Below, in pieces: positions 1 through 64,000 of a stretch of DNA of 64,000 nt. The stretch's first letter is position 1; each line of letters begins with the position of its first letter. The position numbers and the translations under genes were made by a program. Source of the DNA: Acidobacteriota bacterium (GTDB lineage: Bacteria > Acidobacteriota > UBA890 > WLXD01). Where the stretch lies: NCBI GenBank assembly GCA_029263295.1, contig JAJCXT010000090.1:390-64389 (forward strand), written 5' to 3'. Under the pieces are notes generated by a model. That model had not been told where the DNA came from and searched no databases. It worked only from the letters and a program-made list of their open reading frames with translations.

Positions 1-44
1 AGGTCAAGGAAGAGGCATTGCTGCATGGGGAGCTCGGCCGATGA
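1..44 (+). CDS. 3' end of a CDS running off the left edge (probably ActC-like membrane subunit of Alternative Complex III)
   Basis: The open frame 3..41 (VKEEALLHGELGR) ends at TGA 42-44. This stop overlaps the actD ATG at 41 (ATGA). Identity is inferred only from its position upstream of actD. Confidence 0.25.
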   Translation, partial: VKEEALLHGELGR

Positions 45-523
45 GCGTGGAACTTCGCGCCGCCTTCGAATCCGGGGAAGCTCTGGAGTCCGGCCGACGT
101 GCTGTCGTGGACGCCGGCGGACGAATCGAACGCGCGCACAGCCCGGTGCCGCCGCACGAAGCGGACGCGAGCCCGGTTCGGCGCTGGGTCCTGGCCGGAG
201 GTCTCACAGGATTCGCCAGCGGCTGGGCGCTGACCATCGGTACCGCCCTGGCGTGGCCACTGCGCGTCGGCGGCAAACCGATCATTTCGTGGCCGGCGTT
301 CTTCGTGATCGCCTTCGAGTTGACGATCCTCTTCGCCGCTCTCGCCGGGCTGGCCGGCTTCCTCCGTGCCGCCCGCCTGCCGCGTGGCGCAGCGCCGGAC
401 TACCAGGCCGCGACCGGTGTCGATCGGTTCGACGTACTCGTCAGTTGCGATGCGAGACAGGTGGAGTCGATCCGCGAAGCGCTCGTCGGCTGCGGTGGCG
501 AAGTGCTGGAGGCGGCCCCATGA
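41..523 (+). CDS. actD: Alternative Complex III subunit ActD (DUF3341 membrane protein)
   Basis: 160-aa ORF. A soluble N-terminal part is followed by LAGGLTGFASGW...VGGKPIISWPAFFVIAFELTILFAALAG, which I recognise as the DUF3341/ActD signature. ATGA overlaps occur on both sides. Confidence 0.8.
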   Translation: MSVELRAAFESGEALESGRRAVVDAGGRIERAHSPVPPHEADASPVRRWVLAGGLTGFASGWALTIGTALAWPLRVGGKPIISWPAFFVIAFELTILFAALAGLAGFLRAARLPRGAAPDYQAATGVDRFDVLVSCDARQVESIREALVGCGGEVLEAAP

Positions 524-1017
524 ACCGTGCGACAACCTCCCGGGCGCTGATCGGCCTGGTCGCGCTACTCGCGACGGCAGCCTGTTCCGGCTCGCTTCCA
601 TGGACCGCGGACATGGTCGAGACGCCCGCCCGCCACGCGGACGAAGGACTGCTCATGCCGCCAGAGGGCAGCCTGTCGACGACCGGCGAGGTCAAGCAGA
701 GTCGTTTCCGGGCGGCCATGAGCCTGCGTAATCCGCTACCCGGCGACACGGCCACCATCGAGTCTGGCGCCCGGCTATTCGAGATCTACTGCCAGCCGTG
801 CCACGGCGCAGCGGGACAAGGTGACGGGGCCGTAGCGTCCTACTTCACGCTGCGGCCCCCGGCTGACCTGACGGGCACGAAGGTGCGGGCCCAGACCGAT
901 GGATACATCTACGCCACGATCCGTGATGGCGGCGGTTCGATGCCACCGCTCGGCGGCTCGCTCTCGGAGACAGAGAGGTGGGCCGTAGTCACGTACCTCC
1001 GGAGCCTGCAGCAATGA
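520..1017 (+). CDS. actE: Alternative Complex III mono-haem cytochrome c subunit ActE (lipoprotein-like signal)
   Basis: ATG 520 overlaps the actD stop (ATGA). Signal/lipobox LLATAAC is present, with a single CQPCH haem-binding motif and a downstream GGSMPP Met-ligand region. Confidence 0.8.
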   Translation: MNRATTSRALIGLVALLATAACSGSLPWTADMVETPARHADEGLLMPPEGSLSTTGEVKQSRFRAAMSLRNPLPGDTATIESGARLFEIYCQPCHGAAGQGDGAVASYFTLRPPADLTGTKVRAQTDGYIYATIRDGGGSMPPLGGSLSETERWAVVTYLRSLQQ

Positions 1018-2018
1018 AGCGACCTATGGCCGCCGTGGCCGGTATCGTGTTGGTCGTCGCCGCCGGATCGATGGCACCGCCAGCGCGCTTCTGGGCGGCG
1101 TACGCGGCCGGCAGTTTGTTCTGGTTGAGCCTGTGTGGCGGCGCTGCAGCGTTCGTCGCAGCGCTGGAGATCACGGGCGCGACCTGGAGCGACTGGGTGG
1201 TCGAGCAAGCGGAGAGTTGGGCTCGATTGTTCTTGGTACCGGCGCTCGCGCTCGCGGCGCTGCCACTCGGAGCGTCACACCTTTACCCCTGGGCGCAGGC
1301 ACCTCTACCCGGCCTGGAGGTCTGGTTCGCGCCAGCATCGGTACTCGCCCGCGACGTGCTCGGCATCCTCGTGCTGGGTGGCGCGATCGCGTGGCTGCTT
1401 AACGGCAAGCCCGGGCAACGCTATCGGCGTGCCGTAACCATGGCCATGATCTGGGCGATCGTCGGCTCCCTCCTGGCATGGGACCTGATCATGTCCCTGG
1501 AGCCTGGCTGGACGAGCACGCTGTTCGGCGCCTACTTCTTCGTCGGCGCGCTCTACACGGGAATGGCCGCCGTCGCCGTACGCGGCCTGAGCAGCCCCGC
1601 GAACTTCACGCCGGCAGCCTCACACGACCTAGGCAAGCTGCTCTTCGGCGGCGCCATGGTATGGGGCTACTTCCTCTGGTCCCAGTACCTGGTCGCCTGG
1701 TATGGCAACCTGCCGCGCGAGGCCGAGTTCTGGCTACGCCGCGCCGAATCCGGCTGGGCTGTGCTCGGTCTCCTGATCATCGCCACGACTTTCCTGGCGC
1801 CGTTCGTCCTGCTGCTCAGCGCCAAGGTCAAACGCTCGCCCCGCGCCCTGGCCATCCTATCGATCGCGGCCCTCATCGGCCTCTGGGCCGAGAAGATCCT
1901 GCTCCTAGGCCCTTCCGTTCGACTGCACGCGCCACTGCCGATCGGCCTGGCCGAACTGGCAGTTGGCGCCGGGCTATCCCTCGCCGTCATCGGCCTGCTT
2001 CCCAAGCACCGGCAATAG
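1014..2018 (+). CDS. actF: Alternative Complex III polytopic membrane subunit ActF (NrfD-like)
   Basis: ATG 1014 overlaps the actE stop (ATGA). The 334-aa protein is strongly hydrophobic with multiple TM segments. It lies after actD-actE and is followed by a strong terminator. Confidence 0.75.
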   Translation: MKRPMAAVAGIVLVVAAGSMAPPARFWAAYAAGSLFWLSLCGGAAAFVAALEITGATWSDWVVEQAESWARLFLVPALALAALPLGASHLYPWAQAPLPGLEVWFAPASVLARDVLGILVLGGAIAWLLNGKPGQRYRRAVTMAMIWAIVGSLLAWDLIMSLEPGWTSTLFGAYFFVGALYTGMAAVAVRGLSSPANFTPAASHDLGKLLFGGAMVWGYFLWSQYLVAWYGNLPREAEFWLRRAESGWAVLGLLIIATTFLAPFVLLLSAKVKRSPRALAILSIAALIGLWAEKILLLGPSVRLHAPLPIGLAELAVGAGLSLAVIGLLPKHRQ

Positions 2019-2022
2019 AAAA

Positions 2023-2054
2023 AGCCCGCAGGTACTCGTACCCGCGGGCTTTTT
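2023..2054. terminator. Bidirectional rho-independent terminator between convergent genes
   Basis: Arms agcccgcaggtac (2023-2035) and gtacccgcgggct (2038-2050) form a 13-bp stem with one mismatch. An A-run precedes it (2019-2023) and a T-run follows it (2050-2054). Confidence 0.75.
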
Positions 2055-2076
2055 CGATCTTGTTAGTCAGAGTGCC

Positions 2077-2448
2077 TTAGTTGGCCTCGACCATCATGAC
2101 CATCATCGCCTTCAGACCGTCGCGCTCCATGACCATGCCGGTGATCGACACTTCCTGGGCAGCGTGGGCCTTGAGCGACTTGAAGGCATCCATCTCGCCT
2201 GCGTCGGCCGGGGGCAGCAGCACCAGCACTTCACCGCCCTCGGTGAGGAACGATGCCGGCACGCCCATGTTCAGGCACATCTTGGTGCAGCCTGCTTCTT
2301 CCGGGCCGTGCTTGCCAGCCGCGTAGCAGGCTGTGTCGATCACGACGCCCTTGACCGTTACGGGCTCCATCATCTCCTGCGGGGCTACCGCGAAGGCCGC
2401 CGAGCTTACCAGCAGCGTGAGCGCTACAGCTGCAACAAATCGCTTCAT
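2077..2448 (-). CDS. Small secreted Cys-containing protein of unknown function
   Basis: GGAGGAG SD precedes ATG 2448. Signal peptide is MKRFVAAVALTLLVSSAAFA. Mature part has C-x11-C-x3-C (TACYAAGKHGPEEAGCTKMC) and a Met-rich C-terminus (LKAMMVMMVEAN). Confidence 0.6.
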   Translation of the reverse strand: MKRFVAAVALTLLVSSAAFAVAPQEMMEPVTVKGVVIDTACYAAGKHGPEEAGCTKMCLNMGVPASFLTEGGEVLVLLPPADAGEMDAFKSLKAHAAQEVSITGMVMERDGLKAMMVMMVEAN

Positions 2449-2642
2449 GAGTTCTCCTCCATCAAAGGGAGATCTTGCGCGCCGAAAAGCGCGTGAGTAA
2501 CTGCGAATCCCGAACGTAGCATGGGGGTCCCGGCCGACACCGGTCCCGCAACCCGGCTCCCGTAACCCGGCCCACAGGCGCGTTTCTGGGCACAGGAGTC
2601 TCTAACCCGGGAGCATCGTCGGACCCGAGGCGAGCCCGGCGC

Positions 2643-3491
2643 CTACTCGCCCTCGGATTCCACGCGGAGAAGCTCCGCCACGTCCTCGCGCGCTTTCATG
2701 TCTTCGAAGATCGCGGCGCTGTCCAGCGCCGCCAGATCGATCGCCAAGCGTTCGAACTTCGCCAGGCAGGAGCGGAAGACGAAAGGCCCCAGGCTGACGC
2801 GGTTGATGCCGATCTCCTGCATCTGAGCCAACGACGCCGCGCCCTCCGTAACGAGGACATTCAGGGGCGCGGCGACACGCTCCCGCAGCTGTCGCAGGGT
2901 GTCGAGATCGCCCGGCCCCATCGGGTAAATACAGTCGGCGCCCGCCTCGGCGTAGGCCCGGCCACGCGCCACGCAATCCTCGATTCGCTCCGTGTTGTCC
3001 GCGAATGGACCGGAGACGAAGCTGTCGGTGCGGGCGTTGATCACCATTGGGATCCCTCGTCGGTCGGCAACCTCCCGCGCTTGCGCGATTCGGGCGCACT
3101 GACCATCAACCGCTCGCAGTTCGCCGCCCTCCTCGAGGCTGTCTTCGAGGTTGATCCCCACAGCGCCCGAGTCGAGCAGAAGCCCGATGGTCTCCGCAAG
3201 CTCGTGGAGGCTGTCGCCGTAGCCCGCTTCGACATCTGCGGTGACCGGAACATCTACGCTGCCGGCAATCCGGCCGATCATGTCGATCATCGAGGAGCGC
3301 AAGAGCCGCTCGCCGTCCAGGTACCCGAGCGACGACGAGATGGCAGCGCTTGCGGTAGCGACCGCTGGATAACCACTCGCCTCCAGCATGCGTGCCCCGA
3401 TCGGATTCCATACGTTGGGCAGAATCAGCAGTCGGCCGCTGTGATGCAACTCGAGCAACCGAACGGCCCTGGCGCGCTGCTCAGCAGCCAT
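2643..3491 (-). CDS. Isocitrate lyase / PEP mutase superfamily protein (not a canonical ICL or PepM)
   Basis: Motifs LPNVWNPIGARMLE, DVEAGYG and GINLEDS are typical of the superfamily. It lacks the KRCGH catalytic loop of lyases and the EDK..K.NS motif of PEP mutase. Confidence 0.85.
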   Translation of the reverse strand: MAAEQRARAVRLLELHHSGRLLILPNVWNPIGARMLEASGYPAVATASAAISSSLGYLDGERLLRSSMIDMIGRIAGSVDVPVTADVEAGYGDSLHELAETIGLLLDSGAVGINLEDSLEEGGELRAVDGQCARIAQAREVADRRGIPMVINARTDSFVSGPFADNTERIEDCVARGRAYAEAGADCIYPMGPGDLDTLRQLRERVAAPLNVLVTEGAASLAQMQEIGINRVSLGPFVFRSCLAKFERLAIDLAALDSAAIFEDMKAREDVAELLRVESEGE

Positions 3492-3691
3492 GTGAACTCC
3501 TGCGGACTCCGGCGAGCTGAGGATAGTGTCGAGGCGTCACCCATTGTAGCGGCCGTCGTAGCGGGTCACCGTAACGTGTGGCGCCTCCCGATCGAATCGC
3601 TCCCGCGGTAGAGTCTCCCGGTCCTGAACCTCGGAGCATTGATGATCAGTACGACCCTCGTTGCCTGCACCGTCGCCGGACCGGAGTAGCG

Positions 3692-4984
3692 ATGCAGCGC
3701 CGCAACTTCCTGATGAACGTCGCCGTTGGCGCTGGAACACTTCCCTGGCTCGCCAGCCAGGCGCGGGTCTTCAACGATCGACTGCAACAGCTGGCCACGG
3801 ACGTGGACGCCGCGACAGGTGCGGATGATCTGTGGCGCCGCGTGCGGCAGGAGTTCGCGCTCAATCCCGGCTTCACGCACCTGAACTGCGGCAGCGTCGG
3901 GGCAACGCCGCGGCCAGTGCTCGATGTCGTCGCCGCCACGATGCGCGAAATCGAGGGCAACCCCGCCGGCAAGGTCTTCGGCTGGGGCGGGCAACAGATG
4001 GAAGCCGTGCGCGAACGCGCTGCCGGTTTCATCGGCGCCGACCTCAACGAGGTCGCGCTCACGCGCAATACCACTGAAGCGATGAACGCCGTGGCCATGG
4101 GTCTCGACCTCGAGCCCGGCGACCAGGTACTGACCACCAACCACGAGCACGGCGGCGGCATGGTGTGCTGGCAGCACCTGCGCAAACACCACGGCATCGA
4201 GATCGTGTACGTGCACCTGCCATGGACGATCGAAAGTCGCCAGCAGATCGTGGACCTGGTGCGACAGAAGCTGACGGCACGCACCAAGGTCTGCAGCTTC
4301 AGCCACATCGACACCATCACCGGCGTCCGCATGCCGATCGCCGAAATCGCCGAGATCACACGCCCGCGCGACATCGTGCTCGTGTGCGATGGCGCCCAGG
4401 CGCCGGGGATGCTCGAGGTCGACGTCAAGGAACTGGCCGCCGACACCTACGCGTTCAGCGGCCACAAGTGGATGCTGGCGCCGAAGGGCACGGGGCTGCT
4501 GTATGTCCGCAAGGAGATGCAGGACCGCGTTCACCCGGCGTTCCTGCACGACGGCTACAGTGGCTACACTGCCTCGGGCGGCACCCGCGACGTGGCCACC
4601 GTCGTCGGTCACGGTGCGACGATGGACTTCCATGATGCGATCGGGCGTGACCGGATCGCCGCGCGCTGCCGGGAGCTGAACCTCTACCTCCGCGCTCGCA
4701 TGCAAGACATGCCCGGGCTAACGCTCCTGACCCCGCCCGACGACGACCTGTCGGCCGCGATCGTCAGCTACTCCGTGGACGACGGCGACGCGGGAGCCAT
4801 CGCCGGGCGCCTCAATCAGGAGCACGAGATCCTGGTGAAGCGCGCGCAGGGAACCTACGCGTACAGCGTCGAAGACGGCCTGCCGGCGGAGAGTTCCAAC
4901 GCCCTCCGCTTCTCGACTCACATCTTCAATAGCGAAGGCCAGATCGACCGCGCCGTCGCAGCAATGAGAACGATTCTGACGTAG
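3692..4984 (+). CDS. Class V aminotransferase-fold PLP enzyme (cysteine desulfurase / isopenicillin-N epimerase-like) with twin-arginine signal
   Basis: ATG 3692 gives MQRRNFLMNVAVGAGTLPWLASQA (a Tat-type RRxFL signal). SGHKWMLAPKGTG is the PLP-lysine motif. SFSHIDTITG is also present. Confidence 0.85.
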   Translation: MQRRNFLMNVAVGAGTLPWLASQARVFNDRLQQLATDVDAATGADDLWRRVRQEFALNPGFTHLNCGSVGATPRPVLDVVAATMREIEGNPAGKVFGWGGQQMEAVRERAAGFIGADLNEVALTRNTTEAMNAVAMGLDLEPGDQVLTTNHEHGGGMVCWQHLRKHHGIEIVYVHLPWTIESRQQIVDLVRQKLTARTKVCSFSHIDTITGVRMPIAEIAEITRPRDIVLVCDGAQAPGMLEVDVKELAADTYAFSGHKWMLAPKGTGLLYVRKEMQDRVHPAFLHDGYSGYTASGGTRDVATVVGHGATMDFHDAIGRDRIAARCRELNLYLRARMQDMPGLTLLTPPDDDLSAAIVSYSVDDGDAGAIAGRLNQEHEILVKRAQGTYAYSVEDGLPAESSNALRFSTHIFNSEGQIDRAVAAMRTILT

Positions 4985-5066
4985 CCTTGTTTCGCGCCGC
5001 CCGAGCGGAGGCGAAAGCGCGAACGGCCTCGCGATGCACGTCACTTGACCGACTCCGGAGGAAACC

Positions 5067-5639
5067 GTGGAGAGGCTGACGGCAGAGGAAGCGTACGAGC
5101 GGCTCAGAGCGGGAAACGAACGATTCCTGAACGACGCTCTCGAAGGCGCGGGGCGCGACGAGGCCCGACGTCGGCTGCTTGCCCAGAGCCAACACCCGTT
5201 CGCGGTGATCCACTGCTGTGCCGACAGCCGCGTGGCACCTGAGATCGCTTTCGACACCGGGATCGGCGAACTCTTCGTCGTGCGGGTGGCGGGTAACGTC
5301 GCCAACAGGTCGACGATCGCCAGCATCGAGTACGCGGTGGCCAATCTGGGAACGCGCCTCATCGTGGTGATGGGGCACGACAACTGTGGCGCCGTGGCCG
5401 CGGCGATTGCTGGCGGCGAGATCAGTCCGAGTCTGGACTACCTGCTCGAGTACATTCAGCCAGCGGTGCGGAGTTCTGACGACCCCGATCCCGACGCTGT
5501 CGCGCGACGTAATGTGCAAGTCAGCGCCGAACGGTTGGTCACGGAATCGGACATCATCCGCGAGGCAGTGGCGAACGATGGGGCGAGGATCGTCACTGCC
5601 TTCTACCACCCCGCCACAGGGCAGATCGAATTGGTTTGA
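5067..5639 (+). CDS. Beta-class carbonic anhydrase
   Basis: GTG start. Motifs CADSR and GHDNCGAV are the Zn ligands CxDxR and HxxC. The length of 190 aa fits the family. Confidence 0.9.
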   Translation: MERLTAEEAYERLRAGNERFLNDALEGAGRDEARRRLLAQSQHPFAVIHCCADSRVAPEIAFDTGIGELFVVRVAGNVANRSTIASIEYAVANLGTRLIVVMGHDNCGAVAAAIAGGEISPSLDYLLEYIQPAVRSSDDPDPDAVARRNVQVSAERLVTESDIIREAVANDGARIVTAFYHPATGQIELV

Positions 5640-5700
5640 CCGCGTCACCGGTCCGGGTCGATGCGCATCGGTCGCAGGCGCGCGACGGAGTAGGCTGCGG

Positions 5701-6285
5701 CTACTGCCGTGACGAGTGCGCGGATATGAGCCTCTGCGCAGCCCGTCGCGCCTGCCGCCCCGCCGACCGATCGCCTTCGACGTATGCCGTCACGATGGCG
5801 CCCTCGAACAGCAGCGACAGGGCGGCGGCCAGTTCCTTGGGGCGTTTCAGGCCGGCCTCGCGCGCCAGGCGCGCCATGAGTTCTCGATTGTCGCGTTTGT
5901 TGCGCCGCACAGCGTCCCGGCCCGGACTCGCCGGACTGGGAATCTCGACGGCGGCATTGACCAACGCACATCCGCGAAAACCCGGGTCGCCAATGAAGTC
6001 CTCGAGAAAATCGAAGACCGCCAGCAGTTTTCGCTGCGGAGTCGTAGCCGCACCAACCTGATCATCAAGCCCTTGCCGCCAGTTCGCGCTGCGGTATTCG
6101 ATGACCGCGACGACCAGATCCTCCTTGGATGCGAAGTGCTGGTACAGCGTTGGCTTGGTAAGACCCGCCGCCTCTACCACCCGATCGACACCAGTCGCCC
6201 GGATCCCGCGCTCGTGGAATAGCCCCGCTGCGGCGCGGATCAGTCGGTCGCGGCTTGGCTCGCGCGTCGGATCGCTCAAGATCAC
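5701..6285 (-). CDS. TetR/AcrR family transcriptional regulator
   Basis: N-terminal HTH is RLIRAAAGLFHERGIRATGVDRVVEAAGLTKPTLYQHFASKEDL. GTG start. Convergent with the carbonic anhydrase gene. Confidence 0.9.
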   Translation of the reverse strand: MILSDPTREPSRDRLIRAAAGLFHERGIRATGVDRVVEAAGLTKPTLYQHFASKEDLVVAVIEYRSANWRQGLDDQVGAATTPQRKLLAVFDFLEDFIGDPGFRGCALVNAAVEIPSPASPGRDAVRRNKRDNRELMARLAREAGLKRPKELAAALSLLFEGAIVTAYVEGDRSAGRQARRAAQRLISAHSSRQ

Positions 6286-6316
6286 CTGGCCTGGGACTCG
6301 TTAAGACCCCTGGAGT

Positions 6317-7114
6317 CTACTGCGACTGTAGGTGCCGTAATCTCGACCTCTCCCCCGGCGCCAGACGTAGCGTCTCGAACGGCTCGAGCCCAAGCGGTGC
6401 CGACTCGCGCGCCGACTCGAACGCCGCGTCCGTTTCGAAGCTGCCGAACCAGGCGACCACGACCTCATCCTCGATGTATGGCAAGGCCGGGAAGTTGTTG
6501 GGCTCCTCGCTACTCCGGAACAGACCCAGAGAGACCGCGCCGTTGTCCACGTAGTCGGGGATGACCGAATTGCGCACGGCTTCGATGAGGTCCGACACCG
6601 TGCCGTCCTCCACCAGAAAGAGCTGTGCCACGACGACTCCTCGCCGATCAGGCTGCGGTTGTTCGGACAGCAGCACAGGGCGACGACTGTTCTCGGGAAA
6701 CGCCTCGCGGGCCGAGACCGGCTCGAGCAGGTGAACGTGACTGGCCCGCTCTCCGAGCATGTCGCGAACCTCCGCGCCGGTCTCCTGCCATACGGGGCTG
6801 GTGTAGAACTGCAGGAGTCCCGCCTGTCTTTCGCCCATGGTTCTGTAACCATGCATCCAGACGAATTGTGTGGGATTCACCAGGTCGCGAAACTCGCCCC
6901 AGATCCTCATCCCGACGACCTCCTGAGACTCCAGATAGTGCTCCTCGAAGTACTCCAGGAACCGGTCACGCTGGCCCTCCTGGGTCGTGTACACCCTCAG
7001 TTCCAGGAAGTTCGAGTAGCCGGGATCGGAGCTGGCCGCCTGTGCCGCCAACGCTCCAGCGGCGAGCACCATCGCGAGGATCCCGCAGGTGGCTGTCGTG
7101 CGCGTCATGCTCAT
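6317..7114 (-). CDS. Secreted tandem NIPSNAP-domain protein
   Basis: Signal peptide ends ...ALAAQAAS. Two halves each resemble NIPSNAP: FLELRVYTTQEGQRDRFLEYFE...FYTSPVWQE, and VVAQLFLVEDG...WFGSFETDAAFESA. Confidence 0.7.
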   Translation of the reverse strand: MSMTRTTATCGILAMVLAAGALAAQAASSDPGYSNFLELRVYTTQEGQRDRFLEYFEEHYLESQEVVGMRIWGEFRDLVNPTQFVWMHGYRTMGERQAGLLQFYTSPVWQETGAEVRDMLGERASHVHLLEPVSAREAFPENSRRPVLLSEQPQPDRRGVVVAQLFLVEDGTVSDLIEAVRNSVIPDYVDNGAVSLGLFRSSEEPNNFPALPYIEDEVVVAWFGSFETDAAFESARESAPLGLEPFETLRLAPGERSRLRHLQSQ

Positions 7115-7265
7115 TCGTTCTACTTCCGGTGGGGACTGTCGTTACAAATGTTCTGATCGATAGCTCACTGACCAGTAAGTATACTGTCCACCGAACGAAC
7201 CCGAACGACGACAGATCGATAGGCTCCGAACCCGGCCTCTTGCTCGGCCGACGCCGAGCGCGACG

Positions 7266-8075
7266 CTACGGCGTGGAGGGAGTTAGCTGCCGGAGGCTTA
7301 TGCGGCCACCTAAGCTCGTGTGCGGGAGCACCGCCGCGAGCCGGGAGGCTTCCTCCAGGTCTTTGGCACGCAGCACGAAGAACTGCGTTGGCAGCATCCA
7401 CGGCTCAGCGTACCAACGACTGGGGTCGGCGAGGTCGACGTTGCCATCGGTCTCGCCTTCTTCCAGTCCCGTGGCACCCTCAGTTACGCCGCCAGAGGCT
7501 ACCAGCCGGCCGGTCGCTTCCAGTGCACGCGCCCACTCTGACGTGGCCGTTTCGCGCCAGCTGTGCATGTCCTCCGGGAGGCCCTCCAGGCGCTCGGCCG
7601 GCGGGCCATGCAGAAGCAACAAGAAGCTGGGAGCGTCCGCGTCGGCGGTAGTCCTGAGCGCAGCATCGGCCACCGGATCACGCGCAAGTCCGCTGATCAA
7701 TCCGGATGGCAGAGGACCGGCCAGACTCGTTTCGGCATTCGTGTCCGTGCCGCCGCTCAGGCGACCGGCGAAGAAACCGGCCGTCGCCGCAAGCACGACC
7801 GCAGCAGCAACCGCAGCCACCCTCCGTCGCTCAGCTCCACCAGCGGACTGGCGCCGTGTGTTCGCCGCCCGCGCCGCCACGATCCGCTCGGTCACCGCCG
7901 ATGATAGCGGGCGGGGCTCCAGGGCGGCGAGCTTCGCGGTCGCGGCGTGCAGTCGATCGAAATCGGCGCGCAGTCGTGGCTCGCGCTCGAGCCGACGCTC
8001 GAAACGAACCCGCTCGTTGTCCGGCAGCATGTCGTCGAGATAGCGCTGCAAATCGATGTCGTGTTCTTCAGCCAT
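7266..8075 (-). CDS. Single-pass anti-sigma factor with extracytoplasmic YCII/DGPF-like domain
   Basis: ATG 8075 shares one nt with the sigma gene stop (TGATG). The anti-sigma N-terminus is DLQRYLDDMLPDNERVRFERRL and the TM segment is VAAVAAAVVLAATAGFFAG. The C-terminal FLLLLHGPP...EWARALEATGRLV...FFVLRAKDLEEASRLAAVLP...ISLRQL pattern resembles YCII. Confidence 0.7.
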   Translation of the reverse strand: MAEEHDIDLQRYLDDMLPDNERVRFERRLEREPRLRADFDRLHAATAKLAALEPRPLSSAVTERIVAARAANTRRQSAGGAERRRVAAVAAAVVLAATAGFFAGRLSGGTDTNAETSLAGPLPSGLISGLARDPVADAALRTTADADAPSFLLLLHGPPAERLEGLPEDMHSWRETATSEWARALEATGRLVASGGVTEGATGLEEGETDGNVDLADPSRWYAEPWMLPTQFFVLRAKDLEEASRLAAVLPHTSLGGRISLRQLTPSTP

Positions 8076-8671
8076 CAGTCGGCTCCTTTTGTCTCCATCG
8101 CCTCGGCGAAGGCGCGCAGGCCGCGGTGCAGGCGGGAGGCCACCGTGCCTTCCGAGCAATGTTGATCCTCGGCGATCTCTGCGTAGCTACAGCCCCACAC
8201 GTAGCGCAGCACAACAACCAGGCGCTGCTCGTCGGGCAGCATCAGGAGGGCCTCCTCGGCCACGCCCAGGGCTTCTCGTATCTGGGCCCGTTGCTCCGGG
8301 TTCGGTGTCCGATCGGTGATTTCGAACTGGTCCGGATCGTCACTCGAACTCTGCCACGGACGAGCGTGCTGCCTCCGCCAGGCATCGCGACAGAGATTCA
8401 CCGCCACCGTTCGCAGCCACCCGGCGATCGTTCGCTCGACGCGCAGTGTCTCGAGCGAACGGGACAGTCGCAGAAACGTGTCCTGCGTGACCTCTTCGGC
8501 TAGTTGCCGATCGCCGACCAGGCGCAACGTCAGTCCGAACACTCGATCGGCGTGGCGTTCCACGAGCAATTCGAACGCGCGTGAATCACCCGCGGCCGCG
8601 CGCCCGAGCAGATGAGGATCGCCCTCGCCGCCCGTTGGCTCCGGACTGGTCGCTGCGCTCACTAGCTTCAT
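8075..8671 (-). CDS. ECF (group 4) RNA polymerase sigma-70 factor
   Basis: Region 2 is FELLVERHADRVFGLTLRLVGDRQLAEEVTQDTFLR. Region 4 is LPDEQRLVVVLRYVWGCSYAEIAEDQHCSEGTVASRLHRG. GGAG SD is present. Confidence 0.9.
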   Translation of the reverse strand: MKLVSAATSPEPTGGEGDPHLLGRAAAGDSRAFELLVERHADRVFGLTLRLVGDRQLAEEVTQDTFLRLSRSLETLRVERTIAGWLRTVAVNLCRDAWRRQHARPWQSSSDDPDQFEITDRTPNPEQRAQIREALGVAEEALLMLPDEQRLVVVLRYVWGCSYAEIAEDQHCSEGTVASRLHRGLRAFAEAMETKGAD

Positions 8672-8688
8672 TACTCCAGGGCCCTACC

Positions 8689-9237
8689 TCACCACAACCG
8701 ACACCGCGGCCAGCGCCGCGCGAGGTATGTGTCGACACCAAACGATCGGCCGCCAGCACCGAGCACGAGCACCACCAGATACCACGCGTAGTCCCAGTTG
8801 CCGCTCGCTGGGAAGAATGGGTTGTTGTACAGGAGAGCATAGTTGGCAGCCAGGAAGATCCCGACGATGGCCCCGAGCCGCGTTGCGGCGCCGAAGGTAA
8901 TCGAAACGCCGGTAAGAAACTCGCCCCAGGTCACGAGAAACGCAAAGAGTCCAGCGTTGGGCAGGACCCAGCTCTCGAGAAACGGCACGTACCAACCGAC
9001 CGTCCGGCCCGACTCGATGACGCCGCTAATCTGGTTGTAGATCTCGCCGCTGGCATCCTCGGCCCTCATCCAGTACATGCCGGTGCCAATAAACATGGGC
9101 CCGATCACGAACCTGATCAGCAACAGCAGGGCTGCTGGGACCTTCGCACCAATGCTGTCGCGCCAGAAGGTTGTCAGCACCGACGTGCTCTCCACAGTGA
9201 CATTGCTCACCCAATACCTCGCGAAGGGATTCCTCAA
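8689..9237 (-). CDS. DoxX-family membrane protein
   Basis: It has four hydrophobic segments. LLLLIRFVIGPMFIGTG and WGEFLTGVSITFGAATRLGAIVG are typical of DoxX. TTG start at 9237 is uncertain. The gene ends 17 nt upstream of the sigma gene. Confidence 0.65.
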   Translation of the reverse strand: MRNPFARYWVSNVTVESTSVLTTFWRDSIGAKVPAALLLLIRFVIGPMFIGTGMYWMRAEDASGEIYNQISGVIESGRTVGWYVPFLESWVLPNAGLFAFLVTWGEFLTGVSITFGAATRLGAIVGIFLAANYALLYNNPFFPASGNWDYAWYLVVLVLGAGGRSFGVDTYLARRWPRCRLW

Positions 9238-9286
9238 AAATGACCTATCGAGAGATAGAACGCGCGCCGACCGTCATTCCTTCCGA

Positions 9287-9312
9287 GGAACCGTCGCGGA
9301 ACACTGTGCGTC
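9287..9312 (+). promoter_or_regulatory. Candidate ECF-type promoter upstream of the Kelch gene
   Basis: GGAAC (9287-9291), a 17-nt spacer, then CGTC (9309-9312). This matches the general GGAAC-N16-18-CGT pattern of ECF promoters. It lies 128 nt upstream of ATG 9440. Confidence 0.25.
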
Positions 9313-9439
9313 GGTCCGTCGTGGGAGACGCGTAAGCGGTGCCACAGACCGATCGGTCTCGACAAAGCAATCGGCCACCCATCTGTGCTCTGCTGTGGGC
9401 GAAGCGTGGTCCCCGCCAGCTCGAAAGGAGCGTAGTGCC

Positions 9440-11290
9440 ATGATTTCGACCGCCAGCCGGTGCAGCATCTGCATCCTTGTTGCTCTGTCGCTTCTGGCTC
9501 CGGACGCGCGCGGCGTCGCGCAGGACGACGGGTCCTGGCGCGAGGCAGCCCCGCCACACTTGGTCCCGCCCGCGGGCCCCCAGAGTGGCATCGTCTGGGA
9601 CAGTCGACGTGGCCGCGTGATCGCGCACAAGGGGGCTCAGTCGGATGAGCACCCCGCCACGACCTGGTCGTTTGACGGAAGCCAGTGGCGACTCGAGGCG
9701 CGCGGCGGACCGAGCGCAGGCGAGGGAAGCGCGCTGGCCTACGACGTTGCCCGGCGACGCGTTGTGCTCTTTGGTGGCCTCAGCTCAGACGATGCCGCGG
9801 CTCCGCTCGGCGAGACCTGGGAGTGGAACGGCAAGAAATGGCGCCAGCGAAGCGTCCCTGGGCCGAGTCCCCGTGCGGGCGCGGCGATGGCCTACGACGC
9901 CGCACGCGGCAGCTTGATCCTGCACGGGAGTGCGTCGGGTGACGGCGAGACCTGGGCGTACGACAGCGCGGGCTGGCGCCTGGTCTCCACCGCCGGCCCC
10001 GCAGTCGCTTCGCCTGCCATGGCCTACGATGCAGATGGTCAGCGGGTCGTCCTGTTCGGCGGTGACGTGACGAGCGTAACCTGGGAATGGAACGGGTCGC
10101 GATGGGCCATGCTTTCGAGCGGCGGCCCCGCCCCCCGCACGGGACACGCGATGGCCTACGATGCGGCGGCCGGACGCGTAGTCCTGAGTGGCGGGTTCAA
10201 CGCGGCCGGCAAAGCTCGGAATGATGTCTGGGAGCTGGTGGGAGATGTGTGGAGCCGCGCCGGCAAGATCCCGCCCCGCGGCGGACACGGCATGACCTAC
10301 GACGCCAATGAGGCTCGGCTGGTCATCTTCGGCGGAGCCACTCGGCGCAACGCAGGCGAACGCCGCGAGACGCGCGTGCGGCACCGCGGGAAGTGGGTCA
10401 ATCCCGTTCCGCGGGACGAGCGTCTCCCGTCTTCCGACACAGAACCCTACCTGTTCTACGACGCCGCGCGACGGGAGACAGTGCTGTTCGACTCGATCAC
10501 GCGGCAGACGTGGGTCTGGAACGGGGTCCGGTGGCGGCTGCGAGCCGGACCTTCGGGACCAAGTAGGCGCTTCGGGGCGAGCATCGCCTACGACCCGCAA
10601 AGAGGACGCGCGGTCCTATTTGGCGGCGCGGAGTTCGGGCGCGGAGCTCTCGCGGATACCTGGGAGTGGAACGGGCGCAAGTGGAACCGGCAGAGTAGTT
10701 CGGGTCCGATCCCCGCCTATTCCGTGGCCATGGCGTATGACCCCCGGCGGCAAGCCGTCATGCTCTTCGGTGGCGGTGTCACCGGTGGGGCGGTCGAACT
10801 GAGGCAATTCTGGCAATGGAAGAACCGCCGGTGGCAGGAGGTCATGACATCGACCATTCCAGAGCAGAGGGCTGAAGCCGCTCTGATGTTCGATGCACGC
10901 CAGGGGCAGTTGATCCTGACAGGCGGATACAGCATCCCGCTCGACGAGACGCCCTTCATGCAAACGTGGGACTTCGACGGGACGGACTGGCGACTGTTGT
11001 CGACCGATGGCCCCGGCAATCGCGCCGCACATGCGATGGTAGCCGACCCGGTGACCGGCGGCCTGCTGCTGTTCGGCGGGTTCGAGACACAGACATCAAG
11101 CTACGAACCGCTTAACGAACTGTGGAGTTGGGACGGATCGATCTGGTCTGAAATCGAGGTCCCAGACGGGGACCCCGTGCCTTTCCCAGACCGACTGCCA
11201 GCCATCGTGTACGACGAGGCCCGCGACGAGTTCCTGATGTTTGGCAGCAACGAGCGTAACGGCACTTGGATCTACAAGCGCTCGAGATAG
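9440..11290 (+). CDS. Secreted Kelch-repeat beta-propeller protein
   Basis: AAGGAG SD lies at 9425-9430, ahead of ATG 9440. A signal peptide is present. There are more than 10 repeats of the form W.W.G..W......GP.PR.GHAMAYD..RGR.VLFGG. Confidence 0.85.
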   Translation: MISTASRCSICILVALSLLAPDARGVAQDDGSWREAAPPHLVPPAGPQSGIVWDSRRGRVIAHKGAQSDEHPATTWSFDGSQWRLEARGGPSAGEGSALAYDVARRRVVLFGGLSSDDAAAPLGETWEWNGKKWRQRSVPGPSPRAGAAMAYDAARGSLILHGSASGDGETWAYDSAGWRLVSTAGPAVASPAMAYDADGQRVVLFGGDVTSVTWEWNGSRWAMLSSGGPAPRTGHAMAYDAAAGRVVLSGGFNAAGKARNDVWELVGDVWSRAGKIPPRGGHGMTYDANEARLVIFGGATRRNAGERRETRVRHRGKWVNPVPRDERLPSSDTEPYLFYDAARRETVLFDSITRQTWVWNGVRWRLRAGPSGPSRRFGASIAYDPQRGRAVLFGGAEFGRGALADTWEWNGRKWNRQSSSGPIPAYSVAMAYDPRRQAVMLFGGGVTGGAVELRQFWQWKNRRWQEVMTSTIPEQRAEAALMFDARQGQLILTGGYSIPLDETPFMQTWDFDGTDWRLLSTDGPGNRAAHAMVADPVTGGLLLFGGFETQTSSYEPLNELWSWDGSIWSEIEVPDGDPVPFPDRLPAIVYDEARDEFLMFGSNERNGTWIYKRSR

Positions 11291-11308
11291 CGCCTTGAAA
11301 CCGCTGCG

Positions 11309-12121
11309 CTAGCGAAGTCGGCGACGAATCGCGACGCTGCCTTGTTCCACGAGAACGACGATCATCAGGATCACGAGCGTGAGGGTCGCGACTCGCTGGT
11401 ATTGGAACGAACGGATGTAGAGCTGAATGTAGAAACCGATACCACCGGCGCCGACGAGGCCGAGGACGAGTGACTCGCGCAGGTTGAGTTCGAAACGGAA
11501 CAGTGTGTCGCGCGCCAGATCGGGTGCCACCTGGGTGAGCACGCCGTAACGCACGCGCTGGTGCCAGTTGGCACCAGCTGAGTCGAGCGCTTCGATGGGA
11601 CCCCGCCGGGCGCTCTCGAACGCGTCGGCGTAGAACTTGGCCAGCATGCCAATGGAGTGCACTGCGAGAGCGAGTACTCCCGGCACGGGACCGAGACCGA
11701 TCGCGGCGACGAACATCAGCGCCAACAGCAATAACGGGATGCCACGCACCAGCGCCAGGAGCCAGCGTACGGGCTGATGAACCCACGGTGGCGTCAGGTT
11801 TGAGGCCGCCAGCAACGCCGGTGGTATCGAGAAGACGACGGCCAGGAACGTCCCAAACACGGCGATCTGGAGCGTCTCGACCGTCGACTTCATGGCAACT
11901 TCGAGCGTCGACAGATCTGGTGGAATCATGCGGCCCAGGAACTCCGTCAACGGAGCCAGACTGCCGCCCACACGGCCAAGCTCGAACCCTGTGCCCTCCC
12001 ATGCCCATGCAACCGCCGCGACCAGAGCAACCGCGCTCGCAGCCCGGCGGAGAGTCGCCCCGAGGCTCTGCTCGGGTGGCGCTGGGGTCACGCCATTATC
12101 CCCACGCGGGTCGGAGGTCAT
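11309..12121 (-). CDS. phnE: Phosphonate-type ABC transporter permease (PhnE-like)
   Basis: ATGA overlap with phnC. Polytopic permease with the EAA-like loop EALDSAGANWHQRVRYGVLTQVAPD. The family is recognised from the PhnE pattern. Confidence 0.8.
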   Translation of the reverse strand: MTSDPRGDNGVTPAPPEQSLGATLRRAASAVALVAAVAWAWEGTGFELGRVGGSLAPLTEFLGRMIPPDLSTLEVAMKSTVETLQIAVFGTFLAVVFSIPPALLAASNLTPPWVHQPVRWLLALVRGIPLLLLALMFVAAIGLGPVPGVLALAVHSIGMLAKFYADAFESARRGPIEALDSAGANWHQRVRYGVLTQVAPDLARDTLFRFELNLRESLVLGLVGAGGIGFYIQLYIRSFQYQRVATLTLVILMIVVLVEQGSVAIRRRLR

Positions 12122-12927
12122 TCTCGCGTTTCCACGACGAGATGCTCCGCGGCCGGCAACGGTGGCGACTCCGTTCCGTAGATCGAGGCGATGACGCTTT
12201 CATCCAACGCCTGGGCCGGACCGTCCCAGACCACCTTGCCCGCTCGCAAACCAACCACTCGGTCGGCGAAGCGCCGCGCGAGAGCCGGTAGGTGCAGGCT
12301 CATGATCAGCGTATTTCCGTGACGGCGAGCAACTCCTACAAGCAGCTCGACGATGTCTGCGGCTAGCACAGGATCGAGGCTTGATACAGGTTCGTCGGCG
12401 AGCACCAGCTCCGGTTGCTGGACGATGACACGCGCAACTCCCACCCGCTGCTGCTGGCCCCCGCTCAGTGTGTCTACCCGCTGCGAGACCTGTTCGAGCA
12501 GGTCAACTTGGGCAATCGCGGCCATGGCCAATCGTCGATCGCTCTCGGCGAAGCGGCCAATCATCGATCCGATCCCGCGCTGGCGCCCGAGCGAACCCCA
12601 GAGGACATTGTCGAAGACGCTGACCCGGTCTACGACGTTGAAACCCTGGAACACGAACCCCACCCGACGACGCAGTGTGCGGTCGCGCTTGTCGGTGCCG
12701 CCGTCCGCTCCGAAGTGCAGCGTCGAACCCAGCACCTCGATCTCGCCGCGCTCGCCGCGCGCGTAGCCGTTGGCAAGGCGCAAGAGCGTGGTCTTGCCCG
12801 CGCCGCTGGGTCCGATCACGGCCACGACCTCCCCCGTTGCGACCTCGAGCGAGTGAACGTCGAGAATCGGCGGCTTGGAACCGTAACGAACGCGCACGTC
12901 GCGCAGACGTAGTACCGGATCAGACAC
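12118..12927 (-). CDS. phnC: Phosphonate-type ABC transporter ATP-binding protein (PhnC-like)
   Basis: Walker A is GPSGAGKTT, the signature is LSGGQQQRVGVAR and Walker B is LVLADEP. GTG start. Confidence 0.9.
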   Translation of the reverse strand: MSDPVLRLRDVRVRYGSKPPILDVHSLEVATGEVVAVIGPSGAGKTTLLRLANGYARGERGEIEVLGSTLHFGADGGTDKRDRTLRRRVGFVFQGFNVVDRVSVFDNVLWGSLGRQRGIGSMIGRFAESDRRLAMAAIAQVDLLEQVSQRVDTLSGGQQQRVGVARVIVQQPELVLADEPVSSLDPVLAADIVELLVGVARRHGNTLIMSLHLPALARRFADRVVGLRAGKVVWDGPAQALDESVIASIYGTESPPLPAAEHLVVETRE

Positions 12928-12985
12928 TGATCTGTTTCCCCCTCAGACCAGCTCGCTCAAGGGCTGGACGCGCCGAGTCTACTCA

Positions 12986-13873
12986 CTAGTCCTGCAAATA
13001 GCCGTACTCGCGGGCCAGGGCCTCGACATCCGCGAAAGCCGCATGGTCAACCTCCACATAGCCGTCGGGACCATAGACGTACTGCAGCAGGTGGTGATAG
13101 TCGTCGTCGTTGAGCTGCAGCATAGCGCGCTTGAACGCTGCCACGACGGGCGGCGCCAGGTCGCCTCGCGCAATCACGGCGTGCGACGGAATCAGGCCCG
13201 ATTCGGCTATCCAGGTCACTTCAAGCAACTGCTCGGGGGTGAGGAGCAGATCGGCGAACTGACTGGCGCCGGCGGCGTCCACGTAACCGTTCGCTACAGC
13301 TTGAATCGCCTGCTGGTAGCCGCCCGCGAAGTAGACCGAACCGAAGAAGCTCTGCGGATCGTCACCCGGCGTCATCAGGCCAGCGTCAGCAAACAGATCG
13401 AGCGGGTACAGGTAGCCAGACTCGGAAATCGGATCGGCGAAAGCGATGCTCTTGCCGCGCAGGTCGGTCAGGCCACTGATCCCACTGTCACGCCGGACGA
13501 ACACCCGCGCCTTGTACATCGCACTGCCGCGGTAGACCTCGGCCAGCACCACCTGCGCGTCAACGTGATGGTGCGCGAGGACGTAGGGCAAGGCACCCAT
13601 GAATGAGACGTCGGCCGTTCCCTGGCGCAACGCTTCGACAGCGGCTGCATGATCGAGCGTCACATAGCCGTCGACCGCCATTCCCATTTCCTCCGCCAGG
13701 TAGTCACTGATCACCGAGATATCGTCGAGCAACTTCTCGGGGTTCTCCTGTGGAATGAAAGCAAGTGTCAGCGTGTCCTGCGGCGCTGCCGACGCGTGGC
13801 CGGGTAGTCGCGCCACGCACAACGCCAGCGTCATGGCCAGTACCAGTCCGCCTTTCAGCATTCGTCGGCTCAT
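12986..13873 (-). CDS. phnD: PhnD-family periplasmic substrate-binding protein (phosphonate/phosphite type)
   Basis: Signal peptide is present. LTLAFIPQENPEKL, GTADVSFMGALPYVLA and FADPISESGYLYP are typical of the PhnD fold. Confidence 0.8.
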   Translation of the reverse strand: MSRRMLKGGLVLAMTLALCVARLPGHASAAPQDTLTLAFIPQENPEKLLDDISVISDYLAEEMGMAVDGYVTLDHAAAVEALRQGTADVSFMGALPYVLAHHHVDAQVVLAEVYRGSAMYKARVFVRRDSGISGLTDLRGKSIAFADPISESGYLYPLDLFADAGLMTPGDDPQSFFGSVYFAGGYQQAIQAVANGYVDAAGASQFADLLLTPEQLLEVTWIAESGLIPSHAVIARGDLAPPVVAAFKRAMLQLNDDDYHHLLQYVYGPDGYVEVDHAAFADVEALAREYGYLQD

Positions 13874-13901
13874 CGTGTTTTCTCCGCCGTGTCAGTAGAG
13901 G

Positions 13902-15821
13902 TCATCGAAAATCGGGCTCGTACGCAGCTTCGAGCGCTTGGTACCCGGAGAAGAGGAGCGCCGCCTCATCCCAGTCGCCAGCCATGATCGCGGCGCGGAT
14001 GTCGTCGAGGTGATCGGCGAGTTCGAAGACCTTGGGAGCCTGCGACAGGTCCTCCAGAGCCGAAGCGTCGAGCCTGAGATCAGTGGCGACCGTGAGCAGT
14101 AGCAACTCGGCGTGCTCAGCGTCGCGTGCCGGGATGAGGGTGGACAGCGTCGAGGCGAACGTCGACAGCTCGCCCCAGAACAACTGGAACTGAGTGTTGT
14201 CCGCGTCGAACACCTCGTACGGGTCCGCTCCTTCGCCGGCCGTCTCCAGGAAGGCAGTCAGATCGGCACGTTGCCCAGCGTCAAGACCGAGCTCGAACTG
14301 ACCGTCGAACCAGTCGACAACACCGGCCAGCGTGGCGATTGAGCCATCGTGGAAGTAGGGCGCAGTGTGAACCACACCGATCAGCGTCGGCGTGTCGAAG
14401 AAGGAGTCCCGCGCGCCAGGACTCGACGGATCACCGCTACCGATGTCGTGGGCACGGCCGTCCAGGAAGTTGTTGCTCGCCACGTGGCAGGTACTGCAGG
14501 CACGGTCGCCCATGCCCTCGAACCGGCGATTGAACAGCGCCTCGCCACGCCGGGCGGCGTCCGACGCAGCATCATTGAGCCGCCCGTCAGGCTGCAGGTA
14601 GGGTGCCGGGAGCCAGTCGAATTCGAGCATGTAGGCAACCAGGGCATCGAGCATGAGCGGCGAGGGCTCGGCGCCGGCGAACTCGTTGACCACCACGTTG
14701 CGGGTGAAGTCACGCAGGCTCGCGAAGCGCCCATCGCGACCATAGGGCGCAGTGAACCGAAGTCCACGCAGGCTCGGGATATCGATCGCATCGGCGCGGC
14801 GGTCGTTGAAGCGCGGGTTGAAGTAGTGGCCGTCGACATCGACATTGCCGGGACGGGTGCTGATCCCCGGGATGAAGAACCGTTGGTTGATATCGCTACG
14901 GTTGTGGCACCGCGAGCATGTGATGCCGAGACTGAGCGCCGGCTCGCCGAAGATCTGTGGCGAATCGAAGAGCATGTCGCCGTAGGCCACCAGGAACAGC
15001 TCCTTCTCATCAACACCACGCTCTTCGAAGTTGAGGACGAGCCGCGGCAGCGGATCCTGATCGTTGAGGTCGGTCGCCGGAGGCAACCATGGCGCCACGA
15101 GGCGCGCCGACGCGCGTCCGCCCGTCGGAACAGGGTCGAAGTGCGTCAGATGCGGATCAACGTCGTCCTCGTAGTTCGCGACCAAGTAGGCCTCGACGAC
15201 CCCGACCGCACTCGTGAAACGCTCCCTATCCGCCGGTCTGACGCCGCGGTTCTCGACCCCCGCGGTGCCCACCGTGGTCGTCAGTTCCAGCCAGGCGCGC
15301 CCGATCTCCCGGGCGCCCTGCGGATCCGTGGCACGCACGAAACGATCGAACGCGCGGTACATGCGGCTTGCTTGGTGCACTTCTTCAAGCGCGGCGCCAG
15401 GAGTTGTGATCTGACCCAGCGCCCGCCTCAGATGCAGCCGCACAAGTTGCGACATGGCGCGGGTGGCTGTCGCCGACAGCGCTCTTGCATCGCTGCCCTG
15501 GATGGCGGCACGAATTGCCGCCACATGGTCGGTGCCATCGACCTCTGCGGCTGCGGCAATGCCATCGTACACAGCCTCGAGCTCCCAGCCGTCTTCGCGT
15601 ACGCCTTCGTACTCGGCCCGCACGAGCGTCCAATCCGTTGGCTGCAACTTCAGATAAAAGAGGCTGCGAAGGTACGCCGCGGGAACCGGATGCCACGGGT
15701 CCTCCCGGATGATGTGGCTGCTTCCGGTGAGAGGGAGCAGGAAGATCGCCGTCAAGATGACCGTCACCATTATGGGCAGGCGGCCTGTGGTCATGCGCGC
15801 AACCGGTGTCCGGGTGTTCAT
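13902..15821 (-). CDS. Di-haem cytochrome c peroxidase / MauG-family protein with uncharacterised N- and C-terminal helical extensions
   Basis: GGAGAA SD precedes ATG 15821, 10 nt after the upstream stop. Two haem motifs are present (CSRCH and CSTCH). APYFHDGS is typical of the CCP/MauG family. About 300 aa before and about 110 aa after the core are unassigned. Confidence 0.85.
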   Translation of the reverse strand: MNTRTPVARMTTGRLPIMVTVILTAIFLLPLTGSSHIIREDPWHPVPAAYLRSLFYLKLQPTDWTLVRAEYEGVREDGWELEAVYDGIAAAAEVDGTDHVAAIRAAIQGSDARALSATATRAMSQLVRLHLRRALGQITTPGAALEEVHQASRMYRAFDRFVRATDPQGAREIGRAWLELTTTVGTAGVENRGVRPADRERFTSAVGVVEAYLVANYEDDVDPHLTHFDPVPTGGRASARLVAPWLPPATDLNDQDPLPRLVLNFEERGVDEKELFLVAYGDMLFDSPQIFGEPALSLGITCSRCHNRSDINQRFFIPGISTRPGNVDVDGHYFNPRFNDRRADAIDIPSLRGLRFTAPYGRDGRFASLRDFTRNVVVNEFAGAEPSPLMLDALVAYMLEFDWLPAPYLQPDGRLNDAASDAARRGEALFNRRFEGMGDRACSTCHVASNNFLDGRAHDIGSGDPSSPGARDSFFDTPTLIGVVHTAPYFHDGSIATLAGVVDWFDGQFELGLDAGQRADLTAFLETAGEGADPYEVFDADNTQFQLFWGELSTFASTLSTLIPARDAEHAELLLLTVATDLRLDASALEDLSQAPKVFELADHLDDIRAAIMAGDWDEAALLFSGYQALEAAYEPDFR

Positions 15822-15831
15822 TGCCTTCTCC

Positions 15832-16647
15832 CTACCAACGGATGGCCGTGCCGAGACCGATGAAGAGATCATCACTGCGGCCGTCCAGGCCGTATCCCAC
15901 GCGACCGTCGAGCTGCAGATCGTTGTTGATCAAGTAGGTGAGCCCCGTGTTCACGAAATTCTCCGGGTCACGCTCGCCCACGGGATAGACGCCGAAGTAC
16001 TCGAGATACGCGCCCCACCGCTCGCTGATGCCATATCCGAGCGCTAGCGTGAAGCCCCACACGTCGTGCCGTTCGTCGAGTTCGTCTTCCTTGACGGATG
16101 ACCAGGCGACGTTGCTCGACACGGACACCACTTCGCTCAGCTCCCAAGCAGCCGCAAGACGGGCCTCCGGCCGGGCCGTCCGAGCCTCGATTTCCTCGCT
16201 GCCCGTGGGGATGGACGTGCCGACCAGGAGTGCCACCGTCGGCCGCAAGTGGCCGACGCCACCGCCCGCCAGGAGCCGGAACTTCGCGCCGATGCCGAAG
16301 TTCTGAAATCCGCTACCGTTCGACTCGCCGCCGCGGATCAGCGTGTAGGAATTGAATCCGAGCCGCAGTTCAACGTTCTCGTCCAACACGCCAATCCTCA
16401 ACAGAAACTCGCCGACTGAGTGAACGTCCGCCTCGCCAAGACTGGCGAACGTGTAACCGGTCTCGAGTTGAAGACGGCCGCGGCCGACGGTTTCGGGACT
16501 CTCGGTGGCGTCGGGCCTGTCGGTAACGAGAGCACCCGCCTCAACTGGCGTGGCGGACTCCTCCTGCTGCCAGACGGGAGACGCAGCGGCCGAGCCCGGA
16601 ACGCCAAAGATGAACAGCGCCGCAACGGCGGAGCGGGCAACACGCAT
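15832..16647 (-). CDS. Outer-membrane beta-barrel channel (MetA-pathway/PF13557-like transporter family)
   Basis: Signal peptide is present. DRPDATESPETVGRGRLQLETGY is the family N-terminal motif. The sequence shows an alternating beta-strand pattern and ends in ...GLGTAIRW (aromatic C-terminus). Confidence 0.75.
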   Translation of the reverse strand: MRVARSAVAALFIFGVPGSAAASPVWQQEESATPVEAGALVTDRPDATESPETVGRGRLQLETGYTFASLGEADVHSVGEFLLRIGVLDENVELRLGFNSYTLIRGGESNGSGFQNFGIGAKFRLLAGGGVGHLRPTVALLVGTSIPTGSEEIEARTARPEARLAAAWELSEVVSVSSNVAWSSVKEDELDERHDVWGFTLALGYGISERWGAYLEYFGVYPVGERDPENFVNTGLTYLINNDLQLDGRVGYGLDGRSDDLFIGLGTAIRW

Positions 16648-16726
16648 GAGTGGACTCCGGGTTCACAGATTCCGTCAGCGACCGGGAACTCTTACGATTC
16701 GTCGCTCTTACGGAAAGTTTAGGCTA

Positions 16727-16746
16727 GGCTAAATTGCAGTTTAGCC
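16727..16746. promoter_or_regulatory. 7-bp inverted repeat in an AT-rich intergenic region
   Basis: ggctaaa (16727-16733), a 6-nt spacer, then tttagcc (16740-16746). It lies between the divergent outer-membrane-channel operon and the small-ORF/XRE unit. Confidence 0.2.
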
Positions 16747-16821
16747 GACCCTAATTCATTTGGCTAGCACCCATTTCTGGCGCCGAGTGCCTCCTGCAGG
16801 ATGCAGCGACCGGCTGCGCGC

Positions 16822-16859
16822 TTGACCTGAGTGTTAGAACTACCTATCATAATGTGATA
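16822..16859 (+). promoter_or_regulatory. Sigma-70-like promoter with an overlapping palindromic operator
   Basis: TTGACC (16822-16827), a 17-nt spacer, then TATCAT (16845-16850). The palindrome tatca-taatg-tgata (16845-16859) overlaps the -10 element. It is upstream of the AAGGAG SD at 16882-16887. Confidence 0.5.
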
Positions 16860-16925
16860 ACGATCTAACATTCATCGGCGCAAGGAGAACAAGCATGCGC
16901 CCCCAACGCGGGACATGCAGCGCTC

Positions 16926-17087
16926 ATGATGTCGGCAGTCCTGTGGATGCTTATCTTCGCGACCCAGGGCATGTTCGACTCCACCAGGACAATGCTCGGT
17001 GCCGGCATCCTCGGACAGTGCGGCTTCTACGGCATCTGCCTTGCCTTCTTCAAGCGCACCGGGACTCTTCATGAAGACCAGGCTTAA
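16926..17087 (+). CDS. Small two-TM membrane peptide, probably frameshifted from ATG 16895
   Basis: It is below the ORF-track size cutoff. Translation is [53 protein letters not shown]. About 79 percent of its codons end in G or C, against about 50 percent in the alternative frame from ATG 16895. It overlaps the XRE gene start by 17 nt. Confidence 0.45.
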
Positions 17088-17292
17088 AGAGCTGCGAGCG
17101 AGCCGGGATCTCACCCAACAGGCCCTGGCCGATCTCGTGGGTGTGCGGCGAGAGACCGTCGTCTTCCTCGAACGGGGGCGCTACGTGCCCTCGCTCAAGC
17201 TCGCCCACGACGTCGCCCGCGTCTTCGAGCTCGCGATCGAAGACGTCTTCAGCTTCGAAGACGAAGCTGACACCGATTCTCCGTCCGGCTGA
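17071..17292 (+). CDS. XRE-family (YozG-like) small HTH transcriptional regulator
   Basis: The 73-aa product contains [56 protein letters not shown], a canonical Cro/C1 HTH. Confidence 0.9.
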
Positions 17293-17414
17293 GGCAGGCC
17301 AAGTAGAGACTGTCTGGGTGGAAATTCCCGCCGGGGCCACCGGTTCCTATACCCCTACGTATGCTAGGGGATAGGATGGCAGCCATGCACGTCTCATGCG
17401 CAACCCCGAAGATC

Positions 17415-18431
17415 ATGGCCATGCTCAAGCTCCTCGGATTCTGTGCGGCCACCGCATTGCTAGCCAACGCCTGCGCCGACACGATCGAGCAACCCGATGC
17501 CGAGGCCGCGCCGATACTCACGGGAGAGTACCTCGGCCAGACACCGCCGGGACTCGTGCCGCAGCTGTTTGCCGAGGGCGTGATTTCTACCGCACTTCAC
17601 GACGACGGAGCACCGAGCTTCTCGCCTGATGGCCGCGAGGTCTACTTCCGGAAGTGGGCTGTCCCGCACGATGTCATGGGCTTCATGCGACGCGACGCGG
17701 ATCGCTGGACGGCACCGACGCTGTTCCGCGAGTTTGGTCGCTACATCGTCAGCGTGCCGATCTACAAGACCGACGGAACCGGCGCCTACTTTCTGTCACG
17801 GCGCCCGCTCGATGGCATCGGCGAGCCCGCCGACTACAACGTCTGGTACGCCGATAAGGAGACGGCCGGCTGGGGTGAACTGACTGCCCTCGGGCCGGCA
17901 TTGAACACACCCGGGAACGAATTCCCTCACTCGATCTCGGCGTCCGGGACCCTCTACCTGCAGGGCAACTACGACGACGCGCTTGGCGACTATGACATCT
18001 ACACGTCGCGTCTTATCGACGGTTCGTACGAGGCGCCGCAGAACCTCGGCGCTCCCGTGAACACGGAATTCACCGAGGCGGCGCCGTCGGTCGCGCCAGA
18101 CGAGAGTTTCATCGTGTACACGGCTGCCGGAGGCCGGGAGAGCTACGGCAGCACCGACCTGTACGTCACGTTTCGCTCGGATGACGGTGCGTGGACGCCA
18201 GGGATCAATCTCGGGCTGGAGGTCAATTCAACGGTGGAAGACAAGTTCTCGGCGCTGTCGCCCGACGGCAGGTATCTGTTCTTCGTCAGTCACAGAAACG
18301 CCGACCGGTCGTACGTGTTCTCCGACCTGACCTACGACGAGTTGATGGCCAGGAACCAGGGACCGACGAACGGCCAGGGCAGTGTCTACTGGGTTAGCAC
18401 CGAGGTCATCGACCGGGTCCGACCGCGGTGA
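17415..18431 (+). CDS. TolB-like PD40-repeat beta-propeller lipoprotein
   Basis: Lipobox is LLANAC. PD40 motifs are SFSPDGREVYF, SVAPDESFIVYT and LSPDGRYLFFVS. The start could be 17415 or 17421. Confidence 0.75.
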   Translation: MAMLKLLGFCAATALLANACADTIEQPDAEAAPILTGEYLGQTPPGLVPQLFAEGVISTALHDDGAPSFSPDGREVYFRKWAVPHDVMGFMRRDADRWTAPTLFREFGRYIVSVPIYKTDGTGAYFLSRRPLDGIGEPADYNVWYADKETAGWGELTALGPALNTPGNEFPHSISASGTLYLQGNYDDALGDYDIYTSRLIDGSYEAPQNLGAPVNTEFTEAAPSVAPDESFIVYTAAGGRESYGSTDLYVTFRSDDGAWTPGINLGLEVNSTVEDKFSALSPDGRYLFFVSHRNADRSYVFSDLTYDELMARNQGPTNGQGSVYWVSTEVIDRVRPR

Positions 18432-18440
18432 CCGAGGCAC

Positions 18441-18968
18441 TCAGCCCGCCGCTTGCCTCGGACGCACCGGCGCGACGTGATCGGCACTCTGCAACTCCTC
18501 GAGTACCAACTCGGCTGCCTCTCGGGCACCGGCTCCAGCCTCCGGTGACAGGTCGAGGCCGACCTCCTCAGGCAACTCGATCGAGACCGTGTACAAAGTG
18601 ACGTCGGCCGGTGTGCCCGTAAGGTAGAACACGTCGAGCAGATCCTTGAGACCGATATCGTGTGCTGTGAGCGTGAGCGGGTATTCAGACGAGAACCTAG
18701 GCCGCAGCCGTCGTACTGTCCCTGCCGGTGCGCCGTCGGCGGTGGCATCGATCATGATCACGCGACTGGCGCGCGACAGCGGCTCGAGCAACTGGAAGCT
18801 ACTCGTGCCGCCGTCGAGACACTCCACGCCCTCGGGCAGTTCCATTGCCTTGAGCAGTTGCACCGCGTGCACCCCGACGCCCTCGTCCCGCATCAGCGTG
18901 TTGCCGATGCCAAGCACGAGAACTCCGGCGCCGCTAGCTACGGTTTCAACCACTCTCGGCTGGCTCAT
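18441..18968 (-). CDS. hupD: [NiFe] hydrogenase maturation endopeptidase (HyaD/HupD family)
   Basis: Motifs are VLVLGIGNTLMRDEGVGVH, DGGTSSF, VIMIDA and LTAHDIGL. It overlaps the cytochrome b gene end. Confidence 0.9.
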   Translation of the reverse strand: MSQPRVVETVASGAGVLVLGIGNTLMRDEGVGVHAVQLLKAMELPEGVECLDGGTSSFQLLEPLSRASRVIMIDATADGAPAGTVRRLRPRFSSEYPLTLTAHDIGLKDLLDVFYLTGTPADVTLYTVSIELPEEVGLDLSPEAGAGAREAAELVLEELQSADHVAPVRPRQAAG

Positions 18969-19686
18969 CCGGCTCGCAAGCTTCGTCTGACTGGTCCGGC
19001 GCGGTCAAGGTGTCGACGCGGGCGAACTTCCAGCCGCCAACCATCGACGAGGTTGTCCCTCGACCTTCTACATAGTCGTGATAGAAGACGAGGTAGACGT
19101 GGATCATGGTGAAGAGGATGAAGAACCACATGGCCGCGTGGTGCCAGAACCGCACTCCCGCGTCGCCGCCGAACAGCGGCACCACCCAGACGAATAGGCT
19201 CGGGACCCATGCGTCGCTCATGCTCGCGTACAAGGCGAACCCGGTAGCGATCTGGAAGGCGTACACCAGAAAACTGACTGAGTAGGTCAGCCCGGCGAGC
19301 GCGTTGTGGCCCGACGAGAACTCGCCGCTGACCTTGGTTTGGAAGATGTCGATGCGCAATACCTCGACGATCTCGCGCCACTGCCACCTCGTGTGCGGAA
19401 TGTAGTGTCGCCAGCGCGCGTACTGGTCGCCGACGAACCCCCAGTAGATGCGCGCCACGAAGGCAACCAGGAAGATCCAGCCGGCAGCGAAGTGCACGAA
19501 GCGCACCGTGCCAAACCAGTTCTGCTGGTACGCCTCCGCCGCGTAGGCCATGCGGAAGGGGTTACCGATAACGAATCCCGTGATGGCCAGTGCCAGCACG
19601 GCAGTCGCATTCACCCAATGAAACGCCCGCACCGGGCGTTCCCACACGTAGAGCCGGAAGTAAGTCGGTGCGGCGGCTTCGATCAT
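18946..19686 (-). CDS. hupC: Ni/Fe-hydrogenase b-type cytochrome subunit (HyaC/HupC family)
   Basis: YVWERPVRAFHWVNA is present. There are four TM helices with conserved His residues (FHW, VHFAAGW, FWHHAAMWF). Confidence 0.9.
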   Translation of the reverse strand: MIEAAAPTYFRLYVWERPVRAFHWVNATAVLALAITGFVIGNPFRMAYAAEAYQQNWFGTVRFVHFAAGWIFLVAFVARIYWGFVGDQYARWRHYIPHTRWQWREIVEVLRIDIFQTKVSGEFSSGHNALAGLTYSVSFLVYAFQIATGFALYASMSDAWVPSLFVWVVPLFGGDAGVRFWHHAAMWFFILFTMIHVYLVFYHDYVEGRGTTSSMVGGWKFARVDTLTAPDQSDEACEPDEPAESG

Positions 19687-19710
19687 GTCGTTACCCTCCT
19701 TCGCACGTCG

Positions 19711-21426
19711 TTACTGGACCTGCACCTGACTGATTGGTTTGCCATCCGGATCGTAGAGATGCACCGCGCACGCGATGCACGGATCGAACGAGTGCACCGT
19801 TCGCAGGATCTCAACCGGGCTGTCCTCGTCGGCCACCGGTGTGCCGATCAACGAAGCCTCGTAGGCCGACCGCTGACCCTGCGCATCGCGCGGTGAGGCG
19901 TTCCACGTACTCGGCACGACCAGTTGGTAGTTCTCGATCTCACCATCCCGGATCTTGATCCAGTGAGCCAGCGCTCCACGCGGCGCTTCGGTAAGACCCA
20001 CACCCTGCGACGTCTCGGGCCAGGTTGATGGCTCCCAACGCTCCTGGGTGAAGGTGCCGGTGGTGCCCGACTTGATGTTGGCAATCAGGTCGTCGTAGAA
20101 GCCCTGCATCCAGTGCACGACTAGCCGCGTTTCGAGCCCGCGCGCCGCGGTACGGCCGAGGGTCGAGAACAGAGCCCCGATCGGCGCACCGAGCCTCTCG
20201 AGCGCCTCGGTGATCACGTCGCTGACCTCGGTAACCCCGCTGGCGTGTGCCACCAGCAACCGGGACAACGGCCCCACCTCCATCGCGTGACCGCGCCAGC
20301 GCGGCGTCTTGATCCACGAGTACTTGCTCTCCACATTGAGTTGATCGTAGGGAGGCTGGGGACCGGTGTAGTTGAGTTCGGTCTCGCCGTCCCAGGGATG
20401 CAGTCCCTGGTCGTCTCCCCCGCCGTACTCGTACCAGGAATGCGCGATGTACTCCTTGATCTCCTCCGTGTCGGCACCATTGACCTCGTGCACCTCGGCG
20501 AGGTTGCGATCGAGAATGGCGCCGCGCGGGAACTTGAACGAGTCAGGGTAGCCATAGCCCTGCGTTGGCAGGTCACCGTACGACAGGTAGTTCGTCAGCC
20601 CGCCGCCGTGGGCGAACCAATCCGGATAGAAGGAGGCGATCGCCAGCAGATCGGGTATGTAGACCTGCTCGACGAAAGCGATGGCCTCTTTGATCAGACT
20701 CGCCACATGGTTGAGCCGTTCGCTGTTGATCGCGTTGACCGCGTTGAGGTTGATTGAGCAGGGAACACCGCCGACCAGATAGTTGGGGTGCGGGTTCTTG
20801 CCACCGAAGATGGCGTGGATCTTGACGATCTCCTTCTGCCACTCGAGCGCTTCGAGGTAATGAGCGACCGCCAGCAGATTGACCTCTGGCGGCAGCTTGT
20901 ACTCGCGATGCCCCCAGTAGCCGTTGGCAAAGATGCCGAGTTGACCGCTCTCGACGAACGTCGTGAGTCGCTGCGCCACATCCGCAAAGTAGCCGGGCGA
21001 GGTCTTGGGCCAGTTCGACAGCGAGCGGGCGAGCCTGGAGGTCTCCGCGGGATCAGCGCTGAGCGCGCTGACCACGTCCACCCAGTCGAGTGCGTGCAGG
21101 TGATAGAAGTGGACCACATGGTCCTGCACAAACTGGCTGCAGAACATCAGGTTGCGGATGAGCTCGGCGTTGGGTGGCACGGTGATGTCGAGCGAGTCCT
21201 CGACCGCGCGAACGCTCGCGAGCGCGTGCACCGTGGTGCATACGCCACAAACTCGCTCGGTGAATGCCCACGCGTCGCGCGGGTCGCGCCCCTTGAGGAT
21301 CTTCTCGATCCCGCGCACCATCGTGCCGGAGCTGTATGCGTCGGTAATGACACCGTTCTCGACGGTAGCCTCGACGCGCAGATGGCCTTCGATACGTGTA
21401 ATGGGGTCAACGACGATACGGGCCAT
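19711..21426 (-). CDS. hupL: [NiFe] uptake hydrogenase large subunit (group 1, membrane-bound type)
   Basis: Motifs are RIEGHLRVE, RVCGVCT and C-terminal DPCIACAVH. A 15-aa tail (LYDPDGKPISQVQVQ) follows and is expected to be cleaved by the protease. The active-site ligands are Cys, not Sec. Confidence 0.95.
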   Translation of the reverse strand: MARIVVDPITRIEGHLRVEATVENGVITDAYSSGTMVRGIEKILKGRDPRDAWAFTERVCGVCTTVHALASVRAVEDSLDITVPPNAELIRNLMFCSQFVQDHVVHFYHLHALDWVDVVSALSADPAETSRLARSLSNWPKTSPGYFADVAQRLTTFVESGQLGIFANGYWGHREYKLPPEVNLLAVAHYLEALEWQKEIVKIHAIFGGKNPHPNYLVGGVPCSINLNAVNAINSERLNHVASLIKEAIAFVEQVYIPDLLAIASFYPDWFAHGGGLTNYLSYGDLPTQGYGYPDSFKFPRGAILDRNLAEVHEVNGADTEEIKEYIAHSWYEYGGGDDQGLHPWDGETELNYTGPQPPYDQLNVESKYSWIKTPRWRGHAMEVGPLSRLLVAHASGVTEVSDVITEALERLGAPIGALFSTLGRTAARGLETRLVVHWMQGFYDDLIANIKSGTTGTFTQERWEPSTWPETSQGVGLTEAPRGALAHWIKIRDGEIENYQLVVPSTWNASPRDAQGQRSAYEASLIGTPVADEDSPVEILRTVHSFDPCIACAVHLYDPDGKPISQVQVQ

Positions 21427-22547
21427 CAGTCATCCCCTCCCTCACCAATTTCCGTTTCCTGAACCGATCCGGCGATGCGTTTGTGGATCTCGCTCTGCTT
21501 GCGCACATTCGTGACGATCGCGTGCAGCGCCAGACCAGCGCCCGCTGCGACAGCCGCCGCCGCGCCTACCTTGTCGGCGGTCGACTCGATGCCGAACCCG
21601 GGGACATCTGGCAGGTGCCGGTAGAACGGCCCGTTGTCCCAGAAGTCGTCCTCGCTGCACCCGATGCAGCCGTGGCCGGACTGGATGGGATAGCTGGTGC
21701 CCTCGTTCCAGCGCGTGACCGAACAGGCGTTGTAGGTGACTGGTCCGCGGCAGCCCATCTTGTACAGGCAGTACCCCTCGCGGGCACCCTCGTCGTCCCA
21801 CGACTCGACGAACAGGCCGGCGTCGTAGAAGGGGCGCCGGTAGCAGGTATCGTGCACGCGCTTGCCGTAGAACTCGCGCGGTCGACCCCTGTTGTCCAGC
21901 TCCGGCATGCTGCCCATCACGAGCAGGTGCGTGACCACGGCGGTCATCACGTCGGCGATCGGTGGACAGCCGGGCACGTTGATCACGGGCCTGCCGATCA
22001 GCTTGTGAATCGGTGTTGCCCCTGTGGGGTTGGGGCTGGCGTTCTGAACACACCCGTTGGAAGCGCAACTGCCCCAGGCGATGACCGCGGCCGCGTCCTC
22101 TGCCGCCTCCGCGAGAATGTCCTGCGCCGTGCGGCCACCAATGGTGCAGTAGACCCCGTCGTTGCCCAGTGGCACCGAGCCTTCCACCAGCAAGATGTAC
22201 TCGCCGGGATGATTTCGCATCGTGTCGTGCAGCGCAGCCTCAGCCTGGTGGCCGGCGGCAGCTTGTAGCGTCTCGGTGTAGTCGAGCGACAGGTAGTCGA
22301 AGAGAACGTCAGCAACGACCGGGTGCGAAGAGCGAATGAACGATTCGCTGCAGCAAGTGCACTCCTGGAAATGGAGCCACACCACCGGCGGCCGAGGCCG
22401 GCTCTGGAACGCTTCCACCACACGGGGCAGACCGGCCACTCCGACTCCGGCGGTGATCGCGGCGAACCGACAGAAGTGGACGAACTCGCGGCGCGAGTAC
22501 CCCTTCGACTCCATCAACCGCCATATCGAGGCATCGGGTTTGGCCAT
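21426..22547 (-). CDS. hupS: [NiFe] uptake hydrogenase small subunit, Tat-exported, with O2-tolerant-type proximal cluster motifs
   Basis: Tat signal is SRREFVHF. Cluster ligands are ECTCCSES, GSCASNGCVQ, PGCPP and HGCIGC. A C-terminal hydrophobic anchor is present. The stop shares one nt with the hupL ATG (TGATG). Confidence 0.95.
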   Translation of the reverse strand: MAKPDASIWRLMESKGYSRREFVHFCRFAAITAGVGVAGLPRVVEAFQSRPRPPVVWLHFQECTCCSESFIRSSHPVVADVLFDYLSLDYTETLQAAAGHQAEAALHDTMRNHPGEYILLVEGSVPLGNDGVYCTIGGRTAQDILAEAAEDAAAVIAWGSCASNGCVQNASPNPTGATPIHKLIGRPVINVPGCPPIADVMTAVVTHLLVMGSMPELDNRGRPREFYGKRVHDTCYRRPFYDAGLFVESWDDEGAREGYCLYKMGCRGPVTYNACSVTRWNEGTSYPIQSGHGCIGCSEDDFWDNGPFYRHLPDVPGFGIESTADKVGAAAAVAAGAGLALHAIVTNVRKQSEIHKRIAGSVQETEIGEGGDD

Positions 22548-22669
22548 CGTTCCACTCCCCGGCGACGCCTGCGTTCGCCCTGTAGTGCTGGTGTCGTTTA
22601 GCTAGACCTGTCTCCTTGGGGTGCACCGTCCGCTCCGACCCGCTGGAGGCACTCGGGGGGCCGCGGGGA

Positions 22670-22683
22670 GCACGATTTCGTGC
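22670..22683. promoter_or_regulatory. Perfect 14-bp palindrome in the hupS/hypF divergent control region
   Basis: gcacga-tt-tcgtgc at 22670-22683. An AT-rich stretch follows (gattaacacgtaaactagataatgcgattg), then the GAGGAG SD of hypF. Confidence 0.3.
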
Positions 22684-22749
22684 CGGGAGATTAACACGTA
22701 AACTAGATAATGCGATTGTCGTATCTGTTTTAGAGGAGTATTCCGCCGT

Positions 22750-25071
22750 ATGCCGACCGCTCGAGTGCGAGTGAGGATTCGCGGAGCGGTACAGGGAGTG
22801 GGCTTTCGCCCGTACGTCTACCGGCTGGCGAAGGAGCTCGCACTTGCCGGAACCGTACGCAACGACAGCGAAGGTGTCGTCATCGACTTGGAAGGTCCGG
22901 CCAGCAACCTCGACGCGTTGCTACACGAGTTGCCACGGCAACGGCCGCCACTGGCGGTGATCCACTCGCTCGAGTCCGAGCGCCTCGAGCCGCGAGGCTG
23001 GCGCGAGCTGATTATCGAAGCCAGCGACGGTTCCGGCGGCAGGAGCGTAGCTGTACTCCCCGACGCGGCAGCCTGCCCTGCCTGCCTGGCGGAGATTCTC
23101 GATCCCGGCGACCGCCGGTATCGCTATCCATTCACCAACTGCACCGACTGCGGCCCCCGCTTCAGCATCATCCGGGAGCTGCCGTACGACCGCCCGAACA
23201 CCACGATGCGGCAGTTCGCGATGTGCCCTGAATGCGAGAGGGAGTATCAGGATCCGGCCGACCGTAGATTCCACGCCCAGCCTAACGCATGCCCGGAATG
23301 CGGGCCCCGCCTGCAGCTGCTGACTGCCAGCGGTGCCGAGCTAGCCGACGGAGACAACGTGATCGCCGCGGCCGCGGCCGCCCTGCGTCGCGGCGAGATC
23401 CTCGCCGCCAAGGGCCTCGGCGGATTCCATCTCATGGTGGATGCGACCAACGCGGAGGCGGTGGAGGAGCTACGCCGGCGCAAGGCTCGCCCTGCTAAGC
23501 CCTTCGCGCTCATGGTAGCGAGCCTCGACGAGGCTCGGGGGTTGTGCGAGGTCACCGCCGCGGAGCGTGATCTGCTGTGCTCGCCGCAGGCTCCGATCGT
23601 GCTCCTTCGCAGCCTGCCGAGCGCACGTGTTGTCGCGAGCGTGGCTCCGGGTAACCCCTGGCTTGGCATCATGCTGCCCTACACGCCCCTGCATCACTTG
23701 CTCATCGCGGCGGTCGACATCCCCGTGGTGGCCACCAGCGGCAACCTCAGCGACGAGCCCATCTGCATCGACAACGATGAGTCGCTCGAGCGGCTGGGAA
23801 CCATCGCTGACCTGTTCTTGATTCATGACCGCCCCATCCATCGTCATGTCGACGATTCGGTGGTTCGGGTCGGCCGAAGCGGGACTCAGCCACTGCGACG
23901 GGCTCGTGGGCTGGCGCCGCTGCCCATCCTGATGAGTCGCCCGGCACCGGCCGTGCTGGCGGTCGGTGGCCATCTCAAGAACACCATCGCATTGAGCGTG
24001 GGGAACTCTGTGTTCATGAGCCAGCACATAGGTGACCTGGAAACACCGCAGGCGCTCGAAGCGTTTCGCTCGGTGATCAGCGACTTCGTCTCTCTCTACA
24101 AGGCCGAACCGGTGGCAATCGCTCACGACCTGCACCCGGACTACGCGTGCACACACTGGGCGCAGGAGGCGACCGGCGATCCCGCATCACCAGTTGCGGG
24201 CGCTCGCCTCATCGGCATCCAGCATCACCATGCCCACCTTGCCTCGTGTCTGGCAGAACACCAGTGCGAGGAGCGCGCCCTCGGAGTCGTCTGGGACGGC
24301 ACCGGTTTCGGCCCGGACGGCACGATCTGGGGCGGTGAGTTTCTGCTCGGAGACGTGAACGACTTCACCCGGGCGGCCAGCCTGCGACCGTTCCGCCTTC
24401 CCGGTGGCGACGCGGCGATCAAGCGGCCAGCGGTGATCGCGGCGGCGATGCTCTGGGAGTTACGCGGCCCCGAGGCGCTGGAGCGCGTGGACCTGCCCCC
24501 CATCGCCGCGCTGAGCACGAGCGGGCGCCAGGTCCTCGACCGCATGCTCTCCAGCGGTCTGCGCTCGCCGTGGACAACCAGCGCAGGGCGTCTGTTCGAC
24601 GGCGTTGCGGCACTGATCGGCCTGCACGACCGCGTCTCGTTCGAAGGCGAGGCCGCCATGTCCCTCGAGTTCGTCGCGGACGACACCTGCCGTGACGCCT
24701 ACGCGCTGCCACTGCAAACGGGGGAACCCGAAGAACCCACGCTTCTCGACTGGCGCCCAATGCTCGAGAACATCATCGAGGACATCCGTCGCGGTGTTGC
24801 CGTGGAAACTATTGCCGGAAAGTTCCACAATGGGCTCGCGCGAGCGATCGCGGAACTGGCCTCGCTCGTCGGCGAGAGCCGGGTGGTGTTGAGCGGCGGT
24901 TGTTTTCAAAACCAACTGCTGGCCGAGCGCACGTCGCGCCTGCTCCAGGAGCGTGGGTTCGAGGTGCTGCGGCATCACCAGGTCCCCGCCAACGACGGTG
25001 GCATCAGTCTCGGGCAGCTCGCCATCGCGGCTGCGCGGCTACGCGACGGCGATTCACAGGAGGCGCAGTAG
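22750..25071 (+). CDS. hypF: Carbamoyltransferase HypF
   Basis: Acylphosphatase-like N-terminus is VRIRGAVQGVGFRPYVYR. Two zinc-finger pairs are present (CPACLAE...CTDCGPRF and CPECEREY...CPECGP). YrdC-like and Kae1-like regions follow. Confidence 0.95.
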   Translation: MPTARVRVRIRGAVQGVGFRPYVYRLAKELALAGTVRNDSEGVVIDLEGPASNLDALLHELPRQRPPLAVIHSLESERLEPRGWRELIIEASDGSGGRSVAVLPDAAACPACLAEILDPGDRRYRYPFTNCTDCGPRFSIIRELPYDRPNTTMRQFAMCPECEREYQDPADRRFHAQPNACPECGPRLQLLTASGAELADGDNVIAAAAAALRRGEILAAKGLGGFHLMVDATNAEAVEELRRRKARPAKPFALMVASLDEARGLCEVTAAERDLLCSPQAPIVLLRSLPSARVVASVAPGNPWLGIMLPYTPLHHLLIAAVDIPVVATSGNLSDEPICIDNDESLERLGTIADLFLIHDRPIHRHVDDSVVRVGRSGTQPLRRARGLAPLPILMSRPAPAVLAVGGHLKNTIALSVGNSVFMSQHIGDLETPQALEAFRSVISDFVSLYKAEPVAIAHDLHPDYACTHWAQEATGDPASPVAGARLIGIQHHHAHLASCLAEHQCEERALGVVWDGTGFGPDGTIWGGEFLLGDVNDFTRAASLRPFRLPGGDAAIKRPAVIAAAMLWELRGPEALERVDLPPIAALSTSGRQVLDRMLSSGLRSPWTTSAGRLFDGVAALIGLHDRVSFEGEAAMSLEFVADDTCRDAYALPLQTGEPEEPTLLDWRPMLENIIEDIRRGVAVETIAGKFHNGLARAIAELASLVGESRVVLSGGCFQNQLLAERTSRLLQERGFEVLRHHQVPANDGGISLGQLAIAAARLRDGDSQEAQ

Positions 25072-25332
25072 ATGTGTTTGGGTGTGCCGGGTCAGGTTGT
25101 CGAGATCACCACGGACGTGCTCGGCATGAACATGGGCAAGGTGAGCTTCGGTGGCATCGTGAAGGAGGTCTGCCTCGCCTACACCTCCAACGTGCAGGTG
25201 GGTGAATACGTGATCGTTCACGTGGGCTTTGCCATCAGTACGATCGACGAAGAGGAGGCTGGCAAGGTCTTCGAGTTGTTGCGAGAGATGGGCGACCTCG
25301 AAGAACTCGACGTCTCCCAACCCGAGGCCTGA
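25072..25332 (+). CDS. hypC: Hydrogenase assembly chaperone HypC
   Basis: The N-terminus [12 protein letters not shown] carries the essential Cys2. The product is 86 aa. The gene starts directly after the hypF TAG. Confidence 0.95.
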
Positions 25333-25333
25333 G

Positions 25334-26419
25334 ATGAGATTCGTCGACGAGTACCGCGGCGGCGAAGACGCCGGTAGGTTGCTCAACGCCATCCGCGGCG
25401 TGGTAACCCGACCGTGGGTCATCATGGAGATCTGCGGCGGCCAAACGCACACTCTCATCAAGGCCGGGATCGACCGTATGCTGCCGGAAGAGATCACACT
25501 CGTGCACGGGCCCGGCTGCCCGGTCTGCGTCACGCCGATGCGTCTCATCGATCAGGCGATCGCCATCGCCCGCCGGCCCGACGTCATCTTCACTTCGTTC
25601 GGCGACATGCTGCGCGTTCCCGGATCCTCGGCCGACCTGCTCAAGGTCAAGTCGGAGGGTGGCGATGTGCGCATCGTGTACTCGCCCCTCGATGCGGTGA
25701 AGATCGCGGAGGCCAACCCCGGCAAGCAGGTCGTGTTCTTCGCGGTGGGCTTCGAAACTACGGCGCCGGCGAACGCGATGGCCGTGTGGCGCGCCGAGCG
25801 CGCCGGGGTCGAGAACTTCTCGGTGCTCTGCTCACACGTACTGGTACCACCAGCCATGGAGGCGATTCTCGGGGCCCCCGACCATCGAGTTCAGGGATTC
25901 CTCGCCGCCGGGCATGTTTGCACCGTCATGGGCTACTGGGAGTACGAGCCGCTCGCGGAGCGTCATCGCATCCCGGTCATCGTCACAGGCTTCGAGCCGC
26001 TCGACCTGATCCAGGGAACCTACATGGCCGTGGCCGCTCTGGAGGAGGGTCGCCACGGCGTGGAAAACCAATACTCGCGCTCGGTGACACGCGACGGCAA
26101 CACGGCGGCACAACAGCTCATGGCCGAGGTCTTCGAGGTCACCGACCGGGAGTGGCGCGGCATCGGTATCATTCCCGACAGCGGCTACGTCCTGCGCGAG
26201 AAGTTCGTTGCGTTCGATGCCAGCCAGCGCTTCGACGTTGCCGATATCGAAGCGTCCGAATCCGAGGAGTGCATCGCGGGCTTGATCATGCAGGGTATTG
26301 AGAAGCCGAGCTCATGCCCGGCGTTCGGCACCCGCTGCACACCCGAAAAGCCACTGGGCGCGCCGATGGTATCGACGGAAGGCGCCTGCGCCGCCTACTA
26401 CCAATACGGACGTAACTGA
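25334..26419 (+). CDS. hypD: Hydrogenase maturation protein HypD
   Basis: ATG 25334 lies 1 nt after the hypC stop. Motifs are [26 protein letters not shown] and FETTAP. Confidence 0.95.
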
Positions 26420-27489
26420 TGGCCGATGACGAGCGCCCGGATCTCGACGCCGGGATGGTCTGTCCGATCCCGATCAGCGACTACCCCACCGTGCAACTGG
26501 CTCACGGTGGCGGCGGGCGGCTGAGCCAGATGCTGATCGACGACATGTTTGTCGCGGCGTTCGACAACCCAACGCTGGCGCAGTTGCACGACGGTGCGAT
26601 CCTCGGTATCAAGGCCGACCGGCTGGCGTTCTCGACCGACTCGTACGTCGTACACCCCCTCTTCTTCCCAGGCGGTGACATCGGCTCGCTCGCCATTCAC
26701 GGGACCGTCAACGACGTCGCCATGTGCGGCGCGCGACCGATTGCCATCTCGGCAGGGTTCATCATCGAGGAAGGGCTGCCGATGGCGGATCTCTGGCGCA
26801 TCGTCCAGTCCATGCGCAACGCCGCGAATCAGGCCGGCGTTCCCGTGGTCACCGGCGACACCAAGGTCGTGGATCGCGGCAAGGGCGACGGCATTTACAT
26901 CAACACGACCGGAATCGGGGTGATCGACAGAGGTATCGAGATTTCGCCGCAGAGGGCACGACCCGGGGATCTGGTACTGCTCAGTGGCGCGATCGCGGTG
27001 CACGGCATCACCATCATGTCGGTGCGTGAAGGCCTCGAATTCGAGACCAGGCTGGAGAGCGACTCGGCCGCCCTGCACACACTGACAGCCGCCGTGTTGG
27101 AGCGCGGCGGGCACGACGTTCACGTGCTGCGCGACCCCACCCGCGGCGGCGTGGCGAGCGCCCTCAACGAGATCGCGGGCCAGGCCGGCGTCGGCATCAA
27201 GATCGACGAGGAGCCGATCCCGATCGACGAGGAAGTGCGGGGCGCCTGCGAGATCCTCGGCTTCGACCCCCTGTATGTCGCCAACGAAGGCAAGTGCATC
27301 GCCATCGTCGCTCGCGAGTCGGCAGATGAGTTGCTGCAGACGATGCGCGGTCATCCGCTCGGCGCCCGCGCGGCGATCGTGGGTGAGGTGGTCGAGGAGC
27401 ACCCCGGCAAGGTCTTCCTGCGCAGTCGCATCGGCGGACTGCGAGTGGTGGACATGCTCAGCGGCGAACAGCTACCCCGCATCTGCTAG
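26419..27489 (+). CDS. hypE: Hydrogenase maturation protein HypE
   Basis: AIR-synthase-like fold motifs are present ([29 protein letters not shown]). The C-terminal PRIC motif is characteristic of HypE. The ATG shares one nt with the hypD TGA. Confidence 0.95.
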
Positions 27490-27507
27490 CGGCTCCGTGG
27501 TCGGCGG

Positions 27508-28221
27508 CTAGAGTCCGAGCCGCAGCGCCAGACCGCAGGCCACCAGCGCCAGGCCTGCCAGGGCGTGCCCGTAGCGTTCGAGTCGGCCGTGCCCGACCTT
27601 CGTCAAGCCGACGATACCGAGCCATGTGGCCATCAGCATCGTTGCCAGAGTAGCTACCGCGAAGATCGCCGTGACGGCGGCTACTCCCCACCAACTGGAC
27701 CTGGAAGCCGGGATCATCAGCAGCGGTACCAGCGGCTCGCAGGGCCCCAACACGAAGATGACGAAGAGCGCCCACCTGGTTGATGAGGTGCGCTTGGCGC
27801 CGGCCGCGTGCACGTGAGCATGGTCGCCGTGATGAGTGTGCGCGTGCGCGTGGACCTCACCGTCGCCGTGCGCATGCCAGTGGCTGTGCGGCCGAGCCCG
27901 CGCGGCCTGCCGAATTCCCCACGCTGTGTAGGCAACGCCGAAGCCGAGTAGCAGCCAGCCCGCCAGTTCGCCGCGCGCGCTCTCGAACCACGCCAGCGAA
28001 GTCGCCGCCCAACCCAGCGAGATGCCGGCGATCCCGAGTAGCACCGATCCCGATACGTGACCGAGTCCGCACAACGCGGTCACGCCAAGAGTCCGTCGGA
28101 GACTCCAGTTGCGGGCTCGGGCCAGGACCAGGAACGGAACGTAGTGATCCGGGCCGAGGAGGGTGTGGACGATGCCGACGGCGGCTGCGGTCAGCGCCAG
28201 GATGACCAGCTCGTCGGGCAC
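27508..28221 (-). CDS. Putative nickel/cobalt transporter with His-rich loop (NicO/UreH-like)
   Basis: GGAGGAG SD precedes the GTG start, 15 nt after hypB. It has about 6 TM segments. HTLLGPDH lies in TM1. The central loop is PHSHWHAHGDGEVHAHAHTHHGDHAHVHAAG. Confidence 0.6.
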   Translation of the reverse strand: MPDELVILALTAAAVGIVHTLLGPDHYVPFLVLARARNWSLRRTLGVTALCGLGHVSGSVLLGIAGISLGWAATSLAWFESARGELAGWLLLGFGVAYTAWGIRQAARARPHSHWHAHGDGEVHAHAHTHHGDHAHVHAAGAKRTSSTRWALFVIFVLGPCEPLVPLLMIPASRSSWWGVAAVTAIFAVATLATMLMATWLGIVGLTKVGHGRLERYGHALAGLALVACGLALRLGL

Positions 28222-28236
28222 CGCGTTCTCCTCCGG

Positions 28237-28995
28237 TTACACCTTCATGTGACCGCCCGCCACTATCGGCGGGCCGATGGCAGCGACGCGAAGCGCGCTG
28301 AGGCGCTCGGTCTCGAGACGCTGAGCCTCGAGCCATTCGATCCACGCACCCATACCTTCTCCTGTGAGGGCGGACACCGGGATCATCGCAGCCTCCGGCA
28401 TCGTCTCGGCCAGAGCCGCCGCGATCCGCTCGACGCTGATCCCCGGCAGATGCGGCAGCAGGTCGACCTTCGTGAGCAGCACCAGGTCTGCCTTGCTGAA
28501 CATCACCGGATACTTGAGCGGCTTGTCCTCGCCCTCGGTTACCGCGAGCGCGACCACGTTTGCCTGTTGGCCCAGGTCGTAGACCGCCGGGCATACGAGA
28601 TTGCCGACGTTCTCGATAAAAAGCAGGTCGCTCTCGTCCCACGGGGCATGGTGCAGGGCATGGTGAACCATCTTGGCATCCAGATGGCAGGCCGAGCCAG
28701 TGGTGATCGATAACGACGGGATCCCCGCGGCGCGCAGGCGTTCGGCGTCATTGTCGGTCGCCAGGTCACCGCTCAAGGCGGTCAGTCGATGCTCGCCACC
28801 GAGCGCCACCGCGGTTGCCTCCAGCAGCGCGGTCTTTCCCGAACCCGGCGAGCCCATGAGATTGATCGCGAGAACCCTGTCGCGAACGAAGTGCTCACGG
28901 TTGTGCTCGGCCTGGTGATCGTTCACCGCCAGGATCGATTCCTGAATCTCGATCGGGACGATGTCGGGGTCGCCGCAGCCGCAGGTCTCACACAT
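28237..28995 (-). CDS. hypB: Nickel-inserting GTPase HypB
   Basis: N-terminal metal site is MCETCGCG. P-loop is GSPGSGKT. ENVGNLVCPA and TKVDLL are present. The ATG shares one nt with the hypA TGA. Confidence 0.95.
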   Translation of the reverse strand: MCETCGCGDPDIVPIEIQESILAVNDHQAEHNREHFVRDRVLAINLMGSPGSGKTALLEATAVALGGEHRLTALSGDLATDNDAERLRAAGIPSLSITTGSACHLDAKMVHHALHHAPWDESDLLFIENVGNLVCPAVYDLGQQANVVALAVTEGEDKPLKYPVMFSKADLVLLTKVDLLPHLPGISVERIAAALAETMPEAAMIPVSALTGEGMGAWIEWLEAQRLETERLSALRVAAIGPPIVAGGHMKV

Positions 28996-29336
28996 CACGG
29001 AACTTCCATCTCGACGCGCTCGAGCAGGATCTCCGAGCCCTTGGCCAGACGCGCCGTCGCCCCGCAATTCGGACAGCTCAGGCGTTCGCCGCGGGCAACG
29101 ATCCGATTACACATTGCACAGCGCCACTGCGCCTCTACCGCGGTGATCTCGAGCTCGGCCTCCGCGCTGACCGTGCTGCCACGGACCATCAAGAACGCCT
29201 CGTGCAGCAGCCCCGTCTCGACGCCGGAGAGCTCACCGATCTGCACACGAATCCTATGTACCGCGGTGGCGCCATGCAGACGCACGGCGTCATCGACGCG
29301 GTCAAGTAGTGCGCTGACGATCGAATACTCGTGCAT
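28995..29336 (-). CDS. hypA: Nickel metallochaperone HypA
   Basis: The MHEYSI N-terminus is present. Zinc site motifs are CAMCN...CPNCG. The product is 113 aa. Confidence 0.95.
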   Translation of the reverse strand: MHEYSIVSALLDRVDDAVRLHGATAVHRIRVQIGELSGVETGLLHEAFLMVRGSTVSAEAELEITAVEAQWRCAMCNRIVARGERLSCPNCGATARLAKGSEILLERVEMEVP

Positions 29337-29431
29337 TCCCGCCTCGCCTTAATTCGGACTCAAGTGTCCAGAATACACGCGTCGAGGAGCCTGCACCAGC
29401 GTCCCCCCGAGGACTCGTCGGGGCCCCTTTT

Positions 29432-29752
29432 CTAGCTGGCAGGGCTCAGCGAGCCGAGCAGATTGATGCGGTAGGCGTCGAAGGCCTCGCGTCCCGCGGT
29501 AGTCAGGCGATAGGTGGTGCGTGGAACGCGCTCGACGAAAGCCTTGTCCACCTCAACGTAGCCGGCCTTCTCCAGCTTGGCGATGTGCGACGACATGTTG
29601 CCGCGCGTCAGGCCTGTCTGGTCGAGCAGGAACAGGAAGTCGGCCTCCTCGACCACGGCGAGGTACGAGACGATGGCTAGCCTCCCGGGCTCGTGGATGA
29701 CCTTGTCGAGTCCGGCTAGACGCCGGAGATCCTCGGGGTCAGGCCGGTTCAT
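29432..29752 (-). CDS. Winged-helix transcriptional regulator (HTH_34 / ArsR-MarR-like)
   Basis: VIHEPGRLAIVSYLAVVEEADFLFLLDQTGLTRGNMSSHIAKLEKAGYVEVDK is present. ATGA overlap with the upstream membrane-protein gene. Confidence 0.8.
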   Translation of the reverse strand: MNRPDPEDLRRLAGLDKVIHEPGRLAIVSYLAVVEEADFLFLLDQTGLTRGNMSSHIAKLEKAGYVEVDKAFVERVPRTTYRLTTAGREAFDAYRINLLGSLSPAS

Positions 29753-30366
29753 TCGGCGCGGCCCGCGTCGCGAACCGGATGGGTCCGCACGAAGTTGAAG
29801 AAGGTCAAGGTACCCACCACAAGGCAGAGCACGCCGAAGCCCACGGCCCAGCGCTGCATCCCGAGATTGCCGGGAGCGGCGAGCCAGATCGCGCAGGTCA
29901 CACCCCAGGCCACAGCGACAGCGGCCAGGATCCAGTGCCGCGCGAGGCCGGCTTTCTGGGCCACGTAGATGAAGCCACCAGCGGTGTAGCCTCCGGCGAG
30001 AGCGGGGAACCAGCGCCTCCACTGCGCGAAACTCGTGATGTCACCCAGCAGCCACATGCCCGCGACGAAGATCGCGAGAAGCACCAGCACGTAGGTGAGC
30101 ATGCCGCGACCGAACTCGGCCCCCTCCTCGCTACGTAGCTTGACGTAGCCGACCCGTGGGTAGGCATAGCGTTCCTTGAGCGCCTTGTGCGCAACGCGCA
30201 TCGGGAAGACCGACAACGCCAACATCCACATCATCCGCGGATCGCCCACGGCAATCGCGACGATAAGAAAGAGAACACCAGCGAGTAGCTCGACGATGCC
30301 GTCCTGGGCGTCATAGCGCCAGGCGCGCCGCTCGAGATCGGTCAGGGCCGCTTGGGGGGCAGACAT
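29749..30366 (-). CDS. Polytopic membrane protein of unknown function, coupled to the HTH_34 regulator
   Basis: AAGGAG SD precedes ATG 30366. It has five to six hydrophobic segments. No motif was recognised. Confidence 0.65.
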   Translation of the reverse strand: MSAPQAALTDLERRAWRYDAQDGIVELLAGVLFLIVAIAVGDPRMMWMLALSVFPMRVAHKALKERYAYPRVGYVKLRSEEGAEFGRGMLTYVLVLLAIFVAGMWLLGDITSFAQWRRWFPALAGGYTAGGFIYVAQKAGLARHWILAAVAVAWGVTCAIWLAAPGNLGMQRWAVGFGVLCLVVGTLTFFNFVRTHPVRDAGRAE

Positions 30367-30436
30367 TTGGGAACTCCTTGCGGTGGACAACCGCCAGCAC
30401 ATGGGTCTGTATCGACTACCAGTCTGCACTAAGTAT

Positions 30437-30455
30437 TAGTTTGCAGCGCAAACTA
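30437..30455. promoter_or_regulatory. Perfect 8-bp inverted repeat upstream of the membrane/HTH_34 operon
   Basis: tagtttgc-agc-gcaaacta at 30437-30455, in an AT-rich patch 71-89 nt upstream of ATG 30366. Confidence 0.3.
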
Positions 30456-30531
30456 GTCAAGTAAGAGAATCCCCAAAAGCACATCTGCCCGAGTCCCGGA
30501 GCCGCTCACAAATGCGAGCGGCAAGTCCGAC

Positions 30532-30744
30532 CTATTCCTGCAGCTGGAATATCTCGTCCACGCTCTGCTCGAAGGTCCTGGCAACTCGCAGGGCCAGCGC
30601 CAGCGATGGCGCGTATCGACCTTGCTCGAGCAGGACGATGGTCTGGCGCGAGCAACCGACGCGATCGGCGAGCTGCTGCTGCGTCATCTCGTCGTGCTCG
30701 AAGCGCAGCTTGCGGATGCTGTTTTGAATCTCAGCTTTCGCCAA
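30532..30744 (-). CDS. XRE-family (YozG-like) small HTH transcriptional regulator
   Basis: The 70-aa product contains IRKLRFEHDEMTQQQLADRVGCSRQTIVLLEQGRYAPSLALALRVARTFEQSVDEIF. It overlaps the upstream membrane gene by 14 nt. Confidence 0.9.
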   Translation of the reverse strand: MAKAEIQNSIRKLRFEHDEMTQQQLADRVGCSRQTIVLLEQGRYAPSLALALRVARTFEQSVDEIFQLQE

Positions 30745-31327
30745 AACGTGGCCCCATCCAGTAGCCGACCACGATTCCGACCGAGTGCCCGATCAAGCTG
30801 ACCAGGACCACCGTGCCGAAGATCAGGTAGAGGTAAACCGTGGGCACGGCGCCCTGGTCGTGAAAACGAGTCACCAGCGACGTATTCCAGGCAGCCAGGG
30901 TCAGAAGCACCAAGCCGGTCTGCACAGCCGGAGCCTGGGCAAGAACCTGCCGGTCGCGTTCGTCGAACTGGGACTCCTCCGACCACAGCGGACTCACCAT
31001 CGCGGTGAGCAACCCCACGTGAAGCGCCATACCCGCAATGAAGATACCTACGACTGTGAGCCGCAGGTCGTCGTTGTCCCAGTACTCGGCGGCACCGTAC
31101 GTTGTGAGGATCGCGCTGAGGGCCCCGAGGGTGATCAGCCCGACCGCGGTGCTGAGCAGAGCACGCTTCTGCAACTTCGGCATGGGCGCGGCCGCCAACT
31201 CGCTCCGCTCCTCAGCTGTCAGACGGGCTCGTCGGCCCCAGACGCCGTAAGCCGAGTAGAGCGCGATGGCACCCAGAACGGCAACTGCGCCGAGCATCGG
31301 GACCATCCAGCTCGCTGTGGCTTCCAT
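30731..31327 (-). CDS. Four-TM membrane protein (DUF2178-like), coupled to the XRE regulator
   Basis: GGAAGGAG SD precedes ATG 31327. It has four hydrophobic segments. A DERDRQV motif lies between TM2 and TM3, as I recall for DUF2178-type partners of YozG-like regulators. Confidence 0.6.
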   Translation of the reverse strand: MEATASWMVPMLGAVAVLGAIALYSAYGVWGRRARLTAEERSELAAAPMPKLQKRALLSTAVGLITLGALSAILTTYGAAEYWDNDDLRLTVVGIFIAGMALHVGLLTAMVSPLWSEESQFDERDRQVLAQAPAVQTGLVLLTLAAWNTSLVTRFHDQGAVPTVYLYLIFGTVVLVSLIGHSVGIVVGYWMGPRFGES

Positions 31328-31559
31328 CTCCGTGCTCCTTCCAACTCTCCGGCTGGGTCTATTATTTTGTACGTGATGCATGAATTACATTACACCATGT
31401 AGGAAAAACATTCCATTTACTCCACTTTGGTCACCATGCGCAGGGCTCGGACGGCTCCCGCAGCGTCTGCGTGAGTTTCGCGCGACGCGGTTCTCCGCGA
31501 TAATGGAAGATTCGTGTCCTTTTATGAGAACTCGACGAGATTTTAAGGAGAATCGGTTC

Positions 31560-32267
31560 GTGGCCAAGCACTACGTTTCCAACGAAGACACGTCGCTGCG
31601 CATCTTCCGCAACGGCCTGCTGGAGTCACTGAGCCAAGTCTCCTGGTACGTACCTCACTTGCTGTACGTGCCGCTGGTGGCCTACCTGCTGTACCTCAGC
31701 GCGTCGGGCGACCTGGGCGTCGCCGAGCAGGTGCTCGCGTTCGCCGCGGGTGGGTTGATCTGGACGTTCACCGAATACACGATCCACCGCTTCGTCTTCC
31801 ACGCGCCCGAGCACATCGAAGTCGAGGTCCGCGAGACGCTTGCCGCGCTGAAACCTGGTGAGCCGGCCCTGGGAGCGATCCGCGGCTGGCACCATGTCTT
31901 CTACTTCTTCGCGCACGGCGTTCATCACGACTACCCGAGCGATTCGAAACGGCTGGTGATGCCTCCGACTGTCAGTATTCCTCTGGTGGTGTTGTTCTGG
32001 TTCGGCTTCCGCCTCTTGCTCGGTCCGGTCTGGGTGTTCGGCGTGTTCGCCGGTTTCATCGTGGGATACCTCGCCTACGACACCATCCACTACGCGGTGC
32101 ACCATTTCAGCATCCGTAGTCCGGCGATGCTGTACCTGAAGAAGCTCCATTTCCGGCATCATTACGGCGACCCCGGCGCCGACTTTGGCGTGAGTTCGCC
32201 GTTGTGGGACTTCGTGTTCCGAACGACGAGTCCAGCAACCAGCGGCGACTCCGACAGTGCCCACTGA
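31560..32267 (+). CDS. Fatty acid hydroxylase superfamily di-iron membrane enzyme (FA2H/sterol-desaturase-like)
   Basis: His boxes are HRFVFH, HGVHHDYP, HYAVHH and FRHHY. The GTG 31560 start is preferred because the AAGGAG SD at 31545-31550 lies 9 nt upstream. In-frame ATGs at 31503 and 31524 are alternatives. Confidence 0.8.
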   Translation: MAKHYVSNEDTSLRIFRNGLLESLSQVSWYVPHLLYVPLVAYLLYLSASGDLGVAEQVLAFAAGGLIWTFTEYTIHRFVFHAPEHIEVEVRETLAALKPGEPALGAIRGWHHVFYFFAHGVHHDYPSDSKRLVMPPTVSIPLVVLFWFGFRLLLGPVWVFGVFAGFIVGYLAYDTIHYAVHHFSIRSPAMLYLKKLHFRHHYGDPGADFGVSSPLWDFVFRTTSPATSGDSDSAH

Positions 32268-33618
32268 CTCTGGCAGCCACGAGGCCACCGAGGCCGGACC
32301 CAGCGCGAGTCGGCCACTGTTGGTCGACGCTGACCTGCTAGGTAGCTACTTCGTCTCCGCGTACCCGCCGTTCTCGCAGTGGAGCACTGAGGAACTGCCG
32401 GCGTATCGTTCGGCGCTCGCAGCGCCACGCGCCGGCCGCGCCACGCCATTTGGGCTCTATGTGCACGTGCCCTTCTGCGTCGAACGTTGTCAGTATTGCT
32501 ACTACCTGGCAGTCGACGGCGCCCCGCAGGATCTGGTTGCCTCCTATCTCGACGCTGTTCTTGCCGAAGCTGACCTCTACGCAAGATCGCCGGCTCTCAG
32601 CGAGCGCCGCGTCGGCTTCGCCTACTTCGGTGGCGGCACACCGTCATTGCTTACCGCTGACCAGATCGAATCGCTGTTCACCGGGCTGCGACAGCGTTGC
32701 GACTGGAGTGAGATCGGGGAGATCAGTTTCGAGTGCGCCCCCCGCACAGCCACCCAGAAGAGGCTGGATGCGCTTCACGCCGCCGGGGTGAACCGCCTGA
32801 GCATGGGTGTGCAGCAGCTCGATGACCACGTTCTCGAACAGAACGGCAGGGTGCACCGGGTCGAAGATGTCGAGCGCGCGTGGAAGCGCATCCGCGACAC
32901 GGGCTTCGACACCGTCAACCTCGACCTGATGGTGGGCATGCACGGCGAGACCGAGACCAGCTTCTTCGACAGCCTCGAGCGGATCATGGAGATGGCTCCT
33001 GATAGCGTCACTCTGTATCAACTCGAGATCCCACTGAACACGCCGCTATCGCGCGAGGTTCGCGGCGGCCAGGTGGACCAGCTAGCTTCCTGGGACACCA
33101 AACACGACCGTCTCGCGGCCGCATTTGAACGCCTCGAGTCCAACGGCTATACGGTTCGCAGCGGCTACACGGCGGTGCGCGACCCGAGCCGCCATGGATT
33201 CCAGTACCAGGACGCTCAATACAACGGCGCCGATCTGGCAGGTCTCGGCGTCGCCTCCTTCTCGTATCTGGACGGCGTGCATCATCAGAACCTCGCCACC
33301 GTGCCCGGCTATCTGCAGGCGCATCGCGAGGGCCAACTGCCGCTCGGGCGGGCACACCGCCTCTCGCGGGAAGAACAACTCGTCCGCGAGATGATCCTGC
33401 AGTTGAAGCTCGGGTCGGTCGACCTGACCCGCCTGGAACGCAAGTTCGGCCTCGTTCCGGAAGAGGCGTTCGCCGAACCGCTGCGACAGCTCGAGACTGA
33501 GGGATGGCTCCAAGTTGCCGACCGCAAGGTCGAGCTGACCCGCGCGGGACTCGTCCGCGTCGATGGCCTACTGCCGCGCTTCTACCCACAGCGCCACCAG
33601 GACGTGCGCTACTCGTAG
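32257..33618 (+). CDS. HemN-like radical SAM enzyme (oxygen-independent coproporphyrinogen oxidase family)
   Basis: Radical SAM motif is YVHVPFCVERCQYCYY (CxxxCxxC). FGGGTPSLL and a HemN C-terminal-like region are present. The GTG start overlaps the preceding gene by 11 nt. Confidence 0.8.
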   Translation: MPTDSGSHEATEAGPSASRPLLVDADLLGSYFVSAYPPFSQWSTEELPAYRSALAAPRAGRATPFGLYVHVPFCVERCQYCYYLAVDGAPQDLVASYLDAVLAEADLYARSPALSERRVGFAYFGGGTPSLLTADQIESLFTGLRQRCDWSEIGEISFECAPRTATQKRLDALHAAGVNRLSMGVQQLDDHVLEQNGRVHRVEDVERAWKRIRDTGFDTVNLDLMVGMHGETETSFFDSLERIMEMAPDSVTLYQLEIPLNTPLSREVRGGQVDQLASWDTKHDRLAAAFERLESNGYTVRSGYTAVRDPSRHGFQYQDAQYNGADLAGLGVASFSYLDGVHHQNLATVPGYLQAHREGQLPLGRAHRLSREEQLVREMILQLKLGSVDLTRLERKFGLVPEEAFAEPLRQLETEGWLQVADRKVELTRAGLVRVDGLLPRFYPQRHQDVRYS

Positions 33619-34085
33619 CCCGCGGCCGGCTCCGCACCGCCCCGCTCTCGAGGCGCTCGATCTCGGCGAGCCTTGGCCACCAACCCGTGCCGTCTCGCGC
33701 CGACCCAGAACCGTTCGAGCCGTACTGCCAGGTCGACGAGCACCCTCGCCCCTTCCGGCGTGAGCACGTAAATCTTGCGGGGCCACCCGCCTGCTCCCCG
33801 CCGCGGCAACTCAGTCCGAACGGTGAGCCAGCCCTTCTTGCCCGCGCTATCCAGGGTGACGTACACCGAGGCGAGCCGGAGGCGCCGAGCCGTACGGGCA
33901 ACGATGATGTCGTACACGCTCCGCGCCTCTACTTCCTTGCCCCATCCGGCAACCGCCATGAGGACCATGAACTCCAGCGTCCCGGGCGGCGGGGGGTCGA
34001 CGGCGATTCCGGATGGGCTCGATCGAGTCCGCGCGTCTTTCCTGCCGCCAACACAGCCGGATGGCCCATCGCCCCCCTGTCGCAT
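33609..34085 (-). CDS. PadR-family transcriptional regulator (same subfamily as the two ADOP-linked PadRs) with low-complexity N-terminal extension
   Basis: LEFMVLMAVAGWGKEVEARSVYDIIVARTARRLRLASVYVTLDSAGKKGWL...KIYVLTPEG aligns by eye with the PadRs at 42240 and 48834. GGAGG SD precedes ATG 34085. Confidence 0.75.
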   Translation of the reverse strand: MRQGGDGPSGCVGGRKDARTRSSPSGIAVDPPPPGTLEFMVLMAVAGWGKEVEARSVYDIIVARTARRLRLASVYVTLDSAGKKGWLTVRTELPRRGAGGWPRKIYVLTPEGARVLVDLAVRLERFWVGARRHGLVAKARRDRAPRERGGAEPAAGYE

Positions 34086-34097
34086 CTACACCTCCCC

Positions 34098-34126
34098 ACC
34101 CCAAGTTAACTAAGTCAACTTGGGGT
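34098..34126. promoter_or_regulatory. 13-bp-arm imperfect palindrome immediately upstream of the PadR start
   Basis: accccaagttaac-taa-gtcaacttggggt has one mismatch. It includes a perfect 10-bp outer repeat (34098-34107 and 34117-34126). It lies 13 nt from ATG 34085 and abuts the SD. Confidence 0.35.
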
Positions 34127-34267
34127 TTCGATGGGTATAGATGTCCACTGCGGCGGCCATTCCGCCCACTTGGCCCGCCGGACGGACGAAAAGGACTGGG
34201 GCGATCGCATGCGGTGAACTGGCGGGAGAGCCAACCTGGAGACTGCGTCGATCCGTGGCGGGAGAGG

Positions 34268-36517
34268 CTACCGCCAGGAGGCCCGCGGCAGGGCCAGGAG
34301 GACAGGTTCGCTGCCCTCGACAACCTGGTAGGCGCTATCGAGCTCCAGTTCGCCAAGGTTCTGGACCGTGCGGCTGCCGGCCCAGACGATTTCCGCGGCG
34401 GTGATTCGCTCCGCACGCCCCAGCCCCATCTCGACGCGCAACGGGTTGCCCCCGAAGCTGGCGCCGGTCCCGACCCGGAGGTAGATCGAGCGCGATCCCT
34501 CGGGGCCCTCCACGTCAACCCTCACCCGGCTGCCAATAGCGCTGCGGTTGGCCTCGACGCCCACGAGCTGCAGCTTGAGCCAGTGATTGCCGAAGCCCGG
34601 GTTCTCGTAGAGCGCGTCGGGGTACGGATCGGACAGGAGCATGCCCCCCATCTGCCCGAACACATCCTGGTCGCCGTCGTTGTCCAGATCGGCGAAAACG
34701 ATCGCATGCCCCTTGGCGAGGTGACCGAAGCCGCCCGAGAACGTGATCTCCTCGAAGCGCGCGCCACCGAGGCCTCGGTACATCGCGTTGGGCACCAAAG
34801 CCTCGTATGTTGGATAGCCGGTACCGAGGTAGTGATCCAGCCACCCATCGTTATCGAGATCGCCGAAGTTGGCGCCCATCGGGAACCTGACACCGGCCAG
34901 GCCAGCACTCTCGCTCGCATCACGTAGCCCGCCGGTGCCGTCACCCAGAAACAGACGAGAGCTTGGAGACGGCGCAGGCTGCCCTGTCCGGCTGGCGGCA
35001 ATCTGCCATACGGCGGGGGCCTCACCTGACATTGCCACCGGCTGTGACCCGTTAACGAGCAGATCGAGGTTCCCATCGTTGTCGACATCCCAGAACCAAG
35101 CCACAAAGCTGGCCTCCGGCGCCTGCACGCCCTGCTGCCCAGCAACGTCGGTGAAGGTGCCGTCGCGATCGTTGCGATAGAGACGGTTCCGGCCCTGGTA
35201 ATTCGACACGAAAAGGTCCGCGAACCCATCGTCGTCATAGTCGCCCCAGACGACGCTCTTGGCGCGTCGATCGTTCGTCACGCCGGCCGCAGCCGCGACC
35301 TCGACGAACGTGTCGTCGCCCACGTTCTCGAACAGATGTGAGGGAAAGACAGCGTCGTCAGTCGTCTCGTTGCCAACGTAGAGATCGAGATCCCCATCAT
35401 TGTCGTAGTCGGCCCAGCCGGCGGTTTGGGTAGGCGAGTCCAGGCCGTCGCCGGCGAGACCAACCAGGTACGTAACGTCGGTGAAGTGAAAGTCTCCATC
35501 GTTGCGCAGCAGCGAATTCGGCCACGCGCCCGTACTGCGCCACCAGGCGCCACGCAGGACGAGCACATCGAGGTCGCCGTCGTTGTCGTAGTCGGCTTGG
35601 ATCAGATTGAGCCCACCGGTGATGGCCTGCAGTCCCGCCAGCTCCGAGACGTCGACAAAGCCGGCGACGCCGGCATTCCGGAACACGCGAATCGCAGCCT
35701 CGGTGTCGAGACTCGAGACCATCAGGTCGAGCAGGCCGTCGCCATCGAGATCGTCGGCCACCACACCGCCGGCGAAGCTAAGGGTCGCCACTCCAAGCCT
35801 CGGCGCGATGTTCTCGAAGCGGGCAAAGTCGGTTTCCGGCGCGAACACGGCGGGATCGATCTGCAGCTCAGCGGCGAGATCGCCCTGCGATCCGACCAGG
35901 AGCGCCGCGATATTGAGCAGCCACTTGGCCGCCAGGTGCAGCGGCTCCCCGGGCGGGATGTTGCGCACGATGTCGGCAAAGAGCGGCATAGCCCGCAGGG
36001 CACTCGACGGATCCTCCAACACCGCCGTCGGTGCGACCGGCAGGATGCACGACTCGCCGGTGTGTCGCTTCACGCAGTTGTCCGTCTGCGCCTGACGGAG
36101 GTGCGAGACGGCCAGCAGAAACACGGTGGTGATCGCGATGCCCTGCCGCGATTCCGGCGGGAGCTGTCCGAGCCGATCCAGCACCCCCTGGAAGAGCGGG
36201 ATCGCCGCCTCGACATTGCCCAATTTCAGCTCAGCGTCAGCCAGAAGCCCTGCGGCGCGAACCCGCTCCTCGACCGATGCGGTGGCAGGCATGGCCTCAA
36301 ACGCCGCTCGGGTCGCGTCACGCGCCTGAACGTACCCACCCCCGTGCGGATGCTGTCGCGCGATCTCCGCCAGACGCGCCGCCATGCGCGCGTGCGAATC
36401 CCGCGCCGCAGAGTTCTGCGCGCCCGTGGCACCGCTCGCCCAGAAGGCGCAAGCCAGCGCGAGCAGGCAAGCCGCAACTCGCCTCAGATTCGGTTCGGCC
36501 CTCGCAGAGATCTTCAC
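34268..36517 (-). CDS. CRTAC1-family protein: TPR-like N-terminus, FG-GAP/VCBS repeats, C-terminal ASPIC/UnbV domain
   Basis: Signal peptide is present. Repeated DxDxDGxxD motifs occur (DLDGDGLLD, DYDNDGDLD twice, DVDNDGNLD, DLDNDGWLD, DLDNDGDQD). C-terminal NHWLKLQLVG...NRSAIGSRVRV is typical of ASPIC/UnbV. Confidence 0.85.
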   Translation of the reverse strand: MKISARAEPNLRRVAACLLALACAFWASGATGAQNSAARDSHARMAARLAEIARQHPHGGGYVQARDATRAAFEAMPATASVEERVRAAGLLADAELKLGNVEAAIPLFQGVLDRLGQLPPESRQGIAITTVFLLAVSHLRQAQTDNCVKRHTGESCILPVAPTAVLEDPSSALRAMPLFADIVRNIPPGEPLHLAAKWLLNIAALLVGSQGDLAAELQIDPAVFAPETDFARFENIAPRLGVATLSFAGGVVADDLDGDGLLDLMVSSLDTEAAIRVFRNAGVAGFVDVSELAGLQAITGGLNLIQADYDNDGDLDVLVLRGAWWRSTGAWPNSLLRNDGDFHFTDVTYLVGLAGDGLDSPTQTAGWADYDNDGDLDLYVGNETTDDAVFPSHLFENVGDDTFVEVAAAAGVTNDRRAKSVVWGDYDDDGFADLFVSNYQGRNRLYRNDRDGTFTDVAGQQGVQAPEASFVAWFWDVDNDGNLDLLVNGSQPVAMSGEAPAVWQIAASRTGQPAPSPSSRLFLGDGTGGLRDASESAGLAGVRFPMGANFGDLDNDGWLDHYLGTGYPTYEALVPNAMYRGLGGARFEEITFSGGFGHLAKGHAIVFADLDNDGDQDVFGQMGGMLLSDPYPDALYENPGFGNHWLKLQLVGVEANRSAIGSRVRVDVEGPEGSRSIYLRVGTGASFGGNPLRVEMGLGRAERITAAEIVWAGSRTVQNLGELELDSAYQVVEGSEPVLLALPRASWR

Positions 36518-36613
36518 GGCGACCGATTATAGGGATCTCGGGGTGTCCCGGGCCACCCCGATACCTGCGTGGTGTGCCGAGTACCACCGTACCCTATGAG
36601 CAATCGTCCCGGA

Positions 36614-37036
36614 TCAGTCGCTAGAGACGACGGCTCCGTGCTCCATGATGAAGACCTGCGCGCCGTGTTCGCCGACTGTCTGGAACACGCCTTCGGCGAC
36701 GATGTAGTGCTCAGTGGCGGTGATTTCACGCCAGTCGATGACACCGTCTTCGACCTTCACGTTGATCTGGTTGCCCTGACCGTCGTCAATCGACGCCCAG
36801 CAACCCATGTTCTGGCACAGGGCCACGATCACGCCTTCCACCTGCACGATCTCGCCCTCGAAGGCCTCCGGGTCTGCGTTCAGGTCGGCGATGGGAGTGC
36901 TACCGGTCAACTCGACACCAGCCAGGATACTCTCGCCGTTGGCGAGCGTTTCGGCACGCCGGTCGACGGCCCCGACCGCGACAGTGGAAATGGCCAGTAC
37001 GAGCACGAGTCCAAGAGCAGCGTCGCGACAGCGCAT
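36614..37036 (-). CDS. DUF4920-domain secreted protein
   Basis: Signal peptide is present. GEIVQVEGVIVALCQNMGCWASIDDG...AEGVF is the pattern I associate with DUF4920. ATG 37036 is preferred over TTG 37042. Confidence 0.65.
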   Translation of the reverse strand: MRCRDAALGLVLVLAISTVAVGAVDRRAETLANGESILAGVELTGSTPIADLNADPEAFEGEIVQVEGVIVALCQNMGCWASIDDGQGNQINVKVEDGVIDWREITATEHYIVAEGVFQTVGEHGAQVFIMEHGAVVSSD

Positions 37037-37164
37037 CCTCAACCTACCTTCAACGGGGTTCCATGGGAGCGGAGAATTTGGCCCATAATACGATGCCGAA
37101 ATCGTCTTTGCTTGCCTTCCGGCCGCGCTTGGAGGGAAGCGTGCCGGCGGCGCGCGTTCGGCGT

Positions 37165-39357
37165 CTAGCTCGTGGCGCTGAGGACCGTCAGTTCGACGCC
37201 GGCGTCCGTGCTCTGGCTGGTAACCAGGTCGGTCGCCTGAAGAACCAGCTCCCAGGCTCCACTGGGTAGGTCATCGGGCAGCCACAGCTGCACTCCGAGA
37301 CGCATCGCGCCGTCCTCCGGACTGCGTTCCCAGACCACACCGCCGAACCGTTCGATGAAGACGAAGTCGCCGGCTCTGTTGCGCAGCGCCACGTCGAGCC
37401 CGGCGCGCGGTTCCGCATCCGGCGCCGGCGGCGTGAGGTCGTACACAAGCGCGAAGATCTCCAGCCGCTGGCCGGCAACCAGCACCGAGGTGAGATCGGG
37501 CGTCAGGTCCCTGTCCATGATCTGGAAGGGATAGCTGACCGGGCGGCGGGCGCGATGCGTCGGTTGCTCGCCGAACTGCAGGCCGTTGAGAATCCCCCCG
37601 CCGCCCTTGACCAGGACCGGTCCGCTCATGCGCAGCCCGAACTCTGGCGCCGCGGGTACGTCGAACTGGAGCAGACGTGAGGCGATCCTTCCAGTACCCA
37701 GCTCCTGTACGACCACCCGGATGTGGTAGCGGCCGGGCGGCACCACAATCATGTTGTAGTAGCGAAGGGGCGGACCACTACCGTCGGGCGTGGTCTCGAC
37801 GTTCGAGTCGGCGCGCGTGCGGAAGAAGTCCCGCACCTCGCCACGGGAATCGATCGCCTGGCCGAGCACCTCGAACTCGAGCTTCCCGTCGTCCCGTTGT
37901 CCACGGAGCCGGGTCAGCTCGCGCGGGTCTATCTGCACCACGATGGCCGTTCGGCCGAAACCGTTGCGCACCGACACCGGCAGCGCCCGCAGTTCCATCC
38001 TCAGATCGGCACGATCGCCAGCCGACTCCAGTGCGCTCGCCAGCTCCAGCCGACTCTGCAGCGCGGTGCGCTGATCGCCCGCACCCATGAGCTCGAGCTC
38101 GCTCGGTGCCCAGGCAACCTCCGCACCGGAACGTCGCATGCGAACCTCGATATCGACGCGCTTGTCACCCTCCGCCGACATCCGGAACGCGAGCACATAG
38201 AAAGAGCGGGTCGCGGCTTCAACCTCGGCGAGACCCTCTCCCAGATTGCGGGCGTAGAACGTCGTTGTGCCGCCGGTCTCGTCGGGCAGGTAGTGCAACG
38301 CATCGCGCTCACCGAAGGAGCTGTTCCGGCCGGCGAGCGGGTCCCAGGTGCGAGCATCGTCGCCCGCCACGCGCTGGCTGACATCATCGTAGGTGGCGAC
38401 CGTCAAGGAGTCGGGCGAGAACGTGTGGATGACGGTGTCGGTACCCAGCGCTTTCGTGATCGTGTCGCCCGCCTCGTCGCGGAACCGGCCCTGAGTGAAC
38501 ACCTCGTTAGGCAAACCACTGGAGAAGAACAACACGTGCTTGCGACCCTGTTCGGGCGCCATGGCCTCAAACAGCAACGCCAGACCTCGCATCATGTCCT
38601 CGGCTCCGCGGACCATGCGTGTGGCCTCTCCCGCTGCGGCGAAAGCCTCCATTGCGGCCAGGCTGAACATCCCGTTGAGCGGCTCGAATCGCTCCCGGAT
38701 GTTGTCCGTCGCCACCGCAGTGCGGGCGGGAGCGTCGAGCCCTGTGCCGCCCGGATCGGCGCCCTCGATCACGCGCTCCGCCGCGAAGGCTCCGAGCACT
38801 TCCTCGACGCGCCGGTGGTTGGTCGTGAAGGCCACCGGGACCTCGAGTCCGCGACGCGGGCTGTAGGTAGCCAGCCCGATGACGTCGCTCGGCAACACGA
38901 CGTCCTGCACGAACTTCAACATCGCCTCGCGCGCGTAGCCCAGCGATCGCTGGTTGGCCAATGTCAGGTCGAAAAAGATCAGGAAATGCCGCCGCGCCGC
39001 AGGCGGCAGGATTGGCGGAGGCACGGCGGAGGTCGTGAATGCCGCGGCGGGATGCAGACTGGGGTCGGCCGGCAAGAGATGTTCCTCGACCCGCGTGGCG
39101 TCGCTGACCTCCAGCGCGTCGACGAGTGCTCGTGGCTGACCATCGACGATGAGCTCGAAGTCATCCACGCCCAGACCGGAGACGAACCCGCCCCCAGAGT
39201 CGGTCACTCCCACGTGGATCCGCATGACGTCGATAGACGATTCGAACTGCACGGGACTGCGATCCTGGCCGCCGCGCGCCGGCGCCGCGATCGCCAACAC
39301 TAGCGCTAGCGCCACGCCAACCGCCAGACTCACGAATCCGCGTCGATCTTGGTTCAT
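37165..39357 (-). CDS. VWA-domain protein of the VWFA-related acidobacterial type
   Basis: After the signal peptide, the N-terminus FESSIDVMRIHVGVTDSGGGFVSGLGVDDFELIVDGQP is typical of that family. A central VWA-like region is present. Confidence 0.75.
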   Translation of the reverse strand: MNQDRRGFVSLAVGVALALVLAIAAPARGGQDRSPVQFESSIDVMRIHVGVTDSGGGFVSGLGVDDFELIVDGQPRALVDALEVSDATRVEEHLLPADPSLHPAAAFTTSAVPPPILPPAARRHFLIFFDLTLANQRSLGYAREAMLKFVQDVVLPSDVIGLATYSPRRGLEVPVAFTTNHRRVEEVLGAFAAERVIEGADPGGTGLDAPARTAVATDNIRERFEPLNGMFSLAAMEAFAAAGEATRMVRGAEDMMRGLALLFEAMAPEQGRKHVLFFSSGLPNEVFTQGRFRDEAGDTITKALGTDTVIHTFSPDSLTVATYDDVSQRVAGDDARTWDPLAGRNSSFGERDALHYLPDETGGTTTFYARNLGEGLAEVEAATRSFYVLAFRMSAEGDKRVDIEVRMRRSGAEVAWAPSELELMGAGDQRTALQSRLELASALESAGDRADLRMELRALPVSVRNGFGRTAIVVQIDPRELTRLRGQRDDGKLEFEVLGQAIDSRGEVRDFFRTRADSNVETTPDGSGPPLRYYNMIVVPPGRYHIRVVVQELGTGRIASRLLQFDVPAAPEFGLRMSGPVLVKGGGGILNGLQFGEQPTHRARRPVSYPFQIMDRDLTPDLTSVLVAGQRLEIFALVYDLTPPAPDAEPRAGLDVALRNRAGDFVFIERFGGVVWERSPEDGAMRLGVQLWLPDDLPSGAWELVLQATDLVTSQSTDAGVELTVLSATS

Positions 39358-39474
39358 GGGCCCAGAGACTAGCGGGCAAGCGCGTCAGCAGACAAGTCGG
39401 CGCGTGTCTCCAAGAGCGTCGGCCATCACGGATGCGCGTCACGCCGCGGCAGCAACGCCGTGGACTTGCATATG

Positions 39475-39489
39475 GCCTACTTTGTAGGC
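39475..39489. promoter_or_regulatory. Palindrome just upstream of the ADOP permease start
   Basis: gcctac-ttt-gtaggc at 39475-39489, 13 nt before ATG 39502. Confidence 0.3.
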
Positions 39490-39501
39490 AAACTCGACGC
39501 C

Positions 39502-42243
39502 ATGTCCAAAACGAGCCCAGTTTCACCGCCCGCGCGCATCCGCCGAGGGTTGACCACCTGCCTGCCCTCCGGCTGCCGCAACATTGTCGGTGATCTCGAT
39601 GAGGAGTACCGCGACCGTGCGCGCAGTGGAGCTCGGCTTCTCGATCTCTGGTACTCGTGGCACGCGTTGCTGATCGTTGCAGCGTACGGGGCCGACGGCC
39701 TGCGCCGCCTGGTGACAGGCCGCGGCACGACCGAGAGGCTCACCTGGCCCGCGCAACTGGGACATGACGCGCGGGGCGCGATCCGGTCCCTGCGACGCGG
39801 CCCGGCATTCAGCGCCACGATTATCGCGACGTTGGGTCTCGCGATTGGCGTCGTCGTGGCACTGGTGACCGTGTTCGATGCCATCCTGATCAGGCCCTTG
39901 CCCTACCGTGAGCCCGCGCAGCTCTATCGCGTATGGGAATCGAACCCGGAGCTCGGGTTCGTACAGGATGGGCCCTCGCAAGCCAATTTCCTGGACTGGC
40001 GTCGCGAGAGCGGCGTGTTCGACGGAATGGCTGCATGGTGGGTGAGCACGGCCGTGTACACCAGCGAGGCCGACGCCCTGCAGGCGACTGTCGCCCATGT
40101 GTCGGGCGACCTGTTCGAACTCCTGGGTGCGCAGCCCCAGCTCGGACGCTGGCTCCGGCCCGAGGACGCTCCTGGAGCGTGGTACGACAACGCCGGCAAC
40201 CACTTCGGCTCTGATCGCGTCGTCGTGATCAGTGATCGATTCTGGCGCGAGAAGCTTGGACGCGACCCGGCCGTCGTGGGACGAAGACTCGAGCTCAACC
40301 GAGCGGCATGGACGGTCGTCGGCGTGATGCCGCCAAGCTTCGCGATTCCGCGCGCGGACATAGACCTCTGGAACCCCTGGGACCTCGCCGCCAAGCCCGC
40401 CGCCGAGGGCCGCCCAGTATCCCGCGACACGCGTTTTCTCGGCGTGGTCGGACGACTCGCCGGCGGCCACGACCGCGACTCGGCCGCCGCCAGGCTTGAT
40501 GCCCTGGCCGCCTCGCTGGCGGAGCGCCATCCGGCAACGAACCGCGGCTGGCAGATCCGTATCAGCCCGCTGTCGAGCGACGTCGTGGGCACTGTTCGCG
40601 CGCCGCTCAGACTTCTGCTCGCGTCGGTAGGACTGATGCTGCTCGCCGCCTGCGCCAATGTCAGCGGGCTGCTGCTGGCTCGCGGCCTGGCGCGTCAGCC
40701 TGAGATCGGCCTGCGCATGGCACTGGGAGCGTCACGGTGGCGCGTCATTTCGCAGTTGCTGTTCGAGAACATGTTCCTGGCTCTCGTTGCCGGCAGCCTG
40801 GGAACCGGACTCGCCTTCGCGATCGTGAGACTGATCGCCGCCGCACAGCCGATGGGCCTTCCGCGAGTCGACGAACTGGCGCTCGACGCGCGTGTTCTGG
40901 TCGCGGCCCTGGCCATCACTACGCTCTGCGGACTATTGGCGGGAGCGCTTCCAGCTTGGTCGGGTGCTCGAGCCGATGCCGTCGCTGGATCACGCAGCAC
41001 TCGCGGCACTGCTGGCTCGGTCGGCGGCATGCGTCTGCGGCAGTTCTTCGTCGTCACTCAGGTGGGCATCGCTGTCGTTCTGCTCACTGGCGCCGGCGTC
41101 CTGGTCCGTAGCCTGGCAGGCCTCTTCGCGGTCGATCCCGGATGGGCCACATCGGGGGTCGTAGTGGCACGAGTACCCCTCGAGAGCGGTATCGCATCCT
41201 CGGCGAACGCACGCATGGAGTTCTTCGACCAGCTTCAGAGGCGACTGGCGACGGTGCCGCAGGTAGATGCTGTGGGCGCGGTCACTGCATTGCCGATGAG
41301 TGATGTCGGGGCCGACTTCGATCGCCCCTACTGGCGTGCCGACCAACCCGACCCCGGCGCCGCCGCACCCGAAGCCTGGCTACGCATGTCCACACCAGGG
41401 TACTTTGCGGCGACCGGCCGGCGATTGGCCAACGGTCGTGACTTCGAAGCGACGGAGCGCTTCGACCTGGAAGACCCCAGCTGGCGCGATGCGGAGAGAG
41501 TGGCCATCGTAAGCGCCACTCTGGCACGCGGTCTGTGGCCTGAGGAAGACCCGGTCGGCCAGCAGTTGAGCCTGAATTTTCCAAGGCGAGTCTATCCCTA
41601 CCGTGTCGTCGGTGTGATTGAAGATGCCCGCCACCACGATCTGCGTGATGCCCCTCAGGCCGAGATCTTCCTGCCGTACTTCCAGAACCCCTACCCCGCG
41701 CTCAACGTGGCCATTCGCACGACACGGCCGGTCGAACAGATGCGCCCCGAGATTCTGGCGGCCGTGCGAGAGATCAATCCAGCCCAACCGGTCCACAGCA
41801 TCATCGGTATCGACGAACTGGTGGCCGCATCCATTGCTCGGGACCGTTTTCTTGTGTGGCTGCTAGCTGGCTTCGCGGCCGCCGCTCTCGGCCTCAGCGC
41901 GATCGGGATCTACGGATTGGTGGCCTACTGGGTCGGCTCACGGACATCCGAGATCGGCGTCCGGGTAGCGCTCGGCGCGAGCCGCGCCGACGTGGTGCGC
42001 ACGGTCCTGAACGAAGGCGTTTCACTCACGGTCGTCGGTCTGCTGGCTGGAGCGGCCGTGGCACTTCTAGCGGCAGGCGCCCTGGGCGCCCTTGTCTACG
42101 AGACGCCCGTCCGAGACCCACTGGTGCTCTCCGTGGTGGCCGCGGTGACATTCCTCACCGCCGTTGTGGCGTGTTGGGCGCCCACGTGGCGCGCTCTCCG
42201 CATGGATCCCACCACAGCGCTGCGAACTGGTGGCGGCCAATGA
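39502..42243 (+). CDS. Duplicated FtsX/MacB-type permease (ADOP family)
   Basis: The N-terminal prefix region ARIRRGL...GDLDEEYRDR aligns with the paralog at 48837, which supports ATG 39502 as the start. It has two FtsX-like four-TM modules separated by large periplasmic domains. Confidence 0.85.
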   Translation: MSKTSPVSPPARIRRGLTTCLPSGCRNIVGDLDEEYRDRARSGARLLDLWYSWHALLIVAAYGADGLRRLVTGRGTTERLTWPAQLGHDARGAIRSLRRGPAFSATIIATLGLAIGVVVALVTVFDAILIRPLPYREPAQLYRVWESNPELGFVQDGPSQANFLDWRRESGVFDGMAAWWVSTAVYTSEADALQATVAHVSGDLFELLGAQPQLGRWLRPEDAPGAWYDNAGNHFGSDRVVVISDRFWREKLGRDPAVVGRRLELNRAAWTVVGVMPPSFAIPRADIDLWNPWDLAAKPAAEGRPVSRDTRFLGVVGRLAGGHDRDSAAARLDALAASLAERHPATNRGWQIRISPLSSDVVGTVRAPLRLLLASVGLMLLAACANVSGLLLARGLARQPEIGLRMALGASRWRVISQLLFENMFLALVAGSLGTGLAFAIVRLIAAAQPMGLPRVDELALDARVLVAALAITTLCGLLAGALPAWSGARADAVAGSRSTRGTAGSVGGMRLRQFFVVTQVGIAVVLLTGAGVLVRSLAGLFAVDPGWATSGVVVARVPLESGIASSANARMEFFDQLQRRLATVPQVDAVGAVTALPMSDVGADFDRPYWRADQPDPGAAAPEAWLRMSTPGYFAATGRRLANGRDFEATERFDLEDPSWRDAERVAIVSATLARGLWPEEDPVGQQLSLNFPRRVYPYRVVGVIEDARHHDLRDAPQAEIFLPYFQNPYPALNVAIRTTRPVEQMRPEILAAVREINPAQPVHSIIGIDELVAASIARDRFLVWLLAGFAAAALGLSAIGIYGLVAYWVGSRTSEIGVRVALGASRADVVRTVLNEGVSLTVVGLLAGAAVALLAAGALGALVYETPVRDPLVLSVVAAVTFLTAVVACWAPTWRALRMDPTTALRTGGGQ

Positions 42244-42578
42244 GCGAACGCCCGTTCCTCGGCGAGTTCGAGTTGCTGATCATGCTGGCCGTGCTGAGAC
42301 TGGAGGAGAACGCCTACGCGGTGACCATCCGCCGGGACGTCGAAGCGCGCACGGGTCGGAAACTCGCGCGCGGAGCGGTGTACGTGACCCTTGATCGCCT
42401 CGCACGCAAGGGCTACCTGACGTCTTCCATGGCCGATCCGACGCCTGAACGCGGCGGCCGCGGCAAGCGCTACTACGCCGTGACGGCCGCCGGGCGTCAC
42501 TCCGTGCGCGATACGCGATCGGCGCTCAGTCAGATGTGGAGCGGCCTCGATGCTGCGATCGACGAGCCGGACAACTGA
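42240..42578 (+). CDS. PadR-family transcriptional regulator (acidobacterial ADOP-associated type)
   Basis: ATGA overlap with the permease stop. FLGEFELLIMLAVLRLEENAYAVTIRRDVEARTGRKLARGAVYVTLDRLARKGYL is present. Confidence 0.9.
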   Translation: MSERPFLGEFELLIMLAVLRLEENAYAVTIRRDVEARTGRKLARGAVYVTLDRLARKGYLTSSMADPTPERGGRGKRYYAVTAAGRHSVRDTRSALSQMWSGLDAAIDEPDN

Positions 42579-43163
42579 TCACCGGCGTCGAGTGCAGGTC
42601 GATTTCCACCCCGGGTCATCGCCGCCGGAGTGCCATTTGAAGCCCTCCGCGGTGCGCTGGTAGAAAGTCAATCCCGGGCCCGACGTCCTCCCGCCTGAGC
42701 GAAACACGAGGTCATCACCTTCGAGCCCTCCCTCCCAGACGCCAGACTGGTAGCCGGGCATACGGAAGAAGGTGATCTTCCAGTGTCCGGCCTCAGGGTC
42801 GTAGATCCTGATGTTCGAGGTATGAAAATCAGGGGTCCAATACTCGTCCTGGATACCAAAGCCATTCAGGAAGTAGTGCGCGTTCCAGATCGCCCGGAAA
42901 CTCTTGTGCGTGCCGTCCCGCTGACGAATCTCGTCGATGCAGTCGAACTCGCCGATCATGAAAGCGAACTGCGTCAGTTCCGCAGGCGCCGCCGGGTTAG
43001 GTCTCCCATAGGGATAGGCTGGATTGGGCTCGTAGGTGACATTCGGCTCCGCACCACTTCGACCGCCAGAGTCCTGCGTGGCGGCCGCGCCGGGACCCCA
43101 GCCCCCCAACGTCATACACGCGACCACTCCGACAACCGCCCGAAAACACACCGACGCGTCCAT
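42579..43163 (-). CDS. Secreted protein of unknown function (possibly DUF1579/lipocalin-like)
   Basis: GAGGAGG SD and a signal peptide are present. No catalytic motif was recognised. Its stop abuts the convergent PadR stop with zero gap. Confidence 0.55.
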   Translation of the reverse strand: MDASVCFRAVVGVVACMTLGGWGPGAAATQDSGGRSGAEPNVTYEPNPAYPYGRPNPAAPAELTQFAFMIGEFDCIDEIRQRDGTHKSFRAIWNAHYFLNGFGIQDEYWTPDFHTSNIRIYDPEAGHWKITFFRMPGYQSGVWEGGLEGDDLVFRSGGRTSGPGLTFYQRTAEGFKWHSGGDDPGWKSTCTRRR

Positions 43164-43176
43164 TCACCCGCCTCCT

Positions 43177-43641
43177 CTAGCGTTGCGGCAGGAAAGTCCC
43201 GTTGCTGAGCGTCCAGACGTAGATCGCCAGTGCGTCGTAGTCAGCCCACTCGATTTCCATGCCACCGCCGGGGTTCATCTGGAAGCGACGGCTCTCGTCA
43301 GCGAAGTCCTTGCGCCGCACGCCCCAGAAGATCGTCTCGCGAATCCCCGCCAGGTCACCGTCCGACTGGACCCACTCGGCGTCCGTCAGATCCGGACCGC
43401 TGCGGCCGCCGCTACCGCCCTCACCGTGACACCTTGCGCAAGATCCCTCGTCGAACAGCTTGCCTCCGGTCTCGATGAGATTCGCCCAGCGGCGCACCTG
43501 GTCGCGCTCGAGAAACTCCTTGACGTTTTCAGGCAGTTCAACTCGCGCCTGCTGCGCGCCCGCACTACCGGCGTCAGCGAGCAGGAGCGCGGATGTCACG
43601 ACGGCGGCGGCCAGACCGAGGGAACGACGGGAGGACAACAT
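43177..43641 (-). CDS. Class I c-type cytochrome (mono-haem)
   Basis: AAGGAG SD lies 7 nt before ATG 43641. A signal peptide and a single CARCH haem motif are present. Confidence 0.8.
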   Translation of the reverse strand: MLSSRRSLGLAAAVVTSALLLADAGSAGAQQARVELPENVKEFLERDQVRRWANLIETGGKLFDEGSCARCHGEGGSGGRSGPDLTDAEWVQSDGDLAGIRETIFWGVRRKDFADESRRFQMNPGGGMEIEWADYDALAIYVWTLSNGTFLPQR

Positions 43642-43786
43642 AGGCAATCTCCTTCGGGGAGGACGGCTCGCACGGCGGGCCGGTTCTCAGGTTTTGGGTT
43701 GCGAGTCTCGGCCGCAAGCGTAGAACACACGCGAGCCTACCAGGTGAATCAACCGCCAGGGCTTCGCAAAGAGATCGTCCGGGCGG

Positions 43787-43803
43787 TGTCAGGAAACTGT
43801 CAG
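43787..43803 (+). promoter_or_regulatory. Direct repeat TGTCAG-N5-TGTCAG upstream of the two-component operon
   Basis: tgtcag occurs at 43787-43792 and 43798-43803. The 11-bp periodicity fits OmpR-family tandem binding. It lies 58 nt before the kinase start. Confidence 0.25.
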
Positions 43804-43860
43804 AATCGCGCGTCTGGTCGACATCTCGTTGTAGTAGCCGGACACTCCGTCTACTTTTGA

Positions 43861-45468
43861 GTGATGTCGATTCTCACTAGCAGCCGCGCCCGCCGCGGAC
43901 TCATGATCGTGTGCCTCGCGTCCGGCTTGCTCGTGATTGGAGCGCTCGGGTACGAGGCCATCAGCGCCGCGCGAGCACAGCGACAAACGGTCGAATCGGT
44001 GCTCCGTGACTACGCTGAGCTGGCCGCCGAGCAGTACGCCGGCAGCACCGCAATGACGCTCGATTACAACTGGCTCTTCCCCGCGCTCCGCCAGCTACGT
44101 TCAGATGGCGACGCCTTGAGCGTCCCGGCTCCGGACACGGTGATCAACACCCAGGGTGGGGAGCGCCGGCTCGGCGACCTGGCAAAGCGGTTCTTCGCGA
44201 TCCCGATCGTCGGCGGGACGGTCCGCAGCCCCGAGGGCTGGCCCTCGATCGAGGGCTACGACACGATCCGCGACCGGATCGTGCAGCAGGCGAAGGTGGC
44301 GCTGGAGGAAGGCTGGCCGATCGCGGCGTTTGTCGACGACAGTTCCGACGCAGAGCGCTTGATCGCATACGCCATCACCGGTTCAGAGCCCGAAAAACGC
44401 ATGGTCGTCGGATTCACGGCCAACCTTGCCACCTTCGGACCCATCCTGACTCCCGCCCTCCGGGCAGATCGCGTCCTACCGCGCAGCCTGGTCGACGCCC
44501 AACCGGGCAACGACCTGATCTCGGTGCGCATCTCGACGCCCGAAGGGCGCACGCTATACGAGGCCGGACCCGGGTTCGATCCGACGTATTCTTCCGCCGC
44601 TAGTCTCGGCCCGCGGCTGGGCAATCTTCGTGTCGAGACCGCGATACCAGTGGCTTCCGCAAGTCGCCTGGTTATCGGCGGCCTTCCGTACTCGCGTATC
44701 CCGGCGGTCGCCGCGATGCTGCTGGTAACCCTCGCTCTCACCGCCGGCGGCATGCTCCTGCTGCGGCAGGAGCGCGATCTTGTGCGCTTGCGCGAGCGCT
44801 TCGTCGCCGGTGCCTCGCACGAACTGCGAACTCCGCTCGCCCAGATCCGCATGTTCGCCGAGACCCTGCGGCTGGACCGTGTCCGTTCCGATGAGGAGCG
44901 GCAGCGATCACTCGAGATCATGGATCGCGAGGCGCGCCGGCTTACCTATCTGGTGGAGAACCTGCTGCAGTTCTCGCGAGCACGTGCCGGTCAGATGCGC
45001 AGCGCGCCGGAGCAGGTGGAGTTGCGTAGTTTCAGCGCTGATGTCCTCGAAGCGTTCCGTCCGCTGGCTGCCGCCCGCGACGCCATCGTCCGGGTGACAG
45101 CGCCTGATGAGGTGACCGCTCTCGCAGATCGCGACATGCTCGCTCAGGTGCTGCTAAATCTCCTCGACAACGCGACCAAGTACGGCCCAGAGGGTCAGAC
45201 CATCACCGTGTCCGTGAACCAACAGGGAGACGGCACTGTTGCCCTGCAGGTAGATGACGAGGGGCCAGGCGTGCCACCGGCGCACCGCGGCAAGATCTGG
45301 GAGCGCTTCTGGCGTGGCCCGAACACTGACCACACGACCGGAACCGGTATCGGCCTGGCGCTGGTGAAGGAACTCGTCGAACTGCAGCACGGGTCGATCG
45401 CGGTCGCAGCGGCGCCGGGCGGTGGTGCTCGCTTCGAGGTATTCCTGCAGCAGGGGGTGACGGCATGA
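43861..45468 (+). CDS. Sensor histidine kinase (two TM segments, periplasmic sensor domain, HisKA + HATPase_c)
   Basis: H-box is FVAGASHELRTPL. N-box is LLNLLDNATKYG. G-boxes are DEGPGVP and GTGIGLALV. The start is GTG 43861 or ATG 43864. Confidence 0.9.
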   Translation: MMSILTSSRARRGLMIVCLASGLLVIGALGYEAISAARAQRQTVESVLRDYAELAAEQYAGSTAMTLDYNWLFPALRQLRSDGDALSVPAPDTVINTQGGERRLGDLAKRFFAIPIVGGTVRSPEGWPSIEGYDTIRDRIVQQAKVALEEGWPIAAFVDDSSDAERLIAYAITGSEPEKRMVVGFTANLATFGPILTPALRADRVLPRSLVDAQPGNDLISVRISTPEGRTLYEAGPGFDPTYSSAASLGPRLGNLRVETAIPVASASRLVIGGLPYSRIPAVAAMLLVTLALTAGGMLLLRQERDLVRLRERFVAGASHELRTPLAQIRMFAETLRLDRVRSDEERQRSLEIMDREARRLTYLVENLLQFSRARAGQMRSAPEQVELRSFSADVLEAFRPLAAARDAIVRVTAPDEVTALADRDMLAQVLLNLLDNATKYGPEGQTITVSVNQQGDGTVALQVDDEGPGVPPAHRGKIWERFWRGPNTDHTTGTGIGLALVKELVELQHGSIAVAAAPGGGARFEVFLQQGVTA

Positions 45469-46172
45469 GCCGTGTTCTGGTTGTCGAAGACAACACCGAT
45501 CTGGCCTATGGTCTGCGCAACAACCTCGAGATCGAAGGCTATGAGGTAGTAGTAGCTGCCGACGGCGAAGAGGGTCTGCGTATCGGTTCGCAGCCGTCCG
45601 AACCGCCCGACGTGATCATTCTCGACCTCATGCTCCCGAAGCTCGATGGCTTCCGGGTTCTGAGTGAACTGCGACGCCAGGGAATCGGTGTCCCCGTGCT
45701 GATCCTGACAGCCCGTGGAGAGGAAGCCGACGTCGTGCGCGGCCTGCGGCTCGGTGCCGACGACTACGTGACCAAGCCCTTCGGCATTCTCGAACTGCTC
45801 GCCCGCGTCGAGGCCCTGCTGCGCCGCGGCGCCGACGACCCGGCGGCCGAGCCCGAGCGGCTGGTCGGCTACGGCGATGTCCAGATCGACCTTGCCGCCC
45901 GCACAGTCCACCGCAAGGGAAGCGCAGTCTCGCTAACGCCCAAGGAATTCGATCTTCTCGTTACGCTGCTGCGCCGCGACGGCGCCGTCGCATCGCGCGT
46001 CGAATTGATCCAGGAAGTCTGGGGCTATCCGTCGTCGGTCGTCACCCGCACAGTCGACACGCACATCGGAGAGCTGCGCGCCAAGCTAGAGCCGGACCCA
46101 GCCGCGCCGCGACACATCCTGACTGTCCCGCGGGTCGGCTACAGGCTGGCGCAGGACGGCTCCACGAACTGA
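45465..46172 (+). CDS. OmpR-family response regulator
   Basis: ATGA overlap with the kinase gene. The receiver domain has DVIILDLMLPKLDG. The C-terminal winged helix has LTPKEFDLLVTLL...VDTHIGELRAKLE...TVPRVGYRL. Confidence 0.95.
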   Translation: MSRVLVVEDNTDLAYGLRNNLEIEGYEVVVAADGEEGLRIGSQPSEPPDVIILDLMLPKLDGFRVLSELRRQGIGVPVLILTARGEEADVVRGLRLGADDYVTKPFGILELLARVEALLRRGADDPAAEPERLVGYGDVQIDLAARTVHRKGSAVSLTPKEFDLLVTLLRRDGAVASRVELIQEVWGYPSSVVTRTVDTHIGELRAKLEPDPAAPRHILTVPRVGYRLAQDGSTN

Positions 46173-46185
46173 CGCGCGGCCGATA

Positions 46186-48837
46186 TCAGTCCGTTCGCAG
46201 CGCTTCCAGCGGATCGACTCGACTCGCACGCAATGCCGGCAGCCAGCTCGCTACGAGCGCCGTCAACAGGAGCAGGCCGACAGCCAGCCCGAAGGCCAAC
46301 GGATCAGCGGTACTGACCTCGAACATGAACATGCGGAGCAACCTCGTCGCGGCGAGGGCCCCGAGTATTCCGATCACCAGACCCGCGCCAGCCTGCAACA
46401 TGGCCGCGCGCAGAACCAGTTTGACGACTTGCTGCGCCCGTGCGCCCAGCGCCATCCGGACGCCTATCTCCTGCTGCCGGCGAGTGATCGCGAACGCCAT
46501 CACCGCGTAGAGCCCCAGGCACGAGAGAAAGAGCGCGATCAGACCCAGCGTCGCGAACAGGGCGGAGGTAAACCGCCATCCGAAGGTGGCCTCTTTGAGC
46601 AGGCTCCGCAAGGGAACGATAGAGAAGAGTGGCAGCTCGGCGTCGATCGCTCTCACGGTCTCCCTTAACGACGCCGTGAGCGTTTCGAGGTCCGCATCGG
46701 AACGGACCATCAGGCCCATGTTGCGTAGGGGCTCCGCCCGGTAGGGCGTGTAAATGACCGGTTGGTCCGGCAGGAAGTCCATCGGCAGCGAGTGCAGAAT
46801 CCTCGGCGCGATACCGACCACACGCATCCACTCGACATCATCCCCGCCGTCCCAGCGCAGCCTCTTGCCGAGCGCGTCCTCTCCCGGCCAGAAACGATCG
46901 GCGAAGCGTTGTTCGATTACCACTACGCGCTCGCCCGCCCGGCCGTCGGAATTGGTAAAGAACCGTCCGCGCTGTGGATCAACTCTTGCCAGATCGAAGT
47001 AGCCTGTGCCGACGATGACCTGCGTGACCGACTGCGGCGCGTGCCCCTCCGTCAGAGGCAAGTCTTCGATCTCGGCCGCCACCGTGAACCCACCACGCGA
47101 TGGGAAGTTCGACGCGATTGCCACATCCTGCACTCCGGGCACGGCGCGCAGCTGCGCAGCGAGCTGGTCGTGGAAGGCGATACGGCTCTCAGGCCCAGGG
47201 TAACTGTCCTGCGCAAGCGCCAGCCGCACCGTCAGAAGATCGGTGTCCAGACCCCAGTCCACGCGTTCCAGGTTCATCGCGCTGCGCGTCATTACTCCCG
47301 CTCCAGCAAGCAGGACAATGGCAAGCGACACCTGGACGACGACCAACACACTGGTCAGCCGTTGAGTGCGCGCCGAACTCGATCCGCGCGCTCCATCCTT
47401 GAGCACGTCCCCGACATTGGCTCGTGTCGCCTGCAGTGCAGGCGCGAATCCGAATACCAGGCCAGTGGCAACGGCAAGTGTCGCAATCAGCGCGAAGATG
47501 TCCGGTGGAACCGTGAAGTCCCACCAGGACGGAGCCCCACTTTCCGCGAAAGTCGCCGCGAGGCCCCGGTAACCCCAGACGGCAATCACGATACCTCCGG
47601 CGCCGCCCGCCGCGCTCATCAGCATGCTCTCGACCAGCAGCTGTCGAATCACTCGCCAGCGACTAGCGCCGAGCGCCATACGAACCGCTACCTCGCGTCC
47701 TCGGTGGAGAATGCGAGAGATCAGAAGGTTGGCGACATTGGCGCAGGCAATCAGCAGCAGCATCCCGACCGCTCCCATCATGATGAACGCGATGGCGCTA
47801 TTGCCCGAGTCGCCGTAGCGCCCTCGGAACGTGCGCACCACCGTGGAGATGTCTTCGTTGGTATCGGGATGGGCGTCTGCCAGCCGCGCGGAAATCCGCT
47901 CGAGTTCGGCCGCAGCCTGCGCCCCGATCGCCTCCGGCGCGAGGCGACCGACAATGCTGTAGTACCGCTTGTCTCGTTCGGTCTCGAGTTCTGCCGTGCG
48001 GGTAACCGGCACCCAGATATCCGGCAGAAACGGCGTGGATTGAAGGTCTCGGGGCAGCACACCGACGATGGTCCGGTCGCGGCCCTGAACCCGAACCGAG
48101 CGACCGACGATGTTCGGGTCACCCCCATAGCGACTCTGCCAGGTGCCATAGCCGACCAGCACGACGGCATCGGCCTCTGGCGCACCGTCAGCGTCGCGGA
48201 GGCGACGCCCCAGCGGGGGCTGGAAGCCGAGCACATCGAAGATCGAGGGGCTCACATACGCACCAACGATTCGTTCAGGAAGTTCCCCGCCCTCAGCCAC
48301 GATGAAATTCGCGCTCCGCCACAAGGCGAAGCTCTCGAAAGAAACCGACGCCGCGGCGAAGTCCGTGAAGTCCGGATAGGACGACGACGAACGCCAGTTG
48401 TCGCGTGACAGATCCAGCGCCGAGACGAACCGAATGCGTTCGGCTCCTTCGAACGGCAACTCCATGAGGACCATCGTGTGGAGCAGGGAGTACACAACGC
48501 CGTTGAATCCCAGCCCTACTGCGAGGGTGATGATGATCACCACCGTGGTTCCCGGTGACTTGGCGAGCATGCGCAGTCCGAAGCGAAGATCATGCATCCA
48601 CGACTGGCCGGCACCACCCGAGGACCTGTGCGAGCCGCCGCGTCGCGGGGCCCACATGCGCGGATGCAGAAGACCTGCTACCTGTCGCCAATACCAGCGC
48701 CTCGAACCGGGGAGCCCCGCTTCGAGGACCTCGGCGTACTTCTCGTCCAGCGCCTGGACCGCGCCTTCACGGTCCGATTTCGGCAGGAGCAGTCGCAGAA
48801 GTCCGCGTGCCAGGCGCGGTGATCGAGAGGCCTTCAC
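46186..48837 (-). CDS. Duplicated FtsX/MacB-type permease (ADOP family), second copy
   Basis: The GTG start overlaps the PadR stop (GTGA). It has the same architecture as 39502..42243. Confidence 0.85.
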   Translation of the reverse strand: MKASRSPRLARGLLRLLLPKSDREGAVQALDEKYAEVLEAGLPGSRRWYWRQVAGLLHPRMWAPRRGGSHRSSGGAGQSWMHDLRFGLRMLAKSPGTTVVIIITLAVGLGFNGVVYSLLHTMVLMELPFEGAERIRFVSALDLSRDNWRSSSSYPDFTDFAAASVSFESFALWRSANFIVAEGGELPERIVGAYVSPSIFDVLGFQPPLGRRLRDADGAPEADAVVLVGYGTWQSRYGGDPNIVGRSVRVQGRDRTIVGVLPRDLQSTPFLPDIWVPVTRTAELETERDKRYYSIVGRLAPEAIGAQAAAELERISARLADAHPDTNEDISTVVRTFRGRYGDSGNSAIAFIMMGAVGMLLLIACANVANLLISRILHRGREVAVRMALGASRWRVIRQLLVESMLMSAAGGAGGIVIAVWGYRGLAATFAESGAPSWWDFTVPPDIFALIATLAVATGLVFGFAPALQATRANVGDVLKDGARGSSSARTQRLTSVLVVVQVSLAIVLLAGAGVMTRSAMNLERVDWGLDTDLLTVRLALAQDSYPGPESRIAFHDQLAAQLRAVPGVQDVAIASNFPSRGGFTVAAEIEDLPLTEGHAPQSVTQVIVGTGYFDLARVDPQRGRFFTNSDGRAGERVVVIEQRFADRFWPGEDALGKRLRWDGGDDVEWMRVVGIAPRILHSLPMDFLPDQPVIYTPYRAEPLRNMGLMVRSDADLETLTASLRETVRAIDAELPLFSIVPLRSLLKEATFGWRFTSALFATLGLIALFLSCLGLYAVMAFAITRRQQEIGVRMALGARAQQVVKLVLRAAMLQAGAGLVIGILGALAATRLLRMFMFEVSTADPLAFGLAVGLLLLTALVASWLPALRASRVDPLEALRTD

Positions 48838-49154
48838 TGGGCCAACTCCAGCCCATCCCAGAGGCGGTCGAGAAGCTGGCGCGATTGCGCCAGTGCTTTC
48901 TTGCCTTCGGCCGACAGTTCGAAATGACGCTTGGCACGCCCCCCCGGCCGGGGCGACGGGGTGCCCATTTGCGAGACGACCAGCCCCTTCTTCCCAAGCC
49001 GCGAGAGCGTTACATAAACCGCTGGTACCGAGACCGACTTGCCGGTGATGCGCTCGAGCTCGCCGTGGATCGAAACCGCGTACGCGCCCTCGCCGACCCG
49101 CGCCAGAGCCAGCATGACGATCTGCTCGAATTCACCCAGGAACGTCCTACCCAC
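48834..49154 (-). CDS. PadR-family transcriptional regulator (ADOP-associated type)
   Basis: GGAGG SD precedes the GTG start. FLGEFEQIVMLALARVGEGAYAVSIHGELERITGKSVSVPAVYVTLSRLGKKGLV is present. Confidence 0.9.
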   Translation of the reverse strand: MGRTFLGEFEQIVMLALARVGEGAYAVSIHGELERITGKSVSVPAVYVTLSRLGKKGLVVSQMGTPSPRPGGRAKRHFELSAEGKKALAQSRQLLDRLWDGLELAQ

Positions 49155-49170
49155 GACTACCTCCGGTTTA

Positions 49171-49218
49171 ATTCCCTAACAACTTTAGATGTTTAATTCT
49201 AAACAAGTCGTAGGGAAT
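49171..49218. promoter_or_regulatory. Nested inverted repeats in an AT-rich PadR/ADOP promoter region
   Basis: The outer inverted repeat is attcccta (49171-49178) with tagggaat (49211-49218). The inner repeat is tttaga (49184-49189) with tctaaa (49198-49203). A direct repeat gtttaattc occurs twice. Confidence 0.35.
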
Positions 49219-49263
49219 ACGCGGCACCGCGGGCAAAGGTTCCAGAAAATCTTCGACCTCCTC

Positions 49264-50895
49264 CTATTCGGGCTTCGCGCGAAGGACGAATTGCTGCTCT
49301 TCGCCAACCGCGATCTCGAAGTAAATCAGGTCGAAATCGCCGAGCTGGCTCCACCCCTCGAGCTGGTACTCGCCGGGAGTCAGCGGGATGCGGGTGCTGG
49401 TGTAGCTGATGGTGTCGTTCACCCAGCGACCGTCCTCGTTCTTTCGACTCAGGAACACCCGCGCGTCACGCCCCGCCGAACCATCGGCGTTCTGGTAGCT
49501 GATCGTGACGTGACCCACCGGGACCTCGATGACGAACTCCTGTTTTGGCTCAGTGGTAAGAACCAGACCCTCGTAGATATAGGGCGTGAGCTCCAGGAGC
49601 AGGTGAAGGTCGTACGTACCCGGCAACGCCCGGACGCCGTTGCGGCGATGCACCCGGTACGCCTTCTCGCCGTCCTGCCACAGCTCCGGGTTGGAGCGGA
49701 ACCAGACACCGCTGTTCGCCGAGACGATCTTGATCTGGGCGTGCACGGTCTGGACGAGCTCGAACAGGATCTCCTTGTGCTCGCCGGCGGCAAGCGTCTC
49801 GGAGACGGCCAGCTCGTTGTCGTCGTTCGGGTTGCTGCGAAATTCGTACGTACCAGGATCAACGTAGGCGCGATCGATGGAGCGGAAGCCGAAGACTTCC
49901 TCGTCCCCCGCGAACGCGGTAACGAACGATCCCCGACGCTCCTCGCCGAGTTCCACGAACTTCGCGGTTACGGATGGCGGTTCGGGAACCACGACCGCCA
50001 GATCGGTGTCGCCCGTGGCGGCCACCGTGGCCGTCGCGGTAACCGGCTGATAGAGATTGCCATTCCGGGTCCTGACCCCGACTGTGACCTCTACCTCGCC
50101 GGCCGGTACGCGATTGTGGCCGTTGCTCGACACCTCGATCGGCTCACCGCCTTCCCAGCGCGCCGTGCCCTGCACCCGCATCCGCTCGCCGGCTTCGTTG
50201 GTAGCAATGATGTCGAGGACTCGCCATTCTGCTTCGAGCTCGCTCGCCGGCGCCGTCGCCCCGATCGAGTCCTGACGAATCGACTCCAGACTGGCGATTA
50301 GCTCGTCCACCGACTGCGCATCGCGGTAAGGAGTGCCGGCGGCCTCGGAGATACAGGCCATCGCCGTGCGCTCTTTCTCCTCCAGACCCAGGCCAACCAC
50401 GTGCACACCGATGTTGATGTTCTTGTCGCGCCATTCCCGCATGAGCGCGCAAGGATCTTCTCCGCACGTCTCGATGCCATCCGATATCAGGATGATGTCG
50501 CCCGGGCGATCGCCGAAGTCTTCCAACGCGGCTCGCAGACTGCTCGAGATCGGCGTCCTGCCCTTCGGATTCACCTGATCGGCGAACTCCGACATGCGCG
50601 CAATCGCGTCCTGCGGAGGAGAGAACGGCACGACCAGTTCGATGTCGGAGCAGTCACCCTCGCGCCGGTGGCCATACACCCGGAAGGCCAGCTCCCGCCC
50701 GGTGTAGTCCTCGACATGGAAACTCTGGAGCACCTCGCGGGCGGCCGTGATCTTGTGCGTTCCGTCGGGCAACTGGCCCCACATCGAGCCAGAGCCATCG
50801 AGGATGATGTAGAGACCAGGCTCTGCATCCTGGGCTACGAGGGGCGCGCAGAGCGCGAGGGTGAGAACAACGGCAAGAACAGGTGCGCGCTTCAT
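49264..50895 (-). CDS. Secreted VWA-domain protein with C-terminal repeated beta-sandwich modules
   Basis: ATG 50895 gives signal peptide MKRAPVLAVVLTLALCAPLVAQ. MIDAS-type motif is ILDGSGSM. ISDGIETCG is present. The C-terminus has repeats with PGTYEF, PGTYDL and PGEYQL. Confidence 0.8.
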   Translation of the reverse strand: MKRAPVLAVVLTLALCAPLVAQDAEPGLYIILDGSGSMWGQLPDGTHKITAAREVLQSFHVEDYTGRELAFRVYGHRREGDCSDIELVVPFSPPQDAIARMSEFADQVNPKGRTPISSSLRAALEDFGDRPGDIILISDGIETCGEDPCALMREWRDKNINIGVHVVGLGLEEKERTAMACISEAAGTPYRDAQSVDELIASLESIRQDSIGATAPASELEAEWRVLDIIATNEAGERMRVQGTARWEGGEPIEVSSNGHNRVPAGEVEVTVGVRTRNGNLYQPVTATATVAATGDTDLAVVVPEPPSVTAKFVELGEERRGSFVTAFAGDEEVFGFRSIDRAYVDPGTYEFRSNPNDDNELAVSETLAAGEHKEILFELVQTVHAQIKIVSANSGVWFRSNPELWQDGEKAYRVHRRNGVRALPGTYDLHLLLELTPYIYEGLVLTTEPKQEFVIEVPVGHVTISYQNADGSAGRDARVFLSRKNEDGRWVNDTISYTSTRIPLTPGEYQLEGWSQLGDFDLIYFEIAVGEEQQFVLRAKPE

Positions 50896-51017
50896 CGGAC
50901 TCCCGGCGTCAGGACAAACAGGTCGCCGCGGGGGCCGCGCGGCGTGGGCCGGTCGATAATAGCGCGCTCGGCGGGTGAGACGGAGCGGCCTGGGGTTCTC
51001 GCGGGTCGAGGCCTTGA

Positions 51018-51058
51018 CACTATTCCAACTAGTGCCATAGGCTGAAGCCACTATTCCA
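51018..51058. repeat. 10-bp direct repeat pair in a divergent intergenic region
   Basis: cactattcca occurs at 51018-51027 and 51049-51058, 31 bp apart. The first copy overlaps a TTGACA hexamer (51014-51019). Confidence 0.3.
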
Positions 51059-51139
51059 TTTCGTGTTATAGCCGCGGAATCGCCACCGGCACCTATCCGC
51101 TGCCCCGCAACACGAAGCCGCCTTCCCCCCAAGGAACAG

Positions 51140-52549
51140 ATGATGATTCGTCGTCTGCTGATGATCGTAGGTCTCGCTATCGGTGTGGCGGCAACCGCTC
51201 TTGTGGCGCAGATCCTGGTGACGCCGCCAGCAACCTCGCCGATAGCCCAGGCCCAGCCAGCAACAACGTCACCTACCGCTCGGGCCGACGACCTGAAACA
51301 GCTGCGTCGATGGATGACTCTCGATCAGAGTTTCAGTGTCGAGGCACGCAGCGCGGCTGAAACGCTGCTCGCAGAGTACGAACGCGATGCCGGGGAGTAT
51401 ACGGATGCCGAGTTCTACATGGCGGTTCGACGGCTGGTAGGACTCGCCGAGAACGGCCATTCGAACGTCTCCACCGGGCCGATCTACCGTCGGTTCGGTC
51501 TGCTGCCGCTACGCACGTACTGGTTCTCGGACGGGCTGTACGTGGTCCGAGCGCGGCGCGACCACGAAGCACTGCTTGGCGCACGTATTACCGCGATCGA
51601 CGGCACGCCGGTGAAGGAACTCGAAGAGATCCTGATGCAGTATCACGGCGGTCACCGGGGCGCGTTTCGGCGCTACGCCGGCCTACCGCTGATGCTCTCG
51701 CCGCCGATCCTGCACGCGGTCGGCCTGGCTGCGAATCCCGAACGACTCGCGTTGGACATAGTGGGCGCCGACGGGGAACCCGCCGCGACGACGGTCGCAA
51801 TGCAGGCTGCCCCGGTCAGCGCAGGCTATGTACCGCCGTGGGTGCTGCTTCTGCCCATTCAGCTGCGAGGCGAGGATGAGGGCTGGCTGACCGTGCGCGA
51901 CCGCGACGCCCCGCTACCACTCTACTTTCGCGAAGGGGCGGAACGGTTTCGCTATCACCGCCTCGAGCGAGATGTGGCCTACATCCAGCTGCGCGCCAAC
52001 ATCGGCGTGGACGGCAACCGGTTGAAAGACTTCACCAAGGAGGTCAAGGAGCAGCTCGAACACAGCCCGCCACGCGCCATCATTCTCGACAATCGCCAGA
52101 ACGGTGGTGGCGACCTGACACGCTCCGCCGACTTCGCGCTCGAGTTGCCCGAACTGGTGCAGGACGGCGGCAAGGTGTACGTGCTCACGGATCAGGCCAC
52201 CTTCTCGGCTGGCATCTACACGTCGTTCTTCCCGAAAGCGGCCAACGCCGAGCGCACCGTGATCGTCGGTGAGCACGTCGGTGACTTCACGCGTTTCTGG
52301 GCCGAGGCCCCTGACGGTGTCCAGTTGCCCGACATTGGCACGCGGATCGGCTACGCCACGCAAATGCACGATATCGGTATCGGGTGCGATGACCGTACGA
52401 TTTGCCACCTCGCCAGGCGCGGCAAGTGGAACATCGCGGTCGGCTCGCTGGACCCTGATATCTCGGTGCCGACTACATTCGCCGACTTCGCCGTCGGGTT
52501 CGACCCGGTGTTGGAGCGCGCACTCCACGAGATCGCCGAGTCACCGTGA
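51140..52549 (+). CDS. S41-family (tail-specific/C-terminal processing type) serine peptidase
   Basis: Signal/TM N-terminus is present. IILDNRQNGGGDL and TDQATFSAG are typical S41 catalytic-domain motifs. Confidence 0.7.
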   Translation: MMIRRLLMIVGLAIGVAATALVAQILVTPPATSPIAQAQPATTSPTARADDLKQLRRWMTLDQSFSVEARSAAETLLAEYERDAGEYTDAEFYMAVRRLVGLAENGHSNVSTGPIYRRFGLLPLRTYWFSDGLYVVRARRDHEALLGARITAIDGTPVKELEEILMQYHGGHRGAFRRYAGLPLMLSPPILHAVGLAANPERLALDIVGADGEPAATTVAMQAAPVSAGYVPPWVLLLPIQLRGEDEGWLTVRDRDAPLPLYFREGAERFRYHRLERDVAYIQLRANIGVDGNRLKDFTKEVKEQLEHSPPRAIILDNRQNGGGDLTRSADFALELPELVQDGGKVYVLTDQATFSAGIYTSFFPKAANAERTVIVGEHVGDFTRFWAEAPDGVQLPDIGTRIGYATQMHDIGIGCDDRTICHLARRGKWNIAVGSLDPDISVPTTFADFAVGFDPVLERALHEIAESP

Positions 52550-52700
52550 AACGGCGCCGAAGATGTCCGCCTGACGCCCGGCGCCCAGTTTCGACCTCTT
52601 CAGCGCGGCGGTGAACACCGCATAGAAGCGGCGCCGGCCACCGGCGCGGCCAACGTAGTCACCCAAGAAGATATTCGACTCGTTGACCCGTTCGTCGTCG
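52541..52700 (-). pseudogene. 3'-terminal remnant of a BNR-propeller gene (paralog of 53490..55031)
   Basis: It encodes ...IFLGDYVGRAGGRRRFYAVFTAALKRSKLGAGRQADIFGAVSR. The paralog ends ...IFLGDYVGLAGSDDGFYAVFTAALKRSKLGAGRQSDIFGAASR. By eye I count about 7 mismatches in the first ~90 nt, including a 42-nt identical run. No propeller body lies upstream. Confidence 0.6.
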
Positions 52701-52838
52701 GCTTCCCCGAGCCACAGAAGTGGTGGGACGGGGCCCCATGCCACAGTAGAACCATACCAGTCATGGCGTCGGGTACGACCTGGGACATAGAATCGCGCCG
52801 TGAGCCTCACCACAGAAACTCGCCCATGAGGAGTCTGC

Positions 52839-53498
52839 ATGCGAAGTCTCGAAGAACGTCTGGCCAAGATCCGCGAAGGTGCCGCCGCGAGAATCCCCGC
52901 CGACGTCCTGGCTCAGATGCATGCCACGACCCAGGCACTTATTGATTCGCGCCTGCACGAGGACGCGCTGGGGGAGGGAGACACAGCGCCCGAGTTCGAG
53001 CTGTCGAACACCGAGGGCAACGTGGTGAGCCTCGCCAGCTTGCTGTCGCAGGGGCCAGCGGTGATCACGTTCTTCCGCGGCAACTGGTGACCCTATTGCA
53101 ACGCGGAGCTGGATGCTCTGAACGCTGTCTTGCCCGAGATCCAGAAGGCCGGGGCAACGCTGACGGCGATCTCGCCGCAGTTGCCCGAATTTGGACAGGA
53201 TCTGATCCGCCGACACCGCTTGGGGTTCGAGATCCTGCGCGATGAAGGGTTCGAAGTAGCCAACGCGTACGGACTCGAGTACAACCTGCCCGACGATCTC
53301 GCCGAGCTCTACGGCAACCTCGGCCTTCAACTGGACCAGAGCAACGGGGAACCCCGTTGGCGTCTGCCGTTGCCGGCCCGTTACATCGTCGGAACCGATG
53401 GCACGATCCAGTACGCGCGGGTGCATCCCGATTACACCACTCGGCCCGAGCCGGCTGAAACTGTCGAGGCGCTGGACGAGCTCAGGGAATCACCGTGA
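52839..53498 (+). CDS. Peroxiredoxin-like (PRX-like2 / AhpC-TSA) protein with in-frame TGA at the peroxidatic Cys position; candidate selenoprotein (or nonsense pseudogene)
   Basis: GAGGAG SD lies 5 nt before ATG 52839. ORFs 52839..53090 and 53130..53498 share one frame and are separated only by TGA 53088-53090. The read-through motif is FFRGNW-[TGA]-PYCNAELDAL, where the family has WCPYCN. G/C-ending codons continue downstream of the TGA. Confidence 0.6.
53098..53133 (+). other. Candidate bacterial SECIS-like stem-loop downstream of TGA 53088
   Basis: The lower stem pairs gcaa (53098-53101) with uugc (53130-53133). Next are two pairs, 53102-53103 with 53123-53124. The upper stem has 6 pairs, cggagc (53104-53109) with gcucug (53115-53120), including one G-U. 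The apical loop UGGAU (53110-53114) starts 19 nt after the UGA. Folded by hand only. Confidence 0.4.
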
Positions 53499-55031
53499 GG
53501 CAGCGCCGAAGATGTCCGACTGGCGCCCGGCGCCCAGTTTCGACCTCTTCAGCGCGGCGGTGAACACAGCGTAGAAGCCATCATCGCTTCCCGCGAGACC
53601 GACGTAGTCGCCCAGGAAGATGCTTAGATTCTGTCCGGCGCGCGCGGCAGCGCTGGCGTCGAACGACTTCCGTGTGACGCGCACACCCCGATCAAAGGTG
53701 CGGCCGCCGTCACGCGAACGGTTGACGTAGTAGTCCACGGCATTCGGCTGCGAACCGGCGTTGCGCTGGCTGTAGTAGCCGACGAGGAGTTCCCCGGCGG
53801 CATTGGTGGTCACGCCCACCGTCATCGCAGGCACCTGTGTGGGACCGTCGTTCACCCGCGCCGGAGTCGTCCAGGTGTCGCCACCATCGCGTGACACGAT
53901 CATCGCTGCCTGATCGACGCCAGTGAAGCGTCCATCCGACCACACCACGAAGAGATCGCCGCTGGTCGGATCCACATCGAAAGAGGGCAGAATCGAGCCA
54001 CTCCGGTACCCCGCGACGCCCAGCGCAAGATAGTCGGCGATCTTCACCGGCTTGCTGAAGCGCCGACCGCCGTTCTTGCTCTTGGCAAACCGCACCCCGA
54101 GGTTGGCATCGCCCGGACCGGCACCCGCCCAGATCGCGTAGAGCGTGCCGTCCAGCCCCACTCGCAGGATGACGCCGATATTGGTGCCATCCTCGATGAG
54201 CTTCTTGGGCTTGCTCCAGCTCACTCCCTGGTCGCTGGACCGAGCAACGACCATGCGCTGACCGACGAACCCACCGTTGCGCCACACGTTCACGTCCCAG
54301 CCAACGTAGGCGTTGCCACGATGCCGGCTACCCGCCATGGTGTCTGCAACCATGGAGTTCTTGTCATGGAAATCCAGCTCGTCGCGCACGAGCTCCACGG
54401 GCGGTCCCCAGGTGAAGCCGCCGTCCTTGGACACGCTCACAGCGATGGCGTTGTCGCCCGGAATCGTCCCCGAAACCAGCAGGCTGTTGTAGTACGCCAC
54501 GCCGTCCGGCCCGAACGCCGGCCACGGATCGGACGCTCGACTCCACTCGCCACCGTCGACGACGGTCAAGCCGGGCAACAGCGCGTCGGTCCACGTTCGG
54601 CCGCCATTGGTCGAGACCGCGACGCCGAGCGCGCGGGCTCCGCCGTCCGTGAAACGTGTTTCCTGCCACCCCGCGATCAGATGGTCCGAGTCCTCCGGGT
54701 TCACCGCGACATAAGGCTCGGTCTGGGTCTCTCCCTGCGCAGTGGGGAGAGTCGTCGGTGGCGCCTCGAGCACGTCCGTGCTGACGCGCTTGGGCTGGCG
54801 AAACTTGACCTTCGCACCAGCGCGCAGCGGTGGCACACCCACTGGATATGCAGCTCTGCGCTGGGCTAACGCCTCGCGGTTGCGCGGCAGCCAATAGGCT
54901 TCCGCATCGAATTCGCCCCCCGGGGCGTCGTGCGGGGCAGCCGCCTGCGGCACGAAAGCCGCGGCAAACCCCATCGCGGAGACGGCGACCGACGCCAGGA
55001 CAACAAGGGCGGAAACCTGCCGAGTACGCAT
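53490..55031 (-). CDS. Secreted BNR/Asp-box repeat beta-propeller protein (sialidase-fold), paralog 1
   Basis: AAGGTG SD precedes ATG 55031 and a signal peptide is present. Asp-box motifs are STNGGRTW, SKDGGFTW, SSDQGVSW, SRDGGDTW and SRDGGRTF. It overlaps the convergent Prx-like gene by 9 nt. Confidence 0.85.
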   Translation of the reverse strand: MRTRQVSALVVLASVAVSAMGFAAAFVPQAAAPHDAPGGEFDAEAYWLPRNREALAQRRAAYPVGVPPLRAGAKVKFRQPKRVSTDVLEAPPTTLPTAQGETQTEPYVAVNPEDSDHLIAGWQETRFTDGGARALGVAVSTNGGRTWTDALLPGLTVVDGGEWSRASDPWPAFGPDGVAYYNSLLVSGTIPGDNAIAVSVSKDGGFTWGPPVELVRDELDFHDKNSMVADTMAGSRHRGNAYVGWDVNVWRNGGFVGQRMVVARSSDQGVSWSKPKKLIEDGTNIGVILRVGLDGTLYAIWAGAGPGDANLGVRFAKSKNGGRRFSKPVKIADYLALGVAGYRSGSILPSFDVDPTSGDLFVVWSDGRFTGVDQAAMIVSRDGGDTWTTPARVNDGPTQVPAMTVGVTTNAAGELLVGYYSQRNAGSQPNAVDYYVNRSRDGGRTFDRGVRVTRKSFDASAAARAGQNLSIFLGDYVGLAGSDDGFYAVFTAALKRSKLGAGRQSDIFGAASR

Positions 55032-55109
55032 GTGGATCACCTTCATCCGACAACAGCGAGAGTGCTGAGAGGAACGGGACGCGAGGGGATCAACGCCACG
55101 GGCACACAC
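55032..55109 (-). repeat. Conserved 5' leader/promoter segment, copy 1 (shared with 56760..56838)
   Basis: The minus-strand sequence TAGTGTG...GCGTTGaTCCCCTCG...GCTGTTGTCGGATGAAgGTG is largely conserved with the segment upstream of paralog 2. Confidence 0.5.
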
Positions 55110-55214
55110 TACCTGTCCACGGCTGCCGGTGGGTAGTTCCCCGCCCGATGAAACCCCGACGATCGGCCGTCGGCGCCGATGTCATGATTTCTCGGCGACC
55201 AATCATGGCCCGTG

Positions 55215-56759
55215 TCAGCGCGAGACAGCGGCGAAGATGTCCGCCTGTCGACCGGGGCCGAGCTTGGACCTCTTGAGTGCCGCGGTGAACACTGCGTAGA
55301 AGCCGTCGACGCTGCCGGTGAGACCGACGTAATCACCCATGAAGATGCGGAACTCCCGTCCGCCAGCGAGAGCCGCTGCGCTGGCATCGAACGACTTACG
55401 AGTGACCCGCACACCCTCCTCAAAACTTCTACCCCCGTCGACCGAACGGTTGATGTAGTAGTCCACGACGGTGGCACCGAGATCCGCATTGCGCTGGGAG
55501 TAGTAGCCGACCGCGATCTCGCCCGCTCGGTTGGCGGCCACGCTGACGGTCATCGCGGGCACCAGCGCCGGGCCATCGTTAACACGGGCGGGAGTCGTCC
55601 AAGTATCGCCGCCGTCGCGCGACACGCTCATGGCCACCTGGTCCGCGCCGGTAAACCGCCCGTCCGACCAAACCACGAACAGATCGCCCGTGGTCGGATC
55701 GATGTCGAACGAGGGCAGGATAGCCCCTGAGCGAAAGCCGACGACCCCCCTCGAGAGTGCGTCGGCGACCTTGACCGCCTTGCTGAATCTGCGGCCACCA
55801 TTGGCGCTCTTGGCGAAGCGAATCGACAGGTTGGTGTCCACAGCATCGGCGCCCGCCCAAACCGCATAGAGGGTACCGTCCGGTCCCACGCGCATGACGA
55901 TGCCGATGTTAGTAGCGGACTGGATGAGTCGCTTGGGCTTGCTCCAGCTCTTGCCCTCATCGGTGGAGCGGGAGACCACCATCCGCTGCGCTCCGAACCC
56001 CCCGTTGCCGAGGACGTTGACGTCCCATCCCACGTACGCATTGCCGCGATGCCGGCTACCAGCCACGGTGTCCGCCACCATGGAGTTCTTGTCGTTGAAG
56101 TCGAAGTCGTCGCGGACGATCTCCACTGGCGCGCCCCATGTGAAACCACCATCCCGCGAGACACTCACTGCAATCGCGTTGCTCTCCAAATCGTCACCGG
56201 ACACCAACAGGCTGTTGCAGTAGGCCACCCCGTCCGGCCCAAACGTCGGCCACGGATCGGAGGCTCGATCCCACTCGCCGCCGTCAGCAATCGTCAACCC
56301 AGGGAGCAGCGCGTCGGTCCACCTGCGGCCGCCGCTGGTGGACACCGCCACGCCCAGCGAGCGCGCCCCGCCATCGGTGAAGCGTGTCTCTTGCCAGGCG
56401 GCGAGCAGGTGGTCCGGGTTCGCCGGATTGACCGCCACGTAGGGTTCGGTCTGGGTCTCTGCCTGAGCGGTAGACAGGGTCGCCGGCGGAACTCCGAGGA
56501 TGTCCGTGCTGACTCGCTTGGGCTTGCGAAACTTGACCTTCTCGCTAACGTGGGGCGGCGGCGCACCGACTGGATACGCAGATCTGCGCTGGGCCAGCGC
56601 CGCGCGATGACGTGGCAGCCAATAGGCCTCGGCATCGAACTCGCCACCCGGGGCGTCGTGCGGGGCGGCCGGACGCGGCGCCAGGGCGGCCGCAAGTCCT
56701 ACCGCCGAGGCGGCGATTGAAGCCAGGACGACGAGCGCGGAAGCGTGCCGAATGCGCAT
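55215..56759 (-). CDS. Secreted BNR/Asp-box repeat beta-propeller protein, paralog 2
   Basis: The architecture and motifs match paralog 1 (STSGGRRW, SRDGGFTW, STDEGKSW, SRDGGDTW, SVDGGRSF). AAAGGTGG SD precedes ATG 56759. Confidence 0.85.
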   Translation of the reverse strand: MRIRHASALVVLASIAASAVGLAAALAPRPAAPHDAPGGEFDAEAYWLPRHRAALAQRRSAYPVGAPPPHVSEKVKFRKPKRVSTDILGVPPATLSTAQAETQTEPYVAVNPANPDHLLAAWQETRFTDGGARSLGVAVSTSGGRRWTDALLPGLTIADGGEWDRASDPWPTFGPDGVAYCNSLLVSGDDLESNAIAVSVSRDGGFTWGAPVEIVRDDFDFNDKNSMVADTVAGSRHRGNAYVGWDVNVLGNGGFGAQRMVVSRSTDEGKSWSKPKRLIQSATNIGIVMRVGPDGTLYAVWAGADAVDTNLSIRFAKSANGGRRFSKAVKVADALSRGVVGFRSGAILPSFDIDPTTGDLFVVWSDGRFTGADQVAMSVSRDGGDTWTTPARVNDGPALVPAMTVSVAANRAGEIAVGYYSQRNADLGATVVDYYINRSVDGGRSFEEGVRVTRKSFDASAAALAGGREFRIFMGDYVGLTGSVDGFYAVFTAALKRSKLGPGRQADIFAAVSR

Positions 56760-56838
56760 CTGGACCACCTTTCATCCGACAACAGCAAGGGCTGCCGGGA
56801 GGAGCGGAACCGAGGGGACCAACGCCGCAATCCCACAC
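56760..56838 (-). repeat. Conserved 5' leader/promoter segment, copy 2
   Basis: See 55032..55109. The duplication extends about 75-80 nt beyond the start codon. Confidence 0.5.
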
Positions 56839-56948
56839 TAGCCGTTCACAACAGACCAGGGAAGTCCACCGCGACGAAAAGCGGACAATCGGGTCGCCAT
56901 TGCCGCTGTCATGGCTTGAGTGGCTATCGTGGACATAGAATCTGCGCT

Positions 56949-57959
56949 ATGAAATTCGCTAGCGCTCGACAGATTCGGCACCGATCCTCCCACCTTCCAC
57001 TGCCCCGAGTGCGGCGGCTTGGCGCGATGATCGCAATCGCGTTGACCGCCTCGCTGCTCAACTTCGCGGGTGACGACAGCGCCGCCCACGCGCAGGAGGC
57101 GACCGCCGGCCGCGTCGAAACCATGCCGCTCGACGGAACGCTGACCTCTTGGGGTCGACTCGGTGGCGTGTCCGTGGACGCTCTCGGATTCGTCTACTCC
57201 TCCGCCTTCGGTGAAGAGGTGTGGAAGATCGCCCCCGACGGCACCGTGTCGTTACTCGCCGACGGCTTCTACGGCGCCTCCGGCAACGCGATCGACCTCA
57301 ATGGCGACCTGTTGCAGGCAGGCTTCTTCAGCAACTCCATCCACCGCATCAGTCGCACCGGTGAGGTCGCCCTGGTTGCCGATCAGGGCCTGGCTGGCCC
57401 CGTAGCAATCGCCGTGGGCAGCGACGGCGTGCTCTACGTCTGCTCATGCAACGACAACACCATCACCCGAGTGGAACGCGACGGCACCGCCGGTACGTTC
57501 GCTACTTCCGACCTGTTCGCATGCCCGAACGGCATTACTTTCGATGACCAGGGTGCGCTGTACGTCGTCAGCTTCTCCAATGACCACATGGTCCGTGTCG
57601 ATGCAGAGGGCCATGCCGAACTGTTCGCCACCATCGAGCCGGTGGGCGGCCATTCCGAGCAGGCGATCGCTGCGCGAGTCGCAGGCAACGCCCACGTGGC
57701 ATTCGCCGGCGGCAACTTCTTCGTGACGAAGATCAAGACCAACTCCCTGTGGAGGGTGACGCCGGATGGGGCCGTCTCCCATTTCGCCGGCACATTCGTC
57801 TACGGTCAGGACGACGGCCCGTTGATGGAGGCCACGTTCGCGGCGCCCAACGGTATCGCCGCGCGGGGCGGGACCCTCTACCTGAACGACATGACCGGCA
57901 CCTGGGCGCGGACGGCCCGAGCCTCTCTGGCCATCCGCAAGGTGATCCTGCCGCGCTAG
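56949..57959 (+). CDS. Secreted NHL / SMP-30-gluconolactonase-LRE-like beta-propeller protein
   Basis: Repeats are GPVAIAVGSDGVLYVCS, CPNGITFDDQGALYVVS and APNGIAARGGTLYLND. The start could be ATG 56949 or ATG 57027. Confidence 0.7.
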   Translation: MKFASARQIRHRSSHLPLPRVRRLGAMIAIALTASLLNFAGDDSAAHAQEATAGRVETMPLDGTLTSWGRLGGVSVDALGFVYSSAFGEEVWKIAPDGTVSLLADGFYGASGNAIDLNGDLLQAGFFSNSIHRISRTGEVALVADQGLAGPVAIAVGSDGVLYVCSCNDNTITRVERDGTAGTFATSDLFACPNGITFDDQGALYVVSFSNDHMVRVDAEGHAELFATIEPVGGHSEQAIAARVAGNAHVAFAGGNFFVTKIKTNSLWRVTPDGAVSHFAGTFVYGQDDGPLMEATFAAPNGIAARGGTLYLNDMTGTWARTARASLAIRKVILPR

Positions 57960-58074
57960 GTCGCATACGAGCGCTTGCCGACAGATCCATGGAGCCGTCC
58001 CTTCCGTAGCCCGGCTTCGAGCGAGTACAGTCCGTTTGCACCCGCCTGAAACCTGCCCCTCGGAGAAACCGTCG

Positions 58075-58485
58075 ATGTCGTCTCGCGCGCCCGAGCTGCT
58101 GCGCTGCGCCCCCTACCTTCCCGTGGCGGACCTCGAAGCCGCAACGTCGCACTACGACGAAGTGCTGGGATTCCAGGTCGACTATCTGGGCGGAGCGCCG
58201 CCGCACTTTGCCATCCTCAGTCGCGACGGCCTGGCGCTGATGCTGCGTGCCGTCGCCGATGCTGACAGCATCTGCCCGAACGACCGACAAGGCGGAACCT
58301 GGGACGTTTTCTACTGGGTGACCGACGCGGCCGCGTTGTATGAAGAGTTCTGCTCCCGTGGCGCTGACGTCGTCTACGAGCCGACGTTTCAGCCGGAGTA
58401 CGCGATGAAGGAGTTCGCCGTCCGCGATCTCGATGGTCACGTGCTCGGGTTCGGCCAGAGCGTTCGCGAAGGTGGAAGCAACTGA
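58075..58485 (+). CDS. Glyoxalase/bleomycin-resistance (VOC) family protein
   Basis: YLPVADLEAATSHYDEVLGFQV and EFAVRDLDGHVLGFGQ are typical VOC beta-alpha-beta-beta-beta modules. Confidence 0.75.
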   Translation: MSSRAPELLRCAPYLPVADLEAATSHYDEVLGFQVDYLGGAPPHFAILSRDGLALMLRAVADADSICPNDRQGGTWDVFYWVTDAAALYEEFCSRGADVVYEPTFQPEYAMKEFAVRDLDGHVLGFGQSVREGGSN

Positions 58486-60272
58486 TGTTCGCGAGACTAT
58501 GCCGCGCCGCCGCCATGATTGCGCTCGCCGCGACGATCTCGCCGCTCGGCGCGGCGCAGGAACGACAAACCCCGCGCCTGCGGTACCTCACAACGGCCAG
58601 TCAGCCGGGTCCGGTGGCGCAACGGGATCCGCTGGGCGTGCCATCGCCCGACGGACGCTGGCTGGCTACGCACTCCGGCCTGACGCTGAACGTCGAACCA
58701 CTCTCCGGAAGTGGCCCGGTGCAGCAACTGGGCGGCGGAGAACTACGGCGGCTCCATCTCACCTGGCGGCACGACTCGCAGATCCTCGTGGTGCGCGAAG
58801 CAAACCGCGAGCGCACCTGGTTTGACTGGCGGGAGTACGACACCGAGACCGGAGTACGCAGGCAGCTGTGGAGCGATCGTCCGGAGTTCACAGCGACAGG
58901 TGGCCGCACGGCCGCGCGCGACGATCTGCTCGAACTCCGATTCGCCGCCGACGGCGCCGCCGCGGGGCTGGTGCAGCGCGACGACGGCCGGCAGTTGTGG
59001 ATCTTCGACGACACGGGCGCGGTGCTCGAGACCATCGGCGAACCAGGAGCTTTCAGCAACGTCGCCTGGACCCCCGAAGGAGGCGTCGCCTGCGTCGACG
59101 CGACCAGCGGGAAGCGTCTGCTGAGCCTCGACTGTGGCCGCGCGCCCGGCCGGCCTGCCCTCGGCGAAGTTCGCGGGCCCATTGCGTTCGACGCGTCCGG
59201 CCGCGCGTTCGTGGGCCGGCCCAACGACGGTGGCACCCTGGATCTCTGGCGCCTCGACCTGGCCACCGACACGGCTGAACGGCTGACCGAGTTCGCCCGC
59301 GACACGTACGCGCCGTATGTCCTGAACGACGGGCGCGTGATCTTCAAGCTGCAGCAGTACTCGACAACGATTGCGCGCGTAGATGCCGCTGGCGGCACGC
59401 CCGTAGCCGTGACGACGTTCCAGTCGGAGACACCGTCGTGGGACTGGGCCGGCGAGCGTATCGCCTTCACGTTCGGTAGCTGGCGCCGCTCTATCGACGA
59501 TGCCGAGTATCCCGACATCGCTCAGCACGTGGGCACTGTGAGCGCAGTCAACGGCGTCGCCGCAGCACCTGAAGTCGTCGTGCGACGGTCCTATTCTGAA
59601 GACCAGGGCATGCACTGGTCGCCCAACGGCCGCTGGATCGTGTTGCACTCGCACGCCAACGGCACCGACGACCTCTGGCTGCAGCCGGCGGACGGCTCGG
59701 CCAGTGCCAAACCGATCACCAGTGGCGGCAACGAAACCGGCTGGCCGCGCTTTTCTCCCGACGGGCGATGGATCGTTTACCCGACCGACTACCGCGGCCC
59801 CGAAGGCGACCGCCTCGGCCTGCTGCAGTTGATCGGCTTCGACCAGGAGCTCGGCGAGGTCACGCGGCCACGTCGCGAGATCGAGCTAATCGGCTTCGAC
59901 GGCCAGGCGATCTTCGCCGAGTTCGCGCCGGACTCGCGCACGATCTACTTCGAGGCCATGCACGGAGTCGGTGAGCGCGCCATCTGGCGCGTCGACCGTG
60001 ACGGCGGTGAGCCGGAGTTGATCCATCGTTTCGCCAGTCCACAGTGGTTCAGCGGCATCAGTCTGTCCCCCGACGCTGCCAGCGTCGTGTACGTCGCGCC
60101 GGCCCCCGATGGACGCCTGCAGCTGTTCAGCCTGCCTGTTGCCGGGGGGGAACCCACCCAGATCACGTTCGACCCGAGCGATAAGACGCACCCGTCATGG
60201 TCACCCCGCGGCGACCAGATCGCCTTCACCGTATTCCGCTATCTGGCTCACTTCTGGATGCTCGAGTCCTAG
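58485..60272 (+). CDS. Secreted PD40/WD40-like beta-propeller protein (TolB-like)
   Basis: The ATG shares one nt with the preceding TGA. A signal peptide is present. PD40 motifs are WSPNGRWIVLHS, FSPDGRWIVYPT, FAPDSRTIYF, LSPDAASVVYV and WSPRGDQIAFT. Confidence 0.8.
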   Translation: MFARLCRAAAMIALAATISPLGAAQERQTPRLRYLTTASQPGPVAQRDPLGVPSPDGRWLATHSGLTLNVEPLSGSGPVQQLGGGELRRLHLTWRHDSQILVVREANRERTWFDWREYDTETGVRRQLWSDRPEFTATGGRTAARDDLLELRFAADGAAAGLVQRDDGRQLWIFDDTGAVLETIGEPGAFSNVAWTPEGGVACVDATSGKRLLSLDCGRAPGRPALGEVRGPIAFDASGRAFVGRPNDGGTLDLWRLDLATDTAERLTEFARDTYAPYVLNDGRVIFKLQQYSTTIARVDAAGGTPVAVTTFQSETPSWDWAGERIAFTFGSWRRSIDDAEYPDIAQHVGTVSAVNGVAAAPEVVVRRSYSEDQGMHWSPNGRWIVLHSHANGTDDLWLQPADGSASAKPITSGGNETGWPRFSPDGRWIVYPTDYRGPEGDRLGLLQLIGFDQELGEVTRPRREIELIGFDGQAIFAEFAPDSRTIYFEAMHGVGERAIWRVDRDGGEPELIHRFASPQWFSGISLSPDAASVVYVAPAPDGRLQLFSLPVAGGEPTQITFDPSDKTHPSWSPRGDQIAFTVFRYLAHFWMLES

Positions 60273-60345
60273 CGCCGAGCTTCCCACACCGACATCATGA
60301 AACAGCACCGCGGCCGCTGATTGCCATCACTCAGGGACACGAATA

Positions 60346-61095
60346 ATGAAATCGCTACCGATCCGCTACCTGCTGACGGCTGTGGCTATCGCCGCCGCCC
60401 TGATGCCGTCTGCACGCGCGCTCGCTGGCACCGGCGGCGCAACCGAAGACCGCGTGCTGAAGCTCGCGGATGGAGGCGACCTGCGCTACGGGCTGCACGT
60501 TCCCGCGGCGGCCAGCGACGGCCCCGTCCCGCTGATCATCGGCCTGCACTACGGCTGGGGCGGCGGCGGGAGCCCACCCCCGTACTACGGCCGCGACTAC
60601 ATGAACATTCTGGCGCGCCCCGGGTTCGCCGGGCTAGACGCGATCATCATCGCGCCGGATTGTCCGGGGAGAGGCTGGGGCGACCCGCGCAGCGACGCCG
60701 CGGTGATGGAGCTGGTCGAGAGCATCCGCGCCGAGTTCCGGATCGACCCCGACAGGATCGTGGTCACCGGCTTCAGCCTTGGCGGCATGGGAACTTGGTC
60801 GTTCGCGGCTCGACATCCCGACCTGATATCGGCGGCAGTTCCCGTGGCGGGACGGCCAACGGACGAGATGGTGAGCGGCTGGGGAGACACTCCGGTGTTC
60901 GCCATCCATGGCGACCAGGACGACGTGGTCCCGATCGGCCCCACGCGTGCAGCCATTGCCACGCTGAGCGAGCGGGGCGTCGTGGCGGAACTGGTCGAGC
61001 TCCAGGGCTTCGTTCACTTCCAGACTCCCCGCTACGCCCAGCCGCTGACCGCCGCGGTTCCCTGGCTCGAACGAATCTGGTCGTCGATGCGATAG
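60346..61095 (+). CDS. Secreted alpha/beta hydrolase (carboxylesterase / PHB-depolymerase-like)
   Basis: A signal peptide is present. The nucleophile elbow is GFSLGGMG. Downstream HGDQDDVVP and a His region are present. Confidence 0.75.
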   Translation: MKSLPIRYLLTAVAIAAALMPSARALAGTGGATEDRVLKLADGGDLRYGLHVPAAASDGPVPLIIGLHYGWGGGGSPPPYYGRDYMNILARPGFAGLDAIIIAPDCPGRGWGDPRSDAAVMELVESIRAEFRIDPDRIVVTGFSLGGMGTWSFAARHPDLISAAVPVAGRPTDEMVSGWGDTPVFAIHGDQDDVVPIGPTRAAIATLSERGVVAELVELQGFVHFQTPRYAQPLTAAVPWLERIWSSMR

Positions 61096-61114
61096 CGCTT
61101 CAGAACCCGCCGAT

Positions 61115-61648
61115 TCAACGTGAGCAACTGGGAAGGAGCTCGTACGCGAGCGCGCCTTCCGCCTGCGCGAGCGCCTGGATGTTCATACATGGGTAGTTGA
61201 AGAAGGTCTCGTGCTCGACCACATGATCTTCCTCGAGAATCAGGATCGTCTGGTACGGCACATCAAACCGCATCGTCTTGCCGTCCCCGGAGATCAGGCC
61301 GCGCAGCGTGCCGGAATAGGTCACGACACCATTCATGGCGCCGAAGCGGCCGACCACGTTGATCTCTTCGATCTCCACGCCGTCCCAGGCGGCCGGGATC
61401 TGGACCATCAGATCGTCAACCCCGACTATTTCCATGCCGAAGGCTCGGTCACGCATGACCGTCTCCTGGGTCCAGTAGTTCTTCAACGATTCCATGTTCC
61501 GGTGAAAGAACTCGTTCATATAGAGGTCCGCCATGGCGAGGTTCGCTGCCGCCTCCGCGACATCGTTCACCACGGACTCACGCGTCTGTCCCGCGGCCGG
61601 CAACGGCACGATGGCGACCATGAGAGCTGCCCACAACATCGTCTTCAT
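61115..61648 (-). CDS. Secreted NTF2/SnoaL-like fold protein
   Basis: ATG 61648 gives signal peptide MKTMLWAALMVAIVPLPAAG. The fold assignment rests on size and pattern only. Confidence 0.5.
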   Translation of the reverse strand: MKTMLWAALMVAIVPLPAAGQTRESVVNDVAEAAANLAMADLYMNEFFHRNMESLKNYWTQETVMRDRAFGMEIVGVDDLMVQIPAAWDGVEIEEINVVGRFGAMNGVVTYSGTLRGLISGDGKTMRFDVPYQTILILEEDHVVEHETFFNYPCMNIQALAQAEGALAYELLPSCSR

Positions 61649-61874
61649 CGACTGTTGCTGTCCTTCGGAGTTTCTTGGGGATGTCCGCGATCGGTGTACG
61701 TTGTCCGCATGCAAGTACGGCGAGGCTCGCCGATAGTTCCGTCTGCCATCGCGATTGGGACGCAGCCCTGGCGACGCCTGGATCGGCCACCCCGTTGCTT
61801 GAGACTCACGGGGGATGTTGCTTGAATGGCGGGTCCATACACGTCGGACAACCCCAATCGAACGGGAGGTAAAG

Positions 61875-63053
61875 ATGATTGTGAACCTCGAAAACCGTGG
61901 CCCGCTGGGTGCGCCTGTGATCACTCTCTGCCTGGTCTCGGCCTTGGCGTTGGCCGGATGCCAGCCAAGCCGATCAAGCGCCGGTAGCGAGGAACCCGCC
62001 ACGCAGGCACAGCCGAGCGGCGAGCCCTGGCACCTGGCTGACGCGCAACCCGACACAGCCGACGGCATCCGAGTGCTGGTCCTTCACGACATGGAGGGCC
62101 TCTCGGGCCAGGACGACTGGCGCAGCTTCAGCTTCAGCCACACCCAATACGCACGTGGCCAGGAGATGCTGATCACCGACGTCAACGCCGTGATCGACGG
62201 CCTGTTCGCCGGTGGTGCCACTGAAGTTCACGTGGTCGATGGTCATGGCAGCGGCAACCCGGCACCCGACGTGCGCGCCGATCTTCTCGACGAACGTGCC
62301 ACACAGGTGCTGCGCGACGAGCCATTCGACACCTATTTCGATCTGGTCGAGCCTGGCGCCTATGACGCCGTCGCGGTGGTCGGCATGCATGCCAAGACGG
62401 GCAGCGGCGGCTTCGCCTCACATACCTTCACCCTTGGCATCGAGTTCCAGCTCAACGGCCGTTCGATCACCGAAACCGAACTCGTCGCGCTGTCATGGGG
62501 GCGAGCGGACGTGCCGGTGATCTTCGGCTCCGGCGACGACCGCCTTGCCAACGATCTACAGACCATGCCGTGGATCGAGTTCGTCACGGTCAAGACGGCC
62601 ACCAGTGCCTCGACGGCCGAGCTACGTCCGCTTGACGAGGCGCACGCCGATCTCCGCGCCAGTGCGCAGCGGGCCGTCGAGAACCTGGCATCGGCAAAGG
62701 TGATGCGGGTCAACACTCCGATCGCGGTAACTCTGCACGCCGTGGCACCCGCGAGTCTCGAACTGATGCAGGGATTCCCAGGCATTGACTATTCCGACAG
62801 CAGCGTCACCTTTGTCACCGACGACATGGCAGACGCCTACGACGGACTGGTCGCCATCGTCGGCGTCGCGAGAAAATCATACAGCGGCATCCTGATGGAG
62901 CAGCTCGTTGGACTACCGAGCCGCGACGAGATCCTAGCCGCCTACCGGGTGGGCCTGTTCGAGCGCTGGCTCGACGTCGAGTCGGGTCGCTGGTCAGCCC
63001 CGGAAAGCGCCGCCCCCGATACGGCGGGCCGCAGGTACCACGGCTACCAGTAA
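61875..63053 (+). CDS. M55-family (DppA-like D-aminopeptidase) lipoprotein
   Basis: GGGAGG SD precedes ATG 61875. Lipobox is LALAGC. Motifs are VLVLHDMEGLSG, HVVDGHGSGN and GMHAKTGSGGFASHT. Confidence 0.75.
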   Translation: MIVNLENRGPLGAPVITLCLVSALALAGCQPSRSSAGSEEPATQAQPSGEPWHLADAQPDTADGIRVLVLHDMEGLSGQDDWRSFSFSHTQYARGQEMLITDVNAVIDGLFAGGATEVHVVDGHGSGNPAPDVRADLLDERATQVLRDEPFDTYFDLVEPGAYDAVAVVGMHAKTGSGGFASHTFTLGIEFQLNGRSITETELVALSWGRADVPVIFGSGDDRLANDLQTMPWIEFVTVKTATSASTAELRPLDEAHADLRASAQRAVENLASAKVMRVNTPIAVTLHAVAPASLELMQGFPGIDYSDSSVTFVTDDMADAYDGLVAIVGVARKSYSGILMEQLVGLPSRDEILAAYRVGLFERWLDVESGRWSAPESAAPDTAGRRYHGYQ

Positions 63054-63290
63054 CGGTGCGCCTTCGCGCTCTATGCGGGCTTCTATCGCTACGAACCGTT
63101 GCCCCTCAACGCGACCCGTCAAGTTATCGAGACCACTGACGACTAAGTGCGAGAACGCGTCGAGTTCGACGCAGCGTACGCTGGCGAGCGCGGACCAGTT
63201 CATGTGTTCCTGCCACGCAACACTGAACCGCCGTACCAGGCCGTCGTGTTCGCCCCCGGCAACGACGCCTTTCTTCCTGGAGTCCTCCGA
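63054..63290 (+). pseudogene. Internal fragment of an alpha/beta-hydrolase (S9/esterase-like) gene with an in-frame TAA
   Basis: The frame reads ...LYAGFYRYEPLPLNATRQVIETTDD-TAA(63144)-VRERVEFDAAYAGERGPVHVFLPRNTEPPYQAVVFAPGNDAF. This resembles the region preceding the catalytic domain of such hydrolases. No start, no nucleophile motif and no gene body are present. Confidence 0.3.
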
Positions 63291-63354
63291 GCGCCGCGGC
63301 CCGGTGCAAACGGCGGCACGATAACCTCCGGAAGGACTATCGGACCCGCCGACA

Positions 63355-64000
63355 TCAGAGGTTCACGACCCCGCCATCGGCGACGATCTCCTCGCCGACG
63401 ACGAACGACGAATCGGACGAGGCGAGAAAGGCCGCTACGCCCCCCATCTCGCCAGGAGACCCGGTTCGTTTCATCGGGATAAGGCCTGCGAATTCTTCCT
63501 TCATCGCCGCCGCCTCATTCTCAGAAAATCCGAGGCGGCTAAACACGGCTGTGTCGATGGTTCCCGGACTCAGGACGTTCACTCGTATCGCACGCGGCAT
63601 CAGCTCGGTCGACAGAGTTCGAGCCAGCGACCGCACGGCCCCCTTGCAGGCACCATAGACGGACATGCCCGGAAAACCCTTGTGTACGGCGATCGACGCC
63701 ACGAGGACGATGGACGCGCCGTCGTTGAGGTGGGGCAGGGCCTTTTGAACAGTGAAGAACACGCTCTTGAAGTTCAGGTCGGTCATTGCGGCGAAAGAAC
63801 GCTCGTCGACCTCGGTAAAGGGCTGGATGCTGCCCACTCCAACTGCCCCACCGGCGTTCACGACCAGCACGTCGAGTTTGTCAACGGCCTCCTCGGCGCG
63901 CCGGAACATGCCTTCGAGCTCATCGAGCTTGGTGACGTCGCACCGCAGCGCCACGAAGTCATCGCCCAGCGAATGCGACGCGTCAGCGAGCGTGTCGGCG
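63355..64000 (-). CDS. Short-chain dehydrogenase/reductase (SDR), N-terminus beyond the window
   Basis: NAG (NAGG) is present. The catalytic motif is S...YGACKGAV (YxxxK). PGTIDT is present. The frame stays open to position 64000, so the CDS is partial. Confidence 0.9.
   Translation of the reverse strand, partial: ADTLADASHSLGDDFVALRCDVTKLDELEGMFRRAEEAVDKLDVLVVNAGGAVGVGSIQPFTEVDERSFAAMTDLNFKSVFFTVQKALPHLNDGASIVLVASIAVHKGFPGMSVYGACKGAVRSLARTLSTELMPRAIRVNVLSPGTIDTAVFSRLGFSENEAAAMKEEFAGLIPMKRTGSPGEMGGVAAFLASSDSSFVVGEEIVADGGVVNL

What the first reader, a model, noticed from the sequence alone, without database searches (positions are those of the whole stretch)
52839..53498. Peroxiredoxin-like gene with TGA replacing the first Cys of its WCPYC motif, followed by a SECIS-like hairpin: candidate selenoprotein
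The ORF track splits this locus into 52839..53090 and 53130..53498. Both pieces are in the same frame and only one stop, TGA 53088-53090, separates them. Read-through gives a 219-residue protein with the layout I know for PRX-like2/AhpC-TSA proteins: an N-terminal helical segment, then F-F-R-G-N-W-X-P-Y-C-N-A-E-L. The family has W-C-P-Y-C-N at that point, so the TGA falls exactly on the peroxidatic/redox Cys and yields a U-x-x-C motif. This is the classic position for Sec in thioredoxin-fold selenoproteins. Codons downstream of the TGA keep ending in G or C, and the family pattern continues (LVAISPQ-type strand, C-terminal domain). This argues against an old pseudogene. A hand-folded stem-loop at 53098-53133 has a 6-bp upper stem and a UGGAU apical loop starting 19 nt after the UGA, which fits bacterial SECIS geometry. 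Caveat: TGA is one substitution from TGC, so a recent nonsense mutation or a base-call error is a live alternative.
Basis: partly seen in the sequence, partly recalled or inferred. Interest (0 to 1): 0.72.

Follow-up and report, generated by a model that had tools for sequence, protein, structure and literature searches.

The report
Selenocysteine-containing peroxiredoxin-like redox gene
This is an intact gene for a peroxiredoxin-like redox enzyme whose internal TGA "stop" almost certainly encodes selenocysteine, directed by a small RNA hairpin just downstream; it belongs to a selenoprotein family described since 2004-2005, and its main practical interest is that public annotations mis-call it.

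Summary
Window 52839..53498 (+) is one reading frame interrupted only by TGA 53088-53090. That codon sits exactly where homologues have the first Cys of W-C-P-Y-C-N.

- **Not an error or pseudogene.** The same TGA occurs in every orthologue recovered from independent assemblies (83% down to 43% protein identity) and in at least 120 reference genomes. dN/dS after the TGA is 0.10-0.17.
- **SECIS hairpin.** CGGAGC-UGGAU-GCUCUG (53104-53120) meets all four published bacterial SECIS criteria.
- **Matched control.** The core stem is fully paired in 57/71 Sec-form genes of this subfamily, against 2/43 Cys-form genes that encode the same E-L-x-A-L peptide. The Sec forms have forced synonymous codons (GCU, GAG, CUG).
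- **No code reassignment.** TGA is an ordinary stop in 23/46 window genes.
Against true peroxiredoxins, Sec aligns with the Thr/Ser of T/SxxC and the second Cys aligns with the peroxidatic Cys. The motif is a thioredoxin-like UxxC.
- **Not testable here.** The window has no selA/B/C/D, and the rest of the genome was out of reach.

Verdict: a new, mis-annotated member of the known "Prx-like thiol:disulfide oxidoreductase" selenoprotein family. Confidence is high and novelty is low.

The parts
52828..52833 (+). Shine-Dalgarno-like GAGGAG, 5 nt upstream of the ATG start
   Evidence: Read directly from the sequence. There is no comparable element upstream of the internal TTG at 53130.
52839..53498 (+). 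Complete coding sequence of a 219-residue Prx-like (AhpC-TSA / PRX_like2-type) selenoprotein, read through the TGA at codon 84
   Evidence: Orthologues start at the same Met (MR[SGT]LEERL) and are collinear throughout. dN/dS is 0.23-0.26 before the TGA and 0.10-0.17 after it.
53088..53090 (+). UGA codon 84, read as selenocysteine (the U of the U-P-Y-C redox motif)
   Evidence: It aligns with the invariant first Cys of WCPYCN. TGA is present at this codon in all 9 distinct orthologue sequences recovered and in at least 120 reference genomes.
53097..53099 (+). TGC codon 87: the resolving Cys of UxxC, which is also the position homologous to the peroxidatic Cys of true peroxiredoxins
   Evidence: Invariant column C87. 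It aligns with the Cys of S-P-V-C in BCP 2cx3.
53104..53120 (+). Bacterial SECIS core hairpin: stem CGGAGC (53104-53109) / GCUCUG (53115-53120), apical loop UGGAU (53110-53114). It also encodes A-E-L-D-A-L of helix alpha1.
   Evidence: Fold -9.1 to -10.5 kcal/mol. Across 70 Sec-form sequences 87.4% of cells pair, against 32-54% when the partners are slid. The core stem pairs in 57/71 Sec-form against 2/43 Cys-form genes. It meets the loop, stem, G-in-loop, spacing and MFE criteria of PMC13188914.

Best explanation
Window 52839-53498 encodes a cytoplasmic, thioredoxin-fold, peroxiredoxin-like thiol:disulfide oxidoreductase with selenocysteine at residue 84.

Proposed mechanism:
1. Translation starts at ATG 52839.
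2. When the ribosome reaches UGA 53088-53090, the mRNA hairpin at 53104-53120 (6-bp stem, UGGAU loop with the conserved GG, 19 nt after the UGA) recruits SelB-GTP-Sec-tRNA(Sec). Sec is inserted instead of terminating.
3. The same nucleotides are then translated as A-E-L-D-A-L, the first turns of the active-site helix.
4. In the protein, U84 sits at the N-terminus of that helix and acts as the nucleophile of a U-P-Y-C motif. It cycles through a selenenylsulfide with C87 while reducing a disulfide or a peroxide/sulfenic substrate.

What is shown and what is inferred:
- Shown here: frame continuity, the Sec/Cys column, conservation of the TGA, purifying selection on both halves, the Sec-specific hairpin with forced synonymous codons, and the Prx/Trx fold of a Cys homologue.
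- Inferred: SelB/tRNA-Sec dependence, the selenenylsulfide chemistry, the cytoplasmic location (no signal peptide was evident, but this was not tested formally), and the physiological substrate, which is unknown for this family.
For: 1. A single in-frame TGA; AhpC-TSA domain at E=7e-26.
2. The TGA column is the first Cys of the invariant WCPYCN motif in Cys homologues from Streptomyces, Pseudoalteromonas and others.
3. TGA sits at the identical codon in orthologues from independent assemblies: L001, L002-5, L006, L011 and L012 (75-83% identity) and L008, L009 and L010 (54-43%). Three of these were published with 'W' at the site because the gene caller used code 4.
My own estimate of the chance expectation is about 0.3.
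5. dN/dS against close orthologues is 0.10-0.17 downstream of the TGA, at dS 0.8-1.2. The 11 codons after the TGA have pN=0 with pS 0.26-0.52, so that stretch is translated in frame.
6. Matched control within the same subfamily, Sec-form against Cys-form:
   - core stem fully paired: 57/71 against 2/43
   - at least 5 of 6 pairs: 56/71 against 0/43
   - Ala codon GCU: 58/66 against 4/35
   - Glu codon GAG: 65/65 against 11/22
   - Leu codon CUG: 64/70 against 16/39
   - MFE: -9.05 against -5.17 kcal/mol
   Over all motif hits, MFE is -9.65 against -6.29 kcal/mol, Mann-Whitney p=1e-15.
7. Other subfamilies have different hairpin sequences at the same place that keep their pairing: CUCCG..CGGAG, CCUCG..CGAGG, CAGCU..AGCUG.
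8. All four bSECIS criteria from PMC13188914 are met: 5-nt loop, 6-bp stem, G at loop positions 2-3, 19-nt spacing, MFE of -7.5 kcal/mol or lower.
9. TGA is a normal stop for 23/46 window genes.
10. There is an SD before the ATG and none before the internal TTG.
11. Prx-like UxxC proteins are an established selenoprotein family (PMC1088965, PMC2398784, PMC1794560, PMC13188914).
Against: - No selA, selB, selD or tRNA-Sec is present in the 64-kb window. There are no tRNAs at all. All ORFs of 330 aa or more were scanned. The AIRS protein is HypE, not SelD.
- The rest of the genome could not be reached and the organism is not identified.
- The hairpin's folding energy is not better than shuffled controls.
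- Covariation within the subfamily is modest because the stem sequence is nearly invariant: only 2 pairs show a double change.
- The Sec and Cys sets come from different collections (genomes against metagenomes).
- There is no experimental evidence of Se incorporation for this family member.
Confidence: 0.93

Rival explanations
1. Pseudogene, recent nonsense mutation (TGC to TGA) or base-call error: the TGA is a genuine stop that inactivates a formerly Cys-containing gene.
For: TGA is one substitution from TGC, and gene callers split the locus into two ORFs.
Against: The same TGA is found in 9 distinct orthologue sequences from independent projects (Logan, JGI, ENA, NCBI), down to 43% protein identity, and in at least 120 species genomes. 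dN/dS downstream of the TGA is 0.10-0.17 at near-saturated dS. There are no other frame disruptions.
Confidence: 0.01
2. Split gene: the TGA terminates an 83-residue N-terminal polypeptide, and the C-terminal 122 residues are made separately from the internal TTG at 53130. The two pieces would either assemble non-covalently or only one would be functional.
For: An ORF with a TTG start exists 39 nt after the TGA, and public gene calls list 121-122-aa products.
Against: The 11 codons directly after the TGA (P-Y-C-N-A-E-L-D-A-L-N) are identical at the protein level in the close orthologues L002, L006 and L011 despite synonymous changes (pN=0, pS 0.26-0.52), so this stretch, which lies before the TTG, is translated in frame. 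There is no SD before the TTG. The split would cut the CxxC active site in two and discard the resolving Cys. The downstream hairpin is specific to TGA forms and fits a SECIS.
Confidence: 0.02
3. The UGA is read through, but not as selenocysteine. It could be Trp, Cys or Gly, inserted by near-cognate or suppressor decoding or by a locally recoded UGA, in an organism that lacks Sec machinery.
For: Sec machinery was not found in the window and could not be checked genome-wide. Some public gene calls translate the codon as W.
Against: TGA terminates 23 of 46 genes in the window, so there is no code-4/25-type reassignment. The 'W' calls are artefacts of code-4 gene models on TGA codons. The site is an invariant catalytic Cys in homologues, so Trp or Gly would destroy the redox motif. 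A SECIS-type hairpin with the conserved loop G is maintained by selection only in TGA forms. Many of the lineages named among the hits (Desulfobacterota, Acidobacteriota, Rubrobacter) belong to phyla reported to hold selenoproteins (PMC1794560).
Confidence: 0.03

Closest known systems
Prx-like thiol:disulfide oxidoreductase selenoprotein family ('Prx-like protein', 'Prx-like 1'; PF00578, UxxC). Predicted bacterial selenoproteins in Geobacter, Desulfotalea, Syntrophus and marine metagenomes (PMC1088965, PMC2398784, PMC1794560, PMC13188914).
   Same: PF00578 domain, a thioredoxin-like UxxC motif in place of the TxxU/TxxC of true Prx, an in-gene bSECIS directly after the UGA, many Cys-form homologues, and Sec/Cys forms interleaved in the tree (at least 13 switches). 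The window's subfamily includes Desulfocapsaceae, Desulfocapsa and Desulfopila genes at 41-47% identity. These are the lineages for which the family was described.
   Different: This subfamily is about 215-220 aa with a two-helix N-terminal extension of about 45 residues. No curated NCBIfam model reaches its cut-off.
BCP/PrxQ-type peroxiredoxins (for example A. pernix BCP 2cx3, S. solfataricus Bcp4 3hjp)
   Same: They are the best sequence match (E=1.5e-10) and the best structural match (TM 0.83-0.90 normalised to the target). The Cys homologous to the peroxidatic Cys is conserved (C87).
   Different: The Prx signature PxxxT/SxxC reads RxxxUxxC here: the Pro is an invariant Arg and the Thr/Ser is Sec/Cys. 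There is also an additional N-terminal helical extension. Peroxidase activity is therefore not assured.
Thioredoxin-like CxxC oxidoreductases of the TlpA/ResA type, and the Geobacter 'thioredoxin family protein' 3hdc (WCPYC)
   Same: The identical W-C-P-Y-C motif in 3hdc, and WCxxC in ResA. Sec aligns with the N-terminal nucleophilic Cys.
   Different: The ResA NCBIfam model scores 46 against a cut-off of 170. ResA and TlpA are membrane-anchored and extracytoplasmic, whereas this protein has a hydrophilic helical N-terminus. The structural match is weaker than to BCP.
Sec-containing peroxiredoxin (TxxU) and the SelL / SelL-related redox proteins (UxxU / CxxC)
   Same: AhpC-TSA superfamily selenoproteins with an in-gene SECIS (in bacteria).
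   Different: In Sec-Prx the Sec is at the peroxidatic position (TxxU), three residues later than here (PMC1088965). The NCBIfam SelL_rel_redox model scores 34.9 against a cut-off of 120.

Membership tests
Bacterial selenoprotein gene (Sec-UGA plus bSECIS) | In-frame UGA aligned with Cys in homologues | tested here: met
   The TGA column is the invariant first Cys of WCPYCN.
Bacterial selenoprotein gene (Sec-UGA plus bSECIS) | UGA conserved in orthologues, with coding constraint on both sides | tested here: met
   TGA in 9 distinct orthologue sequences and at least 120 genomes. dN/dS is 0.23-0.26 upstream and 0.10-0.17 downstream.
Bacterial selenoprotein gene (Sec-UGA plus bSECIS) | bSECIS model: 3-9 nt apical loop, 4-16 bp upper stem, G in the first two loop positions, 16-37 nt from UGA to loop, MFE of -7.5 kcal/mol or lower (PMC13188914, Fig. 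2 legend) | tested here: met
   Loop UGGAU (5 nt, G at positions 2-3), 6-bp stem, 19-nt spacing, -9.1 to -10.5 kcal/mol.
Bacterial selenoprotein gene (Sec-UGA plus bSECIS) | The hairpin is maintained by selection in Sec forms and not in Cys forms | tested here: met
   Core stem paired in 57/71 against 2/43. GCU/GAG/CUG codon bias appears only in Sec forms. Over all hits p=1e-15.
Bacterial selenoprotein gene (Sec-UGA plus bSECIS) | selA, selB, selC (tRNA-Sec) and selD present in the same genome | not testable with these tools
   They are absent from the 64-kb window. The remainder of the contig and genome was not retrievable.
Bacterial selenoprotein gene (Sec-UGA plus bSECIS) | Selenium incorporated at the UGA position (75Se labelling or mass spectrometry) | not testable with these tools
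   Experimental.
Prx-like thiol:disulfide oxidoreductase selenoprotein family (PF00578, UxxC) | AhpC-TSA (PF00578) domain above the gathering score | tested here: met
   91 bits against a cut-off of 26.
Prx-like thiol:disulfide oxidoreductase selenoprotein family (PF00578, UxxC) | [quoted passage not shown] | tested here: met
   W-U-P-Y-C. The definition is from PMC1088965.
Prx-like thiol:disulfide oxidoreductase selenoprotein family (PF00578, UxxC) | Sequence homology to the published exemplar (WP_010940744.1, Geobacter sulfurreducens) | not tested
   The exemplar sequence is not retrievable with these tools. Indirect support: Desulfocapsaceae and Desulfopila Sec forms fall in the same subfamily.
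Canonical peroxiredoxin (BCP/PrxQ) | Active-site signature PxxxT/SxxC, with the Thr/Ser and Pro conserved | tested here: not met
   In the alignment to 2cx3, Pro corresponds to the invariant R80 and Ser corresponds to U84. Only the Cys is kept, as C87.
Canonical peroxiredoxin (BCP/PrxQ) | Prx fold | tested here: met
   The AF2 model of Cys homologue P0009 (pLDDT 93.5) matches 3hjp, 5epf and 2ywn best, TM 0.83-0.90 normalised to the target. The model is of a homologue with 47-51% identity, not of the window protein itself.
SelL-related redox protein (NCBIfam NF040769) | Score at or above the curated cut-off | tested here: not met
   34.9 bits against a cut-off of 120.
ResA/TlpA thiol-disulfide oxidoreductase | Score at or above the curated cut-off of the NCBIfam ResA model | tested here: not met
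   46.3 bits against 170. The WCxxC motif is shared.

The most novel reading that the evidence does not exclude
The roughly 215-aa subfamily with the N-terminal two-helix extension may be a distinct Sec-using clade that is not yet separately catalogued. Its SECIS core (GAGCUGGNNGCUC) doubles as the codons for the conserved E-L-x-A-L start of the active-site helix, and it stays almost identical at the nucleotide level across at least 8 phyla, while Sec and Cys forms switch at least 13 times in the tree. If so, this would be a dual-coding SECIS/active-site cassette that is either spread by horizontal transfer or re-created repeatedly from a peptide motif that is already close to a SECIS. It would make a tidy natural system for studying how Cys-to-Sec conversions arise.
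Probability: 0.25. Interest if true: 0.4.

Novelty: new member of a known kind. Interest (0 to 1): 0.25.

Why it matters
Scientifically the gain is modest. The finding adds one more well-supported member, from an unidentified high-GC bacterium, to a selenoprotein family that is predicted with high confidence but has never been characterised biochemically.

The practical point is annotation. Every public gene call for this gene and its orthologues is wrong: it is either split into 83-aa and 121-aa fragments or translated with Trp at the Sec site by a code-4 gene model. The active-site residue is therefore lost from protein databases.

The Sec-versus-Cys codon contrast (GCU/GAG/CUG forced only in TGA forms) is a clear example of an RNA structure constraining synonymous sites inside a coding region. 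It could serve as a simple classifier for this subfamily. The gene also implies that the source organism decodes Sec, which can be tested once its genome is available.

Tried and rejected
- **Thermodynamic test of the hairpin against shuffles.** Not significant (z=-1.09 and -0.09). I judged it uninformative for a 17-nt element and replaced it with comparative tests.
- **Rfam.** No family matched at the gathering threshold over the whole window, and only noise appeared at E up to 10 around the site.
- **tRNA-Sec.** None in the window (no tRNAs at all) and none in the 120 of the 131 fetched loci L001-L132 that were scanned; L005, L007 and L123-L132 were left out.
- **Sec machinery in the window.** All ORFs of 330 aa or more were scanned and none is SelA or SelB. 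The AIRS/AIRS_C protein at 26419-27489 could have been SelD, but it is HypE (TIGR02124, 468 bits against a cut-off of 252; the selD model scores 33 against 125). The class-V aminotransferase at 3578-4984 is SufS-like, below all cut-offs, and not diagnostic.
- **A second selenoprotein gene in the window.** Two screens, one for coding frames continuing across a TGA and one for UxxC/CxxU contexts, found only this locus.
- **Recovering the rest of the 73.6-kb contig and the assembly accession.** Exact-protein look-ups failed three times. The cluster look-up gave no names.
- **Organism identification with the NiFe hydrogenase large subunit.** The best named hits are only about 80% identical (KSB1, Acidobacteriota). 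A TIGR03436 'acidobact_VWFA' hit is a weak hint. The taxon is left unresolved.
- **Covariation within the subfamily.** Weak, because the stem is nearly invariant. The argument therefore rests on the Sec/Cys contrast and on cross-subfamily differences in the hairpin.
- **Genetic-code reassignment (code 4/25).** Rejected, because TGA is the commonest stop codon in the window.
Full report
**1. The observation**

Window 52839-53498 on the + strand translates as 219 sense codons with one internal stop, TGA at 53088-53090. The local context is F-F-R-G-N-W-*-P-Y-C-N-A-E-L. The mechanical ORF list splits the locus into 52839..53090 (83 aa) and 53130..53498 (122 aa, TTG start) in the same frame. GC3 is coding-like on both sides of the TGA, at 0.80 and 0.77. 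With Cys in place of the stop, the protein matches Pfam AhpC-TSA (E=7e-26, 91 bits, cut-off 26) and Redoxin. No NCBIfam model reaches its cut-off: ResA scores 46/170, BCP 41/140 and SelL-related 35/120. A GAGGAG Shine-Dalgarno sequence lies 5 nt before the ATG, and nothing comparable precedes the internal TTG.

**2. The TGA is conserved, not accidental**

In the protein search, the closest database entries (77-83% identity) were all 121-aa C-terminal fragments. This suggested that the orthologues are interrupted at the same place. Their contigs come from independent Logan, JGI and ENA assemblies (L001-L006, L011, L012), and all carry TGA at the identical codon. Three more distant full-length database proteins (P0002, P0003, P0011; 54-43% identity) appeared to have Trp in that column. 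Their DNA (L008, L009, L010) has TGA, so the 'W' comes from a code-4 gene model.

My own composition-free estimate of the chance expectation is about 0.3. The genomes span Acidobacteriota, Desulfobacterota, Gemmatimonadota, Planctomycetota, Rubrobacter, Acidimicrobiia, Methylomirabilota/Rokubacteria, Dormibacterota and others. About half of them belong to the same subfamily as the window gene (40-56% identity over about 210 residues). The best named match listed is a Gemmatimonadota MAG at 56%.

**3. The TGA column**

In an alignment with Cys-containing homologues (Streptomyces, Pseudoalteromonas and metagenomic proteins, annotated 'peroxiredoxin-like family protein'), the TGA falls on the first Cys of an invariant W-C-P-Y-C-N motif.

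**4. Both halves are translated**

Nei-Gojobori estimates against the close orthologues L002, L006 and L011 give dN/dS of 0.23-0.26 before the TGA and 0.10-0.17 after it, at dS 0.6-1.2. The 11 codons immediately after the TGA lie before the putative internal TTG start. They have no amino-acid change at all against these orthologues despite synonymous differences (pN=0, pS 0.26-0.52). This excludes a pseudogene, a sequencing error, and independent initiation of the 3' part.

**5. The hairpin**

The stem is CGGAGC (53104-53109) / GCUCUG (53115-53120), and the loop is UGGAU (53110-53114), starting 19 nt after the UGA. It folds at -9.1 to -10.5 kcal/mol.

The comparative evidence is strong. As a matched control I scanned metagenomes for the same motif with TGY in place of TGA, then restricted both sets to the window's subfamily: 71 distinct Sec forms and 43 Cys forms, with similar GC (0.56 and 0.58). 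The results:

| Measure | Sec forms | Cys forms |
|---|---|---|
| Four core pairs (GAGC/GCUC) all formed | 57/71 | 2/43 |
| At least 5 of 6 pairs formed | 56/71 | 0/43 |
| Ala codon GCU | 58/66 | 4/35 |
| Glu codon GAG | 65/65 | 11/22 |
| Leu codon CUG | 64/70 | 16/39 |
| Mean MFE of the 30-nt segment (kcal/mol) | -9.05 | -5.17 |

The peptide E-L-x-A-L is common in both sets, so the difference lies in synonymous codon choice. Over all motif hits (131 Sec, 120 Cys) the MFE is -9.65 against -6.29 kcal/mol, Mann-Whitney p=1e-15.

Shared ancestry cannot explain this result. Synonymous sites are near saturation even among close orthologues, and Sec and Cys forms are interleaved in a neighbour-joining tree, with at least 13 switches.

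Formal pair counting on 70 Sec-form sequences gives 87.4% paired cells, against 32-54% when the 3' partners are slid. Covariation is only modest because the stem is almost invariant. The outer pairs vary as UG/CG/UA and GU/AU. Other subfamilies carry different sequences at the same position that keep their pairing: CUCCG-AGUUR-CGGAG, CCUCG-AGUUA-CGAGG, CAGCU-GGUC-AGCUG and GAGCUGC-GGUCAUU-GCAGCUC.

The published bacterial SECIS model requires a 3-9 nt loop, a 4-16 bp upper stem, a G in the first two loop positions, 16-37 nt between the UGA and the loop, and an MFE of -7.5 kcal/mol or lower (PMC13188914). The window hairpin meets all of these.

**6. Alternatives**

Genome-wide reassignment of TGA is excluded, because TGA terminates 23 of 46 predicted genes in the window. 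The pseudogene, error and split-gene readings are excluded by sections 2 and 4. Non-Sec read-through cannot be formally excluded without the genome's sel genes. It is unlikely, given the Sec-specific SECIS and the catalytic nature of the site.

**7. Sec machinery**

The window contains no tRNA genes at all and no Rfam match. Every ORF of 330 aa or more was scanned, and none is SelA or SelB. The AIRS/AIRS_C protein at 26419-27489 could in principle have been SelD. It is HypE (TIGR02124, 468 bits against a cut-off of 252; the selD model scores 33 against 125). It sits in a NiFe-hydrogenase/hypFDE cluster.

No tRNA-Sec lies beside the gene in the 120 related loci scanned out of L001-L132. No second selenoprotein candidate exists in the window. 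Attempts to recover the rest of the 73.6-kb contig or its assembly accession failed. The organism remains unidentified: the best named hydrogenase hits are about 80% identical to KSB1 and Acidobacteriota proteins, and one protein hits an 'acidobact_VWFA' model. This defining feature therefore remains untested.

**8. What kind of protein it is**

By sequence, the nearest solved structures are A. pernix BCP/PrxQ (2cx3, E=1.5e-10), a Geobacter 'thioredoxin family protein' with the identical WCPYC motif (3hdc), and ResA. In the BCP alignment, 'F-F-P-A-A-F-S-P-V-C' pairs with 'F-F-R-G-N-W-U-P-Y-C'. From this:
- the Prx peroxidatic Cys corresponds to the second Cys (C87);
- Sec corresponds to the Ser/Thr of T/SxxC;
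- the Prx Pro corresponds to an invariant Arg (R80).

The motif is therefore a thioredoxin-like UxxC on a Prx-type scaffold. This matches how the literature defines the 'Prx-like' selenoproteins (PMC1088965).

An AlphaFold model of the nearest Cys homologue (P0009, 47-51% identical, pLDDT 93.5) matches BCP/PrxQ structures best (3hjp, TM 0.90 normalised to the target), then AhpE, then ResA. The CxxC sits at the N-terminus of a long helix, and residues 3-41 form an extra two-helix N-terminal extension.

The most likely chemistry is nucleophilic attack by the selenolate of U84, resolved by C87 through a selenenylsulfide. This is an inference from CxxC/UxxC oxidoreductases. Whether the physiological substrate is a disulfide or a peroxide is unknown.

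**9. Comparison with the literature**

'Prx-like protein / Prx-like thiol:disulfide oxidoreductase' (PF00578, UxxC) is an established, computationally predicted selenoprotein family:
- 22 sequences in the Sargasso Sea survey (PMC1088965);
- 225 'Prx-like 1' sequences in the GOS survey (PMC2398784);
- present in Geobacter, Desulfotalea and Syntrophus genomes (PMC1794560);
- listed as 'predicted with high confidence' in a 2026 review (PMC13188914).

Frequent Sec/Cys interconversion is also a documented theme (PMC1794560). The window gene is a new, unannotated member of this known kind. I could not align it directly with the published exemplar.

**10. Genomic context**

The upstream S41-like peptidase gene (51140-52549) is syntenic with L002-L004. 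The downstream glyoxalase, PD40/DPPIV, alpha/beta-hydrolase and M55 peptidase genes (58036-63053) correspond to the block downstream of the gene in L001; L002-L004 show the alpha/beta-hydrolase directly downstream. In the window lineage, two tandem BNR_2 genes and a Vgb-lyase/NHL gene (53490-57959) are inserted between the Prx-like gene and that block.

A segment of about 170 nt is duplicated at 52520-52690 and 53469-53640. It holds the last codons of a + strand gene ('...ESP*') plus the 3' end of a BNR_2 gene. As a result, a gene-less BNR relic lies upstream of the Prx-like gene, and both the S41-like and the Prx-like proteins end in ESP, unlike their orthologues. This points to local recombination. 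It does not affect the Sec site.

**11. Verdict**

Confidence that this is a genuine Sec-encoding gene with a functional bSECIS is about 0.93. Novelty is low (a new member of a known kind) and interest is about 0.25. The value lies mainly in correcting the annotation and in the clean example of SECIS-imposed synonymous constraint.

Noticed in passing
window 52520-52690, 53469-53640 (and, weaker, 55215-55362): A segment of about 170 nt is duplicated 949 nt apart. It contains the last ~10 codons of a + strand gene plus the last ~49 codons of a minus-strand BNR_2 gene. The copy at 52541-52688 is a relic with no gene body. Because of the duplication, both the S41-like peptidase and the Prx-like protein end in '...ESP*', unlike their orthologues (...ELSA*, ...ELSG*). 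This suggests local recombination or gene conversion around the Prx-like gene.
   Followed up: partly
window 53490-57959: Two tandem BNR_2 (sialidase-like) paralogues (53490-55109 and 55215-56768, minus strand) and a Vgb-lyase/NHL-repeat gene (56745-57959) lie between the Prx-like gene and the glyoxalase / PD40 / hydrolase / M55 block. In relatives L001 and L002 a member of that block (the alpha/beta-hydrolase gene) follows the Prx-like gene directly. This is a lineage-specific insertion.
   Followed up: partly
L001-L012 (orthologue contigs); database proteins P0002, P0003, P0004-P0008, P0011: Public gene calls for this selenoprotein are systematically wrong. They are either split into 83-aa and 121-aa ORFs, or translated with Trp at the Sec codon because a code-4 gene model was chosen for a short contig. 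In L010 the code-4 call also reads through the true TGA stop (ctx ...ER-TGA-TAT-TAA).
   Followed up: yes
window 19711-27489: A [NiFe]-hydrogenase gene cluster: large subunit 19711-21426 (-), small subunit 21426-22547 (-), HypF 22750-25071, HypD 25229-26419, HypE 26419-27489 (TIGR02124, 468 bits). The large subunit is 97% identical to a JGI metagenome protein and about 80% identical to KSB1 and Acidobacteriota proteins.
   Followed up: partly
window 2643-3491 (-) and 12986-13873 (-): A PEP mutase family protein and a phosphonate-binding periplasmic protein, which hint at phosphonate metabolism or transport in this organism.
   Followed up: no
window 37165-39357 (-): A 730-aa protein with no Pfam hit that matches NCBIfam TIGR03436 'acidobact_VWFA' just above its cut-off (85.9 against 81.25). 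This is a weak hint that the source organism is Acidobacteriota-like.
   Followed up: no
window 51018-51040 and 51049-51071: An AT-rich 23-nt direct repeat (CACTATTCCA...) 31 nt apart in a 65% GC genome, just upstream of the S41-like gene start (51140). It could be an operator or promoter element. The 622-aa minus-strand ORF called across it (49264-51132, no family hit) may start further downstream.
   Followed up: no
L013-L132 (reference-genome loci): Other subfamilies with the same F-x-R-G-x-W-U-P-[YF]-C-N motif (30-38% identity to the window protein) carry quite different SECIS hairpins at the same offset, for example CUCCG-AGUUR-CGGAG with the doubly compensated variant CCUCG-AGUUA-CGAGG (mainly Acidobacteriota), and CAGCU-GGUC-AGCUG (Rubrobacter, Acidimicrobiia, Dormibacterota).
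   Followed up: partly
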